Below, piece after piece: positions 1-64,000 of a stretch of 64,000 nt of DNA; position 1 is the first letter of the stretch; every line of letters begins with the position of its first letter. The stretch is from a virus, in the IMG/VR virus record IMGVR_UViG_3300006735_000001, positions 32,001 through 96,000 of that record. One strand, given 5' to 3'. The notes under the pieces are model-generated. The model was not told the DNA's origin. It ran no database searches and worked only from the letters and a program-made list of their open reading frames with translations. A program made the position numbers and the translations under genes.

Positions 1-2
1 CT

Positions 3-209
3 GAATATCGTGGAGCACATGATGCTATGATACACGGTCTTGCTAGAACATCAGTTGAAGAATTTATTCCTGATATTGAACATGTTTGTCCTAATTGCTA
101 TGGTAAAAATAAATTACATAGTATGATTAGGAGTGAAACAGAAGCTGAATGTTTAGACTGCGGTCAAGAATTTATAATTATAGAAAAAAATACACTTAGA
201 TTTAAATAA
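3..209 (+). CDS. Zn-ribbon protein, probably 5'-truncated by the window edge
   Basis: CPNC...CLDC pairs; the frame is open upstream of the ATG at 27 to the window start. Confidence 0.6.
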   Translation, partial: EYRGAHDAMIHGLARTSVEEFIPDIEHVCPNCYGKNKLHSMIRSETEAECLDCGQEFIIIEKNTLRFK

Positions 210-349
210 TGACAATAAAAGAAATGAGAAATCAAATGATAGGTGTTGCACTTAAAAGATCTAAAACTAAATTAGAAGCTGCAGAACTATTAGGAATAAC
301 AGAAAAAACATTATATAACTATTTAAAAGAAATAAAAAATGGGAAGTAA
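209..349 (+). CDS. 46-aa Fis-type helix-turn-helix protein (not in ORF track)
   Basis: Manual translation MTIKEMRNQMIGVALKRSKTKLEAAELLGITEKTLYNYLKEIKNGK; AAxLLGIxxxTLY pattern; TAATG coupling to the upstream gene. Confidence 0.7.
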   Translation: MTIKEMRNQMIGVALKRSKTKLEAAELLGITEKTLYNYLKEIKNGK

Positions 350-602
350 AAAAAACGTAGTACCAATGAGTGTATTTGGTCATAAGATAGAAGTAGAATA
401 TTACTATTATCCTGGAGAAGATGAAGTACATACAGAACCTAATGGAGATCCAGGAACTCCTGGTTCACCTCCATCAGCAGAGATTTGGAGAATGTGGTGT
501 GAATTAGAAAATGATGAAGGTAGCACCAGTATAGTAGATATTTCAGATTTTGGATATCGTGATATGATAGCTGAAGAAATAATAGAAAAGTTCCATGATT
601 AA
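339..602 (+). CDS. hypothetical acidic protein
   Basis: 87-aa ORF overlapping both neighbours in the operon. Confidence 0.7.
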   Translation: MGSKKNVVPMSVFGHKIEVEYYYYPGEDEVHTEPNGDPGTPGSPPSAEIWRMWCELENDEGSTSIVDISDFGYRDMIAEEIIEKFHD

Positions 603-780
603 TAGTGGTATAGAATGGGCATGGATGGATGACAATTCTTCTGACACAAAGGTAATAAATGGAAAAACATATAAATTAATAAATAAAGAATGGGTACGCC
701 AAAGACCTCATGGCATAGATGAGGTTGATCCACATGATCCAGATTATAGCTGGTTATGGGATGTAGATAGATCAAGATAA
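595..780 (+). CDS. hypothetical protein
   Basis: 61-aa Trp/Asp-rich ORF in a tightly packed operon. Confidence 0.6.
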   Translation: MINSGIEWAWMDDNSSDTKVINGKTYKLINKEWVRQRPHGIDEVDPHDPDYSWLWDVDRSR

Positions 781-781
781 T

Positions 782-952
782 ATGAAACACTGGTATAACG
801 AAGGTAAAGAGTATTTAAGAAAAAAAGAAAACAAACATCCTTACTATGATAGTGATAGGAAAAAACATACTGAAGAATTTTCTTTAAGGGTAACTGCATT
901 TTGTATTGTTGGTATGATAATAATATTAATTTTAGCAAAAATATTTCAATAA
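782..952 (+). CDS. 56-aa membrane protein (not in ORF track)
   Basis: MKHWYNEGKEYLRKKENKHPYYDSDRKKHTEEFSLRVTAFCIVGMIIILILAKIFQ; C-terminal TM helix; fills the gap exactly. Confidence 0.6.
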   Translation: MKHWYNEGKEYLRKKENKHPYYDSDRKKHTEEFSLRVTAFCIVGMIIILILAKIFQ

Positions 953-956
953 TCAT

Positions 957-1340
957 ATGAGAAATCAATTATTTGTACAAGCAACAATCAAGGAAGGTAA
1001 ATTACACTTTCCTGTAAAAGCTTTTGAGACTAAGTATAACAAGTTTATTTCTGAGCAACCTGATGGTGCACGTATAGAATTATTTATAGGTGTGCAAGAT
1101 GGTAAGGGTAGTAACCCACAATTGGCAAGAGTTCATGCTATGATAAGAGAGATAGCTAATGAAGTAGGTCACACCTTTGAAGAGATGAAGTTACAAGTTA
1201 AGCGTAAAGCTGGCCTATGTTTTAATAAGAACGGGGTAGAATTCTGTAAGTCTTTTGGTAAGTGTGATAAAGAAGAATTAAACCTGGCTATTCAAGCTTG
1301 TCTTGAGATAGGAGACTTTAGTGGAATGCAATTAAGATAA
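957..1340 (+). CDS. NinB/YbcN-like recombination protein
   Basis: SxxQLARVHAMIREIA...G.T.EEMK...KS...CDKEEL pattern resembles the NinB family. Confidence 0.5.
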   Translation: MRNQLFVQATIKEGKLHFPVKAFETKYNKFISEQPDGARIELFIGVQDGKGSNPQLARVHAMIREIANEVGHTFEEMKLQVKRKAGLCFNKNGVEFCKSFGKCDKEELNLAIQACLEIGDFSGMQLR

Positions 1341-1784
1341 TTACTTAACAATTTTTAGTTTAGAACTCATCTCTTTTAATTTTTCAGTAACATCATTACC
1401 TTCAAAAGCTTCTTTAGCAAGCTGCTGGAACTCTGCTTTTGTTGTGGATGTTTCAGTTTGAATTTCTAAACCTTGCTCTTTTGCTTTAAATTTTAAGTAT
1501 TGTAATAAAGAATATAATGTATAAAGTTGAGACTCCCATTTATCTAATTCAGGTAAAGATTGTAGTTCTTCATCAGTTACACCTTCTTTATTTGCAGTTT
1601 TAACAATAGTATCAAATTTTTTGAATACTTCACCTATTGTTTCTACTTTATCTTCTGCCATTATTTTTTCACTAATAATAGTTTGTAGACCAGGAATATA
1701 TAATGATGATAATGTTATACCAGTTATTTCTTTTTTAAAGTCATAAGTGGTATATGTTTGCATTCTTTCTTTTTGATCAGCCAT
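1341..1784 (-). CDS. hypothetical helical protein, lone minus-strand gene in the early module
   Basis: 147-aa ORF with normal composition and its own upstream promoter-like motif. Confidence 0.75.
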   Translation of the reverse strand: MADQKERMQTYTTYDFKKEITGITLSSLYIPGLQTIISEKIMAEDKVETIGEVFKKFDTIVKTANKEGVTDEELQSLPELDKWESQLYTLYSLLQYLKFKAKEQGLEIQTETSTTKAEFQQLAKEAFEGNDVTEKLKEMSSKLKIVK

Positions 1785-1801
1785 AGTATTTAATTTAAAA
1801 G

Positions 1802-1814
1802 GTAAATATAATAA
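1802..1814 (-). promoter_or_regulatory. Bacteroidota-type -7 promoter element (TTATTATATTTAC)
   Basis: Identical 13-mer at 17300-17312 (+); matches TAnnTTT(G/A). Confidence 0.5.
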
Positions 1815-1820
1815 TAAATT

Positions 1821-2504
1821 ATGAATAATATAGATATAAATATAGTAAAATTAAGGGAAACTTTAAATGATAAACTGGTTGATTCTGGTTGGGAGCCTTT
1901 ATTGTCTCCATATGTAAATGGTTTAAACTTTGATTATGTAGTAAATGAATTAGTAAAGCAAGTAGCAGAAGGCAGAAGGTTTACACCTAAGTTTAAGAAT
2001 ATTTTTAATGCATTCTATGAATGTCCACGTGAAGATTTAAAAGTAGTTATAGTAGGTCAAGATCCATATCCACAGTTAGGAGTTGCTGATGGTATAGCAT
2101 TTAGTTGTAGTATTAAAGGTAAAGCAGAAAAATCCCTGCAGTATATAAATAAATCATTAGGTACAAATCACACAGATTTAAGATGTTGGTCTAATCAAGG
2201 TGTATTACTTATTAATACTGCATTGACTGTTGAAGTAAATAAGATTGGTTCTCACTATCATTTGTGGAAATCCTTTATAGAATATTTCTTTGAGGGTTTA
2301 AACCGGTGTTGTCCAGATACAATATTTATTATGATGGGTAAGAAAGCTGAAGAATGGCAAACTCTTATACCTAATTGTACAATTCTTAAATGTCCTCACC
2401 CAGCATCAGCTGCATATAGAGGTGGAGAATGGGACTCTAAAGATGTATTCAATAAAGCTAATTTAATTCTTGAAAAGCTAGGAAAAGATAGTATAACTTG
2501 GTAA
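1821..2504 (+). CDS. ung: uracil-DNA glycosylase, family 1
   Basis: VVIVGQDPY, ADGIAFS, QGVLLIN and HPAS motifs. Confidence 0.95.
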   Translation: MNNIDINIVKLRETLNDKLVDSGWEPLLSPYVNGLNFDYVVNELVKQVAEGRRFTPKFKNIFNAFYECPREDLKVVIVGQDPYPQLGVADGIAFSCSIKGKAEKSLQYINKSLGTNHTDLRCWSNQGVLLINTALTVEVNKIGSHYHLWKSFIEYFFEGLNRCCPDTIFIMMGKKAEEWQTLIPNCTILKCPHPASAAYRGGEWDSKDVFNKANLILEKLGKDSITW

Positions 2505-2541
2505 CATTTTGTATCTTTATAAACTTTAAAACCAATAAGAT

Positions 2542-3132
2542 ATGTGGGAACTATTTCAAAAAATGTTGAAGAATAACCTTACACCCAATCAGGTAATAAC
2601 TTTGTTTGGGATGAGAGAGGGAGTATCTTTACCTATTACAACAGATGATGATAAAAAAGCATTAGTTGATAATAATTATATAGAACATACTGATGGTGTA
2701 TACAAGTTAACAAGACATGGTAAGCTTATCATTATAAATCTAGATAACTATTTTATAAAAGCTAAGAAGAAAACAGATATCCAGCTTATGGGTAAGAACT
2801 TTTTAGATAAGATTAATCAGTATAGAGAGATCTTTCCTGCTAAAAAATTACCAAGCGGTAAACTTGCTAGAAATAATGTAAAAGCTCTAGCAGACGCTTT
2901 TAGATGGTTTTTTGAGACTTATGACCATAAGTGGGAAGATGTAGTCAAAGCTACTAAAATGTACGTAAATGAGTACAGGAACTCTGATTATATGTATATG
3001 CAGACTAGTCAATACTTTATTTGCAAACAAGATAAACATAGAGTTAAACACTCTACACTAGCGGATTATTGTGATATGATACTAGAAGGTATTAATACAG
3101 AAGATGAACACTTTAAAGAAAACGTTGTATGA
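2542..3132 (+). CDS. putative replication protein (wHTH-like N-terminus; initiator or helicase-loader candidate)
   Basis: ATGA-coupled to the helicase; LVDNNYIE...YKLTRHG resembles a winged helix. Confidence 0.45.
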   Translation: MWELFQKMLKNNLTPNQVITLFGMREGVSLPITTDDDKKALVDNNYIEHTDGVYKLTRHGKLIIINLDNYFIKAKKKTDIQLMGKNFLDKINQYREIFPAKKLPSGKLARNNVKALADAFRWFFETYDHKWEDVVKATKMYVNEYRNSDYMYMQTSQYFICKQDKHRVKHSTLADYCDMILEGINTEDEHFKENVV

Positions 3133-4085
3133 GTAAAACCAAAGATGCATGGCTTGGCCAGTACACAGCTTTTAATGAAGCACTTAAATACATGTACAAA
3201 AGATCTACCGGTGAGGAAAAATCTATATATACACCTTGGCCAAAGTTTAATGATGCAACTACAGATGGTTTAGAATGGAATACACTGACTGTAATTGGTG
3301 GTAGACCTGGCTCAGGTAAAACACTAATTAAAGACCAAATAATTAGAGAATCATTTACATTAAATCCTAATGATAAGTTTAGAGTATTAGAATTTCAGTT
3401 TGAGATGGTTGGTAGAACATCAGCTATTAGAGAATTTAGTTCTATTACAGGTAAAACTTATAAGGAATTGTGTAGTGCTGGTAGTGTATTGACCAAAGAC
3501 ACATTAAATACTTGTCATCAGTACGCTAAGGAAAGAGTAAAATACCCTGTTGATATTATCAGCACACCTATGACTGTCAATCAAATGCGTGAACAAATTG
3601 ATAGGTATATGAATCATCATAAGGGTACAAATACTATAGTAACATTAGATCATAGTATGTTAGTGAAGAGAGCACCATATCAAAATAGTACATTAGATAT
3701 GTTATTTGAGTTAGGTGAGTTCTTTACACAATGCAAACGAGATTATCCTTGTTTGTTTATTTGTTTATCACAACTTAACCGTAATATAGATAACCCAGAG
3801 CGGGCTATAGATGGTAAGTATGGTAATTATATTCTTGAGTCAGATATATTTGGATCAGATGCTATGTTACAGCATGCAGATACTTTAATAGGTATCAATA
3901 GGCCAGCTAAACAAAAGATTAGATTCTATGGGCCTGATAGATATATTATAGAAAATGATAGAACTTTAGTATTACATTTTCTAAAAGCTAGAAATGGTGA
4001 TGCACGCATGAGTTTCTTTAAAGCTAAGTTTGAACAAATGCAAATAGAAGAAATGGCAACACCAGGACAACAAGAACGTAGATGA
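3129..4085 (+). CDS. dnaB: DnaB-like replicative helicase (C-terminal ATPase domain only)
   Basis: Walker A GGRPGSGKT, FEM, LSQLNR, SD...GSD..LQHAD and KARNG motifs. Confidence 0.92.
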   Translation: MSKTKDAWLGQYTAFNEALKYMYKRSTGEEKSIYTPWPKFNDATTDGLEWNTLTVIGGRPGSGKTLIKDQIIRESFTLNPNDKFRVLEFQFEMVGRTSAIREFSSITGKTYKELCSAGSVLTKDTLNTCHQYAKERVKYPVDIISTPMTVNQMREQIDRYMNHHKGTNTIVTLDHSMLVKRAPYQNSTLDMLFELGEFFTQCKRDYPCLFICLSQLNRNIDNPERAIDGKYGNYILESDIFGSDAMLQHADTLIGINRPAKQKIRFYGPDRYIIENDRTLVLHFLKARNGDARMSFFKAKFEQMQIEEMATPGQQERR

Positions 4086-4627
4086 TAAGTACAAAAAATA
4101 TAAATAATGAAAATATGGGTATAACACCTGCAGAAAGAAAAATCAAAGTAAATAAATTAAAAGAAGAGCATGAAGATTATTTCCAAACTATTGGTAATAT
4201 AAATGCACTATATATTCCTAAGATGGCTTACAGGCCAGCTGGTAAGGATGAATTATATATTAGCTTTTTTCCAAGTGAGTTAGAGAAAGAACAAGATATA
4301 TTTACAGAATTTGTATCTATAGAATATGATTCAGAAGATCCCAAAAGAACATTATATCTTTTAAGACACAATCCACATTGGAAAGATGAATATGAATTGA
4401 TAACTAGCAGTTCTGGTTTTCAAAGACATATGATTCCTGTAAGTGAATTAAAAGTAATTAATGATGTTACAAATAGAACTGGGAAAAAAGTTATAGATAA
4501 AAGTTTAGAATTTTTTAATATTGCTGACCCAGAAGCTACACCATCTTCAGAGTTAGTTAATAAACTAGAAGATATTAATCAAACACTAATAACATTAACT
4601 AAAGTAATCAATAAATTAATTAAATAA
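4082..4627 (+). CDS. hypothetical protein with C-terminal coiled coil
   Basis: 181-aa ORF, ATGA overlap with dnaB. Confidence 0.75.
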   Translation: MISTKNINNENMGITPAERKIKVNKLKEEHEDYFQTIGNINALYIPKMAYRPAGKDELYISFFPSELEKEQDIFTEFVSIEYDSEDPKRTLYLLRHNPHWKDEYELITSSSGFQRHMIPVSELKVINDVTNRTGKKVIDKSLEFFNIADPEATPSSELVNKLEDINQTLITLTKVINKLIK

Positions 4628-4629
4628 AC

Positions 4630-5313
4630 ATGGCACAAAGCGTATTAGTAATTGCTGATTCAGGTACAGGAAAGTCAACCTCAATCAGAACATTAAATCC
4701 TAAAGAGACTTTTATTATAAATATTGCAAATAAACCATTACCTTTCAAAGGGTATAAAAAGGATTATATACAAATAAGTAAAGAAAATCCTAATGGTAAT
4801 ATCACATCTGCATCTACAGCTGTAGGAATTATAAAAGCTATGAAGCATGTGAATGATAAGATGCCAAAAATCAAAACACTTGTTGTAGATGATTGGCAAT
4901 ATATGAGTTCTTTTGAATACTTTGATAGAGCTAATGAAAAAGGCTATGATAAGTTTACTCAGATTGCAGCTAACTTAGCTATGGTAGCTAAAATGCCTAA
5001 AGATATGAGAGATGACCTTACTATAATATTTCTAACACATTCAGAAGATTCTACTGATATAAATGGAAATAGAAAAGTTAAAGCTAAAACAATTGGTAAA
5101 ATGATTGATAATGCTTTAACATTAGAGGGTCTATTCTCTATTGTTTTATTTGGTAAAGTAAATAAAAATGATGATGGTGAACTTGAATATGGTTTTGAAA
5201 CTCAAAACAATGGAGAGAACACATGTAAATCACCAATGGGTATGTTTGAAGATAATTTTATCTCCAATGACCTAGCGTATGTAAAAGAATGCATACAGAA
5301 ATATGAAGAATAA
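4630..5313 (+). CDS. Sak4-like/AAA_24 ATPase (single-strand annealing recombinase)
   Basis: Walker A ADSGTGKST, VVDD Walker B, CKSP.GMF; adjacent to the SSB candidate. Confidence 0.8.
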   Translation: MAQSVLVIADSGTGKSTSIRTLNPKETFIINIANKPLPFKGYKKDYIQISKENPNGNITSASTAVGIIKAMKHVNDKMPKIKTLVVDDWQYMSSFEYFDRANEKGYDKFTQIAANLAMVAKMPKDMRDDLTIIFLTHSEDSTDINGNRKVKAKTIGKMIDNALTLEGLFSIVLFGKVNKNDDGELEYGFETQNNGENTCKSPMGMFEDNFISNDLAYVKECIQKYEE

Positions 5314-5340
5314 TAATAAATTAATTAAAAAAAGAAAATT

Positions 5341-6015
5341 ATGTTAAGTACTAAAGACATGTCTGCAGGGTCAGGCAACATTAAACCAGTAGTAGGACCA
5401 GGCAACAATGTAATCAGAATTAATTCTGTATCATTTGATGTAACTCCGTATGATGCGGATGCATATAATATTGTATTGCATGTAGAAACGGAACCTGTTG
5501 CAGGAGAATTCAATGGCTTCCTAAAGGATATGAATAATCCTAATGGACCACGTTATGAAGGTCAGGTAGGTAGAGTTAGATTCTCACCATATCCATATAA
5601 AGATGCAACTTTACCAAGCGGGAGAGAGATAAGTAGAGATACTGAAGTTCTCAAGAGTATGGTATATCTTAGTGAAGTTTTAAATAAAAGAGCTGAGCTA
5701 GATAAGATAGAGGCCAATACTATTGAAGCATTTATGGTAGAGTGTAATAAACTATTTTCTAATAGCCCTTTCTTTAATGCATGTTTAGGTGCACGTGAAT
5801 GGGAAAATAAGGAAGGTTATATTAATAATGATTTATTCTTACCAAGAATGAGTAAAGATGGTATTCCATTAGAAGAATTAAATAAAGAAGGGTCAAGACT
5901 TCTAACATTTGATCCTAATAATAATCAACATCTTAGAAAAATAGAGAAGAAAGCAAGCGCTCAAGCAGCTAGCTTTGAACCTGCTAATGCTGCAGGAGAT
6001 GATTTTGATTTATAG
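5341..6015 (+). CDS. putative single-stranded DNA-binding protein
   Basis: Follows the Sak4-like gene; acidic-aromatic C-terminal tail AAGDDFDL. Confidence 0.6.
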   Translation: MLSTKDMSAGSGNIKPVVGPGNNVIRINSVSFDVTPYDADAYNIVLHVETEPVAGEFNGFLKDMNNPNGPRYEGQVGRVRFSPYPYKDATLPSGREISRDTEVLKSMVYLSEVLNKRAELDKIEANTIEAFMVECNKLFSNSPFFNACLGAREWENKEGYINNDLFLPRMSKDGIPLEELNKEGSRLLTFDPNNNQHLRKIEKKASAQAASFEPANAAGDDFDL

Positions 6016-6018
6016 TTG

Positions 6019-6069
6019 AATCAAGTAATGATAGGGGTAGACGTTGTGGTTGACTACTACCCCTTGATT
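6019..6069 (+). terminator. bulged stem-loop between SSB and primase (terminator or processing site)
   Basis: AATCAAG/CTTGATT outer stem and GGGTAG/CTACCC inner stem. Confidence 0.5.
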
Positions 6070-6089
6070 TATATTAATAATGGAATAAG

Positions 6090-7067
6090 ATGTTTAACAC
6101 AAAGAATTATGTATTAGAAGGTTCAGATGTTCCAAGCACATGGGTATTTCAATATTATTTAAACTTACCAGAAAGCCTAACAGGTCAAGATGTAAAGATT
6201 AAGTCTATATTTAATCCTACAGAAAAAACTCCTAGCTTTTGTATATATGTAGATAAGAACATTATGCAATATAAGTTTAAGGATTTTTCAACTGGTAAAA
6301 GTGGTAATAAAGTTGACTTAGTTAAATCTCTATTTAATATAGAGTTTAGTGATGCTATGAGTAAAATAGTATCAGACTATAATAATTATGTGAAGTCACC
6401 TGAATATAAAAACACAGAAATAAAACCTCAAGCAAAATGGAAAATAGATTATATAAAGAATAGAGGCTGGACTGTTGAAGATAAAGATTATTGGTTATCC
6501 TTTAGAATTGGTAAAACAATGCTAGATTTCTATAATGTAAAACCTATAGAATACTATAACTTAATAAAAGAAGAAGATACTGAGATAGAAAAATTAAAAA
6601 TTTCTAGTAAACATATGTATGGATACTTTGATAAAGATGGTAACGTATACAAGATCTATCAACCTCATAGTAAAAGACATAAGTTTCATAAAGTTAAACC
6701 TTATTTACAAGGCTTTGACCAGTTAAGGTTTGATCAACCATATTTAGTTATCTGTTCATCTCTTAAAGATGCAATGTGCCTAAAAGGTATGGGATATAAT
6801 TTAGAAGTACTAGCACCAGATAGTGAGAATACTATGATTAAACCCCATATAATTGAGCATCTTAAAAAGAAATATAAAAAGATAATAACTCTTTTTGATA
6901 ATGATGATGCAGGTAAAGCAGCTATTAATAAGTATAGTGAACTTTATAAATTAGATGGTATGGTTTGTCCATCAGCTAAAGATATATCTGATGCTATGAA
7001 AAATTCTGGTTTTAAAACAGTACACTTGATGATTCAACCAATATTAAAAAATATTTTAAATAAATAA
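6090..7067 (+). CDS. dnaG: DNA primase (Toprim), crAss-like type
   Basis: Degenerate CHC2-like N-terminus (EKTPSF..Y...FKDFSTG); Toprim LFDNDDAG and AKDISD. Confidence 0.85.
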   Translation: MFNTKNYVLEGSDVPSTWVFQYYLNLPESLTGQDVKIKSIFNPTEKTPSFCIYVDKNIMQYKFKDFSTGKSGNKVDLVKSLFNIEFSDAMSKIVSDYNNYVKSPEYKNTEIKPQAKWKIDYIKNRGWTVEDKDYWLSFRIGKTMLDFYNVKPIEYYNLIKEEDTEIEKLKISSKHMYGYFDKDGNVYKIYQPHSKRHKFHKVKPYLQGFDQLRFDQPYLVICSSLKDAMCLKGMGYNLEVLAPDSENTMIKPHIIEHLKKKYKKIITLFDNDDAGKAAINKYSELYKLDGMVCPSAKDISDAMKNSGFKTVHLMIQPILKNILNK

Positions 7068-7068
7068 T

Positions 7069-7461
7069 ATGAGAACAATTAGATGGTGGATACCAGGTAA
7101 TGTTCCTTCCAGTAAAAATGGTAGGCGCTGGACTGGTAAATATTTTATAGCTAGCAAGGCTGTAATGAACTATAGAAAAGCTACTAAACATATTTATCTT
7201 AAGTATACTGATGATTTTAAGAAAGAACTAGCAAAGCAAGAGCTTCCTGTTAAGATCAGATTTGAATTTATTAGAGGTAGCCGTCATAAGTTTGACTATA
7301 TAAATCCTGCACAAACAGTACAAGATGATATGGTTAAGTATGGATGGATTGAAGATGATAATGCAGAGTTTATAATTCCTGCATTTACTAAATACTCTTA
7401 TGATAAGAGAAATCCTGGTGTATGGATAGAGTTAATATTAGAAAATGAAGAAGAAATCTAA
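7069..7461 (+). CDS. RusA-like Holliday junction resolvase
   Basis: IPG.VPSSKN, FDYIN...VQD.M...G.IEDDN acidic motifs, NPGV.I. Confidence 0.75.
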   Translation: MRTIRWWIPGNVPSSKNGRRWTGKYFIASKAVMNYRKATKHIYLKYTDDFKKELAKQELPVKIRFEFIRGSRHKFDYINPAQTVQDDMVKYGWIEDDNAEFIIPAFTKYSYDKRNPGVWIELILENEEEI

Positions 7462-7738
7462 GATAATATCAGCAGAAGAATTTTTCAGATTAAGAGAAAT
7501 GTTCATGGGCTTAGATGAAGATGCTGCAATTGCTGCAGAAATATATAAAAATAGTGATATTCATCAAAAAGAAATAATTGATATTTTGATGGCTAAAGCA
7601 TTGGTGTTTGAACCAAGAAAAAAGTTTTGTGATGCAATTAAGTTTTCAATTAATTTACCAACTCATAGAAAGATTTATGCTTTTATGAAAGAGTCACAAG
7701 CAGAGGAAATTTATTTTAATATTTTAAAGGACATATGA
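7445..7738 (+). CDS. hypothetical protein
   Basis: 97-aa ORF overlapping both neighbours. Confidence 0.7.
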   Translation: MKKKSKIISAEEFFRLREMFMGLDEDAAIAAEIYKNSDIHQKEIIDILMAKALVFEPRKKFCDAIKFSINLPTHRKIYAFMKESQAEEIYFNILKDI

Positions 7739-8901
7739 TAAGTACAGTACAAGAGAATGTCTCTAGAGTTTCTAAGACATTAATATTTACAGAGCCCTTT
7801 TATGGGCTCTTTTTGATTGGTTTAAATAAAAAATATATAACAACTATACCTACAGCAGGTGTTAGTAAACAAGGTATAGGTATTCAATTATCTATTAATC
7901 CAGAATTCTATATGAATTTAACTGAGGATCATAGATATGGTTTAATTAAACATGAGCTATTGCATATTGCATTTGGCCATTTATTATTAAGAGATCTATA
8001 TTCTGATCACAAGTTATTTAATATAGCAGCTGACTTAGAAATCAATCAGTATATAGATTCACATAGACTTCCTGAAGGAGGATTATTATTATCTAGCTTT
8101 CCTGAACTAAAGTTGCCTACTAAGGCAGGCACTAAGGTATACTATGATTTATTACAAGAAGCAAAAGATGAAGGAACATGCCCTTCTTTAGATAGTCTTA
8201 TGAATACTATGGATGGTAATTCACCATATTGTCACGGAACATGGGATGAGTTTGATGAGTTATCTTCTGCAGATAAAAAGCTAGTTCAAAAACAAGTAGA
8301 GCATCAACTAAAAGAAGTTGCACAAGCTACAGAAAAGAGAGCTGGTAGTGTTCCTGGAGAATTACAAGATCTGATAGATAGGCTAACTCACATTGAGCCT
8401 CCTAAGTTTGATTGGAAAGGTTATCTAAAAAGGTTTGTAGGTAATTCTAGTATAGTATATACAAAAAAGCTGAGACGTAAGTATAATAAACGTTATGCAG
8501 CAAATCCAGGACTTAAGATTAAATTTAAGAATCATATTCTTGTTGGTGTTGACACAAGTGGATCTGTAAATAATGATGAGCTAAAAGAATTTTTTAGTGA
8601 GCTTACTCATATGCATAAAACGGGTCACAAGATTACAGTAGCACAATGTGATACTAAAATAAATAGTATAAAAGAATTCAATCCTAAAAAGGATTGGGAA
8701 ATACATGGTCGTGGTGGAACTAGTTTTCAACCAGTTATTGATCACTTTAATGAAAAGAAAGGGCAATACACCGCTCTAATATATTTAACAGATGGTGAGG
8801 CTTATGCTCCAGATAACTGTCCCAAGAACACACTTTGGGTTCACAGCAGTAACTGTAGTATAAATGAAGACTTACCAGGTAAATTAATCCAATTAAATTA
8901 A
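7735..8901 (+). CDS. metallopeptidase-vWA fusion (DUF2201-like)
   Basis: HELLH zinc motif, NIAADLEIN, MIDAS DTSGS, GRGGT and LTDG. Confidence 0.9.
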   Translation: MISTVQENVSRVSKTLIFTEPFYGLFLIGLNKKYITTIPTAGVSKQGIGIQLSINPEFYMNLTEDHRYGLIKHELLHIAFGHLLLRDLYSDHKLFNIAADLEINQYIDSHRLPEGGLLLSSFPELKLPTKAGTKVYYDLLQEAKDEGTCPSLDSLMNTMDGNSPYCHGTWDEFDELSSADKKLVQKQVEHQLKEVAQATEKRAGSVPGELQDLIDRLTHIEPPKFDWKGYLKRFVGNSSIVYTKKLRRKYNKRYAANPGLKIKFKNHILVGVDTSGSVNNDELKEFFSELTHMHKTGHKITVAQCDTKINSIKEFNPKKDWEIHGRGGTSFQPVIDHFNEKKGQYTALIYLTDGEAYAPDNCPKNTLWVHSSNCSINEDLPGKLIQLN

Positions 8902-8908
8902 TAGAAAG

Positions 8909-10177
8909 ATGCAAGTAAATTTAAACGTAACAGAGTTAAAAGGTTTTGTTAACCACATAATTAAGAATAATAGATTCCTTCAAGATAATGGAAAAGGTCC
9001 TGTATCAGTAGAAGTTGTAGGAGAATCAGGTATTGGTAAAACATCCACTATAGTAGAGCTAGCTACAGAAAACAAACTAAAATTTGTAAAACTAAACTTA
9101 GCTCAGATAGAAGAACTTGGTGATTTAGTTGGTTTTCCAGTACGTCAATTCCAGATGTATAAAGAAAAACAAGTAACAATACCAGGTAACAAAGATGTAT
9201 CTATGGTAACTGCAACACAAAGAGCTGCAGGTGCCAGTTTAGCTAATCTAAACACTAAAGTAACTAAGAAAGTTGGTATGTGGGTAGATGAACTTGCTGT
9301 ACAAGAGTATCTAAAGAATGGATACAAAATGACCGGTAAGAATAGAATGTCTTATTGTGCACCTGAATGGATTTCTGACGCTAAAGAAGGTGGTATCTTA
9401 TTATTAGATGACTGGAACCGTGCTGATACAAGATTTATTCAAGCAGTGATGGAATTAATAGATAGACAAACTTATATTTCATGGACATTACCAAAAGACT
9501 GGCACATAATTTTGACAGCAAACCCGGATAATGGAGATTATATGGTTAACAGTGTAGATAGTGCACAGAAGACCAGATATGTAACCGCTAATCTTAAGTT
9601 TGATGTTAATGTATGGGCACAATGGGCTGAGGGTGCAGGAATTGATACTAGATGTATTAACTTCCTGCTGCTCCATCCAGAGTTAGTAACACAAGAAACT
9701 AATGCAAGATCAATTACTACATTCTTTAATTCAATTTCAAGCTTTGAAAAGTTTGAGGATAATCTTAGTATGATTCAAATGATTGGTGAAGGTAGTGTTG
9801 GTGATGCTTTTGCTTCTATGTTTACAACCTTTATTAATAACAAGCTTGATAAGCTAGTATCACCTAAAGAATTATTGACTCATGATAATGAGCAATATAT
9901 TCTTGGTCAGCTTAAATCTTGTGTTGGTGAAGATGATACATACCGTGCAGATATAGCATCTACACTAGCTACCAGACTTGGTAACTATGCAGTAGTATAT
10001 TCTAAGGATAATACTATTACACAAAAAATTACTGATAGATTAAAAGCACTTTGTACTCTAGATTATTTTACAAATGATCTTAAGTATTTAATTGTGCGTA
10101 CAATCTTTAATGGTAATAAAAGTAAATTTAATAAACTAATGATGATCCCTGAGATTATCAAAATGACAATGAAGTAA
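8909..10177 (+). CDS. MoxR-like AAA+ ATPase
   Basis: GESGIGKT, LLLDDWNRA, ILTANP, DSAQKTR; adjacent to the vWA gene. Confidence 0.88.
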   Translation: MQVNLNVTELKGFVNHIIKNNRFLQDNGKGPVSVEVVGESGIGKTSTIVELATENKLKFVKLNLAQIEELGDLVGFPVRQFQMYKEKQVTIPGNKDVSMVTATQRAAGASLANLNTKVTKKVGMWVDELAVQEYLKNGYKMTGKNRMSYCAPEWISDAKEGGILLLDDWNRADTRFIQAVMELIDRQTYISWTLPKDWHIILTANPDNGDYMVNSVDSAQKTRYVTANLKFDVNVWAQWAEGAGIDTRCINFLLLHPELVTQETNARSITTFFNSISSFEKFEDNLSMIQMIGEGSVGDAFASMFTTFINNKLDKLVSPKELLTHDNEQYILGQLKSCVGEDDTYRADIASTLATRLGNYAVVYSKDNTITQKITDRLKALCTLDYFTNDLKYLIVRTIFNGNKSKFNKLMMIPEIIKMTMK

Positions 10178-10178
10178 A

Positions 10179-11228
10179 ATGGCAAGTAAATCAGTATTTC
10201 AGAAATATAATACTGATGCATTAGATCATTATGATTTGGCTAATGACCCTAAATACGGGGTCATAGCCGGATCTAATATTGAAGATGTATTAGTAACAGA
10301 AGATGAACTCACATATGAGACTATAAAAGGATTACTTTCTAATCCAACTGAGACAGATCAAACATTTGTAAATAAGAAGAAAGCTTTTATCTTACCGGGT
10401 TGTCCAGTAAGTAATGAAAGATTAAAACCTGCTTTAAAAGAGCATGGTATTACTGTAACAAATGATTATACATTAGCTGACTTGATAATAGGTCATGATG
10501 ATTTTCATGATAGGTTTGAAAATGGTGAGACAATAAAAACTACTATGCTTCTATATAAACTTTGGAATTATGAAACAACCAGTGGAGCCAATGTAGGCGG
10601 TGGAAGTATTGATAAACTAATAAAAGGTCACACAAATCATGTATTGGTTACGCCTAAAGTTACTAATCAAATTAGGTATTATGATCTTGATATAGAAGAT
10701 TCAGTTTATGATTCTTGGGTCATAACAGGATTAGCATTAAACATTGCTTGGGATATAGAACAAGGTAGTAAAAGTGTTGTTGATGTAGATACAGTTTTAC
10801 ATACTTCGGCATCTAAGCAAGATTTAACTCCTGAGTTATCTGATCAGATTATAGCTATGTGGAATGCGGGTGGAGATGATAGAGCAGTAGCTCAAGCATT
10901 GCTTCCTACACTAAAGTATGATGATAACTATCATTTGCTTTGGAATCTAACACAAAGACTAGGAACCGTACATTATAGTCACCATAATAAAGATCTCAAC
11001 TACTGGTTAAAACAATGTAACTGGGAAGGATTTTATAATCGTGATGCACAAAATATGGTGTTATGGTTAGAAGAAGAAGGGAAACTAAATTCTAAAAACT
11101 TTAGATATTTAGAGCCTATAGTACGTAGAGAGATAACCATACATAACAGAGATCTATACGTATTTCAAGTAGCAGTTAAAAAACAATATCGTAAATATTT
11201 AAAAAATGAAAAAGAGATATCTAATTGA
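10179..11228 (+). CDS. hypothetical protein with BRCT-like segment
   Basis: KKAFILPG...NERLK..LKEHGITVTNDYTLADLIIG. Confidence 0.55.
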   Translation: MASKSVFQKYNTDALDHYDLANDPKYGVIAGSNIEDVLVTEDELTYETIKGLLSNPTETDQTFVNKKKAFILPGCPVSNERLKPALKEHGITVTNDYTLADLIIGHDDFHDRFENGETIKTTMLLYKLWNYETTSGANVGGGSIDKLIKGHTNHVLVTPKVTNQIRYYDLDIEDSVYDSWVITGLALNIAWDIEQGSKSVVDVDTVLHTSASKQDLTPELSDQIIAMWNAGGDDRAVAQALLPTLKYDDNYHLLWNLTQRLGTVHYSHHNKDLNYWLKQCNWEGFYNRDAQNMVLWLEEEGKLNSKNFRYLEPIVRREITIHNRDLYVFQVAVKKQYRKYLKNEKEISN

Positions 11229-12363
11229 TGTAAAATACAGAGATGAAGACCTTCAAGATGGAGGATTATATAAAATTAAAGAAAGTGCCATTAGAATAGC
11301 AGAAAGTGGTATTTTCTTAGGTCATACTAGTAACTGGCAAGTTAATAAGAATGATTTAAAAACTCTTAACATTCATACTAAACCGCAGGATATAGATCTT
11401 ACTAATAAAAAAGTATATAGGTATCCTCATCTTACATTACCTAGACAAAAGGTAGATTTATTAAAAGAAAGGTTTGGTATGAAAATTATAAGAAATCCTG
11501 ATAAAGCAGATTATCATGTAATATCTAGTAAATTTATTGGTAAATTGATAAACTTAGATTGGAGTAATCATTTTACTTTTTCTGATATTTTTAATTTTTT
11601 CAAGGAACTAAAAGAGCTAGATACATTATCTCCATCAGGATTAGAGAAAGCAAGAGACTTTGTTAATCATGGTGATAGAGATGGAATATACTCTTTTATG
11701 AGTTCTTATTATTATGGTAGTGATAAAAAAGCTGATGCAGTAAGAAAAAATATAGAAAAAGCTAAAGTTAATTTATCAAAATCATCATTTGCTAATACAG
11801 CTACTAGAGCTTTTACTATAAATGAGAATGAAAAAATAGACACATATACTAATCTTGTAAATAATGCAGATAAAATTATTTATGATCTAGATCTTTTAGA
11901 TATTATTGATGAAGATCTTGCTGTGATAGATAATTCTGAATATGATAGGATAAAGCAAATGATATGTAGTTCTGATAGAGAAAATAGAACTCTTGCAATT
12001 GAGATGCTTGCTAATTGTAATATCAATAAGTCTTTTGATGTAGTATCAGGATTATATTATTGGCATTATGATTGGTTTAAAGATACAGCTAACTGGAATT
12101 CAGTTAATGTAAAATCTTTAAGAGAACAATTGAAGGCATATGAAGGATCAAAGCAAATATCTGCTTCATATCCATATAATCAGTTTCTAAATCTTTTGGC
12201 CAGTGATGGAAAATTAACTAAATTTGCAGTAGATAGGACTAGAAATAACTTAGTAAAGAATGTATTGAAAAACTATGTAAATGGTGATGGTAATGCATTC
12301 TCAGTAGCCACAGATAAAGTTATTTTAAATCCCAAATTAACAGAACAAATAATTGATGAATAG
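11206..12363 (+). CDS. hypothetical protein with BRCT-like segment, likely paralogue of the upstream gene
   Basis: NKKVYRYP.LTLPRQKV..LKERFGMKIIRNPDKADYHVIS. Confidence 0.55.
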   Translation: MKKRYLIDVKYRDEDLQDGGLYKIKESAIRIAESGIFLGHTSNWQVNKNDLKTLNIHTKPQDIDLTNKKVYRYPHLTLPRQKVDLLKERFGMKIIRNPDKADYHVISSKFIGKLINLDWSNHFTFSDIFNFFKELKELDTLSPSGLEKARDFVNHGDRDGIYSFMSSYYYGSDKKADAVRKNIEKAKVNLSKSSFANTATRAFTINENEKIDTYTNLVNNADKIIYDLDLLDIIDEDLAVIDNSEYDRIKQMICSSDRENRTLAIEMLANCNINKSFDVVSGLYYWHYDWFKDTANWNSVNVKSLREQLKAYEGSKQISASYPYNQFLNLLASDGKLTKFAVDRTRNNLVKNVLKNYVNGDGNAFSVATDKVILNPKLTEQIIDE

Positions 12364-13342
12364 AAACTTAGAAAAAGAAGAAGAGTTTTATGCTAAGCCT
12401 TTTAGGTTTAGCTACTCTTCTCTTAATAAACTTTTATTTTCACCTTCCTTATTTTATAAGGACTATATATTACAAGAACGTGAGGTAAGAACTGATAAAC
12501 ATTTAGTAGAAGGTAAGCTTGTACATTGTTTAGTGTTTGAACCTGAGAACTTAAATAAAAAGTTTAACATAGTACCTGGTAAAGCGCCATCAGATAGTGT
12601 TAGAAAGGTATTAAAAGACATGTCACTGCATACAGATGTTGAAAAGCTATCAGAAGTAGATGATTTTATTATATTAGATTCACTAAAAGAAATGAATCTT
12701 TATCAGTCATTAAAAGCAGATGAGGCTCGTATTGCTAAAATCAGAACTCTTGATAATGAACCTTATTGGAAATTTTTATCTAATGATGCTGTTGATGTTA
12801 TTAATCAAGATACTTTGTTAGATTGCAAGGCAAAGTCTGAGGTTATAATTGCTAATGAAAAAGTCATGAATTTATTTAAAGATGAACAAACTGATTTTGA
12901 CTTAGACCCAATAAGTATATATGCAGAAAAGTATTTGTCTTCTGAACTTAAAAACGTTGACTTTGGATTACACGGTTATGTAGATTATTTAAAGATAGAT
13001 ACAGATAAAAAGATTGCAACAATATGTGATCTTAAAACAACTGGTAAAACAATTTCAGATTTTAAAGAAACTGTTGATTTCTATAATTATTGGTTACAGG
13101 CAGCTATTTATATGAAATTAGTTTATGATTTTATAGAAAAAGATGCAGATCAATATAAACTAGAATTTAAGTTTATTGTTATAGATAAGTATAATCAGGT
13201 ATATGTATTTGATGTTAGTGATGAAACCATAAATGCATGGACAAATGGTCTTGAAGGTGTTATAAACACTGCAAAATTCCATTATTCAGAGAAAAACTAC
13301 AGTTTACCATATGATTTCTTAGTTAATAACATTAAATTATAG
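12353..13342 (+). CDS. PD-(D/E)xK exonuclease (RecE/ExoVIII- or Cas4-like)
   Basis: FSYSSL, G.LVH, E...HGYVD...CDLKTT, YWLQAAIY. Confidence 0.88.
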   Translation: MMNRNLEKEEEFYAKPFRFSYSSLNKLLFSPSLFYKDYILQEREVRTDKHLVEGKLVHCLVFEPENLNKKFNIVPGKAPSDSVRKVLKDMSLHTDVEKLSEVDDFIILDSLKEMNLYQSLKADEARIAKIRTLDNEPYWKFLSNDAVDVINQDTLLDCKAKSEVIIANEKVMNLFKDEQTDFDLDPISIYAEKYLSSELKNVDFGLHGYVDYLKIDTDKKIATICDLKTTGKTISDFKETVDFYNYWLQAAIYMKLVYDFIEKDADQYKLEFKFIVIDKYNQVYVFDVSDETINAWTNGLEGVINTAKFHYSEKNYSLPYDFLVNNIKL

Positions 13343-13343
13343 T

Positions 13344-13922
13344 ATGAGTGAAGTGTATACAGATTATTTTCAAAAGAGTAAAATCTTTCTATATCCATTA
13401 CTAAAGATAAAGAAAGGATTAAATTTTGTTCCTAAGCAGACATATGTTTGCTGGGAACATGTTTACTCTGTTAATGATTTTAAGTTTTTATGTCAGTATA
13501 ATTATAAAAATAAGGAGAAATTCCAAAAATTTATAATGAAAACATTTAAAGATCATCCACTGTTTGATGATATTATAAAACTAAGTGACACATCAGCTTT
13601 AGTCATATTTGATTTTACAACATTAAAAAATGATTATAAAAGATTTATTGATGGGCAATATTCTAAGTTGTCTCTAGATACTAAAATCACTATAATAGAT
13701 TTTTTTGGACAGAATACTACTATACATGAATGTATACAAGGGTTTTTATCTCCAGAAGAAGTGCACGAACTATATGCAAAAAATTTACAAGTAGATATAA
13801 AATTGATAAAAGAAATATATGAAGTTTGTAGTAAGCCAAATCTAAAAAAAGAAACAATAGTAGATAATAATTATATTATTTACCAATTATTACAAAAAGA
13901 ATCAATATCTTTGATTAAATAA
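13344..13922 (+). CDS. hypothetical protein
   Basis: 192-aa ORF in the operon. Confidence 0.75.
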   Translation: MSEVYTDYFQKSKIFLYPLLKIKKGLNFVPKQTYVCWEHVYSVNDFKFLCQYNYKNKEKFQKFIMKTFKDHPLFDDIIKLSDTSALVIFDFTTLKNDYKRFIDGQYSKLSLDTKITIIDFFGQNTTIHECIQGFLSPEEVHELYAKNLQVDIKLIKEIYEVCSKPNLKKETIVDNNYIIYQLLQKESISLIK

Positions 13923-13935
13923 ATCAATTAATTTT

Positions 13936-14352
13936 ATGGCACAAATAGGACAAAACATGATGTTAGTACATTCTACATTTAGAAATGCTAAATCATTTAC
14001 ATTAATTCCAGTGAGTAATGACTCACCATACACAGAAGCTATGTTTGACCCTGCGTCAGGCATTTTAGCAGTCATCAGTAAAGTGATGAAACAATCTTAT
14101 CATATGGTTCCAAAGTTAGATGACAATGGAGAACCACAAAGATTAAAACATCCAAACCCACAAACAGGTAAAACTGTTAAAGAAGAGAGAAGGCTAGTGG
14201 ATACATTCTCTGAATTCTATTTAAATAATAAAAATGATATAGATGTATTTATTCATATGTTTGCGGTAAATGCTGAAACATTTGATTATAAATCATATAT
14301 GGTAGATGTTAATGAAACAAAACAATCTCCAATCATAATGTCAACTAAATAA
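13936..14352 (+). CDS. hypothetical protein
   Basis: 138-aa ORF; TATCTTTG (-7-like) about 30 bp upstream; terminator downstream. Confidence 0.75.
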   Translation: MAQIGQNMMLVHSTFRNAKSFTLIPVSNDSPYTEAMFDPASGILAVISKVMKQSYHMVPKLDDNGEPQRLKHPNPQTGKTVKEERRLVDTFSEFYLNNKNDIDVFIHMFAVNAETFDYKSYMVDVNETKQSPIIMSTK

Positions 14353-14395
14353 GGACTCAGTCCTATCCACTAATCTTAAGTCTATTATTTACTGA

Positions 14396-14431
14396 CACAA
14401 AGGAGACATACTATGTATGTCTTTTTTTGTG
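14396..14431 (+). terminator. intrinsic terminator
   Basis: AGACATAC-TAT-GTATGTCT stem followed by a T-run; extendable with G-U pairs. Confidence 0.7.
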
Positions 14432-14452
14432 CAAAACTTTAATGATTACTAT

Positions 14453-16450
14453 ATGAAGAAACATTGGGTAATGGATTATGAAACCTTAGCTAATTGTTTT
14501 GTTGCTGTATTTGAAGATTATAAATCTCTTGAAACAAAAATATTTGTTGTACACGATCTACAAAATGATTTTGGTAAATTCATACTCTTTCTAAAAGATA
14601 ACATAAGAAAAAAAGAATGGCATATATCCTATAATGGATTAGCATTTGATGCGCAGGTCACTCACTATATATTAGAAAATCATACAAAATGGGATGCAGA
14701 CTTAAAAGGTTCTGAGATAGCTTGTGCTATATATAACTACGCACAAATTTGTATACAAAAGTCAAATAATAAAGAATGGGGTGATTACCCACAATGGAAA
14801 ATGGAAATAGGTCAGATAGATTTATTTAAATTACATCATTGGGATAATCCTGCTAAACGTTCAAGTCTTAAATGGATACAATATAGCATGGATTGGGAAA
14901 ACATTCTTGATATGCCTATTCATCATGAGACAGAAATTACTACTAAAGAAGAGTTAGATACTATTATTGGTTATTGTATAAATGATGTAAGATCCACAAA
15001 GGAAATATTTAAAAGATCTATATCACAAATTAAATTAAGGAAAGAACTAACCTCTACATATGGAATTAATCTTTTTAGTGCTTCAGAACCTAGAATAAGT
15101 AAAGAAATATTTGGTTACTATCTATCACGTAATCTTAATATACCAAAAAGAGATCTCAAGAAGATGAGAACTTATAGAGATGTATTAAAGATTAAAGATA
15201 TATTATTATCATACATTTCTTTTACATCACCAGAGTTTAAAGTATTACATGAAAGATTTAAGTCTCTTGATATAGATGCTAGCAAATTAAAAGGTAGCTT
15301 TAAGTATAGAGTTAATTATAAAGGTGTAAATACAGACTTTGGTTTAGGTGGTGTACACGGTGCTAGAAAGAAAGGAGTCTATGAATCTAATGATGATGTT
15401 GTTATAATATCTTCTGATGTTACCAGTTTCTATCCTAATCTAGCTATAAAGAATCAATGGTCTCCTGGACACTTCCCTAAAGAAGAGTTTTGTGATCAGT
15501 ATGAGTGGTTCTTTGAAGAGCGTAAGAAGATACCTAAGAGTAATCCAATGAACTATGTATATAAGATTATACTTAATTCAACTTTTGGTCTTAGTAATGA
15601 TGATAAAAGTTTCTTTTATGATCCAGAGCTTTGTGCTAGAATAACTATCAATGGACAGTTAACACTGATGATGTTATATGAACAGATAATGGAAAGAATT
15701 CCTGATGCAATTGCTTTAATACATAATACAGATGGTATAGAAACTATAATTCCTAGGAAAGATATGGATCTTTATATGGAAATATGTAAAGAATGGGAAG
15801 ATACAACCAATCTTAATCTTGAGCATGATGAATATCAGAAGCTTGTATTAGCTGATGTCAATAATTATATTGGTGTGAATAATTATATAGATGTTGACAT
15901 TACTAAGTGGAGAGAAGTTAAACAGAGTCAGCCTCATTATCTATTTAAGGTAGAGAATGACAAGTTTAGCTTTGCTCCTGTCAAGTTAAAAGGTCGTTTT
16001 GATTTCCATAATTTACAATTACACAAAAATAAATCAAAGCTTGTAATTCCTAAAGCTATATATCAATACTTTGTAAATAATGTTTTACCTGAAGAGTATT
16101 TAACTCAGAATAAAAATATTCTTGATTATTGTATTGGTGGAAAATCTAAAGGAGATTGGCAACAACAAGCTAGATTTATTAAAGATGGTGTATATACAGA
16201 AGAATCTTTACAAAAAATAAATAGATATTTTATATCTAACACGGGTGTAAAGATTGTCAAAGTTAATAAGAATGATAGACGTGAGATACAACTTGAATCT
16301 GGTAAATGGCAACAAACTATTTTTAATAAGATGGAAGTAAGACCTAAATGGGATAACTATGACCTTAATAAAGGTTATTATTTAGCTGCTATTGAAAAAG
16401 AGATCAATGATATCATATCTATTAGTACAAATCAACTTAAATTATTTTGA
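14453..16450 (+). CDS. polB: family B DNA polymerase with 3'-5' exonuclease
   Basis: ExoI DYET, ExoII YNGLAFD, ExoIII YCIND, DVTSFYP, KIILNSTFG, NTDG; start moved to 14453 because ATG 14417 lies inside the terminator hairpin. Confidence 0.93.
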   Translation: MKKHWVMDYETLANCFVAVFEDYKSLETKIFVVHDLQNDFGKFILFLKDNIRKKEWHISYNGLAFDAQVTHYILENHTKWDADLKGSEIACAIYNYAQICIQKSNNKEWGDYPQWKMEIGQIDLFKLHHWDNPAKRSSLKWIQYSMDWENILDMPIHHETEITTKEELDTIIGYCINDVRSTKEIFKRSISQIKLRKELTSTYGINLFSASEPRISKEIFGYYLSRNLNIPKRDLKKMRTYRDVLKIKDILLSYISFTSPEFKVLHERFKSLDIDASKLKGSFKYRVNYKGVNTDFGLGGVHGARKKGVYESNDDVVIISSDVTSFYPNLAIKNQWSPGHFPKEEFCDQYEWFFEERKKIPKSNPMNYVYKIILNSTFGLSNDDKSFFYDPELCARITINGQLTLMMLYEQIMERIPDAIALIHNTDGIETIIPRKDMDLYMEICKEWEDTTNLNLEHDEYQKLVLADVNNYIGVNNYIDVDITKWREVKQSQPHYLFKVENDKFSFAPVKLKGRFDFHNLQLHKNKSKLVIPKAIYQYFVNNVLPEEYLTQNKNILDYCIGGKSKGDWQQQARFIKDGVYTEESLQKINRYFISNTGVKIVKVNKNDRREIQLESGKWQQTIFNKMEVRPKWDNYDLNKGYYLAAIEKEINDIISISTNQLKLF

Positions 16451-17280
16451 TTAAAGTCCAGAAGACTAAGACTCTAATTACTAAACCTAATAACAATAGT
16501 GCAAACTGCATAGCTCCCAATATTATCTACGGATGTTTTGGAGGCTGTGTAGACACTTATTGTTATATGTCTAGATATAATGGTAAAAGAGTTTTCGTCA
16601 ATAAAAACGTAGATGAAATTTTTGAGTCTGTTGTTGAATGGGAAAAATTCTTTAATAAAGAACCAGATCAGCAAGACCCTATATATACTATGGTAGATGT
16701 TGCATGTAACTCAGATTTAGTTCTAATGCAAAAGCATATGCCAGAGCCTTTAATTGATTACCTTAAGCGTTATGATAATCATCCTCAGTTAAATAGTACT
16801 ATGGCTACTAAGTATCCGGGGTTATTAAAGTTAGATGTAAATCACTTTAATAAACCACCACGGGTCCGTGTTAGTCTTATGCCTCAGAAGTATTCTAATA
16901 TATTAGAACCCAAGATGCAGCAAATTACAAAGCGCATTATGGATGTTGAACGTTTAAAAGACTTAGGATGGCAAGTTCATCTTAATTATAGTCCTTTAGT
17001 TTTTTATCCCGGATGGAAAGAAGAATATGATAGTTTATTTAAAGAGGTTAAAATTAATGCAGGTATAAATAAATGTGAGGTAATCGCATTAACTAATCAT
17101 AAAAAGCAAATGGCTAAAGCTTCATCAGAAGCCCAAGAATTGATGAGACGTTCTTATGAAGTTAAGAATCAGTCAGGAGTAATGAGATATCCTTTAGAGC
17201 ATAAAGGTAGATTACTTAAAGAATTCAAGAAAATATATAGTAGATATTTTCCATTAAATACAATAAGATATATATTTTAG
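16447..17280 (+). CDS. spore photoproduct lyase-like radical SAM protein
   Basis: GCFGGCVDTYCYM cluster motif; DVACNSD resembles SplB EAxCTSD; ATK and RVRVSL; TTG start overlapping the polB stop. Confidence 0.75.
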   Translation: MIKVQKTKTLITKPNNNSANCIAPNIIYGCFGGCVDTYCYMSRYNGKRVFVNKNVDEIFESVVEWEKFFNKEPDQQDPIYTMVDVACNSDLVLMQKHMPEPLIDYLKRYDNHPQLNSTMATKYPGLLKLDVNHFNKPPRVRVSLMPQKYSNILEPKMQQITKRIMDVERLKDLGWQVHLNYSPLVFYPGWKEEYDSLFKEVKINAGINKCEVIALTNHKKQMAKASSEAQELMRRSYEVKNQSGVMRYPLEHKGRLLKEFKKIYSRYFPLNTIRYIF

Positions 17281-17312
17281 TTTGCTGAGTCAAATTAATT
17301 TATTATATTTAC
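17281..17312 (+). promoter_or_regulatory. Bacteroidota sigma70-type promoter
   Basis: TTTG-N19-TATATTTA, close to the TTTG/TAnnTTTG consensus. Confidence 0.6.
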
Positions 17313-17332
17313 ACTTTAAAAGTTTATAAATT

Positions 17333-18265
17333 ATGGGATACAAAAAACCAATTGAAACAACCAGAAAATATCTGGAAAATGCACCCTTACCTCAACATGG
17401 TAAGAGTTATACAGTTATATCACATAAAGAAGTGATAGACAATACTTTATTTCTACTACAACATAGTGGATTTACTGTCAGTAAACAGCTATATAGATGT
17501 AATCATAATGCAAATGTAGCACAGGGAATATATTATATAGTTCCTAATAGTGTTGACTCAACCATTAATAATGAAAAAGAATTGGGTATGATGTTTGCTT
17601 GGACAAACTCATATGACAAGTCAACTAGATTTCAATGTGCTGTTGGAGCATATGTAAAAGTATGTTACAATGGTATGGTTGCTGGAGATATGTTAAATTT
17701 TAAAAGAAAACATACAGGGGCAGCACATTTTGATGTTAAGATGCAAATATCTAATCAGATTAAAAATGCAGAAAAGTATTACAAAAGAATACTTAATGAT
17801 AGAGATCTGATGAAGAGTATTACACTTAACTGCAGACAACAAGCAGAGTTAGCAGGTAGATTATTTATTGAAGAAGAAATTTTAGATACACAACAAATGA
17901 CATGTGTTAAATCTGAGATAGATACTCCTACGTATTCATATGATGAGTCTTTAGATTCTGCCTGGACATTCTACAATCATGTTACTCATGCTCTTAAGAA
18001 AGCACACCCAAGAGATTGGTTGGCTGACCAACAGAACTTTCATGATTTTATGACCGCACTATGTAATAGTTTTAATACTACTAATAGTAAGTATGAAAAA
18101 TGGTTAACTGATAATCCAGATTATACAATATCAGATAAAGTAGAAGAAATATCTGAAACAGCACCAACTACTGAAGATGCTGAAGAAATAATAGTAAATG
18201 ATTATGAGATAGAATTGGCGGATGTAGATTACACTAATGAATCTGAGTTCCTGCTGAATGATTAA
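17333..18265 (+). CDS. DUF932/DUF945-like protein with acidic tail
   Basis: NSYDKS.......G..V.VCYNGM and AW..YN..T motifs. Confidence 0.7.
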   Translation: MGYKKPIETTRKYLENAPLPQHGKSYTVISHKEVIDNTLFLLQHSGFTVSKQLYRCNHNANVAQGIYYIVPNSVDSTINNEKELGMMFAWTNSYDKSTRFQCAVGAYVKVCYNGMVAGDMLNFKRKHTGAAHFDVKMQISNQIKNAEKYYKRILNDRDLMKSITLNCRQQAELAGRLFIEEEILDTQQMTCVKSEIDTPTYSYDESLDSAWTFYNHVTHALKKAHPRDWLADQQNFHDFMTALCNSFNTTNSKYEKWLTDNPDYTISDKVEEISETAPTTEDAEEIIVNDYEIELADVDYTNESEFLLND

Positions 18266-18338
18266 AACATTTATAATAGCATTTATAGTAGGATTTATTT
18301 GCTTTTATATGTGTTTAACTAATAAGTATAATAAATAA
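18258..18338 (+). CDS. 26-aa membrane peptide (not in ORF track)
   Basis: MIKTFIIAFIVGFICFYMCLTNKYNK; overlaps the upstream stop. Confidence 0.4.
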   Translation: MIKTFIIAFIVGFICFYMCLTNKYNK

Positions 18339-18341
18339 ACC

Positions 18342-18398
18342 GGAGAGAAAAACCAACAAGGGTCTAAGTTTTTGCATTCTTAGGCCCTCTCTCCTTTT
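18342..18398 (+). terminator. bulged long hairpin followed by T4 (terminator or structured RNA)
   Basis: GGAGAG/CTCTCC outer stem and AGGGTCTAAG/CTTAGGCCCT inner stem. Confidence 0.6.
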
Positions 18399-18413
18399 AA
18401 AAAAGAATCACTT

Positions 18414-18803
18414 ATGATAACAGTAATAGAATGGAGAAGAAGACAACAGTTTGAATCAAAAAAATTAGCATCAGAGTATTTTAAAATACCTATTTGGCTC
18501 ATAAATAAAAGTATTGCAAATAATGAAGAGGTATCTTATAGAGTAGATGAAGTAAATACTCCATCACAAGTTAGAAAATATAAGTTCTCTCAAGCATATT
18601 TCCAAGGTGGTGCTACCAAAGAACTACCTATCCAAACAACTATACCCTTTGGAAAGTATAAAGGTAAAGAACCTAAAGAAGTTCCTCTTGGGTATCTTTT
18701 ATGGATGTATAAAAAAACAGACTGCCCTATGGTTGTTTTAAGAGCACTAAGAGAAGTTAATAAATTAATGAACGGTAAATATGAAAAAGGTAAGAAAATG
18801 TAA
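18414..18803 (+). CDS. protein with NUMOD1-like N-terminus and DUF3820-like C-terminal domain
   Basis: FESKKLASEYF; IPFGKYKGK...EVPLGYLLWM. Confidence 0.6.
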   Translation: MITVIEWRRRQQFESKKLASEYFKIPIWLINKSIANNEEVSYRVDEVNTPSQVRKYKFSQAYFQGGATKELPIQTTIPFGKYKGKEPKEVPLGYLLWMYKKTDCPMVVLRALREVNKLMNGKYEKGKKM

Positions 18804-19113
18804 TTCTTGTGGGACAAGTGTTTTTAAAATTGATAATCCCCCCTATGCTTATGAGTGTAAGGTATGTAAAAAAGAAAAATTTGCTTATGAGACATATAAT
18901 TTTATATCATTATTTAGCAAAGGCATAGTAATTATATTATTAGTGTTAGCCTGTAAACCACCTAAATATAATCCAGATACTGATCCTAATATATTAGATT
19001 GGTATGTAGACGGAAATGATACAGTAATCTATACAAAACAAGACTCTATTAAAGATGCTCGTGAAAGATGGGAATACATCAGAAGCATAGATAATGACAG
19101 CCTTTGGGAATGA
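18781..19113 (+). CDS. Zn-ribbon membrane protein
   Basis: CNSC...CKVC followed by the hydrophobic stretch GIVIILLVLAC. Confidence 0.55.
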   Translation: MKKVRKCNSCGTSVFKIDNPPYAYECKVCKKEKFAYETYNFISLFSKGIVIILLVLACKPPKYNPDTDPNILDWYVDGNDTVIYTKQDSIKDARERWEYIRSIDNDSLWE

Positions 19114-21444
19114 TTAGAATGTGCTTAATGCTGCTCTTCTCCAGTTATTATCAGCATAACAGACATAAATATGATTAGCATCAAATTTAATCTGTCCAGC
19201 TGTACCAGCAGCAGTTGCGCTTGAAGGTACTGAATCAACATTACCCTCAAAAGTATTTACATCTTTCCATTCTAAGTCAATGCTGCCTGCTGATTTAAGC
19301 ATGGCCATACCAGTATTTCCTGCTGCTACTTTAGGTAGTCTCCAATATGTGTTAGCAATTGTTGAAGTTGATGCTGGTCCTGTTAGTTCTAACATACCAT
19401 TACCATATAATTTAAATAAAGTATCTGTTACTCTTGCATCACCATTAGCGGAATCTAAGTATTCATTTATAATTGCAAAATAAGTAGCATCATTTTGTGC
19501 TGATGTTACAGTACCTGGATTAAAGAACAATTCATTTTCTCTTGACCCTGCTGAATTATTATAAGCAAAAGCCATACCTTGAACATTAGTAGGATTTGCT
19601 GATGCTGTATTTCCACTAACATATAAGTATCCGTTTGCTCCAGATCCGCTTGTTGTTAGTGGTCCTTGCATATTAGCTGCACCTGTAACTGTAAGTCCTC
19701 CATTAACTGTAACATCTGTAGCTGTAAGATTTACTACATCAGTACTAGCTACAGCAAGCCTTAAAGTAGTAACACCTTTTACTACACCATTACCAGCTAG
19801 ATTTGCAAAACCATCATTGCCATTAGGACCTTCTACAGTTAAACCTCCATTTCTGACTGTTGCACCTGCTGTAACAGTTTGAAACTTTACAACATTATCA
19901 TGATATAGATTTACACCAGCATCTACATTAAAATCAGCATAAGTTTCACTTGCAATAGCATCTTTTACAAGTCTTATTTTATTTTGACCATGTATTAATA
20001 AATCACCTGTTCCAACATCTCCTATAATACTATTACCAGTAGTTGCACTATGATAAATAGATAAATCACTTGCATTTGGCCCACCATTTCCAGCACCAAA
20101 TCTTAAAATTGTATTATCTTCAAATCGAGCTGATCCTTTAAAGCTTATTATATTATTACTAGCTGCACCGTCATTTTCAAAAACTGATTGATTAGCATTT
20201 GTTGCTGATACATTTATTGCTCCAGCTATTGTTATAAGTGCTGTACTTTGAGTAGCTATTGAATCTCCTAATGTACTACCATCTGGTGTCCATAATGGAA
20301 TTTTATTTGCTGTTCCTGATCCAGTTACTCCATCAGCCCATATAACAGTATTACTTGCAGTTGATTTTAATACTCTACCAGCTGAACCAGCTAAACTACT
20401 AGCAGAATCTTTTATGGGCCCTTGTATATTTGTAGTAGCTTCAAGGGTTAACTCTTCGGAATCCGCTGATCCTATTGTTAGCCTTCCATTCCCAGCAGTA
20501 CTCCATACCATTGGTACGGGTGCACCATTTCCTATTACAGACCCACTGGCTGTAAACATTGCTACGTTAAGTGCAGTTCCTGTACCAGTTACTAAATCAA
20601 GACTGCTAATTAAGTCTCCAAGTTTAATTCTTTTGTTTTCACTAGCTGATTCATCAAGTATCATCAACTGATCAGTTATTACTGCATTGGTTGCAAGATC
20701 ATTTAGAGTAGATATGGTAGTACCAATCTCTATATTACTACCTATAGAGACTACGTTTGATCCAAGCAAATTACCAACAGCACTAGACACTATAGATTTA
20801 TAACCTACAGTTGTACCATCTGATATAATTAATTGACCGGCTGTTCCTGGAGGAAGAGGTTGTTGTATACCTTGAGCATTACCTACCCATATATTACCTT
20901 GTGGAAGAGCTACAACTGGATCATCATCTGACCATACAACTCTACCATCAGCTAAAGATCTTAATACTCTATTAGCAGCACCTGCTTCAGCACCAGCAGA
21001 ATCAAGAACTCGGTTAAATAATGATGTGCCATGTGTAGTATCTCCTGATGTACCTAACTCAATTTTTGTTTTTAGTACAGTATCTTTGTTAACAGTAAGT
21101 CCACCGTCAATAGTAATTTTAGTAAGACCAGAAGAAGTAGACTGACTTGCAATACTATCTTCTATAGAAGTATTTTGATTAACACAAGTTCCAGATACTG
21201 GAGCATACATGGGTAAAGTCTTTACTGTAGCAGTACCATTTTGAAGTACTACATTTTCTAAAATTTGACACTTTAAATCCCCAAGCTTTAGTATAAAGGG
21301 TTCTCCTTTTGGTTGATAACCAGGATTTCCAACACTAGCTTGAAAAACTCTTCCAAGTTCAATGTAGTCTCTTTTAAAGTCTGCTTTTGTTTGCTTCTTA
21401 TTTCGGTGTAGAAGTCCTAAAACCTCCTGTATAAATATGCTCAT
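19114..21444 (-). CDS. tail fibre / receptor-binding protein
   Basis: G/T/S/A-rich, internal repeats, C-terminal PSSATAAGTAGQIKFDANHIYVC..NNWRR fibre motif. Confidence 0.8.
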   Translation of the reverse strand: MSIFIQEVLGLLHRNKKQTKADFKRDYIELGRVFQASVGNPGYQPKGEPFILKLGDLKCQILENVVLQNGTATVKTLPMYAPVSGTCVNQNTSIEDSIASQSTSSGLTKITIDGGLTVNKDTVLKTKIELGTSGDTTHGTSLFNRVLDSAGAEAGAANRVLRSLADGRVVWSDDDPVVALPQGNIWVGNAQGIQQPLPPGTAGQLIISDGTTVGYKSIVSSAVGNLLGSNVVSIGSNIEIGTTISTLNDLATNAVITDQLMILDESASENKRIKLGDLISSLDLVTGTGTALNVAMFTASGSVIGNGAPVPMVWSTAGNGRLTIGSADSEELTLEATTNIQGPIKDSASSLAGSAGRVLKSTASNTVIWADGVTGSGTANKIPLWTPDGSTLGDSIATQSTALITIAGAINVSATNANQSVFENDGAASNNIISFKGSARFEDNTILRFGAGNGGPNASDLSIYHSATTGNSIIGDVGTGDLLIHGQNKIRLVKDAIASETYADFNVDAGVNLYHDNVVKFQTVTAGATVRNGGLTVEGPNGNDGFANLAGNGVVKGVTTLRLAVASTDVVNLTATDVTVNGGLTVTGAANMQGPLTTSGSGANGYLYVSGNTASANPTNVQGMAFAYNNSAGSRENELFFNPGTVTSAQNDATYFAIINEYLDSANGDARVTDTLFKLYGNGMLELTGPASTSTIANTYWRLPKVAAGNTGMAMLKSAGSIDLEWKDVNTFEGNVDSVPSSATAAGTAGQIKFDANHIYVCYADNNWRRAALSTF

Positions 21445-21453
21445 GATTCAAGT

Positions 21454-21798
21454 TTATAGATATAGTGCAGCCACTTTAACTGATGCTGTAGCTGAACATG
21501 TTATTTTTATATTTCCTGCTGTATTATTAAATGCTCTAGTCTCAAAAGGGCCTAAAAAACCTTCTTTTGTTGCAGCTAAAGTTAATACTGCATTTTCTTT
21601 TACTAATTTACCCAATTGTGGATCAACTACAGTAGTTATTTCAGGCACTACAGTAGCAGTTATACTAGAACTACTGTCATTTCGTACATGAAAAAACTGT
21701 ACACCAGTATTAGTTACTTCATCTCCACCTGCTGCTGGAGTTACATAAGTTGGTAATAAACCAGATTGTGTTATCTGTTGTGCTGTTAACTTTGCCAT
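21454..21798 (-). CDS. putative small structural protein
   Basis: 114-aa T/A/V-rich beta-type ORF in the late module. Confidence 0.6.
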   Translation of the reverse strand: MAKLTAQQITQSGLLPTYVTPAAGGDEVTNTGVQFFHVRNDSSSSITATVVPEITTVVDPQLGKLVKENAVLTLAATKEGFLGPFETRAFNNTAGNIKITCSATASVKVAALYL

Positions 21799-21808
21799 AA
21801 TTTAATTT

Positions 21809-22030
21809 TTAACTATTTCTGTATCCATTTTTAAAAGCTGCTGACTGAACTGGTTCTGCTGCTCTTGTGGATTTCATATCACATACAATACCAGCTTTAG
21901 CTAATCTTTGTCTTTTAGCAACTTTTTTTGCATTTCTTTTCTGTTGGGACTTCTGATATTGAGAAGTAGGGTTAAAGTACCCATTAGGTACATTACCGTC
22001 TCCCACCGGGAATGATATTTTTTTTGCCAT
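21809..22030 (-). CDS. small basic protein
   Basis: 73 aa, K/R/Q-rich. Confidence 0.65.
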   Translation of the reverse strand: MAKKISFPVGDGNVPNGYFNPTSQYQKSQQKRNAKKVAKRQRLAKAGIVCDMKSTRAAEPVQSAAFKNGYRNS

Positions 22031-22041
22031 AACTTTAATTT

Positions 22042-22350
22042 TTATTTTTTCATGTAAGCTTTACGTGCAGTCTTTCTGACCATACCTTTCTTAGTGCCTG
22101 CTTTCTTTTTTGAACCTCCTCTTTTATACTTTACTTTGCCACCATTAGTCATCATATCTAAAAGATCAGACTCCATACCTTGAAGACCTCCCATTTCACC
22201 TGCCATTTCCATAACTCTTTTACCAGCATTCATAATACCTTCACTAATGTAATCACCTTTTGATGATCCACTACCTGATGTAAGATTATTAGCCATACCC
22301 ATGCCACCCATGTTCATTTTTTTAGCTAACATTTTTTTCATATTTCCCAT
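22042..22350 (-). CDS. small basic Met/Gly/Lys-rich protein with xxGG motifs
   Basis: MNMGG, EMGG, TNGG, YKRGG; K-rich C-terminus. Confidence 0.7.
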   Translation of the reverse strand: MGNMKKMLAKKMNMGGMGMANNLTSGSGSSKGDYISEGIMNAGKRVMEMAGEMGGLQGMESDLLDMMTNGGKVKYKRGGSKKKAGTKKGMVRKTARKAYMKK

Positions 22351-22362
22351 AATTTCTAATTT

Positions 22363-22833
22363 TTAATTTTTGTTGTTACTTATTGTTTTAAATTTTTCTG
22401 CCCCTCTAGAACCAAAATATGCTACATAGACAGTTATTAAAAGTGACTTGAGTAAATCTACCCAGCCACCGTCAATACTAAAGTCTATATCAAAACCATC
22501 TAACAATATAAATATAACTAATGAAACAGTCAAAAATATTAACGTTAATGGTCTTGTATTTTTAGATAAGTATGAGTCAGACTTCATATCTGCCTGCCAT
22601 CTCTTACTTACTTCTTGCATCTCAATCATGTCTTGTTCAAGAAGCTTCAATGCTTTTTCTTTGTCTTCTGGTGGCAATACAATATCAGGCTCCTTTTGTA
22701 TAAGACCTTTAACAACACCCAATAGACCTGCATCAGGCAATGCATCACCAACTAAACCAACAATACTTGGAACTTTCTCTGTTAGGAATTTTCCAACCTT
22801 AGTTTCACTAAATCTTTTCTTTGGCTTACTCAT
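22363..22833 (-). CDS. holin (3TM/GTA-holin-like)
   Basis: RW.ADM.SDS.LSKN.RP followed by TM helices and YFGSRG.EK. Confidence 0.75.
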   Translation of the reverse strand: MSKPKKRFSETKVGKFLTEKVPSIVGLVGDALPDAGLLGVVKGLIQKEPDIVLPPEDKEKALKLLEQDMIEMQEVSKRWQADMKSDSYLSKNTRPLTLIFLTVSLVIFILLDGFDIDFSIDGGWVDLLKSLLITVYVAYFGSRGAEKFKTISNNKN

Positions 22834-22843
22834 AATTTTTTGT

Positions 22844-23686
22844 TTATGGATATATTCTTATTTCTATTCCTGTTCTTAATAATTGATTGTCAGCAAGACT
22901 TCCATTTTCCTGCGTACTTAACTGAAAACTTGCAGTAGCACCACCAAATATATTAATCACTACTGTTTGATTTTTTAAATTACCTTGTGCAGGTGCAAAA
23001 AATACTTTGTCCAAATTAGCCAGAGCTGTTCCCCAAGTACCTCTATACATACCTGTGTTTGTACGTGTCCATACAATAGTATTACCGGTTGTATTTTCTA
23101 GTACTGTTGCAACTGGTGCATCGGTTCCAGATTGTGATAACAACGCAGTATAGCTTGTATACGGTCTCCCATCTGTGGAATTAATAGTAATCTCATTTGC
23201 GCTTTGTGCTAATGTTACATTTGTACCTCCTATTAAAGATCTAAAATTAAGTGTCTCACCTACTTTATCTTTCCATATTGCAAATCCAGTTCCTGCATTA
23301 GCAGCCGTATTAGGCTCACCTGTTGTAGTTATCTCTACATAATCATCATCATCAGAGTTGGCAAGAGTCAGGTTGCTACTCAAAGACTTTAAGGATCTGT
23401 AAAATACAGTACAAGTCTCAAGAACGTCATCAGATTCTGTTTTCTGATATACTTGACCAGTGCCAGCAGCTGGAGAAGCTGGAGAATTTGCATGTGCACA
23501 GTGTTCTGCAGCAACCTTAAAATCTCTCACCTTTATAACTTTAACACTCTTGTAAGGTATTGGTGAAGCAACACCTTCCATATCAGGCTGTTCATTAGTT
23601 CCTATTATAAGAACATCATTTAAACCAGCTTTCTTTGCATAAACTGATCTTTTTATTAAACTTAATACATCAGTTAAAATATTCAT
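22844..23686 (-). CDS. short tail fibre / structural protein
   Basis: Repeated (Y/F)RSL..(S/G)..(L/V)TLA fibre motif, YTALLSQSGT.AP...LENT, C-terminal IEIRIY; N-terminus resembles that of 19114..21444. Confidence 0.65.
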   Translation of the reverse strand: MNILTDVLSLIKRSVYAKKAGLNDVLIIGTNEQPDMEGVASPIPYKSVKVIKVRDFKVAAEHCAHANSPASPAAGTGQVYQKTESDDVLETCTVFYRSLKSLSSNLTLANSDDDDYVEITTTGEPNTAANAGTGFAIWKDKVGETLNFRSLIGGTNVTLAQSANEITINSTDGRPYTSYTALLSQSGTDAPVATVLENTTGNTIVWTRTNTGMYRGTWGTALANLDKVFFAPAQGNLKNQTVVINIFGGATASFQLSTQENGSLADNQLLRTGIEIRIYP

Positions 23687-23859
23687 TTCTTCTTCTGTTT
23701 TTTAGATGGGCCACTGTATGTATTATGGGTACCCCCCCCTAGTTTTTTCTTTCTCAAGTTTCTTTCAAAAGCAGAATGCATCATAATCTCACCACCTTTA
23801 GGTAATAACTTATCACCATTTTTAGGTTTCTTCTGTATTGGAAGTTTGTGAGTTCTCAT
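23683..23859 (-). CDS. 58-aa basic protein with xxGG motifs (not in ORF track)
   Basis: MRTHKLPIQKKPKNGDKLLPKGGEIMMHSAFERNLRKKKLGGGTHNTYSGPSKKQKKK; ATGA/TAATG coupling on both sides. Confidence 0.65.
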   Translation of the reverse strand: MRTHKLPIQKKPKNGDKLLPKGGEIMMHSAFERNLRKKKLGGGTHNTYSGPSKKQKKK

Positions 23860-23957
23860 TAATCTTTATTTTTTTTACAGCATACTTCTTTTCGGCAAGA
23901 TCCTAAACAAACTTTACCAAATGTAATCCACTGTATAAATACACATATATTTCTCAT
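23859..23957 (-). CDS. 32-aa Cys-rich peptide (not in ORF track)
   Basis: MRNICVFIQWITFGKVCLGSCRKEVCCKKNKD; coupled on both sides. Confidence 0.6.
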   Translation of the reverse strand: MRNICVFIQWITFGKVCLGSCRKEVCCKKNKD

Positions 23958-24079
23958 CTTCCTTGACCTCTATATTTTTGTTTATATCCGCTTTGACCTC
24001 TAGAAGCATTCTTAGAATGAACCCCTGGTCTTTTTTTACCAGATACTTTTTTATAATTATTCGTAAGAATTCTAGCCAT
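23954..24079 (-). CDS. 41-aa basic protein ending KYRGQGR (not in ORF track)
   Basis: MARILTNNYKKVSGKKRPGVHSKNASRGQSGYKQKYRGQGR; coupled on both sides. Confidence 0.7.
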   Translation of the reverse strand: MARILTNNYKKVSGKKRPGVHSKNASRGQSGYKQKYRGQGR

Positions 24080-24324
24080 TACTTCTTTTTTCTACCTTTA
24101 CGGGCCTTGCCTGCTAATGCATCATCAATATCACCAAGTTGATTACCAACTTGTTTTATAGCTAATCCTACATCTGCTAGCTCAGCAGCAGTAAGTTTAT
24201 ATCTTTTCTTAATCTCTTTTAAAGTAGCAATTGCTTTCTCGTCTAGAGATGTTCTAGACCAAACAGCTCTCCAATAATCTTGAAGGCTATAAGTCCATAA
24301 TACATTTATAAATTTTTTAAACAT
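24079..24324 (-). CDS. hypothetical protein with basic tail
   Basis: Likely start MFKKF at 24324, downstream of the promoter motif; ends RKGRKKK. Confidence 0.65.
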   Translation of the reverse strand: MFKKFINVLWTYSLQDYWRAVWSRTSLDEKAIATLKEIKKRYKLTAAELADVGLAIKQVGNQLGDIDDALAGKARKGRKKK

Positions 24325-24352
24325 AATAATCTTTTTAATTGACACTATATAA

Positions 24353-24362
24353 ATAATATACA
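24353..24362 (-). promoter_or_regulatory. putative late promoter motif TGTATATTAT
   Basis: Same 10-mer at 30189-30198 and 58982-58991, each intergenic and upstream of a minus-strand gene block. Confidence 0.55.
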
Positions 24363-24389
24363 AATTTTGTCTCACTTAACCAACATTAA

Positions 24390-24413
24390 GAGTCAGATTA
24401 ATATTATATTTGT
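24390..24413 (+). promoter_or_regulatory. promoter for nrdBA (GAGTCA...TATATTTG)
   Basis: Perfect TAnnTTTG; near-copy of 17287-17311. Confidence 0.55.
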
Positions 24414-24533
24414 TTTTAAATAAAATTTACTAGATTAGTTTTTTGTGTATGATCTATTTTTCTTACATTGATAATATCTAGTAGCTGCACTTCTTTTTGA
24501 TGTGTGGCTTTTTAATCCTATATACCATATACT

Positions 24534-25514
24534 ATGCAACAAAACATATTTAATTCTAGGGTAAATATCCTACCTTATGAATATCCACAATTATTAAAAT
24601 ACAAAGACGCAATTAGACATTCTTACTGGATTGATACTGAGTTCAACTTTACAGAAGACATCCAAGATTTTAAAGTCAATATATCAAGTAATGAAAAAGA
24701 TGTAATTAAAAAAACCATGCTTGCTATTGCGCAAATAGAGGTTAATGTAAAAACTTTTTGGGGAGACTTATATAAACGCATGCCTATTACAGAGATAGGA
24801 GATGTAGGCTTTACTTTTGCTGAGTCAGAAGTTAGACATAAAGATGCTTATGCAAGGTTGCTTAGGATATTAGGATTAGAGAAAGAATTTCAATCAGTAG
24901 TTGAAGTTCCTGCAATAGAAGGTAGACTTAAGTACTTAAAGAAATACCTGGACGGTACACGCTCTAGAGATAATAAGATGTACACCAAGTCTGTATTACT
25001 GTTTTCACTATTTATAGAGCACGTAAGCCTGTTTAGTCAATTCTTAATTATGATGAGCTTTAACAAAGAAAAGAATGTACTTAAAGGTATATCTAATGTT
25101 GTTGAGGCTACTAGTAAAGAAGAGGAGATACATGGTAACTTTGGTGCTGAGATTATTAATATAATCAAAAGAGAAAATCCAGAATGGTTTGATCAAGAGT
25201 TTGAAGAATTAATTGATTCAGCTTGTAGAAAAGCTTATACAGCTGAGTGTGGAATACTTGATTGGATTTTTGAAAAAGGGGAACTTAGTTTCCTGCCACA
25301 GAATACAATACAACATTTTATAAAAAACAGATTTAATAACTCTTTAGATAAAATAGGTATGAAGCCCATCTTTGAAGTAGACCAAGAACTATTAAAGTCA
25401 GTAGAATGGTTTGATATAGAAATTACTGGTACTAAAGAAGGAGATTTCTTTTACAAGAAGAGTATTGACTATAATAAGAAAAGCAAGAGCATCACTGAAG
25501 ATGATCTATTTTAA
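24534..25514 (+). CDS. nrdB: ribonucleotide reductase class I beta subunit
   Basis: ESEVRHKDAY, FIEHVSLFSQF, EEEIHG di-metal ligands; DFF..KSIDY tail. Confidence 0.95.
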   Translation: MQQNIFNSRVNILPYEYPQLLKYKDAIRHSYWIDTEFNFTEDIQDFKVNISSNEKDVIKKTMLAIAQIEVNVKTFWGDLYKRMPITEIGDVGFTFAESEVRHKDAYARLLRILGLEKEFQSVVEVPAIEGRLKYLKKYLDGTRSRDNKMYTKSVLLFSLFIEHVSLFSQFLIMMSFNKEKNVLKGISNVVEATSKEEEIHGNFGAEIINIIKRENPEWFDQEFEELIDSACRKAYTAECGILDWIFEKGELSFLPQNTIQHFIKNRFNNSLDKIGMKPIFEVDQELLKSVEWFDIEITGTKEGDFFYKKSIDYNKKSKSITEDDLF

Positions 25515-25525
25515 ATAATAATATA

Positions 25526-25666
25526 ATGATAACAGAGCAAACTAATGGTAACACTCAAGTAAACACAGAGAGAGGAAACTTCAATCAAAGAGTTTCTAAA
25601 TTTAAGATGTTGGGTAAATCCAAGAAAGTCCAATGGGACGGTAAGAGAAGAAACAGAACAATTTAA
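25526..25666 (+). CDS. 46-aa basic protein between nrdB and nrdA (not in ORF track)
   Basis: MITEQTNGNTQVNTERGNFNQRVSKFKMLGKSKKVQWDGKRRNRTI fills the gap. Confidence 0.5.
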   Translation: MITEQTNGNTQVNTERGNFNQRVSKFKMLGKSKKVQWDGKRRNRTI

Positions 25667-25675
25667 ATAAAACCA

Positions 25676-27301
25676 ATGGAATATAATAAATACTACTGGC
25701 TTAATGAAGACAGCCGCACATTTTTATCAAGAGGATATATAACAGAAGAACCAGAACAAAGAATAAAAGACATAGCAAATACAGCAGAGAAATATCTACA
25801 CATGCCCGGTTTTGCTGAGAAGTTTGAAAAATACATGTCTAAAGGATTCTATAGTCTATCAACACCAGTATGGATTAATTTTGGAAAACAAAAAGGACTG
25901 CCTATAAGTTGTTATGGATCTAACATAGATGACAATCTAGATAGTATACTCAATGCAGGCCGTGAAATAGGTATGATGTCTAAATATGGCGGAGGTACAA
26001 GTTGTTATCTTGGTAATATAAGACCTAGAGGATCGGTTATATCAACAGGAGGACTAGCAGATGGTCCTGTGCACTATGCTAGAATATACGATACTGTGGT
26101 AGATGTATGTAAACAGTCTGAAGCAAGACGTGGTGCTTGTGCTGCTTATCTACCAATAGAGCATACAGACATTGAAGAGTTCCTAGATATTGGAACTGAG
26201 GGAAACTTAATACAAAATTTACAGTATGGTGTTACTGTAAGTAGTAGTTGGTTAGAACAAATGCGTGCTGGTGATAAAGCTAAACGTAAAATGTGGGCTA
26301 AAGTAATTCAAAGAAGGAGTGAGTTTGGTTATCCTTATATAATGTTTACGGACAACTCAAATAACAATAGCCCATATAAAGAAATAGGAATGAAGATCAC
26401 TGCATCTAATTTATGTTCTGAGATTCAGTTGCCTACTGATACATATAACTCATTTGTATGTTGTTTAGGTTCTATAAACTTATTGCACTGGGATGAAATT
26501 ATTAAAACAGACGCTATAGAAACATATGTGTTCTTTTTAAATGCTGTTATGGATGAATTCATTAAAAAGGCTGAAGTAAAAGCTGGCCTTAAAAGAGCAT
26601 ATAACTTTGCTAGCAAACATAGAGCTATTGGTTTAGGAGTATTGGGATACCATAGTTTATTTCAATCAAAACTAATAGAGTTTGAGTCACTAGCAGCTAA
26701 ACAATTAAACAATCATATATTTAAACATTTAAAAGAAACGTCAGATGAAGCATCAAGATGGTTATATCAACACAGAGGATACAGATCCTTACGTGAAGGA
26801 TATGCAAACACAACTCTTATGGCTATTGCTCCTACTAAATCAAGTTCATTTATCCACGGTGCTGTATCTATGGGTATTGAGCCAATAAAATCTAATTACT
26901 TTATTAAGGACCTTGCTAAGTCTAAGACTATATACAAAAATCCATTTCTTGTAGAAGAATTAAATAAGTATGGATTAAACACAAAGAAGACCTGGGCAAG
27001 TATACTTAAGAAAGATGGATCCGTACAACACTTGGACTTTCCAACTAAAGCTGTATTCAAATCGTTTGTTGAGATAACACCTAAAGAGTTAGTTTTGCAA
27101 GCTGCACAAAGACAGAAGTATATTGATCAATCACAATCTTTAAATCTTATGATACATCCATCTGTATCTGCTAAAGATATAAATGCATTATATTTATATG
27201 CACATGATGAGGGCGTGAAAACTTTATACTATCAGTTTAGTCAAAGCTCTGCTCAAGACTTTGCTAGAAATATATTAGAGTGTTCTAGCTGTGAAGGTTA
27301 G
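25676..27301 (+). CDS. nrdA: ribonucleotide reductase class I alpha subunit, no ATP cone
   Basis: PISC, GGGT, SNLCSEI, CCLGS, APTKSSS, KTLYY and C-terminal CSSC. Confidence 0.95.
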   Translation: MEYNKYYWLNEDSRTFLSRGYITEEPEQRIKDIANTAEKYLHMPGFAEKFEKYMSKGFYSLSTPVWINFGKQKGLPISCYGSNIDDNLDSILNAGREIGMMSKYGGGTSCYLGNIRPRGSVISTGGLADGPVHYARIYDTVVDVCKQSEARRGACAAYLPIEHTDIEEFLDIGTEGNLIQNLQYGVTVSSSWLEQMRAGDKAKRKMWAKVIQRRSEFGYPYIMFTDNSNNNSPYKEIGMKITASNLCSEIQLPTDTYNSFVCCLGSINLLHWDEIIKTDAIETYVFFLNAVMDEFIKKAEVKAGLKRAYNFASKHRAIGLGVLGYHSLFQSKLIEFESLAAKQLNNHIFKHLKETSDEASRWLYQHRGYRSLREGYANTTLMAIAPTKSSSFIHGAVSMGIEPIKSNYFIKDLAKSKTIYKNPFLVEELNKYGLNTKKTWASILKKDGSVQHLDFPTKAVFKSFVEITPKELVLQAAQRQKYIDQSQSLNLMIHPSVSAKDINALYLYAHDEGVKTLYYQFSQSSAQDFARNILECSSCEG

Positions 27302-27804
27302 TCTCTTCTAGGAATTCCTTTACTTTTTACTACACTAGGAACCCGTGGTTTTGAGTTTGTATTATTTCGCTGTACATTAATAGTAGATCTTGTATTATTT
27401 ATATTGTTATTCCAACTTTGTATATTTATATTTGATCTACTGTTGACAGGCGGGACTACAATATTATTACTAGTTCTTGGGCCATTTATTCTAACTCTTG
27501 GTTTCTCAACCTTATCCGGCTTAATATATAGATCTCTAAAATACCATGTCTGTGGTCTATATATTTGATACCCAAAGTTATAGGGCTGGTTCCAATAGTA
27601 GTTATTCCAATTATTGAATCTATAGTTATCAAATACATTTACATAATTATACTTCTGGAATTCTTTTATAGGTATAGCAACTGTATCGCCTGCAGATGTT
27701 ATAGTTAAGACTTTAGTAATTTTTAATTTAGGTGTAGTCTCTAAGTTATAAACTCCACAACTCAAAATACTATGCAAGCATAATAGTAATATTAATTTTT
27801 TCAT
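27298..27804 (-). CDS. lipoprotein with N/R-rich low-complexity tail
   Basis: MKK + hydrophobic + ILSC lipobox. Confidence 0.65.
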   Translation of the reverse strand: MKKLILLLCLHSILSCGVYNLETTPKLKITKVLTITSAGDTVAIPIKEFQKYNYVNVFDNYRFNNWNNYYWNQPYNFGYQIYRPQTWYFRDLYIKPDKVEKPRVRINGPRTSNNIVVPPVNSRSNINIQSWNNNINNTRSTINVQRNNTNSKPRVPSVVKSKGIPRRD

Positions 27805-28205
27805 AAGCCTCGTTTATTGGTGTTAAGTGTTTTTTTCTTACCCCCGTCATAGACATATGCATGCCCTTCTTCTATTAAAGTTTTACAGACATCAATCTGC
27901 AAGCCTTGTTCATTCTTTATAAATACTTCTGCAAGAACCCTGCCGTACTTTCCAGTACCGTATGAGCGTATTCGGAAGAAACTCTTATCACACGTCTGTT
28001 CTGTCAGCATTTCTTTAGTTCGTGCCTTAGCCGCAAGTCCTTTTTCTTTCTCTTCTAAATCCTTCGTTCTGCACTCCCAAGTATCTAAACCGTAAAATCT
28101 AATTCTCTTTTTGACCCAGGTATCAAAACCTAAATCAATCATTGCGTCCACAGTATCTCCGTCAACTACTCGTAATAGTCTAGCTTTATATATATATTTT
28201 TCCAT
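27801..28205 (-). CDS. SNase/thermonuclease-like nuclease
   Basis: RVVDGDT, RIRFYGLDT.E, GKYGRVLA, L..EGHA..Y. Confidence 0.9.
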   Translation of the reverse strand: MEKYIYKARLLRVVDGDTVDAMIDLGFDTWVKKRIRFYGLDTWECRTKDLEEKEKGLAAKARTKEMLTEQTCDKSFFRIRSYGTGKYGRVLAEVFIKNEQGLQIDVCKTLIEEGHAYVYDGGKKKTLNTNKRGL

Positions 28206-28209
28206 AATA

Positions 28210-28608
28210 TTAAAATTGACTTGCCTCAGATAAGTCGTTTATATCAGACTGTAACTTATCTAGATCTACAGGACACTCAAGATCTAATCCGGCTTTATAT
28301 GTAAATTCTTTGAAACCCTCTTTAAATATTATAAGTGTGGGGGCCATGCGTATTCTATATTTTTTCTTTGAATCTGGTGAGTCAGCTATATTACATCTAT
28401 AGTATTTAACTCCTGTAAGTTTTTCCCAGTCTTGAAAAGCATTGTCTTTATTAAAGTCTGCATAAAACTCAATTACAACTATCTCATAATCTTCTTCAAA
28501 AGCATTGTTACCTGAAATGGCACTATCAAACTCTTTATCTGTTACCCAGTCTTGGGCCACTACTTGTGTCCCTACTAGCAGTAATAATAATGTTAGTAAG
28601 TACCTCAT
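28210..28608 (-). CDS. exported thioredoxin-fold protein lacking CxxC
   Basis: Signal peptide ..VVA|Q; VVIEFYADFN; KKYRIR.APTLIIFKEG. Confidence 0.65.
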   Translation of the reverse strand: MRYLLTLLLLLVGTQVVAQDWVTDKEFDSAISGNNAFEEDYEIVVIEFYADFNKDNAFQDWEKLTGVKYYRCNIADSPDSKKKYRIRMAPTLIIFKEGFKEFTYKAGLDLECPVDLDKLQSDINDLSEASQF

Positions 28609-28611
28609 AGC

Positions 28612-28902
28612 TTATTTTTTGGTTAGATCATAGATTCTCTCTTCCATCTTCTCAAACTTTTCTAGCAGCATCTCTACATCTTCTTGAGTTTCCATTATAG
28701 TCTGTCTGACAAGTTCATCTTTAAGATCATACTCAACTCTATTTATTGGTGGTTCAGGCATTTCCATTGCATGAGCTATATCAGCTTGAAGTGTAAACCA
28801 CATTGTTGCTAATGTAATTGTAAACCCTACAATCATACCTATTGTTTTTAAATCTAAAGTTACTTTAGTTTCTTCTCCTATCTGTGGTGCCTGTTGTGCC
28901 AT
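28612..28902 (-). CDS. single-TM coiled-coil protein
   Basis: TM IGMIVGFTITLATMWF then heptad-rich C-terminus. Confidence 0.7.
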   Translation of the reverse strand: MAQQAPQIGEETKVTLDLKTIGMIVGFTITLATMWFTLQADIAHAMEMPEPPINRVEYDLKDELVRQTIMETQEDVEMLLEKFEKMEERIYDLTKK

Positions 28903-28908
28903 TATTTA

Positions 28909-30144
28909 TTATTTAAATGAAAAGTTTAAACCTATACTACTTTGGTATAACTCACTATCCCAGAATTTACCATATTCTCCTTCTATAAAGACACCAAAGT
29001 TTTTACTTAATTTCCATCCTAGATTGATACCTAGATTGTAATCTTCCCATTGTTCATGCTGTGAGTCTTCTATTAGTCCGCCTTTACCCCAGTTGTTTCT
29101 ATTTAAATAACTAAAGTCCTCATCCCCAGTAATATATGTGTGATTGGGTAATATATAATTAGCATAAGCATGTAACCAAAATTTACTCTTATAATGATAG
29201 AAGTCAAAACCTACTATAGGTGCTATCTCTCCAAATTCACTAATAAGGTCCCATTGTTCATTATTATATCTATTAATAAGATCTCTAAATACTGAATTTC
29301 TAAAATCTAAATCTGAGTATGCCACTATATTTCCGTCTGCATCTTTCCAAATCCAGTCTTGTCTTTCTTCACCTGTGGTCACATCCGTGTAAGTTGTATA
29401 ATGATCTGTGTATCCATATTCAAAACCTAAAGAATACCATGGATTAATAGGGTACTCAACAACTTCACCTTCAGGTGTTGTAAATGTTTCTGTTTCATTC
29501 AACCATATTTCAATGGGGTTATATCCGTAAGCACGCTCATGAGTACGGTAGATAGCACCAGCTGAAATACTAAACTTTTTTCCAATAGGCAAGCGTAGTC
29601 TGGCCTCAGCAGACTTATAGTTTAGGTTAATACTTCCTACTTCTCTTGATTCAGCTTTAATTATATGATATTTACCTGTATGCTTAACAAATATTCTATG
29701 ATTATTGAATTCTTCTCCACGGAGTCTTTCTTTTTCTATGTGAAACTGATACTCTAATCCTGCTAGAGCAGAGGTTGGTGCAGTAAATGCCAGTTGTTGT
29801 TCTGTACCATCATACCAATTTCTTGGTTTTCTTTCATAGCTAAATCTGGCCAGCTTTCTGATTCCAAATCCTATTCTATAATCAAAGTCATAGTACTCTG
29901 TTACATCTACTACACGGGGTATACCATAAAGATCTCCTTCATCAGGTCTCTCTACAAAAAAGTCTTGTCTGCTTGTCTGATAGGAATTACGTGCATCACC
30001 TGCTGCATATACAGTTCCATACTGTAAAAAGTCTTGGTATAATGCCTTGAAGAACTTACCTTTTTCTTTTACTTCTTGTGAGTGAGAAGCATTAGGTAAA
30101 AACAAAAGTAGTATAAAAACCAACAGACTTAAATAGTTTTTCAT
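28909..30144 (-). CDS. putative outer-membrane beta-barrel protein
   Basis: Signal peptide ..SHS|Q; many alternating aromatic strands; C-terminal SIGLNFSFK beta-signal-like end. Confidence 0.65.
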   Translation of the reverse strand: MKNYLSLLVFILLLFLPNASHSQEVKEKGKFFKALYQDFLQYGTVYAAGDARNSYQTSRQDFFVERPDEGDLYGIPRVVDVTEYYDFDYRIGFGIRKLARFSYERKPRNWYDGTEQQLAFTAPTSALAGLEYQFHIEKERLRGEEFNNHRIFVKHTGKYHIIKAESREVGSINLNYKSAEARLRLPIGKKFSISAGAIYRTHERAYGYNPIEIWLNETETFTTPEGEVVEYPINPWYSLGFEYGYTDHYTTYTDVTTGEERQDWIWKDADGNIVAYSDLDFRNSVFRDLINRYNNEQWDLISEFGEIAPIVGFDFYHYKSKFWLHAYANYILPNHTYITGDEDFSYLNRNNWGKGGLIEDSQHEQWEDYNLGINLGWKLSKNFGVFIEGEYGKFWDSELYQSSIGLNFSFK

Positions 30145-30188
30145 ATTTAAAGTTTAATATTAATCTAGTTTAATGTTGGTCTATAAAT

Positions 30189-30198
30189 ATAATATACA
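30189..30198 (-). promoter_or_regulatory. putative late promoter motif TGTATATTAT
   Basis: Second exact copy, 45 bp upstream of the ATG at 30144. Confidence 0.55.
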
Positions 30199-30241
30199 GA
30201 TAAAAGTTTAAATTTCTAAATATTAAACCTGCAAATTTGTC

Positions 30242-33200
30242 TTATTTAATAAAGAAATCTTCCATAGTGGAGTAACTACGCCATTTATTAAACGTATGTA
30301 ATATTGGTAATGCATCTCCCCAGTTTTTCCATAATTTTAATTTACCTTTTCTTTTTCCTTGTTGATAGTATACATCTTTGTTAGCTTTAACATCTAAGTC
30401 ACTTTGTACCATATAGTAAAAAGGTGTTTCTAAAGTCATCCATAGTGCCTCTGATAATTCTCCCATTGTTCTTGTTGAAGCAATAGGTGATTTAACCATT
30501 TGCATTTGTTGAGTACCACCAGCTATAGGAAGGAACATTACTAATTCAAATAAAGTTCTATCTGCTTGATATTTTACAACATTTTTCAAACGTTTAACTG
30601 TTTCACTATCATCATCATCACCAGATAAAATAGAGCTAAAGATTATTGAAGTTATTAATACACTCATCATAATACCTATCTCACCCATAGTTCTATAAAA
30701 ACCTTGAAGTTTATTCATAGCTCTTTGGTCTTTGTTACCACCCTCTCCAGTATACCCATAGTCTGCTAAAAAACCATCTTTATAGTTAGTTCTGATTTCT
30801 CCTTTTTTAACCTGCTCAAATACATAACTTAAAAACTTCATAAAGGATACATATCTACCTTCCATAAATCCTAAGTTTTCATCAAAGTATTCTGTTTGAT
30901 ATCTTGCTCTAATTGCAGGAGCAACCCACTTATGAAATTGTGCAGCCAATTTACCAACAGTAATAGATTGCATAACCATTCTATCTTCTTTAGCATAGTT
31001 ACCATGAATCTGTTTATTGACTTCTCTTATTTCATTTCTAATATCATATCTTATTTTATTATACCATTTTTCAAAAGAAACATTACCTTCAGGATTAAAT
31101 GTATCTGACTTACCATTTATTCTAATAATAGTATCAAATCCAGGTCTTAATTCATTTTTATGTGTTTCTGGATTATAATCAAAGGCATCATAAAATGAAA
31201 TTTGTTCCTCAGTCTTACTATTTTTTACTTGCGTATCAATCAAAATAGCCATACCATTTTTTGTTTGTACATTATATTCTGCCGCATCCTGTAGTATATA
31301 ACCCCACTCAGCTGCACGTGCAAACCAACTCTTATTATTTGATGTTGACTCTGTCTGTTCACGCAATTGAGACATGGGGTCCATCATTCTAAAAGAATCT
31401 ACAAAAGCTTCATATTTACTATTAGGCTTAGTAGAATCATATGAGCTAACATTTGCTCCTGGTATTAAGCCTACAGTAATTAAGTTTCCAAAATCTTTAG
31501 CACCTGTATGAGAAGTTCTATAAATTAAATCAGGAATTGCTCTTTTGTTAAATATCATTTCAGCTCTAACGTAAGCTGATCTGCTATAGAATCTACCCCC
31601 TAATGCTTCAATAGCATTATTTATTCTACCAATAACATAGTTATTAAAGTTACCAAATGGATTAAATGCTACATATGCTAATGAAGATATTTGTATAAGT
31701 CCATCTGCAATTTTATCCCAAGCACCCTTACTTACATTTTCGTTATCATAGTAAACCATGCTCATAAACTTTTTAGCACGTCTGACTATGTTTGCTTCTA
31801 CTTGTGTTTCAGATTGTTTCTTACCAATTTTTTTAAATACTCCATTAATTACCTTACCTAAGTCTAAAGAAGGATCAGAATCCCCATATTCTCTTTGTCC
31901 AATCACCTGCAGATAGGCTCTTAACGTATCTTCTATTTCACCCATAACAGAATAATTTTCTGCCATTGCTGTAAAAGCTAAAATACTTTCTCCTAAATCT
32001 GTATTTATTTCACCAACAGTTGGAGTTGCTTCTAGTTGTTGGACCTTACCTCTTAGTGCATACATTTTTTCTTTATACTCATCTTTTTTAATATTCCCTT
32101 TCTTACGTTCTTCTTTTAAATCAGATATTTGTTTTTCTAATTCTACTATTGCCTCTGTATCTTTCGGACTACCCACATAATAAATAGGTAATGAAGAAAC
32201 AATATTTCCTAATTCATCTGTAACAATTGTCTTTTCACTATAAGTTCCTGTAAATGCACCCCAAGCTTCTTTACTAATAATTTTGCTAAAGACTTTATTT
32301 ACAAAAGTAGGTTTCTTAGTCATGTCTTTAATAAACTTATCCTTCTGTAGTGGTACCTTATTTATCATCATTGTTCTTATACCTGGGTCTAGTTTGGATA
32401 ATAACTCATCTTGATATAAGTCCAGAACAATATTTTCATAAAATTCTTTTTGTGCAACACCTAATGCATCTGTAGGATTCATTATTTCTATATATTGCTT
32501 ACTCATCATATTAGTGCCATCTGCTGCTACATCTCTAACCTCTATAAACTCTGGCTTAACAAAAGGTCTGCTAGGCTTAACATTTTCAACAACCACACCA
32601 TTAAATTTACCATCAACTTTTATTGCCTTTGTATAAGGATTTGGAGTTTGATAATATTTATTTTCATATACTGCAAACTCTCCAGTACCCACATACTTAT
32701 TTCTAACCAACCAATATCCAGGGGATCCTTCATTTCCCGGATTCCATACTTCATACTTATCTCTAGCATTTTTAAACTCTTGTGTATATTGATGATAATT
32801 ACCTGCTACAGGCTGACCAGTTTCTGGATCTTTTTGTTCAGCTCTTAAAAATAATCCAAAGTCTTCTTTAGCTTGAGCAAGCCTAATGTTGTTTTTTATA
32901 TCTTCTTCAGATGCTACATCTAAATCACTTACAGGTGCATAAACATATTTTGTACCTGTGTTATCAGATAAAGGTGCATAAAATTGTGCTTTAAGTATAT
33001 CATACTGTGCACCAATTCTTTGAACAATATCATTTCTAATACCACCTTGATCATCTTGTGCAAAGGCAAACTTAAATGCTTCTTTTCCTTCAAGTCCTGA
33101 TAGTTGTAATACTGGGTTGGCAAATCTAGCAATTCTATCTTTTTGTAATTGTACTTGATCTAATAATTCTTGATTTTTAGATTTAAACATTTTTGCCATA

Positions 33201-36151
33201 AGCGCTAACATTACATCTGGAGATGTATCCATATCTCTTGTTTGTAACTCAGTGCCGTTTATATCTTTAGTATATCTAATAAGCTCTTCTAAATTTTCTT
33301 CAGTAAATAAACTATTGATACCACCATAATCTCTATTAGATCTTGCCTTAATATCTGCCTTTACAAAATCATCTACAGCAGTTCTAATAATAGGAGGTTG
33401 ATCTCCAACACCTTCCTTTAACTCATTCAATAAACTTGTTAATCTAAAATATAAAGACTTCTGTACAGCATTAAGATCTTTGTTATCTTTCAATTGATGT
33501 AGTCCTCTGAAAGTCGCTGCAAATCTATTATAATTTAAAACATATGTTATGTAGTTTCCATCATCCATATTACTAGGATCTAAAACATACTCTTTAAATG
33601 CTTTAATTTCATCTATAGAGTCTTTTAAAAATGATGTGTATGCTGAACTTGCTTTTATACCACCTTCTTGTAATGCATAACCTATGTAAGATATATGCAT
33701 TGCAATTCTATCTCTTTGCTCAAGTTTAGTTCTATTTCTAAAGATATTACTTCTTATAGCTTTTTCAGCTTCTTGTACTGATATAAGACCAATTCTAAAA
33801 TTTTCTAGTGCAGCAAGTATAGAATTATATTCTGGATATACTTGTTTATTTATAGTACCTTCTTCATCACTAAAGTCTTCATCTTTTCCACGGTAAGGTT
33901 TGTTAGGATCCCCTTGTGTTTGTCTATCAAGTTTATCTGCTTCAAAATTATCTAATGTTGCAGGTATAATTTTATTTATTTGAGGTTTGAATTGACCTGG
34001 TGGATGTTTTGTCACACCTTCAAACTTAATAGTACCAAAAGTTTTATCCTTTACAATTTTTATACCTTTTTCATTTCTTAATGTCTCACCGTCTTTAGTT
34101 TCATACACATCTTTTATTCCTGTACTAAAATGTAAAGTAACTACGTCAGATCCGTCCTCACTAAAATCAAATTCATATCCCATATTCTCCAACATCCTTC
34201 TATAGAGATTTACCTGAAACATTTGTTGAGTCTTTAAGGTCATACTATCCACACCTGCATTAAATACTAAACTACCACTTTGTTCAGGTTTGAATGGATA
34301 TGATGTATCGCTATATGGATTTATAACTGGATCCCCTACCTTCTGACCTTTTCTCTTCTCATATATACTATTCTTAGATGTTTTAAGATCTAGTATTTTA
34401 ATCTTACCTTCTTCTGTAATAATTATTACATCAGCTGTACCTGCAATTTCAGTTGCCTTATCAAAAAGAGTAACTTGTGTTAACATGATTGAGCCAGCAG
34501 GCCTAAATGTATCTAATGCAGTTTCCAAAGCAATTGATATTCTAGTTACATCTTCAACTTGCATTTGATCTAAAGAAGCTTTTAGTACTCTAAGTTGAAA
34601 TGATTTTGTTCCTGCAATTGATGAATCCTCTGGAGACTGTGCAATTTCTTTTTCTAACTTATCTATTTTTAATTTAGTATCCTTAGTAATGTTCTCTAAC
34701 ATTTGTTCTGGAGTAAATAAAATAGAATTTGATTGCATATTAGTTACAACATAATCTAATAATGCATCTACTTGATTACCTACTTCTATTTCTAAAGTAG
34801 CATCATAATCTATCTGTAAATCACCTTTGATAACATTAGTTACTGATCTGTATTCTTTACCTGTGTTTAAGTTATAATATTTATGGTCTGGTTCGTTTAA
34901 TGCTACTATATCAGTAGGGGTATCCACATTTGCATTTACAGCTAATGTAGATACTTCTTCATCTAATTTAGTAGATACCATAGTCATTCTATCTACTAGA
35001 GTTCTCTGCAGTGAGTTACCTTTACTTTTAGCAGCATCAACTTGTTTTTGTTTTTCATTTGATAAACTAAATCTCACTCTCCCATTAGTAGGTACATCAA
35101 GTTTGAACTCTATTCCTTCTGTATTTAGAAGTTTAGCAATATCTGTAAGAGTTGTATTAGGATTTATTGCTGTAACTGGTATAGCTCTACCGGTAAGATA
35201 TTCATTTAAATTCTTTATAACTCCACTGAACCATTCTAAAAAATCTTTTATCTTATCTAAAAAAGATTTGGTTGGTTTAGTTTCATATTCTCTTTTAAAG
35301 TGTCTAGTTAATGCTTGCGTTACTATTTCTATGTTTCTATCTGTCTCATTAAAACCCCTATCATTATTATAAGTATCTTTTATTTCTTGCACCATTGATG
35401 GAAATGTTTTGCTAGCCTCAGCTAATAAACCATCATATAGTTCTTTATTATCTAATCTAACAGACTCTATAAAGGGGTGCATCATTTCTTCTATAGCAGT
35501 TTCATCTGTAACTCTTCCTTGAATTAAATAAGCTGTGCCATCTACATAAAATGAGTTTGCGTCTTGTTTTATTGAGTTAGGAAATGATTTTAGTAGAACA
35601 TTTGCTTGACCGGGTGTAATCATTTTTACTTTTATACCAGGGAATAACCTCATAAGATGAGTTACAACTGCTCTTGATCTAGGAGTATCCCACCCCCTTG
35701 ATTTATCTATCATATCTTTAGGAGAAAACATATCGTCATTTACAGTAACTCTAAATGATTCTTTTGTTCTTGTAAGGCTAATTGTATCTTGAGGAATATT
35801 ATTTATATCTAAATATCTTTTTAACCTTTTAACGTTAGATTGCAAAAACATTTCATCATATTCTCTTGTAGCTGGATTTGAATTGTTTACATAGAAAGAA
35901 TCTTTAAAGTTATGACCTATCCTTTCTCTGCGTAAATTAGATAATAAAGACTCACCAAATAGTTTTTGCTTTAAAGAGAATGATTTTTTCTTTTGATTTA
36001 AATAAGTTTCAACTTCAAAAGGTGTTGGAAAAACATTTGTATTATTTACATCTTGCCAACCATTAATAATATTATTAGTGTCTATTTCACTTTTATATAT
36101 ATTATTAATTATCTGATAACCCGGATCATTTATATTAAAACACTTAGCCAT
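30242..36151 (-). CDS. giant virion/injected protein with degenerate zincin-like and PD-(D/E)xK nuclease domains
   Basis: EEMMH; IAGTADVIII...ILDLKTS...Q...Y; hydrophobic segments near the C-terminus; adjacent to the RNAP gene. Confidence 0.7.
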   Translation of the reverse strand: MAKCFNINDPGYQIINNIYKSEIDTNNIINGWQDVNNTNVFPTPFEVETYLNQKKKSFSLKQKLFGESLLSNLRRERIGHNFKDSFYVNNSNPATREYDEMFLQSNVKRLKRYLDINNIPQDTISLTRTKESFRVTVNDDMFSPKDMIDKSRGWDTPRSRAVVTHLMRLFPGIKVKMITPGQANVLLKSFPNSIKQDANSFYVDGTAYLIQGRVTDETAIEEMMHPFIESVRLDNKELYDGLLAEASKTFPSMVQEIKDTYNNDRGFNETDRNIEIVTQALTRHFKREYETKPTKSFLDKIKDFLEWFSGVIKNLNEYLTGRAIPVTAINPNTTLTDIAKLLNTEGIEFKLDVPTNGRVRFSLSNEKQKQVDAAKSKGNSLQRTLVDRMTMVSTKLDEEVSTLAVNANVDTPTDIVALNEPDHKYYNLNTGKEYRSVTNVIKGDLQIDYDATLEIEVGNQVDALLDYVVTNMQSNSILFTPEQMLENITKDTKLKIDKLEKEIAQSPEDSSIAGTKSFQLRVLKASLDQMQVEDVTRISIALETALDTFRPAGSIMLTQVTLFDKATEIAGTADVIIITEEGKIKILDLKTSKNSIYEKRKGQKVGDPVINPYSDTSYPFKPEQSGSLVFNAGVDSMTLKTQQMFQVNLYRRMLENMGYEFDFSEDGSDVVTLHFSTGIKDVYETKDGETLRNEKGIKIVKDKTFGTIKFEGVTKHPPGQFKPQINKIIPATLDNFEADKLDRQTQGDPNKPYRGKDEDFSDEEGTINKQVYPEYNSILAALENFRIGLISVQEAEKAIRSNIFRNRTKLEQRDRIAMHISYIGYALQEGGIKASSAYTSFLKDSIDEIKAFKEYVLDPSNMDDGNYITYVLNYNRFAATFRGLHQLKDNKDLNAVQKSLYFRLTSLLNELKEGVGDQPPIIRTAVDDFVKADIKARSNRDYGGINSLFTEENLEELIRYTKDINGTELQTRDMDTSPDVMLALMAKMFKSKNQELLDQVQLQKDRIARFANPVLQLSGLEGKEAFKFAFAQDDQGGIRNDIVQRIGAQYDILKAQFYAPLSDNTGTKYVYAPVSDLDVASEEDIKNNIRLAQAKEDFGLFLRAEQKDPETGQPVAGNYHQYTQEFKNARDKYEVWNPGNEGSPGYWLVRNKYVGTGEFAVYENKYYQTPNPYTKAIKVDGKFNGVVVENVKPSRPFVKPEFIEVRDVAADGTNMMSKQYIEIMNPTDALGVAQKEFYENIVLDLYQDELLSKLDPGIRTMMINKVPLQKDKFIKDMTKKPTFVNKVFSKIISKEAWGAFTGTYSEKTIVTDELGNIVSSLPIYYVGSPKDTEAIVELEKQISDLKEERKKGNIKKDEYKEKMYALRGKVQQLEATPTVGEINTDLGESILAFTAMAENYSVMGEIEDTLRAYLQVIGQREYGDSDPSLDLGKVINGVFKKIGKKQSETQVEANIVRRAKKFMSMVYYDNENVSKGAWDKIADGLIQISSLAYVAFNPFGNFNNYVIGRINNAIEALGGRFYSRSAYVRAEMIFNKRAIPDLIYRTSHTGAKDFGNLITVGLIPGANVSSYDSTKPNSKYEAFVDSFRMMDPMSQLREQTESTSNNKSWFARAAEWGYILQDAAEYNVQTKNGMAILIDTQVKNSKTEEQISFYDAFDYNPETHKNELRPGFDTIIRINGKSDTFNPEGNVSFEKWYNKIRYDIRNEIREVNKQIHGNYAKEDRMVMQSITVGKLAAQFHKWVAPAIRARYQTEYFDENLGFMEGRYVSFMKFLSYVFEQVKKGEIRTNYKDGFLADYGYTGEGGNKDQRAMNKLQGFYRTMGEIGIMMSVLITSIIFSSILSGDDDDSETVKRLKNVVKYQADRTLFELVMFLPIAGGTQQMQMVKSPIASTRTMGELSEALWMTLETPFYYMVQSDLDVKANKDVYYQQGKRKGKLKLWKNWGDALPILHTFNKWRSYSTMEDFFIK

Positions 36152-36154
36152 AAT

Positions 36155-39100
36155 TTATTTTTTTAATATACATTTTTTAACATCCTCAACATAGTCTTGT
36201 TCACTTTCATACTTCAAATTCTTATCATTAAACTTACCAATAAATTTCTTAAACGTTCCTGCTCCTTGAGCTCTCATAATTTTTCTATTTTCTGCACTAG
36301 GATTTATTGTGTCTGTCCAAAAATTATAAAGTACAGGATAGATCTCTTCCAAAGATAACTTTAATTCATTAAATAAACTAGTTTGTGGGTCAGTCATTTC
36401 TGGATTAGATGTATCCACATCTTCAATAGTATATGCTTGGCGCTCATCTTCTTCTACTGCTTCTGAGTTAGCACTAATTTGTTCTGCTAGTTTAGCAGTA
36501 TCTTCTATATTAGTTTCTTTTGCTTCAGGATCTAATTTAACTTTTATTCCAGAATCTTGCATTGGTGTTCCTTGGACAGCTGTAATATTACTATTCTGCT
36601 GTTTTAATGCCATTTCCTTTACTGCATTCTCATAGCTTGATATAGGAGCCATACTTTCTCCAGGCATTATATCACTAGATTTTTGATTTTCTGATCTATA
36701 TTTATTTAAATCATTTGTTGATATTAAATCACCAAACATAAAACCTATACCATTTTGTCTAGGAGAACCTTTAGTTGATTCAAGAGAATAAGTGACAGTC
36801 ATTTTTTTCTGTATATCTTGAACATCCCATTCTTCCATTGCCACTGCTCTACTAACTGTAGGTCCGTCTTCACCTTGTACTAAATAATTAAATGAATACA
36901 ATCTAGGGCCTCTGTAAAAACCTTTATCATTTCTTATAGGTTCAATACCAAGATCTCTATAATATTCTAACCAGTCAACAACTAATGATTGAGTACCTTC
37001 AGGAGTTATTTCAATAGAAACACCCACATCAGAACTACTCAAAGTAAATACTTTATCATTTGATGCAGCAGCAACAGTATATCCTTTTATAAATTCATTT
37101 ATTAAACTTCTTATATCCTGTCCAAACACAGTGTCTATAGATTGTTTACCTCTTAGTGCATCATTAACTGTATTTACATGTGATAAATATTTATTTAAAA
37201 TGTAAGGGTTTACAGCATCTAATAAAGTTCCATAACCAATCTGTAGACCATCTTTTACCATCATATAACTAACAAGATTCATTGCGTCTTGTCTAGTATT
37301 AGGTGACCCATATAATCTACTAAATCCATTTTGTAAGTCAACTTTCATTAGAGAGTTCATCACTCTAAAAGTATTTGCCTCAGCTAAATTAAGCCCTGAC
37401 TTACTGTTTTTAGAATCTGTAACTATTAAGAATCCATTTAAGAAATCATTATCAACTCCTTCTGGTGTTTCTTTTAATCTATTTACAATATCAACAATGT
37501 TTTCTTGTTTAGATGGATATAATATATCATTTGTTAGTCCTCCAACCACATGACTCTCATTCTCCATCATATTATTTCTATAACCTTTAATGGTTAAGTA
37601 TGATAATAAATCTAATGATATCTTGTCAAGCATCTCTTCATTGGTGGCTTGATTAGTTAAATCCATTTGATCAGCTATTAAACTCAATATCTCTTGAAAA
37701 TCTATAGATGATCTAAGAAATGTAGCAGGTAATAAATTATTAGTTAGTAAATTAAAACCTTCTATGTATGTACCATGCCATGTATTAGGACCAAAGACTT
37801 TATTTAGATTTATTGGTGCATCTTTATCAAAAAGCTTTTCAATTTGTTTTTTTCTTCTTGATATATTCTGCATTGATTTACCAAGACCTTTTGTTAATCC
37901 AGTAACTGCAGCCATATTGTTAGTAAACTCTTGTAGTCTACTTGCTTTTGCAAACTCTCTTAATATAGAAAGATCTACATCATAAAATTCTGCTGGATCT
38001 AAATTTTCATTATAATTTGCATTAATATAATCAGACATCATTTCTGAAGTCAACTTAGGAACTGAAGGCTTTTTGTCATCAAAAGTATTAAGAATAACAG
38101 CAAATGCTTTCTTTATTTCTTTATTTACTCTGTATGGTGAGTAGTTAGATTCTGATGCATTCTTATACACTTGTCTTATTGTTGGTGTATTTATTAATAG
38201 AATAATAGTTTCCATTGGCATACCCAAACTTAACATATTCATTGCTAAACTTGTAGCATGTTTGTTAAATCCTGCCTTTCCAACAAATCTATTAGTTGGA
38301 TTATCTACTGTCATACTTACAATAGCAGCTTTACCATCTTGATTTATTTTTGCTTGTTCAACAGATCCTGGGTCAAAACTATTATAAGTAATACCATCTA
38401 TTATAGGAGTAAATGTTTTATCAGTAATTTCACTTCCAGCCTCAACTAAATTACTAAGATATAAGTTAGGCAATACAGATGCCCCAATAGATGCCCCTTT
38501 GTTGTCTTGGAATGCAATTGCTTGACCTAAAAAACTACTTGGATCATAAGGTGTGTCAGCTCTTTTATCTCTAAAGTAATTGTTTGAATCTAATCCTATA
38601 ATTTTTTGTTCTTTTTCCTCAAGTAATTTAAGTGCAGCATTAATTGGCTCTTCTGAGGTTGGCGTGTAAGATATTGGGTTGTTCCCAGTTGTCATACTTT
38701 CATTACCTACTAAAGCAAACTTATAATCTAATAACTGATTGTTGAAGGGTGCCTCAAACGGATAACCATATTTTAGTTTGTATTCTGAATATTGTGCAGG
38801 AGATATAGGAAGTCCAAGTACAGCTAAAGCCTTTGCAGTATCTAATAGCATACCACCCCCCTGTTTGTCTATTGGGTCAGTAGCAATATCTATTACAGCT
38901 GAATCAGGTGAGCTATCTATTCTAGCATCTAATTCATTGTTACTATATAACTCAAATACTGATTGTAGCTGTGATCCCTTTGCTTTAACTAATCTATTAG
39001 AATATCTAACATACTCTAAATACTCTTCTCTTTTATTTTTAGTCTTTCCATACTCCTTGAATACACCATCTTGTACATAAAAATCTTTTATATGTGCAAA

Positions 39101-42100
39101 TGTTTTATCTCCATCATGATCTGAACCTGCAATTTCTATTAACTCTTGAGCATACATTCCAACTGAACCCATAGCTGTAGGCATAAAGTCTACTAATAAA
39201 GATGGTGTAGATGAATGAAAATCATCTGTAGGAATACGTACTGCAAATTGTCTAGCTATAACATTTGGAATAGGAGCATTAGTATTTTCTATAAGATCCC
39301 TTACTGAAGAATGATGAGCTGGCATTTGCATTTCCATAGCTCTTTCACCCGTGTAAGAATTAGGATTTTTAGGGTTACTATATACAGGCACCACTCTTAA
39401 TCTATCAAGTACTATATAACCTTTAGCTGGTATGTTACCAGGTGTTAAATCTTGTAAGTCTTTCTCTACAGTCAAACCTAATCTATCAAAAACTTTATCT
39501 CTAACAATTTCTGATCTAGTAGGTATTGTTTCTCCATTAACTATTTCTACATCATATACTCTTCTATATTTTTTTACCCCAAATGGTGAAACTAAAGTCA
39601 GCTTAACCATAGGTACTTTTTGAGAAAATACACCTTTAGCAAAATAATTTAAAAACAATTGTTCAAACTTAGGTGCAGTAATTGGGTTATTTAAATTATA
39701 ATTTTGTTTACCATCAACACTTGAAAAGAATTCTAATAAGTTAGTACTTGTCTTACCTGCTTTTAAACTCTTCTCAGCAAATTTTAAAAATGCTGCTAGC
39801 TTAGGAGTAATGTCTGTGTTATTAGATATATTAAAATCATTTACAGCACTTTCAAATTCATATATTAAATTTCTTTTATTATTAAAACTTAGTTTAAACT
39901 TTTTGGTCTTTACTTCATTGTATGCTGTTATGATTTGTTTTAAGTCTAAAGCATCACCGTTTAAATCTCTAAGTCCTGGTACTTTAGTCTTATAAAACTG
40001 AACTGGAATATTAGTAATTATTTCAGCTATCTGTGTTGGATCAGGACCTTCTAATTGATTTGAAGGTGTAATCTGCTGTAACCTCATATGTTTAGCAGAT
40101 AAAGTTGAGTGAGGAAGAACTTCCAATGCTCCTATATTATCATTTATATCACTCAGTGGTACAACTCTCATTTTTTCTGCCTTACTAGCACTCAATGGTC
40201 CAGCAACTGTAATAGTATCTTTACTAGCATCAATCTTTTCCATTGCTACTCTTAAGTTATGAAGCGTCAACATACCAGGTTTAGCCTCCCAAACTTGAGT
40301 TACTGGATTTAAATTAGAAGTGTATTCTTTAAATAGTGTAGTTATTGTAAATTTTAAATACTTTTGCCCATCAAAATATGCATACTTTTTAGAGTTAACC
40401 ATATCCTTGTCCTGTACTAGACCTATTGGGGTTTCTTCATTACCAAAATATACAGAAGACTGATATGATTCTGACAGCCCATCTTCCATAGCATCAAGTA
40501 ATTGAGCTTGTCCTGTACTTAAAGAATCAGTACCAAATTTTAAATGTCTAAATCCTTTAACAGTAGTATATCCTTGTGCATCAGCAATATCAATATTATT
40601 TTCTATTGGCTCTTCAAATAATATATAACTAATATCATCTGTTGTATGTAATATTCCTTTCTTAGTATCAATTACTTCTGAGTATGCTGGTGTACCCGCA
40701 TTGTTATTTCCTTTAGCTCTTTTAGTTATATCTGCAGAGCTTTTAAATAACCTTGCTTGATCACCATGTTGTGCTTCATTAAACGCAGCTGCATTTAACT
40801 TTTGATTAAAAAATATTTGTCTTAAGTTATATCTAGCATTTGTTGGTATTAGATTTAATGATTCTGAAGATTCATTTACATTGTTTCTACTTACACCTTC
40901 AGCAACCACTAGTCCATCTTTTACCTTTTTGGAAATTTCATCATATATATTTTCATCAATAAGATATTGAACATAATCACTATATTCATTATTCAATTGA
41001 GTTCTTATATCTTCTCTGATTTGACTTAATGTATAAGGTGTAAATTTAATAGCATCATCAAAACTAATAGTATTACGGGCTTGGCCTTGATCATAAGCTA
41101 CTTTAGATAATTCATTTTTAAATTCTTGACTAAGTAAAGTGGTATTATTAAAGAAGCTAAAGCCCCTCCCCCCTACATCATTATAACCTAACACTGTTTC
41201 TGTAGCTGTATCAATATTTGATTCTCTATTTATTCTAGTAAACTCATTTTTAATACCATCTAAGAATAAATCTAATGTCTCATCAGTTATGATTGCATTA
41301 GATCCTTCTACCGTTTTTATAACAGGTAATCCAATTAATTCAGAAGTATTAGATGCCTCCATTACTTTAGGAAATATAGGAGCAATAGCAGACTCATTAC
41401 CTTGACTGTCTATTACAGTATCTACTCTACCACTTTTAGTATTAAAGAATGCCGTATATAAATTAATTTGAGTTAATGAAAATTCTTTAGGTGAAAAGTT
41501 TCCATATGTTTGTGTTCTAAAGTAATCTGTATTATCAATAGATACTCCATCTTCTACATTACTTTCTGATAGTGCTCCAGAAGCAACTTTTGAACCTTCC
41601 ATTCTAAGCATTCTTATTTGTCTATCCTGACTCATTTTCTTAAATGCCTCGCTATTAAGTAAAAAATTCTGTTCCTTATATGGATCTGCTAGAAGATTAT
41701 TATAAAAGTCTATATTATTTAGATTATTGACAAACAATAAATTAAATGTAGGTTTCTGATGAGCATAAACAAGATCACCATTAGAATTTCTATGTATGGT
41801 TGCTCCAACTGTTTCATCAAAAGGTGCATTTGCTATAGATAGTTCTCTAAGTCTACCTAGTATACCACCTTTCTCATCAAAAATATCTTGGTTAGACTGC
41901 AGTTGCTCACTCAATAAAGACATTGTACTAAAGTCACTCCCTGTACCACTATCTTGAATTACTTTAGCATCTGAATATAGTTTCTTTAAAGACTTTTGTT
42001 TTTTTGTTTTTCCATTTCTATTTTGCAACAGACTTACTTTGATAAACAAACTGCTTAATTTAATTCCAACATTATCATACAAATCTTGTGAGTATGCTTT

Positions 42101-45100
42101 AGACATTTTATCTAATGCCTTATCTGTCATTTCATTAGAACCTTTTAGAGCTTTGTCAAAATCTTTTATTTGATTTATAACATTTGTGGTTTTATTAGAG
42201 TCTGCTCTTAATTTTCTTTTAGCAACATAATAAGCTTGTTGCCACCTGGTAAGTTGTGAATTAATATCATCTTTTTGAGATGCTGTATAAATTCTTACAT
42301 CTCCAGCTAATGATCTTTCTACAAATAAATAGTCTAGCCTTACATTAGTAAAGCCATTTATAAATGATTGAAGTAAGCTAGAGTTTTGTATTTCTGCCGG
42401 AAAGGATTCATCTGTTAATAATGATTCAGAACTATAACCAACATCATGTAAAAGCTTTCTAACTATAGCACCTCCCTGTACGTTATCTTCTCCAAAGAAA
42501 TACATACTCTTTAAAAAGTCAAGTGGATTAGTAATATTAGATGTAGATTTTAATATTGAATTAAATGCATCTACAAAATCTACAGGAACAATTATTCTTT
42601 CACCTTTAGTTAAATACTCATTTCCAAAGAAATCTTTTTCAGATACTGAAGTTAAAGCTATATATTTTCTTACATCAGAAGGAATAGCTTTTAAACCACC
42701 TATCAGTGATGCATCTAGATCATATTGTGATACAGTTCTAACTCCAACAGAATCTTCAACATTATCTATATTCTCTTCTTGAATGACAGATTTATCTGTT
42801 ATCATTTCAAGTAAATTATCCGCTTGCTCTATAATTAAAGTAGAATAGTTTAAAAATGCAGACTCAATTTGTTTTAACTTTTCCTTTTGTTCATCTGTCT
42901 TTAAATCATTGACTTCATTATTAGGACTATATAACCATTGATAATCATCTACTACTTCATCAAATATATCTTTAGGGTTATATGGTAACTCAGCTTTTGC
43001 TGATCTTGCCAGGTAGCTTGCCGCTATACCTCTGACTATCATATCAGCTATATTTCCATCTAAGTAATCAAAACCTTCTGTATCTTTAACAACTATCTTT
43101 TTAAAAGGCACCAATGCATTAGCAATTATAGGCCCGTCATTTAATACTGACTCAGTAAATTCATTACTCACTACTGATGCATTTTTATATTTACCTGCAT
43201 CAATATCTTCAAAAGTTCTTTGTAATTGTGAAGTAGTAAACCTATCTATAAAAGCTTTTATAAATTCAATTATTCTATTAAATAAAGATTTTACTTCTGT
43301 ATTTGTATTAGTATTCCTTGGATTTATTTTGAACTTATCAAACTCATCAGACATGTACTCTTCATAGTATAATTTTTCTAACTGCTTTCTACTCATATCA
43401 CTATAAGTATTTGCTGAGTTCTTAAATTTTTGTAGTTCTTTCTCAAAGCTTTTACCTTCAGCTCTAAGTTTTGCTCTTACTTCTTTTCTGGCTACAGATT
43501 GTAATCTCTTTTGTTGTTCTGGTGTAAGTAATAATCTATATACAGCATGAAAAGCTTCATGATATTTAAATGGATTTTGTGCTCCTGTATAAATTGTACC
43601 TTTTACATTTAATCCACCGGCTAAATCATTTAAATACATTTGAAAAGCACCTACCCTAACTCCTCCAGCTTTCATATTATCACCTAATACTGCTATGTCT
43701 TCTATGCTAATGAAGTCTGGTAATATTCTTTCAGCCTCCATCATAAAATCATTAATATTAACTATATCAAGATCATCAAATACTGGAGTAAATACACCAC
43801 TTAGAATTTTGTTAACTAACCCTTTATCTTGTCTATCTCTTTCTTTTAATAATTTCTGATACTCTTCATTTTTTTGTAAAGTTTTAAAATGATCTCTTGG
43901 TGCTACACCCTCTAACAAGGATACCTTTAACTCTTCAATTTGAATGTTGATATTATTTTGTTTAACAGGTAATCCTGGTTGCTTACCATCTCTAAACATT
44001 AGCCAGCTAGATTTATTATTTCCAACTTGTGGGATACTACCATCTAATCTATCTTGAATATAGTCAACTATAATACCCATTTTGTCCATAGAAAAATCAT
44101 AGTCTTTGGTTATTCTTTTCAGAACCATTTCTCTACCTTTTTCTAGTGTTATCTTTCCGTTCTTTATGCCTTTATCTATTGTCTTTATGTAACTCTCTAT
44201 AGATTTATCTTCTACAGCTTTTTCATCAGAATTTAAATATATGATATCACCATTGCTGTCTTTCCCTTTAGTCTTAGTTCCAAGAGGTTGGGTACTATTA
44301 CCTCTCCTTGCAGCACTTTTTGCTTCATATAACTGAGTAGTAAGGCTCTTAAATTTAGCTCTATTTTTATCAGAAACCTCTCCTGTAACAGGATCTCTTA
44401 AAGCTCGAATCTGTTTCTCAACAGTAGATACAACATCATCAAACTTTTGATTTGGATTAGTAGAAGCTGTTGTAGGATTAGGAGCAATAGCTACTTTCAT
44501 ATCAATAATCTCTGAATTAGTGTCGTATATACCTTGTTCTCTTAGAGAAAACTCTCCACCTCTTCTTTTGACTTCTGCTATTTGATCTAAGAATGCAACT
44601 GGTACAGGGACATTACCTTCAACCATATCAGTATATTCTGTCTCAGTTATATCTAGTACACTATTCTCTGCTTCATTACTAGTTCGTGCTGGAGTTTGTA
44701 ATACTGGTCCTATTGGTTTACCAGAATAAGGTTCAGTCATCTGAAAAGTCCCTGATGCATTTGCTGCATCTGGTACACCTCTACCAGCATCTATCCCTGC
44801 TGAGTTAGCATTTAATCTTACCTTCTGTCCTTTAAATACATTTGTTGCAGTTTTTGTTGTAGTCTTATCTAATATCTCATCATATGTAGCATCTTCAGGA
44901 AATCCTTTACTAAACTTAGCAGGGGTAATCACCACACCAGTAGATTCTATTTCTTCATTTAATCTACTAATTAATGTAACAAGTTTTGCTTCTACAGAAA
45001 TCTTAGGATCATTTACTTCATCTCTTGTTAATTTTGGTGTTTTTGTAGCTACATCTTTTTTATTATTTTTATCATACAATTGCATTTGTACTTCCCCATA

Positions 45101-48100
45101 TGGGTTTACTTGTATAGATACGGTATATCCACCTTTATTACTTTTAATAAATATGTCCCGTGCTATTTCATCATTAAATTTATTATTAAACGTAGAACTT
45201 TCTTGTTGAACCTTTGTTTTACCTTTGTTGTCTTCTTGCTTTTTTTCTGCTTGATCTATTAAATCAAAAGCTAACTGACTAAACTCATCAGATGTTAGTT
45301 GTTTTGCTTGCAATGTTGCAAAACCATATGTACCATTTGGTGCTTTAACAATTAAATAATATCTATCTGTTCCATTCAGTATTTTATCTTCATATATTTG
45401 TTGTGATTTTAATCCACTTACTGTATCATCTATTAGTTTTCTTCTTTCTTCTACTCCAAATTCAGGATCATTATCTACTGAAGTTATTTCATTTATACTT
45501 TTAAATTGACCTTTATTTCTTTTTACATCAAAGATAAAAGTGTCTCCTTCTTCATTTACAAATTGATATTCTAATTCAGATACTGGTTTAGGTACGTTAT
45601 CAAAATCTATTATAGCACCAGTCAGTACTGTTCTAATATCAAAATTAATCATGTCTTCAGAATCAAAAGAAATTGATATTTTATTATTATCACCTAATAG
45701 TTTTCCAGCTTGTGTTGCTATCAAAATATTAGTGGTAAACATATCTTGTACGCTTTGAACTAATTCATTATCTTGCATTCCTTCTGGAAAGGTTGCATTG
45801 TTAATTATATTTTTAACTTCTTTAATAGTAATATTTCTAGGGTCAAGACCTAAAGATTCTGGCGTAGGTTTGATTGCATAATTACCATTATCCACATATC
45901 CAAAAACCACCCCTTCTTCTAATGCTCCTAAGTTTTCTTTTTGTAACTTATCATTAACCTTATCCAATAAGATTAGAGGCAGACTAAACCCAATTTTATA
46001 AACTGATACAGCTTGAATTAATTGAGGGTTAGGTTTCTTTAAAGTTGGATTAGTAGGAATTACATATGGTCCTTTTATTTCACCTGATTTAGGATCTCTT
46101 TCAATAACTAAATTAAGTGTTTGTATTTCTTCAGCACTCAGACTACTAAGTATAACTGCTAATCTACGTTGTGCTCTACTAAATTTATCTGGTAATGATT
46201 GCTCATTGTCAAAAACACGTGGATAGATTTCTACATTTTTACCAAAATTTAATTTAGCAAAATCATCAGTCAAAGCTTGAACATCTCTTTCTTGAAGTGT
46301 ATATTCAGATCTAAAGTTACCTAAACCTACTGATCTCATTGGTTCTACATCAGCTGGATTTTTATCATTATCTTCTTTTTTTCTAAGGAGAATTCTTCCT
46401 TTATCACTCACCATTTTTGGTGTACTCTTAACTAACCACTCTTGTCCATCTCTATCTATTACAGTCTCACCTAAATGAATAGTATAACCATCAAATAAAT
46501 ATGCACTATCATCAGGCATTAGAGAGTCTAAATAATTTAATGCATCACTCGCACTATCCGCTGTATTATATATTCCAGCTATAAAACCTTTAAATTTTTT
46601 AGGTAAAAGACTAAGTACATCTTCTTTTAAAGGATTATTATTTTTATCTCTTAATTCAAAATATGGTTCAGGATCTATATCAACTTTAGTTACATCAAAC
46701 TTAGTACCTTGCATGAAAGGACCTTTACCTTCATTTGCTGGACGAGCAGTCTTAGAAACTGGTGCTCCATCTGAATCATCAATAATATCATTTAATGTTA
46801 ATCCTGCTTCTGATAATAATTTTTGTACAATGGGGTCTTCTATAGCCTCACGTGTCAATAAAAATTCTGCAAAGCCTTCTTCATTTGTAACTTGCCTTTC
46901 ACTTACAGTAATCTTAAAAGTGTTTCCTTCTGAATCTTTACTATCATAACCTTGTGCCCATACTTTTTTTATATTATTAAATGTTGTTTGAATAAGTTTT
47001 GCCTCTTCACTTGATCTCCATTTATTAAAACTATCTACTGGTTCGTTTTTGGAAGATGTTAGTGCTGCATATTTATTATAACTCCTATTTAATAAACTAT
47101 TAAGCATTGGTGTATTGTTTGGTTTTTTTAATACAACGCTTATACCCGCATCACTTAATATTTCTTCTTGTTCTTTATTAGTAACTTCACTAACCTCTGC
47201 TTCACTAACCTCAGCATCATTTTGTGCTTGATCAGACTTGCTAACCATACGGTTATAATTTGCTATAATAGCTTGAATTTTTAACCACTTAGCCTTATCA
47301 TTTGTAGCATTGATTTGACCATACTGAGTAAAGAAGTTTTTTAACACAGATGAATCTCCTGTCTGCAGGAACTCAGCTGATTCATCTCCAGCTACAACTA
47401 CATCTTCTTGAGACATTAGTTCATTAATTAACTTATTTGCTAACTGTATGTCAATATATTTTTCAAGATTCTTTTTTGTTGTTTCATAATTATTTTCAAA
47501 TCTTTCTTCTACTACTGATAATGTTCTATTATATATCTCATCAAAGTTTTCAGGCTTCATTAAATATAGTAAAGCTCTATTGTATATTCCTATGTTACCA
47601 TCTAAATATGTATAGTCTATAATATCTATTAGTGCTTTACGTACTTCTGTTGGATCTACAAAAGTTTGAGTTAACCCATCTTTCTGGGATTGACTTGCTA
47701 AAAATTGAACATAAGCTTGAAAAGGTTTTTCAATTGTTTTCATCTTACGTCTATCAAATGGCCCTTTACCATCCTTGGTTCTATTTTTTGGATTTATAAT
47801 AGTAGTAAAAAATTTAGCTATTAAATCAAGTTTTTTTGTTTTAAAGGCTAAATCTTTTTTTACCTTATCAGTTTGCTCTCCAGCCTTTAACAAACTTATT
47901 TCATCTGTTAAAATCTGCATTTCCTTTACTAAACTTTCTTTGCTAGTTAAAACTGTTAAATCACTAGCAGACATATTTTTAAATAGTGGTTCATTTTGTA
48001 ATCTACTATTGATAGATGCAGCTCTCTCAGCAGCTCTAACCATAGAGTTCTTGGTAAACATAAGAAGCATTCTTGAATGATCCCATGCTCTGCTTTGTAA

Positions 48101-50464
48101 TACTGCTCTTTTATAATCTTCTGATTCAGGTGGATATTGCGCTGGATTAAATAAATTAGGAAACTCATCTCTAAAGTTATTATAGTCAGTTTGCATTTCT
48201 TTAATGTTATCAATTTGATCTTGTAACTTTTCTCTTGCTTTCCCATTCTTAATTTGGGTGGGCGTAAAACCAAAACCAGCTTCATACAAAGCTTTATCAT
48301 CTAACTGCATGAAATCTTTAATTTGATCAATAAACAAATGAGAAGTCCCAGTTTCAAAAATTGCATGAGCATTAGCAAATCTTGATTCATCTTGCATGTT
48401 TACAATATTATATAAATCTTCTTGCATCCTAAGATCATTGCTAAGTTGTTTTTGAAAAGTAAGATTAAACATTTTAGGATCAAAAACAGACAAAGGATCA
48501 TTTGCCATATTGTCCCATGTATTATTAAGTGCATCTAATGCAGTCTGTACAGTTTTTTCTTTTGCATCTCTAAATTCTTGAAACGCTTCTTTTTGCTTTT
48601 CTGTTGCCAAACCTGTTAAACCAACTTGAGAACCACCGTACTTATATAAAGAAGGTATACCTTGAAATAAAAGCTTTTGTGGACCTTGTACAAAACCACC
48701 CATTAAAAACCCTGACATAAACACTTCAAAACCTTGACCAGAAAGTTGCTCTCCCATACCAGCCTTAATATTAGCTTTTCTTAAAGCCCATCCTCCTGAT
48801 AAAGGATCATCTAATATAGCACTGTAGTACCCAGTAGTTGCAGCAGCTACCGCCTCTTGAGATACTTCTTGCACACCTTCTGCAATATTATTTGCAAAGT
48901 ATCTTAATGATGAACTAGCTATTAACCCGGCACTTCCCCTAACACCTCCAGCTTTAACTCCATTCCACCATGCTGAAATACCAGTGCCTCTATCTTTAAA
49001 CATTTTACCTACATTAGGTAAACCTGTTTTAGGATTAATACTCTTTCTTGTTCTTAGAATTCTTTTACCTACATTTTGATAACCCTCTCTAATAGTCATA
49101 CCCAATGTTCTTCTATAACCCCCTAAAGCATTGCCAAGAACAAACCAGTTACTTGCATAAATAATAGGTGCATTAATCATCATAGTCTCAAATGCTGCTT
49201 CATGAGACTTAGATATAATCTCTTGCATATCTTTATCAGTGACAGTTTCACCTCTAGCTTCTCTTTTAGTTACTTCTGAGTTTACTAAATTATTAGCAAC
49301 CATGCCTCCTTCAAGTCTACCTTCTGATACAGCAAGATTTACAGCACGTAAATCTCTATAGAACCCACCAAATAGTTTAGTAGTATTAGCAATGTTTCTT
49401 GAGTTTTGCGCAACTGTTTTAGTAGTATTCCATCTTTTGAGAGCAAATAAAGTATTAGGGGTAAACGCTTGTCCTAAAACTTTAGTGCCATTTATTGAAC
49501 CTTGCCAAAAATTCTTTGCATTTTGAACATCTTTTAATTTTTTTAAAAATTTATTTGCATAAAATGAATTTTTTATTCCTTGACCAATAGTTTTTACTCC
49601 ACGAAAAATATTCCAACCAGATCTTGCTACTGTTCCAGCTACAGCAGCACCTGCTGCGGGTGTCGTAGTCCCACCAGATGGTATTGTACTTAATCCTAAT
49701 GCTGAAGTACCTAATACCATTGCTAATTCTTCTACAGCTATAGATGCTATTATACCACCAGTATATGCACTATTTAAAAAAAAGTTATTAGCAAAACCAC
49801 CAAAGCCTCCTCTAGTACTATTACCAACCATCATTGCCTCTTCAAATGCTTCTGCAGTTTCATCATCACCACTAAATACTGAATCCCAATCACCAGCCAT
49901 TACATCTGCTGCAGTTCTATATGAACTCATAAATGCAGCACCACCTAAAGCTCCAAGCTCACCACTCATTCTAGATAGATCATCCATTATATTGCTATTA
50001 GCATTATAGTAAGTTTCCATATCAGCATATGGTACAAATCCTAAATTCTTATATTCTGGATGCTCATAATATCTTCTAAAATTACTTGACTTGACATCAA
50101 ATGCAATAGGAGATACATTAATCTTTCCTTCACTTAAATCACCCTGCATTATTTGTTTTGAAGATTCATAACTACCTGGTTGAGGTGGTCTTGATTGAGA
50201 GTAAGGATCAAAATTTGTTGTTGCTGAGCCAGGTAAAGGATTTGAAATATTAGTAGTAGGAACAATAGAATACCTGTTTATCATTTCCTGAGCAGCTCTT
50301 ACATTAGTAACGCCACCTGGATCAAGCATCATAGCATCAGCTCTATCCATATCTGGACTTTCAAACATGTCTTCTATAGGAGTAAAAGTAAAATTACTTT
50401 GAGGTAATGTTTGTTCTAACTGATCTGTTTGTATAGATTGTTCTAAGCTATTTTGATTTAGCAT
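36155..50464 (-). CDS. giant virion-packaged two-barrel RNA polymerase fused to a zincin-like domain
   Basis: VRIPT...GSDHDGDK catalytic loop (DHDGD at 39107-39121), DAQGY motif, HEAFH at 43547-43561. Confidence 0.85.
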   Translation of the reverse strand: MLNQNSLEQSIQTDQLEQTLPQSNFTFTPIEDMFESPDMDRADAMMLDPGGVTNVRAAQEMINRYSIVPTTNISNPLPGSATTNFDPYSQSRPPQPGSYESSKQIMQGDLSEGKINVSPIAFDVKSSNFRRYYEHPEYKNLGFVPYADMETYYNANSNIMDDLSRMSGELGALGGAAFMSSYRTAADVMAGDWDSVFSGDDETAEAFEEAMMVGNSTRGGFGGFANNFFLNSAYTGGIIASIAVEELAMVLGTSALGLSTIPSGGTTTPAAGAAVAGTVARSGWNIFRGVKTIGQGIKNSFYANKFLKKLKDVQNAKNFWQGSINGTKVLGQAFTPNTLFALKRWNTTKTVAQNSRNIANTTKLFGGFYRDLRAVNLAVSEGRLEGGMVANNLVNSEVTKREARGETVTDKDMQEIISKSHEAAFETMMINAPIIYASNWFVLGNALGGYRRTLGMTIREGYQNVGKRILRTRKSINPKTGLPNVGKMFKDRGTGISAWWNGVKAGGVRGSAGLIASSSLRYFANNIAEGVQEVSQEAVAAATTGYYSAILDDPLSGGWALRKANIKAGMGEQLSGQGFEVFMSGFLMGGFVQGPQKLLFQGIPSLYKYGGSQVGLTGLATEKQKEAFQEFRDAKEKTVQTALDALNNTWDNMANDPLSVFDPKMFNLTFQKQLSNDLRMQEDLYNIVNMQDESRFANAHAIFETGTSHLFIDQIKDFMQLDDKALYEAGFGFTPTQIKNGKAREKLQDQIDNIKEMQTDYNNFRDEFPNLFNPAQYPPESEDYKRAVLQSRAWDHSRMLLMFTKNSMVRAAERAASINSRLQNEPLFKNMSASDLTVLTSKESLVKEMQILTDEISLLKAGEQTDKVKKDLAFKTKKLDLIAKFFTTIINPKNRTKDGKGPFDRRKMKTIEKPFQAYVQFLASQSQKDGLTQTFVDPTEVRKALIDIIDYTYLDGNIGIYNRALLYLMKPENFDEIYNRTLSVVEERFENNYETTKKNLEKYIDIQLANKLINELMSQEDVVVAGDESAEFLQTGDSSVLKNFFTQYGQINATNDKAKWLKIQAIIANYNRMVSKSDQAQNDAEVSEAEVSEVTNKEQEEILSDAGISVVLKKPNNTPMLNSLLNRSYNKYAALTSSKNEPVDSFNKWRSSEEAKLIQTTFNNIKKVWAQGYDSKDSEGNTFKITVSERQVTNEEGFAEFLLTREAIEDPIVQKLLSEAGLTLNDIIDDSDGAPVSKTARPANEGKGPFMQGTKFDVTKVDIDPEPYFELRDKNNNPLKEDVLSLLPKKFKGFIAGIYNTADSASDALNYLDSLMPDDSAYLFDGYTIHLGETVIDRDGQEWLVKSTPKMVSDKGRILLRKKEDNDKNPADVEPMRSVGLGNFRSEYTLQERDVQALTDDFAKLNFGKNVEIYPRVFDNEQSLPDKFSRAQRRLAVILSSLSAEEIQTLNLVIERDPKSGEIKGPYVIPTNPTLKKPNPQLIQAVSVYKIGFSLPLILLDKVNDKLQKENLGALEEGVVFGYVDNGNYAIKPTPESLGLDPRNITIKEVKNIINNATFPEGMQDNELVQSVQDMFTTNILIATQAGKLLGDNNKISISFDSEDMINFDIRTVLTGAIIDFDNVPKPVSELEYQFVNEEGDTFIFDVKRNKGQFKSINEITSVDNDPEFGVEERRKLIDDTVSGLKSQQIYEDKILNGTDRYYLIVKAPNGTYGFATLQAKQLTSDEFSQLAFDLIDQAEKKQEDNKGKTKVQQESSTFNNKFNDEIARDIFIKSNKGGYTVSIQVNPYGEVQMQLYDKNNKKDVATKTPKLTRDEVNDPKISVEAKLVTLISRLNEEIESTGVVITPAKFSKGFPEDATYDEILDKTTTKTATNVFKGQKVRLNANSAGIDAGRGVPDAANASGTFQMTEPYSGKPIGPVLQTPARTSNEAENSVLDITETEYTDMVEGNVPVPVAFLDQIAEVKRRGGEFSLREQGIYDTNSEIIDMKVAIAPNPTTASTNPNQKFDDVVSTVEKQIRALRDPVTGEVSDKNRAKFKSLTTQLYEAKSAARRGNSTQPLGTKTKGKDSNGDIIYLNSDEKAVEDKSIESYIKTIDKGIKNGKITLEKGREMVLKRITKDYDFSMDKMGIIVDYIQDRLDGSIPQVGNNKSSWLMFRDGKQPGLPVKQNNINIQIEELKVSLLEGVAPRDHFKTLQKNEEYQKLLKERDRQDKGLVNKILSGVFTPVFDDLDIVNINDFMMEAERILPDFISIEDIAVLGDNMKAGGVRVGAFQMYLNDLAGGLNVKGTIYTGAQNPFKYHEAFHAVYRLLLTPEQQKRLQSVARKEVRAKLRAEGKSFEKELQKFKNSANTYSDMSRKQLEKLYYEEYMSDEFDKFKINPRNTNTNTEVKSLFNRIIEFIKAFIDRFTTSQLQRTFEDIDAGKYKNASVVSNEFTESVLNDGPIIANALVPFKKIVVKDTEGFDYLDGNIADMIVRGIAASYLARSAKAELPYNPKDIFDEVVDDYQWLYSPNNEVNDLKTDEQKEKLKQIESAFLNYSTLIIEQADNLLEMITDKSVIQEENIDNVEDSVGVRTVSQYDLDASLIGGLKAIPSDVRKYIALTSVSEKDFFGNEYLTKGERIIVPVDFVDAFNSILKSTSNITNPLDFLKSMYFFGEDNVQGGAIVRKLLHDVGYSSESLLTDESFPAEIQNSSLLQSFINGFTNVRLDYLFVERSLAGDVRIYTASQKDDINSQLTRWQQAYYVAKRKLRADSNKTTNVINQIKDFDKALKGSNEMTDKALDKMSKAYSQDLYDNVGIKLSSLFIKVSLLQNRNGKTKKQKSLKKLYSDAKVIQDSGTGSDFSTMSLLSEQLQSNQDIFDEKGGILGRLRELSIANAPFDETVGATIHRNSNGDLVYAHQKPTFNLLFVNNLNNIDFYNNLLADPYKEQNFLLNSEAFKKMSQDRQIRMLRMEGSKVASGALSESNVEDGVSIDNTDYFRTQTYGNFSPKEFSLTQINLYTAFFNTKSGRVDTVIDSQGNESAIAPIFPKVMEASNTSELIGLPVIKTVEGSNAIITDETLDLFLDGIKNEFTRINRESNIDTATETVLGYNDVGGRGFSFFNNTTLLSQEFKNELSKVAYDQGQARNTISFDDAIKFTPYTLSQIREDIRTQLNNEYSDYVQYLIDENIYDEISKKVKDGLVVAEGVSRNNVNESSESLNLIPTNARYNLRQIFFNQKLNAAAFNEAQHGDQARLFKSSADITKRAKGNNNAGTPAYSEVIDTKKGILHTTDDISYILFEEPIENNIDIADAQGYTTVKGFRHLKFGTDSLSTGQAQLLDAMEDGLSESYQSSVYFGNEETPIGLVQDKDMVNSKKYAYFDGQKYLKFTITTLFKEYTSNLNPVTQVWEAKPGMLTLHNLRVAMEKIDASKDTITVAGPLSASKAEKMRVVPLSDINDNIGALEVLPHSTLSAKHMRLQQITPSNQLEGPDPTQIAEIITNIPVQFYKTKVPGLRDLNGDALDLKQIITAYNEVKTKKFKLSFNNKRNLIYEFESAVNDFNISNNTDITPKLAAFLKFAEKSLKAGKTSTNLLEFFSSVDGKQNYNLNNPITAPKFEQLFLNYFAKGVFSQKVPMVKLTLVSPFGVKKYRRVYDVEIVNGETIPTRSEIVRDKVFDRLGLTVEKDLQDLTPGNIPAKGYIVLDRLRVVPVYSNPKNPNSYTGERAMEMQMPAHHSSVRDLIENTNAPIPNVIARQFAVRIPTDDFHSSTPSLLVDFMPTAMGSVGMYAQELIEIAGSDHDGDKTFAHIKDFYVQDGVFKEYGKTKNKREEYLEYVRYSNRLVKAKGSQLQSVFELYSNNELDARIDSSPDSAVIDIATDPIDKQGGGMLLDTAKALAVLGLPISPAQYSEYKLKYGYPFEAPFNNQLLDYKFALVGNESMTTGNNPISYTPTSEEPINAALKLLEEKEQKIIGLDSNNYFRDKRADTPYDPSSFLGQAIAFQDNKGASIGASVLPNLYLSNLVEAGSEITDKTFTPIIDGITYNSFDPGSVEQAKINQDGKAAIVSMTVDNPTNRFVGKAGFNKHATSLAMNMLSLGMPMETIILLINTPTIRQVYKNASESNYSPYRVNKEIKKAFAVILNTFDDKKPSVPKLTSEMMSDYINANYNENLDPAEFYDVDLSILREFAKASRLQEFTNNMAAVTGLTKGLGKSMQNISRRKKQIEKLFDKDAPINLNKVFGPNTWHGTYIEGFNLLTNNLLPATFLRSSIDFQEILSLIADQMDLTNQATNEEMLDKISLDLLSYLTIKGYRNNMMENESHVVGGLTNDILYPSKQENIVDIVNRLKETPEGVDNDFLNGFLIVTDSKNSKSGLNLAEANTFRVMNSLMKVDLQNGFSRLYGSPNTRQDAMNLVSYMMVKDGLQIGYGTLLDAVNPYILNKYLSHVNTVNDALRGKQSIDTVFGQDIRSLINEFIKGYTVAAASNDKVFTLSSSDVGVSIEITPEGTQSLVVDWLEYYRDLGIEPIRNDKGFYRGPRLYSFNYLVQGEDGPTVSRAVAMEEWDVQDIQKKMTVTYSLESTKGSPRQNGIGFMFGDLISTNDLNKYRSENQKSSDIMPGESMAPISSYENAVKEMALKQQNSNITAVQGTPMQDSGIKVKLDPEAKETNIEDTAKLAEQISANSEAVEEDERQAYTIEDVDTSNPEMTDPQTSLFNELKLSLEEIYPVLYNFWTDTINPSAENRKIMRAQGAGTFKKFIGKFNDKNLKYESEQDYVEDVKKCILKK

Positions 50465-50475
50465 ACTGTTGGTAT

Positions 50476-53400
50476 TTAATTATTTAAATTTAAAACAGGT
50501 CTATTATCTTTGACTATTGTATCCTTTGGTAAATATCTGTTTTTATTATCTTTGATGCCATATCTTTTGCTATCTAAGTCAAAAAGAGCCTTATTATTTT
50601 TTCTTAATTGTTCAAAAGATTTTCTTTGTGCCTCAATTTTTTTATCTAACTCTTTAAGAGAAAATCCTTTTGGAAAAAACAATTGCATTGTTCCAACATC
50701 CGGAATATAATTACCACCTGATTTATCATTTGGATTATAAGGGTTATAGTTGTATGCTTTATACATCATTCTATAAATATTATCTGCATCTTTTACTACT
50801 TGAAACTCTGCAGTAGTTTGTATATCACCTGGAACAGTAGTAGTATATGTATCATTAGGTGACTCTAATATTGCTGTTTCAACAAAAGAAAAATACGGTT
50901 TATTTACAGCATATTCACTTATATCTTGATCTTGTGGAAAAATTATAGATATACCTTTAGCATTAGAATCGTACATAGCAGTGCCTTCTTTTTCTCCATA
51001 AAGAGTACCAGGCTCAGGAACAATACCTTTTAAGCTATTAATATCTCTTGTATCTAATGCTCCATAAGAATCATTACTACTACCTTTTTTCTTACTTGCT
51101 AACCAGTCTTCATCAAATACTATTTGCCAACCTGCATTAGCTTTGTCACCATCATCTGATTGTCCTAAAACAGGCTTATAAATTAACTCAACTGCTGGTA
51201 CTGGTTTATCAGGATTTTTTTGAGGATTTGCTAAATATTCTGCATAATCTTTTCTCCACATTCTTAAAACCTTTTCAGCTGTTGCATCTTTCTGCATAAG
51301 TTCATCTGAGTCCAACCCTCTTTTATTAATGCTACCAGCTATCACACCATAAGGTCTTCCTTGAAAACTATTTAATTGATTAAAAAATGCAAGCACTGCT
51401 TCATTATTTTGTCTTTGTAGTTCTGGACTAAGCTTAACAATTGGATTTATTTTATAAGATATTGAAGTACCTGCATAAGCATTTTCAAATATATCTCCAC
51501 GTCCTTCCATTATACCTCTAAAACTAATAGGAGGTAAAGAACCATATTTTTTATCTCCTTTTAAAGATTCTGTAAGTGCTTCTCTATATATATCATAATA
51601 CTTACCAGCATCAGATGCTACCGCATCTTCATCTAAACCTTTTGAATAAGATATATCCATAAACTCACCATGACCTGTAACTGTTTTAATATCATTCATG
51701 TAGTTTTTATCTGCCGATCCAGATAATAAAGGCACAGAACTTTGATTACCATCTATAAATCTAGAATCCCAGTTTGTAAGTTGACCAGCCTCAGCTAATT
51801 TTATTGCTTGCTGAATAAACTTTTCTCTGGTCATTATACCACCTCTCTCATTTAGTATACTTCCTAAACCTGCCCTTCTACCATCTCTTGCATCACTAGT
51901 TCTAATTAGTTGCTCATTTTGGAATTTATTATCTATAGCAGTATAATGTTGAGTTATTCTTTTATAATTTTCTTCTAATACTGCATTAATTGACCTAATT
52001 TGATTTTCAGTAGATTGAGGATTAGTAATCATATCTCCATATAACTCATCATATGGAGCTCTATTTTCTGTTAAATTTGGATTATTCAATATCATCTGCC
52101 TTCTATCTTTTATTACTTTGACAGCATCATCAAAAGCTATATTAACTTTATCTCTATTTTCTAATAATCCATTTTCACCTACTGCATTCATTTGAAGCCT
52201 TAAATCATTAGGTGTACCTTCAAATAATATATTTCCTCCATCATCACGTACAGCATATGTATTAGTTTGTCCTCCTACATTCCCAGTAGGGTTTGTAATT
52301 GTTAATGTTTTAATAATATTTTCAACTTGTCTTTTATGTAGAGCAGCATCTGCTTCATCAAATTCCTGTTCAAATATTTCGTATGGTTTGAATTCCGTCA
52401 AATCTGGGTCTCCATCACTATCTGTAGGAAATTTATTTGTATCTGAAGACCCATAAGTTTTATTTACCCCATTTGCTGCATCTATTATTCTTTGTTGACT
52501 TTCACTATTGATAGTACCTTCTGCTATTCCTTTTAAATATTCAAGTTCATATTTTCTTTCTTGTCTTTTATCTGCAGCTCTATCTCTTTGACTTTGTAAA
52601 GCAGAAGCATAATCAGCTTGCTTTTTTATAACACCATACTTACTTTCTCTTATTGAATATTCATAATCTCTAGATGCATAATCTCTTGCAGATTTATTTA
52701 TATCACCTAATATATTATAATTCATAATTAAGTTATATGCTTTATTCATCAAAGCTTGATCAGTGTTGCTAGGTAAGTTAGCAATCTCTTTCATTTCTAA
52801 ACTTGCATTTAAAGAAGCTTCGGTTGCATCTAACATTTCTTGCTGATCTTGATAAGCCAAAGCCATTGTAGAGTCAGGACCTTCCAATATACCTACATTA
52901 GCTTGATAGTTTTGCCAATTTACATTTGCATTAACAAGATTTTGTTTTTTTCTAATTTTTTCTTGAGTATCTTTGGTATTCATACTATCAATACGTCTGA
53001 TAGTTTCTTTTGCCCAAGCTTCTTTACCTTGACTAATAGAAGAAAAAGTACCATTAGTAACACCCTCAGATGCAAAATCTCTAGATCTTACAAAGCCTTC
53101 TTCATAATATGCAGCAATTACTTTAGGATTTTGTAATAGTTGATTCCTTAATATTTGTTCTGCTTGTCCTGTTACTTGTTTACCGTTTTGTTCAGTAATA
53201 ATAAAATCTGTTAATGGTCTACCTTTTTTATCTGTCTCAAAATAATCTACCTTTCTTTTCAAAGGAGGATCCATTTCTGATAAAATCTTATCGGCTAATA
53301 GACCTAGGTCAGCATCTTCTACATATTTAGGTAGTGCCATATTCATAGCTTCTTGCTCAGATGCATTTATAAAATCCTCCATTCTATATTGTAATCCTTT

Positions 53401-53826
53401 CTTACCGGTATCCCAATACTTTTCATATTGTTCTTTGTTTGGATTATCTAATAGTAAATTTGCATAAGACATTTCATCTCTAAATCTAGAAGTAAATACA
53501 ACATCTCTTACAGTTAAATCATCTTGATAAAATGGAGCAAACACAGACTTAGCTGCATCTGCATTACTCTGCAGTGATAAATCTAATCCAGATATTTTTT
53601 CAATCTGTGGACCTATTTGTTGAGCATATTGATCTCTTCTATCTTTAGTATCTTGTCTAGATAGATCAGCATAAACAACTTTGTTGTATAAATCATTAGT
53701 AGCCTGGAAGTTAGCATCATACTTATCTTGCCTAGCATTTACTACCTGAGATAAAAATTTATAGTCAGGTGTAAATGGTTTAATATCTGGTAAATAAGTA
53801 TCAGCTCCTTTTATATATGTTGCCAT
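50476..53826 (-). CDS. large virion/injected protein
   Basis: 1116 aa; PFTPD...Q..YD N-terminus; first of the giant-gene trio. Confidence 0.65.
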   Translation of the reverse strand: MATYIKGADTYLPDIKPFTPDYKFLSQVVNARQDKYDANFQATNDLYNKVVYADLSRQDTKDRRDQYAQQIGPQIEKISGLDLSLQSNADAAKSVFAPFYQDDLTVRDVVFTSRFRDEMSYANLLLDNPNKEQYEKYWDTGKKGLQYRMEDFINASEQEAMNMALPKYVEDADLGLLADKILSEMDPPLKRKVDYFETDKKGRPLTDFIITEQNGKQVTGQAEQILRNQLLQNPKVIAAYYEEGFVRSRDFASEGVTNGTFSSISQGKEAWAKETIRRIDSMNTKDTQEKIRKKQNLVNANVNWQNYQANVGILEGPDSTMALAYQDQQEMLDATEASLNASLEMKEIANLPSNTDQALMNKAYNLIMNYNILGDINKSARDYASRDYEYSIRESKYGVIKKQADYASALQSQRDRAADKRQERKYELEYLKGIAEGTINSESQQRIIDAANGVNKTYGSSDTNKFPTDSDGDPDLTEFKPYEIFEQEFDEADAALHKRQVENIIKTLTITNPTGNVGGQTNTYAVRDDGGNILFEGTPNDLRLQMNAVGENGLLENRDKVNIAFDDAVKVIKDRRQMILNNPNLTENRAPYDELYGDMITNPQSTENQIRSINAVLEENYKRITQHYTAIDNKFQNEQLIRTSDARDGRRAGLGSILNERGGIMTREKFIQQAIKLAEAGQLTNWDSRFIDGNQSSVPLLSGSADKNYMNDIKTVTGHGEFMDISYSKGLDEDAVASDAGKYYDIYREALTESLKGDKKYGSLPPISFRGIMEGRGDIFENAYAGTSISYKINPIVKLSPELQRQNNEAVLAFFNQLNSFQGRPYGVIAGSINKRGLDSDELMQKDATAEKVLRMWRKDYAEYLANPQKNPDKPVPAVELIYKPVLGQSDDGDKANAGWQIVFDEDWLASKKKGSSNDSYGALDTRDINSLKGIVPEPGTLYGEKEGTAMYDSNAKGISIIFPQDQDISEYAVNKPYFSFVETAILESPNDTYTTTVPGDIQTTAEFQVVKDADNIYRMMYKAYNYNPYNPNDKSGGNYIPDVGTMQLFFPKGFSLKELDKKIEAQRKSFEQLRKNNKALFDLDSKRYGIKDNKNRYLPKDTIVKDNRPVLNLNN

Positions 53827-53885
53827 AATTCAAAATTAATATAATTTAATAAGTTTACAAAGAGGAATAAATAAACTCTTTAAGT

Positions 53886-56414
53886 TTACATTCCCATCTT
53901 CCCAGTATAAAATGCTGGGTTTATAGCAAACTTTTTCATTTCGTTTCCATCCTTTGCTTCATCTGGTTCATCTGTTCTTTCTGCTCTATATCCAATAGGT
54001 GCTCCATATTCTTGACTATATACTTGTGCATTGTTCATATTAGCAGTATTCTGAGGTAACCCTCCAACCATATTTCTATATAATGCATCAACTGTTTTAT
54101 CGTCCATTGGTCTCCCTAAGTATTTTTCATATCTTTGGACTTTCTGAGCAAATGCAATTTCAGCATTTTGTTTAGGATCTTCATAAGGTTGTCTACCTCT
54201 ACCAGTAAACTCAATATCACCATATTGATCAGCACCAATCTTATACATATCATTAAGACTATTTAAGTTATATGTATTTGATGCATTAGTTGCACCTACA
54301 TTAAACAACTCATTAGCTTTCATTGTCTTCCAGTTATCCTCATTGTCTTTATTTTGTAAAGCAACTATAGTATTATCATACAGACTTTTAGTTCTATCAT
54401 TTTGTAGTTTATCATATTGCATTCCAAATTGAGGTGCAAGCATACCCACTTTATTCATAGTTTGAACATTTGCTTGATTAACACCTGATATTGCTTTTGC
54501 ATTAGCATCTAATGTTGTTCCTTGTATATTACTTCGTGCAATAGCTTGTGGTCCATAATTACCTAATGCATCAGCCATAGTACCTTGAGCAGCTAAGTTT
54601 GCATTAATAATTGTAGTTGGATCATCTAGTACATAATCTATTTTACGTTCTTGTATTGGAGCTTGAAATGGTAAATATAAGTTACTATCAAACATATTTA
54701 ATGCTTGTAAATTATTTACATCTTGTTGCCACCATGGTTTTCCTGGATCATCTGACGGAATAACTGGAGGTATTTCAATAGGTGCTTCAGGTCCTTTTAT
54801 ATTAAACTCATCACCAGGTTCAAAACCTACATTAAGTCTAGGAGTATTAAATGTATGCAAACCAAAGTCACCATCAAATCCTCTACCCTTTTCCCAATTA
54901 GGATCATCTTTACTTAAGAAATATGGTACATATGGTATATTAGCTGCTAAAGCTTCTTCTTTTCTTTTTGCTTCTGCTGCTTTTTGAAATCTTAATACTT
55001 CCTTTTCGCTAGGGTCAGAATAGTTAAACCCCTCTTCTCCAAACTCAGCTTCTATTACATCACCCCATCTAGTATAAAAATCTTCTTTATTTTCTTCTAA
55101 CAGAATGTCTTCAGACCCATAAATTTTAGCACCTTTAACTTTTCCTTGATCACGTGATCTTTTCCCTCCAGATAAAGAACCATACTTGTATTGTGCTTTA
55201 TCAGATGCATCTATTACTTCACCTTGTAAACTAATGTCTTCATTATATATATCTACTGCAGTACTATCAGGTCTTAACCTAGTAGGTACTCTACGTTCAG
55301 AACCTGATCCACCTGGAAACTTACCTTTAGGAGCTAATTTAAAATTATAATTATTAGTTGCTGGATCATATGTCATTACATAACCTTTACTTATAGCATC
55401 TAAATATTTTTTTGTGTTAACTGGATCACCAACAAATGGGTTTTCTTGTATAATAATATCAGTGTTATCAACCTCTTCAGGTGACTCACCAGCAGTTTGA
55501 TATCTTGGTATAAAAGTCTCTAGACCATTCTTAGCCATATTCATCATACTTGTATCAGCTTGAGCAAGTTGTGCTTGATTAGCAGAAAACTCTGGTGGCC
55601 CTTGAGTCCCTTGAGCTACTGCACCTGCTTGATTTTCTTGAGCCATCATGTTTTGCAACATCTGTATCATATTTTGTTGCTCTGTAGGTAATTGTTGAAT
55701 TGCATTTTCTCTAGCTTGAGCTTGACTAATACCTTCTACCTGTGAAGTAAACTCTAAAGGATCAATACCTTGCCCCAATAAATAAGGGTGTGCGATTAAA
55801 GGAACACCATCATCAAAGTTCTTTTTAGCTTCTTGCATAAAACCAAGTTTAGATAAATCATTCATATTCTTTTGAATCATTAATTCTGCACTTCTGGTAG
55901 ATATATCATCAGCAAACTGAGATCCTATTTCTGCATAATAATCATTTAGATTAAACTTCTGTGATATTTTAGCAGGAGTCTTTCTTGAACCACCCATATC
56001 AAACTCTGACATTTCTTCTTTTGTAAATTTTAATTTTGGTGTATCAGAATATATAAATGACTGTTCTGGTAAGAACATAGGTACACCCCCTTGAGAATGT
56101 CTTTTACCACTTATATTATATAAACCAAATTTTCCATCATCATTTAAATCTGTCAAAACTGTTTCTCCACCTTCTGCTTCTACATTAGCAACATCTCTTG
56201 GAACTTTTGATAAACTGTATCTTACACTTTTATCTTGTTCATTATTAAAAGATGTACTTCCATAGTACTCTTGAGGAGTTGTAACCAAACCATAATTAGC
56301 TTGATCACCTGTTACATATACGTCACCACCTTGTTGCATAACTTGATCTTCAACAACTTTGCCGTTAACCAATTTAAATCCTTCAGGTAATTTATTTATT
56401 TTTATTTTTGCCAT
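53886..56414 (-). CDS. putative virion core protein with xxGG motifs
   Basis: EAEGGE...GKRHSQGGV motif; MQQGG, AKNG, YQTAG, AKDG. Confidence 0.65.
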   Translation of the reverse strand: MAKIKINKLPEGFKLVNGKVVEDQVMQQGGDVYVTGDQANYGLVTTPQEYYGSTSFNNEQDKSVRYSLSKVPRDVANVEAEGGETVLTDLNDDGKFGLYNISGKRHSQGGVPMFLPEQSFIYSDTPKLKFTKEEMSEFDMGGSRKTPAKISQKFNLNDYYAEIGSQFADDISTRSAELMIQKNMNDLSKLGFMQEAKKNFDDGVPLIAHPYLLGQGIDPLEFTSQVEGISQAQARENAIQQLPTEQQNMIQMLQNMMAQENQAGAVAQGTQGPPEFSANQAQLAQADTSMMNMAKNGLETFIPRYQTAGESPEEVDNTDIIIQENPFVGDPVNTKKYLDAISKGYVMTYDPATNNYNFKLAPKGKFPGGSGSERRVPTRLRPDSTAVDIYNEDISLQGEVIDASDKAQYKYGSLSGGKRSRDQGKVKGAKIYGSEDILLEENKEDFYTRWGDVIEAEFGEEGFNYSDPSEKEVLRFQKAAEAKRKEEALAANIPYVPYFLSKDDPNWEKGRGFDGDFGLHTFNTPRLNVGFEPGDEFNIKGPEAPIEIPPVIPSDDPGKPWWQQDVNNLQALNMFDSNLYLPFQAPIQERKIDYVLDDPTTIINANLAAQGTMADALGNYGPQAIARSNIQGTTLDANAKAISGVNQANVQTMNKVGMLAPQFGMQYDKLQNDRTKSLYDNTIVALQNKDNEDNWKTMKANELFNVGATNASNTYNLNSLNDMYKIGADQYGDIEFTGRGRQPYEDPKQNAEIAFAQKVQRYEKYLGRPMDDKTVDALYRNMVGGLPQNTANMNNAQVYSQEYGAPIGYRAERTDEPDEAKDGNEMKKFAINPAFYTGKMGM

Positions 56415-56416
56415 AA

Positions 56417-58963
56417 TTATAACATTTCTATATCAGCACCAGCAGCTATTAATTTAGCTAACATTGCCGGCCCTACATTTACAGTTTGACTATTTATACT
56501 ACCACCTCTTTTTGATGTTCTGGTTGATCCTTGATTTAAAAATAAACCAGTAGTTGCATCATCCTCTGAACCAAACATAGAATCATTTACTGATAAACCT
56601 TTACCTTTAATAAAAGGAGGAGCTTGTACATTAAACTGGCTATCTGCACCAGTTTGATTAAATAGATTTACATATGCATCATCTTTATCCTTATCACCAA
56701 AAATTACATCATTTACTACACTTGAACCTACAACACCAAACGCACCCACATCCTCAAAAGTTTTCATAGCATTACTATTATATACATCTTTTGCTAAACC
56801 ACTTAAAGATGTATCAGGATTAAAAGTAAACTTTGCTGGATTAATATTTTGACCAGGATTTACTTGTGCTAGTTGTTGATCTGTTTGATTATTCAAACTA
56901 TCTACTATTGCTTGATTATTTTCTTCTAATGGTGTAGAACCTAAATCTGGAAACCTATTTTGTAAAAATGCATCTGCTACATCTTGTGTATCTTGCATAT
57001 AGTTTGTCATTCCTTGATTATTAAATAATGCGGAAAAGTCAATATTGGTTTGTGCTTTAGGTAAGTCATTACCACCATACTTTCTTTTCATTATTTTATC
57101 TTGTACAAAGTCAGGTAATGCACGGAATCCTTCATTATCTGGTTCACCACCTTTTTCAGCTTTATTCATAGATGCTTTAATAGCTGCATCTTTTCTTGCT
57201 AAATATACATCTTCTCCTTTAGGTCCACCATATTTCATATAACCCATCTTGTTACGTACTTGTCTTGGTAACTTACGTAAACCTTTACCTTTTTTTCCTG
57301 ATGGTGTTTGTTTTAGTTGACCACCAAATTTTACTTCTTCTTCTATTTCTTCTACCTTAACATCTTCTATGTTAATAGGAGTATCTACATCATCAGTAAT
57401 AATATTTTTAAGAGCCTTCTGCTCTTCAGCTTTACTACGTTTTTTTTCATAGTAATTTCTATATAGTTTTCCTATGCCACTACCTATATCATCTCCTAGT
57501 CCATCAAAGAAAGGTACTGCATCATCATTTATAAAACTCTTTACATCTTGCCCTATATTTTTTGCGTTTTCTTTTTGAGTATTTAACCAATTATTAAAGT
57601 TTGCTCTTTTATTTGCTGGTATGTTAGATAAATCAAAATTAGAAAATACACTAGGATCTATATCAGTACCTGCTTTAAGACTTTCATTTATATAATCTTG
57701 TATAGCTTTTTGATTAGCTGGAGATACATCTATCTCAAAATCAACAGATCCTCTGGTAACTCTATCAATATCATTTAAATTTTTCTTTTTTCTCCAATCT
57801 CTAAATGTACCATCTGCAGCACCGTCACCATTTTTATCATCAGAACCAAAAAACATATCATTGGTATTACTTAAAAAGTTATAAATTCTTCCTAAGTTAT
57901 TCATAGAGTTGTCTGGAACAGGGTTGTATTTATAACCTTTTTTTGATGCATCTCCTGGTTCTTGTTCATATAAAATACTACCATCTAATGCTTTTACATA
58001 ACCGTCAGATATATTAGGTCCAAAAAATTTAGAGTAATCTATATCATTTAAATTCTTAAATGTAGAATTGAAAGCACCTGCACCGGTTGTACCCTGAGTA
58101 CCTTGAGTACCAGCAATAACATCATCAATCATACTATTAGATTGTCTGTCAGTATTAGAGTTATTTCTATTAGCACTTGAAATACCAAATGCATTACCCA
58201 ATGCTTCAAAAGCAGCCGCATATTTTGGATCTAAATCAGGACGTTTTGCATATACATCTTCTGTATCTTGTTTGTAATCTGTTTTTCCTTGATACTTATC
58301 AGTATACTGCTGAGGAGTAAGACTCTTAATAAAGTCCATATTTATATTAAACTGAGCTTTAGGTAACCCTTCACCACCTTCTTCTCTTTTAAACTTAGCA
58401 GCATTCTTTGCAAAATTAGCCATCTTTACAACAGCAGGAGAATATTTCTCCTTATTTGCCATAACCTTCTTAGCAGCTTCTTGAACGCCCATACCACGTG
58501 CTTTAGCCCATCTAGTAAACTTACCTCTATTTTTCTTTTTAATTTCTATACCTGATTTAGCTTCATCCATCATTGGATCTATTTCGTCTAACACAGGTAA
58601 CTTATCTTGATCACTTTCTATATATTGCTCTCTACTAAGTTCTTGAGGATTTTGATTTATTTCTTCTCCTGTTGGATCAGCAGGTCTCTGCATCTTTTCA
58701 ACATTCTTAAATATAATCATTATGTCTTCTTCTTGCATTCCAGATACCATCATTGCTTGTGCAAGACTTTGTTGGTCTACCTGCTTCTCCATTAACATCA
58801 TTACAACTTCTTCAGGTTTTTTACCTTGTTGTATAGACATCATAAAAAAATCACTTATTTGTTTAATTTGTGGATCAACTTGTGGTGGATTTGGTTGCAT
58901 ACCTGGTTGCTCAGGAATCATCTGTCCACCTTGTTGTTTTAAACTTTTTTTGTTTAGATGCAT
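56417..58963 (-). CDS. modular low-complexity virion protein with about 8 xxGG motifs
   Basis: KQQGG, REEGG, KFGG, KYGG x2, EKGG, KRGG; LPKAQ x2; basic IKKKNRGKFT...ANFAKNA module. Confidence 0.65.
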   Translation of the reverse strand: MHLNKKSLKQQGGQMIPEQPGMQPNPPQVDPQIKQISDFFMMSIQQGKKPEEVVMMLMEKQVDQQSLAQAMMVSGMQEEDIMIIFKNVEKMQRPADPTGEEINQNPQELSREQYIESDQDKLPVLDEIDPMMDEAKSGIEIKKKNRGKFTRWAKARGMGVQEAAKKVMANKEKYSPAVVKMANFAKNAAKFKREEGGEGLPKAQFNINMDFIKSLTPQQYTDKYQGKTDYKQDTEDVYAKRPDLDPKYAAAFEALGNAFGISSANRNNSNTDRQSNSMIDDVIAGTQGTQGTTGAGAFNSTFKNLNDIDYSKFFGPNISDGYVKALDGSILYEQEPGDASKKGYKYNPVPDNSMNNLGRIYNFLSNTNDMFFGSDDKNGDGAADGTFRDWRKKKNLNDIDRVTRGSVDFEIDVSPANQKAIQDYINESLKAGTDIDPSVFSNFDLSNIPANKRANFNNWLNTQKENAKNIGQDVKSFINDDAVPFFDGLGDDIGSGIGKLYRNYYEKKRSKAEEQKALKNIITDDVDTPINIEDVKVEEIEEEVKFGGQLKQTPSGKKGKGLRKLPRQVRNKMGYMKYGGPKGEDVYLARKDAAIKASMNKAEKGGEPDNEGFRALPDFVQDKIMKRKYGGNDLPKAQTNIDFSALFNNQGMTNYMQDTQDVADAFLQNRFPDLGSTPLEENNQAIVDSLNNQTDQQLAQVNPGQNINPAKFTFNPDTSLSGLAKDVYNSNAMKTFEDVGAFGVVGSSVVNDVIFGDKDKDDAYVNLFNQTGADSQFNVQAPPFIKGKGLSVNDSMFGSEDDATTGLFLNQGSTRTSKRGGSINSQTVNVGPAMLAKLIAAGADIEML

Positions 58964-58981
58964 TTTGCTAGAGTTATATTA

Positions 58982-58991
58982 ATAATATACA
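58982..58991 (-). promoter_or_regulatory. putative late promoter motif TGTATATTAT
   Basis: Third exact copy, 19 bp upstream of the ATG at 58963. Confidence 0.55.
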
Positions 58992-59023
58992 AATAATTAA
59001 GGAATTTCACTAATCTTTTAGGT

Positions 59024-62000
59024 TTAAGAATTTCCTATGACATGTGTCATAACATAATTAGGTATAGACATATTTGCTAATTTAGCTGATTTATAATTCT
59101 TCCTATTAAGTTTATCATATACTCTTTGAGCTTGTTCTTTTGAACCTCCTTCTTTATATATACCCTTAATGTAGTTTGTATAAATTTTATTCATAGATCT
59201 TAAAGGGCCTCCTTTTTGTTTAAAATATTCTATAATATCATTATACTTAGGATTAATAATAATATTTTCAAACTCATCATTAAATTTAGAGTCCTTCCTC
59301 TTTAAGATTTTATTAATATAATCACTTGATTCATTATTTATAGAGTCTGTCCAATCTGTAGAATTATATATATCTATACCTTTATTTTTTAATTTTGTTA
59401 TTGAATTTTTTGCACCAGTTGGACCAGCATTATATGCAAATAAAATTTTAGCCAAAACAGATTCATCATTACCTTGATTTAAATAAGGTCGTTCACTTAA
59501 ATAGTTCATCCATTTTTTTTGTGCTGGGATAGCCTGATTTATATCATATGGATCAAAATCATCACCTACTATTTTTAAACGTTGCATTTCTTCAATAGTT
59601 ATAGGTGTAAATTGTGCAACACCTTTAGCATCCTTTTTAGATGTAGCATTTGCATTAAAAGATGATTCTTTAAATAATTGTCTTAATAATAAATCATTAC
59701 TTATAATTGGTGCACTGTTCTTTGTAATAATTTGTGCTCTGCTTGGTGTAGAAACGGGACCTCCTTCTTGATATTTCTTTTGTTTTATATTTAAATACTT
59801 AGAATTCTTTAATGCATTCCGTGTATAGGCATCTCTATTAGGATCACTACTACTAGTTCCTGCATATAATCTTGGTAAATCTTCTATGGCTACATTACCA
59901 CCTTCTCTGTTATTACGCAAGTATGCTAAAATACCTACTGTACCTAATGCAGCTTTTTTTGGATCATCAAAGTCTTCACCACTTGTTATACCTAAACTAG
60001 CTAATGATTTTACTAACTCAGGTTCCTTTAGTATTTGACCCCATCTAACTTGTGTTAATCCCATACTAGCATTATTAGGATCAGATATACCTACATTATC
60101 AAGTAAATTATTTACATTTCTTTCTGCTTTATAGTCTGCACTTCCTCTAGGTCCTATTTTTAAACTATCAGGTAAATCTAAATTATCAATAGCTTTATCA
60201 TAAAGAGATGATCCAAATTTTAGACCAGCTCTTACAGTATTACCTATTGCACTATGTGTATCTCCAAAACCTGTTTCATTTCCAAATATACCAAAAGCTA
60301 ATCCCGCTAAATCATTATATACATCACCATTAACTTTTAAATTTTTCATTACAAGTTGTTTATTATCTTGCAGTGACTTAGCAAAAGGTACTACTGTATT
60401 ATTGTATTCTTCATCATCGTCACCAAAAAAATCAGTTTCATTAAATTGATCTTCTTTAAATTTATCATCTATAGATACTTGTATAGGTTTATAGTTTAAA
60501 GTATTAACGGTTCTATTTATTCCTTGCCCTTTTTGTATATTACCTCTATCATCTTCATATTCTAAATAATCATTTCTTTTAGAACCAGCCTTAAAATTTA
60601 ATTGACCATTTTCAAATACAAACTTATTTCCCTCATCTTCTGGTAGTATAAATACTTCAGAGCTTTGTTGCAAATAATCTGTCAATACATTTAAACTGCC
60701 TTGATTACATCTTATGCAACCATTAGATACTCTACTGTTATCATCATCAATATATCCTGCATGAAGTGAGGTTCCTACATTTTGACCAGATTCATTAGAT
60801 AAATTAAAGCTAGGTAAATCCATATAACCAGCTCTGTTTATATTAGATATTTTATATCTTCCTGCTCCTGTCATTTTATTACCAGCTGACCAATCAATAT
60901 TATCTGGTGATATTTCATCTTGACTAATAGTACCATCTTGATTTATATCTACATATTTTGTAACTGTTTGAGCATCACCCATAACTGCACCTAAATCTAC
61001 AGGAGCACTATAAATAGGTTCATTTGGATTATTACCTGGCTCATAGACATGCATCAATCCGGATTGTTTATCTACTATTACATAAGGTTTATTATTATTT
61101 GATTGATTCTGAAAGTTAACAATCAAATCAGCTTGACTCATTTTATTAAATTCATTAGCCCTATTTTTTACATCAGCAATATCTTCATACTCATCTATAT
61201 CTACAACATCAGTAGAACTATATGGACTAGCAACCAATTCATTTTGAACTTGTATATCTTGTGCTTCTCTTTGTCTTAATCCAGCATTTGTCATATCTTC
61301 ATCAGATGGATTAAACTCTTCACCTTTTAGATTTGTTCCATAGTTTTTATTATTATAATTAAATATTTTATTAGGACCATAGTAATCTCTTGCTATTCTA
61401 AATGCAGAATTAAAATCTTGTGCACCATTAATTCTATCATCAACTTCTACTACACTTAATGTAGAAAGAGGTGTATCAGCAGTATTAGATGGAGGTAAAT
61501 TAGTAGATGGCGTAGGTTTAAATTTATTAGGATTATCTAATAACTCTGATCTTAACTTCATATTTACATCATAACTACCATCAGTTAATCCTTGTTCTTT
61601 AGCAGCTGACCATGGAGTTCCAGTAACATTTTCCCAAATATCACTTACTGCACCACCTTGTTGTGCTTTAGGTAATGTTTTAATCTTACCGTTCTCAGTT
61701 CTAGCATATCTATTATTTTCATTTTCCATGCTAGGAATGAGTGTGCCTGAATAAGTTTTACCTTTCCATTGCCAGCTTACTGATCCACCTTCTTTAAAAC
61801 CTAATTTGTTTTTCCAGTAATTTGGTATATTTTTAATACCTTCCATAGAGATGTCTATATCATTAATGGGAATACCAGTCATCTCTGCAAAACTATCAAC
61901 ATCAGAAAGCCCCTCAACCTGAGGAATAAATTGAGCTCTTTCATTATATAATCCTTTTAATACATTTGGTATTGTTCCTTCTGGTAGATTATCATATATA

Positions 62001-64000
62001 TCTTTTATATCATTACCTAGTTTACCTAATCTATTTTTTGCCATTTGAACTCTACCTGTACCAGGTTTATCACCACCAGGAAGAACATCTGATAAAAATA
62101 CATCAAGATCAGCCAATGTTTTATTTCCTAATCTTTCAAAATATGCAGGATTATTTCTATTTTTTATTGCTTTTATTGCTGTAGGATTTTGTAATACTGT
62201 TTCTACTGCATTATTTATTTCATTTCTATCTAAACCATCTAAATAATTTGTGAGAAGATTAATGGTGTCACCACTAAGATCTACTTTTGCTTCTTCTTTT
62301 ACTAATTTTGCTAACCCATCAAATCTACTTGTCCTTTTTCCTTTTACACTTCCTGGAACTATTTTATCACTATAATTTTCTAAAATATTATCCATAACAA
62401 AATTAGGATCAGTAATACCCCCTCTACTATTTTCTGGTGAATTAGGATCCATACCTAAGGCCAAACATACTCCAGTAGCACAATTAGAATCTAAAAAGTC
62501 ATAATTATATATGCTGTTATCCTCCAATGATAAAGGAAGTTTAGTTGTGTTCATTCTTAAATTACTATGAATAGAACTTCTTTCAGTACCTTCAAATAAT
62601 TGTGCTTGATCTACAAAACCTTTTATTTCTTCATCAGATAAATCTAAATCTAAAACTCTTACCTCATTTTTCCCTTTATAATCTTTTTCACTAACACGCT
62701 TATTTCCTGAACCAGTTGACCATCTATTTACACGGCCAACTAAATCAGTACCAGGTATTTGATTTACTTGATCACCTGTATCAGTATTAATTAGTACAGC
62801 TTCAATATGTCCAGGACTAAACTTTTTACTTCCATAAGGATATTGTATAACTCTTACATTATATTTTGAATAATCTATTTCTTTACCGTCTTGAGCCATA
62901 TTCCAACTTACTAAACCACCTTCTTTTTGTTGGTTTAATCCCGCTGCTCCTATAATAGCTGGAGGTGCAATAGCAGGAAAAGCTTTATTATTCATTAATT
63001 TAGATAACTTTGGATATGTTGAAGGATCTAAAAAATCTAATAATCTAGTATTACTAAAAAAACTATCTGAAAATCCAGGATTCTTCTCAATTAAACCAGC
63101 AGGTCTTGCAGAAAAACTTTTTTTTGCTGCATTTAATATGCTAGGGGTTATTTCATCATATATGTTATTTATTAAACCCCTCTCTAGCATACTTCTCCTT
63201 AGTTCAACAGCAAAAGGTATAGGTTCATCTCCTATATATCCTTGTCTAGGGTTAGGACTTCCAGTTGCAAAGTAATCATAGTCACTTGTTAATTGTTTAC
63301 TTCCAGTATTGATCTTAGCTTTGTTCAAACCAAAACCAGTACCAGAAGACAAATCTAATTTAGTATTAACTAAATCGTTAGGTTTAAGTACTCTGAATTC
63401 ATCACTCAAACCTATAGGTCTGTTAGCATTAAATAAATGTCCAATTTCATGATCTAAAGTAGTATTAAGACTTTTACCACTAAACATAGGGCCTACACCT
63501 ATAGTTCCTTTTCCAGGTTTAAGACCTAATCTAGTTGTAAATGAATAATCTCCTGACATAGGAGAACTTCTATTTACAGTTATTACATCACCCACTGTAC
63601 CTCCAGCACCTGGATTCCTAAAATATGCATTAGTAAATAAACCTTGATTTTCACTTATAAAATTTTTTGCTATATCATAGTATTCACTAGAAGGATTTCC
63701 TGCACCATCATTAAACATATTACGTGCATGATGATTAATGGTATTTCCTTTTAAATTTGATAATTCTTGATATCTAGCTAATGCTGCTGATTGAGCTGCA
63801 TCATCTAATGTAGTACCTGCTGGCGGAACATAACCAGATGCTTTTAAATGATTTAACTCTTGATTTGCTAGTCTATTAAAACCTTCTGATCCAGGTTTAA
63901 TCTCATCTAGTCTCATTGTTATAAAATTATCTATTTCATCAGCATTTCTACCTAACATTTCTAAACCATCTGTTAGATCAGGATTACTACCAGGTGTAGC
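59024..64000 (-). CDS. multi-enzyme polyprotein (zincin, permuted papain-like, L,D-transpeptidase, lysozyme-like, SLT transglycosylase); 5'-truncated
   Basis: HEIGH; GHIEA...YDFLDSNC; VDK...SLHAG...SNGCIR; NETGFG...SMGLTQV; KESSF...AKGVAQF...AYNAGP; frame open to the window end. Confidence 0.8.
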   Translation of the reverse strand, partial: ATPGSNPDLTDGLEMLGRNADEIDNFITMRLDEIKPGSEGFNRLANQELNHLKASGYVPPAGTTLDDAAQSAALARYQELSNLKGNTINHHARNMFNDGAGNPSSEYYDIAKNFISENQGLFTNAYFRNPGAGGTVGDVITVNRSSPMSGDYSFTTRLGLKPGKGTIGVGPMFSGKSLNTTLDHEIGHLFNANRPIGLSDEFRVLKPNDLVNTKLDLSSGTGFGLNKAKINTGSKQLTSDYDYFATGSPNPRQGYIGDEPIPFAVELRRSMLERGLINNIYDEITPSILNAAKKSFSARPAGLIEKNPGFSDSFFSNTRLLDFLDPSTYPKLSKLMNNKAFPAIAPPAIIGAAGLNQQKEGGLVSWNMAQDGKEIDYSKYNVRVIQYPYGSKKFSPGHIEAVLINTDTGDQVNQIPGTDLVGRVNRWSTGSGNKRVSEKDYKGKNEVRVLDLDLSDEEIKGFVDQAQLFEGTERSSIHSNLRMNTTKLPLSLEDNSIYNYDFLDSNCATGVCLALGMDPNSPENSRGGITDPNFVMDNILENYSDKIVPGSVKGKRTSRFDGLAKLVKEEAKVDLSGDTINLLTNYLDGLDRNEINNAVETVLQNPTAIKAIKNRNNPAYFERLGNKTLADLDVFLSDVLPGGDKPGTGRVQMAKNRLGKLGNDIKDIYDNLPEGTIPNVLKGLYNERAQFIPQVEGLSDVDSFAEMTGIPINDIDISMEGIKNIPNYWKNKLGFKEGGSVSWQWKGKTYSGTLIPSMENENNRYARTENGKIKTLPKAQQGGAVSDIWENVTGTPWSAAKEQGLTDGSYDVNMKLRSELLDNPNKFKPTPSTNLPPSNTADTPLSTLSVVEVDDRINGAQDFNSAFRIARDYYGPNKIFNYNNKNYGTNLKGEEFNPSDEDMTNAGLRQREAQDIQVQNELVASPYSSTDVVDIDEYEDIADVKNRANEFNKMSQADLIVNFQNQSNNNKPYVIVDKQSGLMHVYEPGNNPNEPIYSAPVDLGAVMGDAQTVTKYVDINQDGTISQDEISPDNIDWSAGNKMTGAGRYKISNINRAGYMDLPSFNLSNESGQNVGTSLHAGYIDDDNSRVSNGCIRCNQGSLNVLTDYLQQSSEVFILPEDEGNKFVFENGQLNFKAGSKRNDYLEYEDDRGNIQKGQGINRTVNTLNYKPIQVSIDDKFKEDQFNETDFFGDDDEEYNNTVVPFAKSLQDNKQLVMKNLKVNGDVYNDLAGLAFGIFGNETGFGDTHSAIGNTVRAGLKFGSSLYDKAIDNLDLPDSLKIGPRGSADYKAERNVNNLLDNVGISDPNNASMGLTQVRWGQILKEPELVKSLASLGITSGEDFDDPKKAALGTVGILAYLRNNREGGNVAIEDLPRLYAGTSSSDPNRDAYTRNALKNSKYLNIKQKKYQEGGPVSTPSRAQIITKNSAPIISNDLLLRQLFKESSFNANATSKKDAKGVAQFTPITIEEMQRLKIVGDDFDPYDINQAIPAQKKWMNYLSERPYLNQGNDESVLAKILFAYNAGPTGAKNSITKLKNKGIDIYNSTDWTDSINNESSDYINKILKRKDSKFNDEFENIIINPKYNDIIEYFKQKGGPLRSMNKIYTNYIKGIYKEGGSKEQAQRVYDKLNRKNYKSAKLANMSIPNYVMTHVIGNS

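Follow-up and report, generated by a model that had tools for sequence, protein, structure and literature searches.

A short Gly-Gly-ending peptide joins the swappable modules of putative cargo proteins in a marine crAss-like phage

Members of the Crassvirales are common in the sea and, in the human gut, belong to the most abundant viruses. The closest described counterpart of the proteins considered here is cargo protein C1 (gp45) of Bacteroides phage PhicrAss001, a virion protein with a beads-on-a-string arrangement and short docked segments that resembles the layout of the marine proteins. Two pieces of gp45, residues 214–245 and 425–552, dock on the tail barrel and portal in the PhicrAss001 virion (Bayfield et al., 2023; PMC10172136). 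The gp45 chain contains about seven copies of x-[YFEDK]-GG, with x-x-GG at positions that include 210, 264, 428 and 563, and the docked pieces fall between these motifs. Homology blocks of gp45 among the gut crAss phages break at the same GGs. The motif is unmentioned in the gp45 structure paper (PMC10172136), and a literature search found no paper that describes it or that connects crAss cargo to cleavage or to the sequence LPKAQ.

A second related system is that of the polyvalent proteins of phages and conjugative elements, in which, similarly, a single phage polypeptide combines many unrelated and shuffled effector domains and is delivered together with the DNA (Iyer, Burroughs, Anand, de Souza and Aravind, 2017; PMC5512222). 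These domains include wall-attacking and zincin-like peptidase domains, and processing by the built-in peptidase has been proposed (PMC5512222). That work contains no conserved junction peptide and no crAss-like phages (0 occurrences of either ‘crass’ or ‘linker’), and the marine crAss-like proteins differ from polyvalent proteins in that exchange is confined to the middle while the ends stay constant.

The phage described here is an uncultured marine crAss-like phage with a complete genome of 113.6 kb. The window is a 64,000-nucleotide stretch of this genome; all nucleotide coordinates refer to it, and the features located by them lie on the minus strand. The gene order is muzzle, 2185 aa, 848 aa, 842 aa, 1116 aa and 4769 aa, which may be compared with gp44, gp45, gp46 and gp47 of PhicrAss001. 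Three marine genes (2185, 848 and 842 aa) stand in place of the single gp45 gene, and they occupy the same position as it does, after the tail-muzzle gene and before the virion RNAP block. Their products are most likely cargo (ejection) proteins that are packed in the particle and injected. Two of these putative cargo proteins, and marginally the third, are chains of swappable modules joined by a short conserved peptide ending in Gly-Gly. This junction pattern is real and widespread, and apparently it has not been described so far.

The motif was counted in its strict form, [KQREM][KQEYFM]GG. The 2185-aa and 848-aa proteins together contain 13 copies in 3033 aa (4.3 per 1000 aa), against 8 copies in the 29259 aa of all other ORFs of at least 100 aa in the complete genome (0.27 per 1000 aa). 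This is a 16-fold difference in density, and Fisher's test on the GG contexts gives p=1.1e-8. When the two proteins are shuffled individually, 1.06 and 0.53 copies are expected compared with 7 and 6 observed, and none of 5000 shuffles reached the observed count of either protein. Chance or composition as the source of the motif is ruled out by the shuffles and Fisher's test. The GG codons are mostly GGT GGT, as elsewhere in the genome, so the signal lies at the protein level and is not Shine-Dalgarno-like; a role of the K/E-G-G codons as a Shine-Dalgarno-like or internal-start signal is ruled out by the same codon usage. In 80 related IMG/VR loci the motif is found in the same two gene families, which also hold 35 of the 41 copies of LPKAQ. 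Strict motifs occur there at 3.78 per 1000 aa in the 848-aa family and 1.43 in the largest-protein family, compared with 0.64 in the third family, 0.38 in the next gene, 0.22 in the muzzle and 0.23 in the RNAP. The initial annotation had listed motif copies in three adjacent late genes, and every copy was found in the gene named. The recurrence is upheld by Fisher's test and the shuffles for the 2185-aa and 848-aa proteins and not for the 842-aa protein (p=0.41). The accompanying statement, that the replication genes and RNAP block have no similar enrichment, holds.

The C-terminal 1644 aa of the cassette-carrying 2185-aa protein (P0001) are encoded at 59024..64000, while the true start of the gene, taken from the whole-genome ORF, is at window coordinate 65581 and so outside the window. 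Variable cassettes lie between the constant ends of the protein, an N-domain (approximately 95 aa, outside the window) and a C-module. In the 80 loci the N-domain is present in 53 and the C-module in 62, whereas each middle module occurs in 1–25, and both ends are always bordered by junction motifs. At least two unrelated effector or enzyme domains are present in the one protein (SLT, YkuD and a permuted NlpC/P60 fold), and these are shuffled among relatives. The cassettes of this phage are mostly peptidoglycan-directed (SLT, lysozyme-like, YkuD and TseH-like), with a zincin-like module in addition. The HEIGH of this last module lies at 63437..63451; its Pfam match is weak (Reprolysin_3, E=0.096) and it is found in 4 of the 80 loci.

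A junction KEGG (62915..62926) and the sequence MAQDG (62885-62899) directly precede a papain-like cassette (62324..62881), which by fold comparison is predicted to be a permuted NlpC/P60-type (TseH-like) Cys-hydrolase. The His is located in PGHIEAVL (62792-62815) and the Cys in SNCATGV (62468-62488). The AF2 model (pLDDT 76, pTM 0.78) is disordered over residues 1–18 and the domain begins at about residue 21, so that QKEGG and MAQDG lie in the 18 disordered residues before the fold. Structural alignment with VIA-align gives Z scores of 7.0 for TseH (6v98), 6.9 for MARTX RID (5xn7), 6.9 for YiiX (2if6) and 6.5 for 3kw0, all of which belong to one permuted papain superfamily; the rows that follow are unrelated folds below 3.5. 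TseH is also the top match in Foldseek (E=9e-3), and the ESM Atlas matches are TseH, IcsB_M and Lnb_N. A profile search with PPPDE/DeSI (PF05903) gave nothing, and no DeSI chain is among the matches listed in the fold comparison. The junction before this cassette varies by homologue, reading MAQDG, PKAQDG, LQDGG or YEEGG.

Further along the chain a KEGG junction (61784-61795) precedes a small module of about 36 aa (61676-61783) that is ended by LPKAQQGG (61652-61675). The whole 50-aa unit (61652..61795) recurs in 7 related loci at differing positions. A YkuD cassette with the L,D-transpeptidase fold follows at 60647..61087 (PF03734, E=9.6e-5, 23.4 bits, exactly at the cut-off), and after it a lysozyme-like segment at 59897..60349; each is found in 20 related loci. 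As the Pfam search with the latter segment was without match, its assignment as a lysozyme-like enzyme is drawn from the motif GNETGFG (60263-60283). The segment ends in a REGG junction (59897-59908) that was missing from the initial list. A QEGG junction (59759..59770) lies directly before the SLT lytic transglycosylase domain (59372..59704; PF01464, E=6.9e-9), a region that matches endolysin or internal virion protein with endolysin domain in PHROG. Finally, QKGG (59207-59218) and KEGG (59144-59155) lead into the C-module YDKLNR...NYVMT, the junctions and module together spanning 59027..59218. By eye an xxGG is present about 55–62 aa before the end in nearly all of the 44 unique members of the family (33 by regular expression), and 15 HSP end-points pile up at this junction.

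The 848-aa protein (P0002, 56417..58963), a partial homologue of gp45, has 555 homologues in the metagenome protein set. All seven of its GG dipeptides are in motif context. All seven motif copies lie in stretches of pLDDT<50 at the edges of folded domains, low values that may partly stem from shallow alignment in the variable regions. In agreement with the proposal that the motif marks module boundaries, the copies here and those before the papain-like fold are found at domain edges. The N-terminal junction NKKSLKQQGG (aa 4-13, 58925..58954) has a pLDDT below 50, and most homologues conserve NLNKKSVKQQGG. The next junction, FKREEGGEGLPKAQ (58352..58393), ends a conserved domain of aa 140-190 (58394-58546). 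Its GG is identical in 73–82% of 74 homologues, 23 HSP end-points are located there, and all homologues diverge past it. A tandem array at 57050..57331 then comprises KFGG, a VRNKMGY unit, KYGG, a helix unit, EKGG, a GFRALP..KYGG unit and NDLPKAQ; these units are found elsewhere along the homologues, at other positions. The chain closes with a KRGG junction (56501-56512) and a constant C-terminal helix ...MLAKLIAAGADIEML (56420-56494), which together cover 56420..56512. This GG is identical in 92–93% of homologues and the C-terminal residues are invariant.

The 842-aa protein (P0003, 53886..56414) has a conserved N-terminal region, in which the junction MAKIKINKLPEGF...MQQGG (56325-56414) contains the only strict copy of the motif. 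One copy is observed and 0.52 expected, which is no enrichment, and this GG (residues 29-30) is invariant in 28 homologues. A degenerate composite, MAKNG..IPRYQTAGE (55485-55538), fits the family consensus MAxxGxE..LxKAQxGxE, and EAKDG is found at 53946-53960. P0003 was also considered as the C-terminal half of gp45, which is unsupported (no significant similarity by BLASTP; hhalign probability 0.2). For both P0002 and P0003, tblastn against 50,697 phage records was without match and no Pfam family was found.

Comparison of the copies shows that LPKAQ begins, and GG ends, one and the same amphipathic element of 8–21 aa. The full element is basic, begins with h-P-K-A-Q (or M-A-Q-x-G) and ends with K-x-x-G-G-E. 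Conservation around the GG extends to L/I at -6, K at -4/-3, K/Q at -2, E at +1, L/I/V at +2 and P at +4. The spacing from LP to GG is fixed at 5–6 and 15 residues, as in GFKALPxxVQxNILxNMxxGG. Anchor copies are 73–93% conserved in the 74 homologues, compared with 22% identity in the rest of the disordered stretches. Conserved residues before and after the GG, in an amphipathic helix whose hydrophobic face is kept, go beyond the needs of a protease. The element is also found at the extreme N-terminus (P0002 aa 4-13; P0003 aa 27-30), where a hinge is unneeded.

Modules are exchanged exactly at these joints. In 117 relatives, strict motifs have 16.5% of the BLAST end-point weight within 6 aa, compared with 4.5% at random, and the peak of homology end-points is exactly at GG/+1. 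Cassettes are inserted between copies of the junction: in two homologues (P0124 and P0126) the N-domain ends ...PMAQDG with the papain module directly next, and in the present phage about 790 aa separate PMAQVGG from NMAQDG. Cassettes lying between duplicated junctions, with homology breaking exactly there, could also be produced if the motif were a by-product of cassette exchange, in which recombination takes place at short junction-coding stretches and the peptide has no role of its own. However, the codons vary between copies (GGT GGT, GGA GGT or GGT GGA, with CAA, GAA or AAA before), so there is no long nucleotide identity for recombination. Moreover, the peptide is kept at anchors where exchange never takes place (at the N-terminus, where the N-domain ends and ahead of the C-module), and an analogous motif is present in very distant gut crAss phages. 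A pure by-product of this kind is very improbable.

The likeness of P0002 to gp45 extends over only about 55 residues (aa 139-191 against gp45 aa 376-423; 38% identity, pairwise E=8e-5). In both proteins x-x-GG directly follows the aligned stretch, the gp45 sequence NWNAFGG (422-428) being the positional equal of the FKREEGGEGLPKAQ junction, and the N-terminal junction of P0002 is comparable to NIFDTGGQ (aa 15-22) of gp45. The motifs themselves differ, with A-F/Y-GG in gp45 and K/Q-x-GG (K-x-x-GG) plus LPKAQ in the marine proteins. A six-frame search of the complete genome found no match to the portal-bound domain crAss_CARG1 (PF25725) at E<=1, and searching the PDB sequences with profiles of the marine families returned low-complexity noise and no gp45 chains.

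The reading that we favour, at roughly even chances, is that the joints are uncut hinges or putative docking handles; both this function and the absence of cutting are what we infer from the patterns above. The element would remain uncut, and may halt the neighbouring folds so that each module could be stored and threaded separately through the portal-tail channel. It may also hold the chain to the inner surface of the portal, tail barrel or muzzle, or to a partner in head assembly; such docking would resemble that of the short gp45 segments in the PhicrAss001 virion. A chain anchored at either end would fit the observed layout, in which the ends are constant and the middle varies. The cargo proteins of the RNAP block lack the element in the 80 loci, so it is not a general capsid-loading tag. 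Of the two initial interpretations, cleavage sites and capsid-loading tags, the latter comes closer to the reading favoured here. Encapsulin cargo-loading peptides and the capsid-targeting sequence of T4 internal proteins are short terminal or linker peptides that dock diverse passengers inside an HK97-fold shell. They have no sequence relation to the junction peptides, which are internal and repeated, and here the RNAP cargo is without them. Should the joints be docking handles, crAss cargo would have its first signal for packaging or positioning. In any case the junction peptide marks where the modules of gp45-like cargo proteins start and stop, explains how new enzymatic cassettes are swapped in, and offers precise residues to mutate and masses to seek in cultured PhicrAss001.

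The joints were initially annotated as cleavage sites, and we consider this somewhat unlikely. On this view the chains would be polyproteins whose independent effectors are freed by cutting in the head or after injection. Candidate proteases would be the zincin-like HEAFH domain in the giant protein associated with the RNAP, a peptidase carried by one of the cassettes, or an enzyme of the host. The motif is indeed found at module boundaries and at short N-terminal ‘propeptide’ positions, and the modules are predicted to be functionally independent enzymes. Prohead-protease processing (T4 gp21, phiKZ gp175 and SPN3US gp245) similarly involves a short recurring motif in several virion-internal proteins, often near the N-terminus, and SPN3US gp245, which cuts after AXE, provides a precedent among phage ejection proteins (PMC10052503). 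The GGE observed at 36% of sites fits the (S/A/G)-x-E rule. Zincins have been proposed to process polyvalent proteins, and processing of P1 DdrB is known, yet N4 vRNAP, which has a zincin domain, is packaged uncut (PMC5512222). The GG-specific viral proteases adenain and ASFV pS273R likewise recognize a short recurring motif, but the adenain P4 is M/L/I and the register of the junction differs. Junction sites do not follow the adenain-type consensus (M/L/I)-x-G-G | x: P4 (two residues before the first G) is Q, K, A or E, with L depleted to 0.7x background, and the K/Q/E found there are not hydrophobic. Nor is Pro avoided at +1, where its share is 3.5% compared with 4.9% in the background, and the junction element is far longer than the cleavage motif of either type of system.

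Neither of these protease families was detected. Pfam C48, C5, C39, C97, S77, S78 and MPTase-PolyVal have no match in the complete genome; the clan-CE families PF02902 and PF00770 gave no candidate there, although a very divergent enzyme could escape such a search, and the same was found for the prohead proteases PF03420 (T4 gp21, S77) and PF04586 (HK97, S78). PF18818 (zincin-like MPTase) was not detected. The motif is universal, whereas the papain-like cassette and the HEIGH cassette were each found in just 4 of the 80 relatives, and the papain-like fold is nearest to TseH, a wall-hydrolase effector of the T6SS; this module was therefore rejected as a general processing enzyme. No gene fission at a joint was found in the 80 loci, the split genes in L054 and L073 looking like frameshifts inside a domain. 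The ordered portal-bound piece 425-552 of gp45 includes AFGG 427-428 and the chain is modelled continuously through this homologous joint, a comparison that concerns one joint in a distant homologue as given in the text of PMC10172136. Cleavage would also explain how two gp45 pieces come to lie 420 Å apart on either side of the portal (PMC10172136). No band-level size of gp45 is given in the PhicrAss001 papers.

The HEAFH domain is kept between the 4769-aa protein (aa 2301-2429) and the PhicrAss001 virion protein gp47 (E=1.4e-7). As this conserved zincin-like domain travels with the cargo, cutting could still take place, also after ejection. That a particle-borne peptidase of the HEAFH zincin type cuts the chains at the joints, in the head or just after injection, is nevertheless unlikely. 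If it did so, a single gene would supply free effectors, wall-degrading and other, in a set that can change; this would be a polyprotein strategy so far not known from tailed phages, and one shared across the Crassvirales. Maturation of the same kind may then apply to the small basic VRNKMGY...KGG proteins that many other marine phages encode. Cut joints of any kind would amount to a new polyprotein system in tailed phages.

The first unit of the tandem array in P0002, VRNKMGY, belongs to a family of small basic phage proteins, for which searches of Pfam, PHROG and the PDB were empty. The VRNKMGY...KGG unit forms stand-alone proteins of 36–400 aa with 20–45% K+R, often with tandem KAKGMxKGG repeats. 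Together with the K/R-rich character of the junction units, these proteins could indicate that the basic units are DNA-binding, charge-neutralising peptides, such that the cargo chains line the packaged genome and exit with the DNA. In this reading, which is quite unlikely, the small basic proteins that carry the unit would act in the same way. The most conserved residues include the hydrophobic F, L, V, I and M as well as GG, and not only basic ones; many joints are acidic past the GG (GGE, EEGGE), and no DNA-binding fold or family was detected. The small proteins are found in at least 446 viral contigs and are encoded, as IMG/VR loci show, beside the portal and terminase genes of other phages. 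That they share a unit with the cargo was also counted in favour of the docking handle, and suggests that the element reaches beyond the crAss-like phages.

The virus record is complete (113,577 bp, of which bases 32001-96000 form the window), with direct terminal repeats and a GC content of ~31%. Its minus-strand gene order runs from a 2132-aa muzzle-type protein, encoded beyond the window, through predicted cargo proteins of 2185 aa, 848 aa (P0002, 56417-58963) and 842 aa (P0003, 53886-56414) to proteins of 1116, 4769 and 1969 aa. This matches the crAss-like layout of PhicrAss001, where muzzle gp44 is followed by cargo gp45 and gp46 and then by virion RNAP gp47, gp49 and gp50 (PMC10172136). 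The 2185-aa gene does not begin with the ATG at 63958; its ORF (59024 to 65581, minus strand) runs past the window edge and leaves the last 1644 aa (P0001) inside. The N-terminal part outside adds two copies of the junction element, a short peptide ending in Gly-Gly: PMAQVGG (aa 92-98) and LPKMQTAGE (aa 228-236). Neither P0002 nor P0003 gave a match among 50,697 deposited phage genomes; metagenome protein sets, by contrast, yield 555 P0002 homologues, many of them Tara or other marine, on ~113 kb contigs. By eye, the N-terminus of the 1116-aa protein (50476-53826, minus strand), MATYIKG..LPDIKPFTPDYKFLS, is similar to the N-terminus of PhicrAss001 gp46, MANFSFVSGAKFRPFSYQEML, and this protein may be the counterpart of cargo protein C2.

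Every motif copy listed by the initial annotation is present in the sequence. With the strict pattern [KQREM][KQEYFM]GG, used for all counts, the 2185-aa and 848-aa proteins hold 13 motifs in 3033 aa, against 8 in the 29,259 aa of the rest of the genome (Fisher's test on GG contexts, p=1.1e-8). The respective observed numbers, 7 and 6, compare with 1.06 and 0.53 expected from shuffled proteins, and all seven GG dipeptides of P0002 stand in motif context. The proposed enrichment across three adjacent genes therefore holds for these two proteins and fails for P0003 (1 copy against 0.52 expected). Three copies of LPKAQ lie within the window and a fourth, LPKMQ, just beyond its edge. Most GG pairs are encoded by GGT GGT, in line with the rest of the genome, and the signal therefore sits in the protein.

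Family-wide, GG is preceded by L/I at -6, K at -4 and -3, K/Q/E at -2 and E/Y/Q/M at -1, and followed by E at +1 (36%), L/I/V at +2 and P at +4. Counted from LP to the next GG, two distances stand out in cargo proteins, 5-6 residues (LPKAQxGG) and 15 residues (GFKALPxxVQxNILxNMxxGG), with no such peak in muzzle or RNAP proteins; LPKAQ and GG are thus the head and tail of a single element, 8 to 21 residues long. In its long form the element is a predicted amphipathic helix whose hydrophobic face is conserved, and P0002 aa 545-638 consists of three junction units in tandem.

That the motifs mark module boundaries is borne out by four lines of evidence: AlphaFold2 domain edges, Pfam and fold positions, BLAST end-points and cassette insertion. 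The model of P0002, built from 75 sequences, predicts confident domains at aa 25-100, 140-190, 355-465 and 655-750 plus a terminal helix, and places all seven motifs in bordering stretches of pLDDT<50, although a thin alignment of the variable regions may add to this low confidence. In P0001 a Pfam SLT domain (aa 1419-1529) is flanked by QEGG (1397) and QKGG (1581), and in the predicted fold of the papain-like module QKEGG and MAQDG fall within 18 disordered residues, the domain beginning directly after. Among 117 proteins of the P0001 and P0002 families, 16.5% of BLAST end-point weight lies no more than 6 residues from a strict motif, compared with 4.5% at random; alignments end most often at GG/+1, roughly tenfold above random, and start most often at -3/-2. 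In two relatives' proteins (P0124 and P0126) the N-domain, ending PMAQDG, is joined straight to the papain-like module. In this phage ~790 residues separate PMAQVGG from NMAQDG, and other homologues show PKAQDG, LQDGG or YEEGG there. Cassettes are inserted between joint copies. Of the P0001 modules, those in the middle each occur in 1 to 25 of 80 loci, and those at the ends in 53 and 62.

These 80 loci share the gene order and come from an IMG/VR scan that used aligned P0002 homologues as the query. The density of strict motifs, per 1000 aa, is 3.78 in the P0002 family, 1.43 in the P0001 family, 0.64 in the P0003 family, 0.38 in the next gene, 0.22 in the muzzle and 0.23 in the RNAP; 35 of the 41 LPKAQ copies belong to the P0001 and P0002 families. 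Most P0002 homologues keep three anchor copies, namely NLNKKSVKQQGG (aa 4-13), WKKEEGGE, which closes the conserved N-domain, and K-x-QQGGE, which precedes the invariant C-terminal helix MLAKLIAAGADIEML. Identity of the anchor GG is 73-93% in 74 P0002 sequences, compared with 22% for all other positions in the disordered stretches. The N-domain (~95 aa) always ends h-P-M-A-[QK]-x-G(G) across 44 unique proteins of the P0001 family, and by eye x-x-GG stands ahead of the ~55-aa C-module in nearly all of them (regex match in 33/44). In the P0003 family GG29-30 is invariant and a composite MAxxGxE..LxKAQxGxE occurs at ~aa 290-312; because of this composite, the grouping of the single-Gly variants AKNG, YQTAG, AKSG, AKDG and MAQDG with the main motif is justified. 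Two loci (L054 and L073) have a P0002 homologue broken into two overlapping ORFs within or just past the N-domain, most likely through frameshifts or assembly errors and not fission at a joint.

PhicrAss001 gp45 aa 376-423 align with P0002 aa 139-191 (38% identity, pairwise E=8e-5), and in both proteins x-x-GG directly follows the aligned stretch. The gp45 joints are AYGG (210), AEGG (264), AFGG (333), KDGG (374), AFGG (428), AYGG (563) and AKGG (829), with an N-terminal ...DTGGQ. Cryo-EM resolved two pieces of gp45, residues 214-245 at the tail barrel and residues 425-552 at the portal (PMC10172136), both falling between its own GG joints. Among gut crAss phages, gp45 homology blocks begin at 222/264, 369-372 and 422-427 and stop at 329/343, the places of GG joints. 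Comparable punctuation is found in p-crAssphage gp47 and DAC15 gp080, and the feature therefore seems to span Crassvirales in different flavours. Judged from sequence, no more than partial membership of the gp45 family can be claimed; Pfam crAss_CARG1 was undetected in this genome, and the similarity of P0003 to gp45 lacked significance. In DAC15 gp080 (L083, 2425-4923) the P0002/gp45 domain GGGIHIK..GKFT.YCGG..WN.AEGG is tandem-duplicated, x-EGG closing each copy. In its invariant N-terminal region P0003 has KRHSQGGVPM (at aa 106-110; 56085-56099, minus strand), against RKHSQGGIDIG in p-crAssphage gp47 (L082, 3107-5680), which hints at a gut crAss counterpart of the P0003 N-domain.

The boundaries had been read as cleavage sites; the boundaries stand, and cutting is unlikely. 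The modelled gp45 piece 425-552 takes in G427-G428 (PMC10172136), so this joint is intact in the PhicrAss001 virion, and the complete genome gave no C48, C5, C39, C97, S77, S78 or MPTase-PolyVal match. The proposed likeness to adenain sites fails at P4, the position adenain reads, which is K/Q/E here; Pro immediately after GG is not avoided, and no gene is split at a joint. The favoured reading is an uncut hinge or docking handle, given about an even chance. Cutting draws on the propeptide-like N-terminal copies and on GGE at 36% of sites. GGE agrees with the kind of (S/A/G)-x-E rule that head proteases of giant phages follow, SPN3US gp245 cleaving after AXE (PMC10052503). Processing of polyvalent proteins by a zincin has been proposed by Iyer et al., who also note that N4 vRNAP is packaged uncut (PMC5512222). 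In this direction too points a zincin-like motif, YHEAFH (43547-43561, minus strand; aa 2302-2306 of the 4769-aa protein), whose surrounding 130 residues can be aligned to the C-terminal part of gp47 (E=1.4e-7), a virion protein of PhicrAss001 that itself carries YHEAFH; the region has no Pfam match. The p-crAssphage gp45 annotation records a fusion to a zincin protease.

The papain-like and HEIGH modules were considered as a general processing enzyme and rejected as passengers, each being present in only 4 of 80 relatives, which also counts against cutting. The conserved His and Cys are permuted in the papain-like module (62324-62881, minus strand), whose predicted fold (pLDDT 76) is nearest TseH, a type VI wall-hydrolase effector (Z 7.0), then MARTX RID, YiiX and 3kw0, and a language-model search agrees with the TseH-type assignment. 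A probable role for the cassette is that of an effector delivered during infection, directed at the wall or acting in acyl transfer.

Modular cargo proteins and polyvalent proteins are already known; the junction motif is mentioned in no paper found. Its interest is widened by small basic relatives. The first array unit of P0002 (aa 544-581; 57221-57334) is a copy of LKxVPxGKKGKGLxKLPxxVRNKMG[FY]MKxGG, which none of Pfam, PHROG and PDB covers. A search of 1.84 billion representative proteins gave 116 hits, mostly very basic and of 40-250 aa. The unit occurs in at least 446 IMG/VR contigs, in carriers of 36-406 aa often bearing tandem KAKG[MY]xKGG repeats, and at only 12 loci in 185,579 cellular genomes, mainly single-cell or metagenome bins. 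In non-crAss contigs its gene adjoins terminase and portal genes. A role inside the head, in docking or DNA contact, would fit. Within the window, a 102-aa Met/Gly/Lys-rich protein (22042-22350, minus strand) has all four GG dipeptides in [MK]-x-x-GG context and a 58-aa basic protein (23683-23859, minus strand) contains LLPKGGE; each may be a small relative of the junction units.
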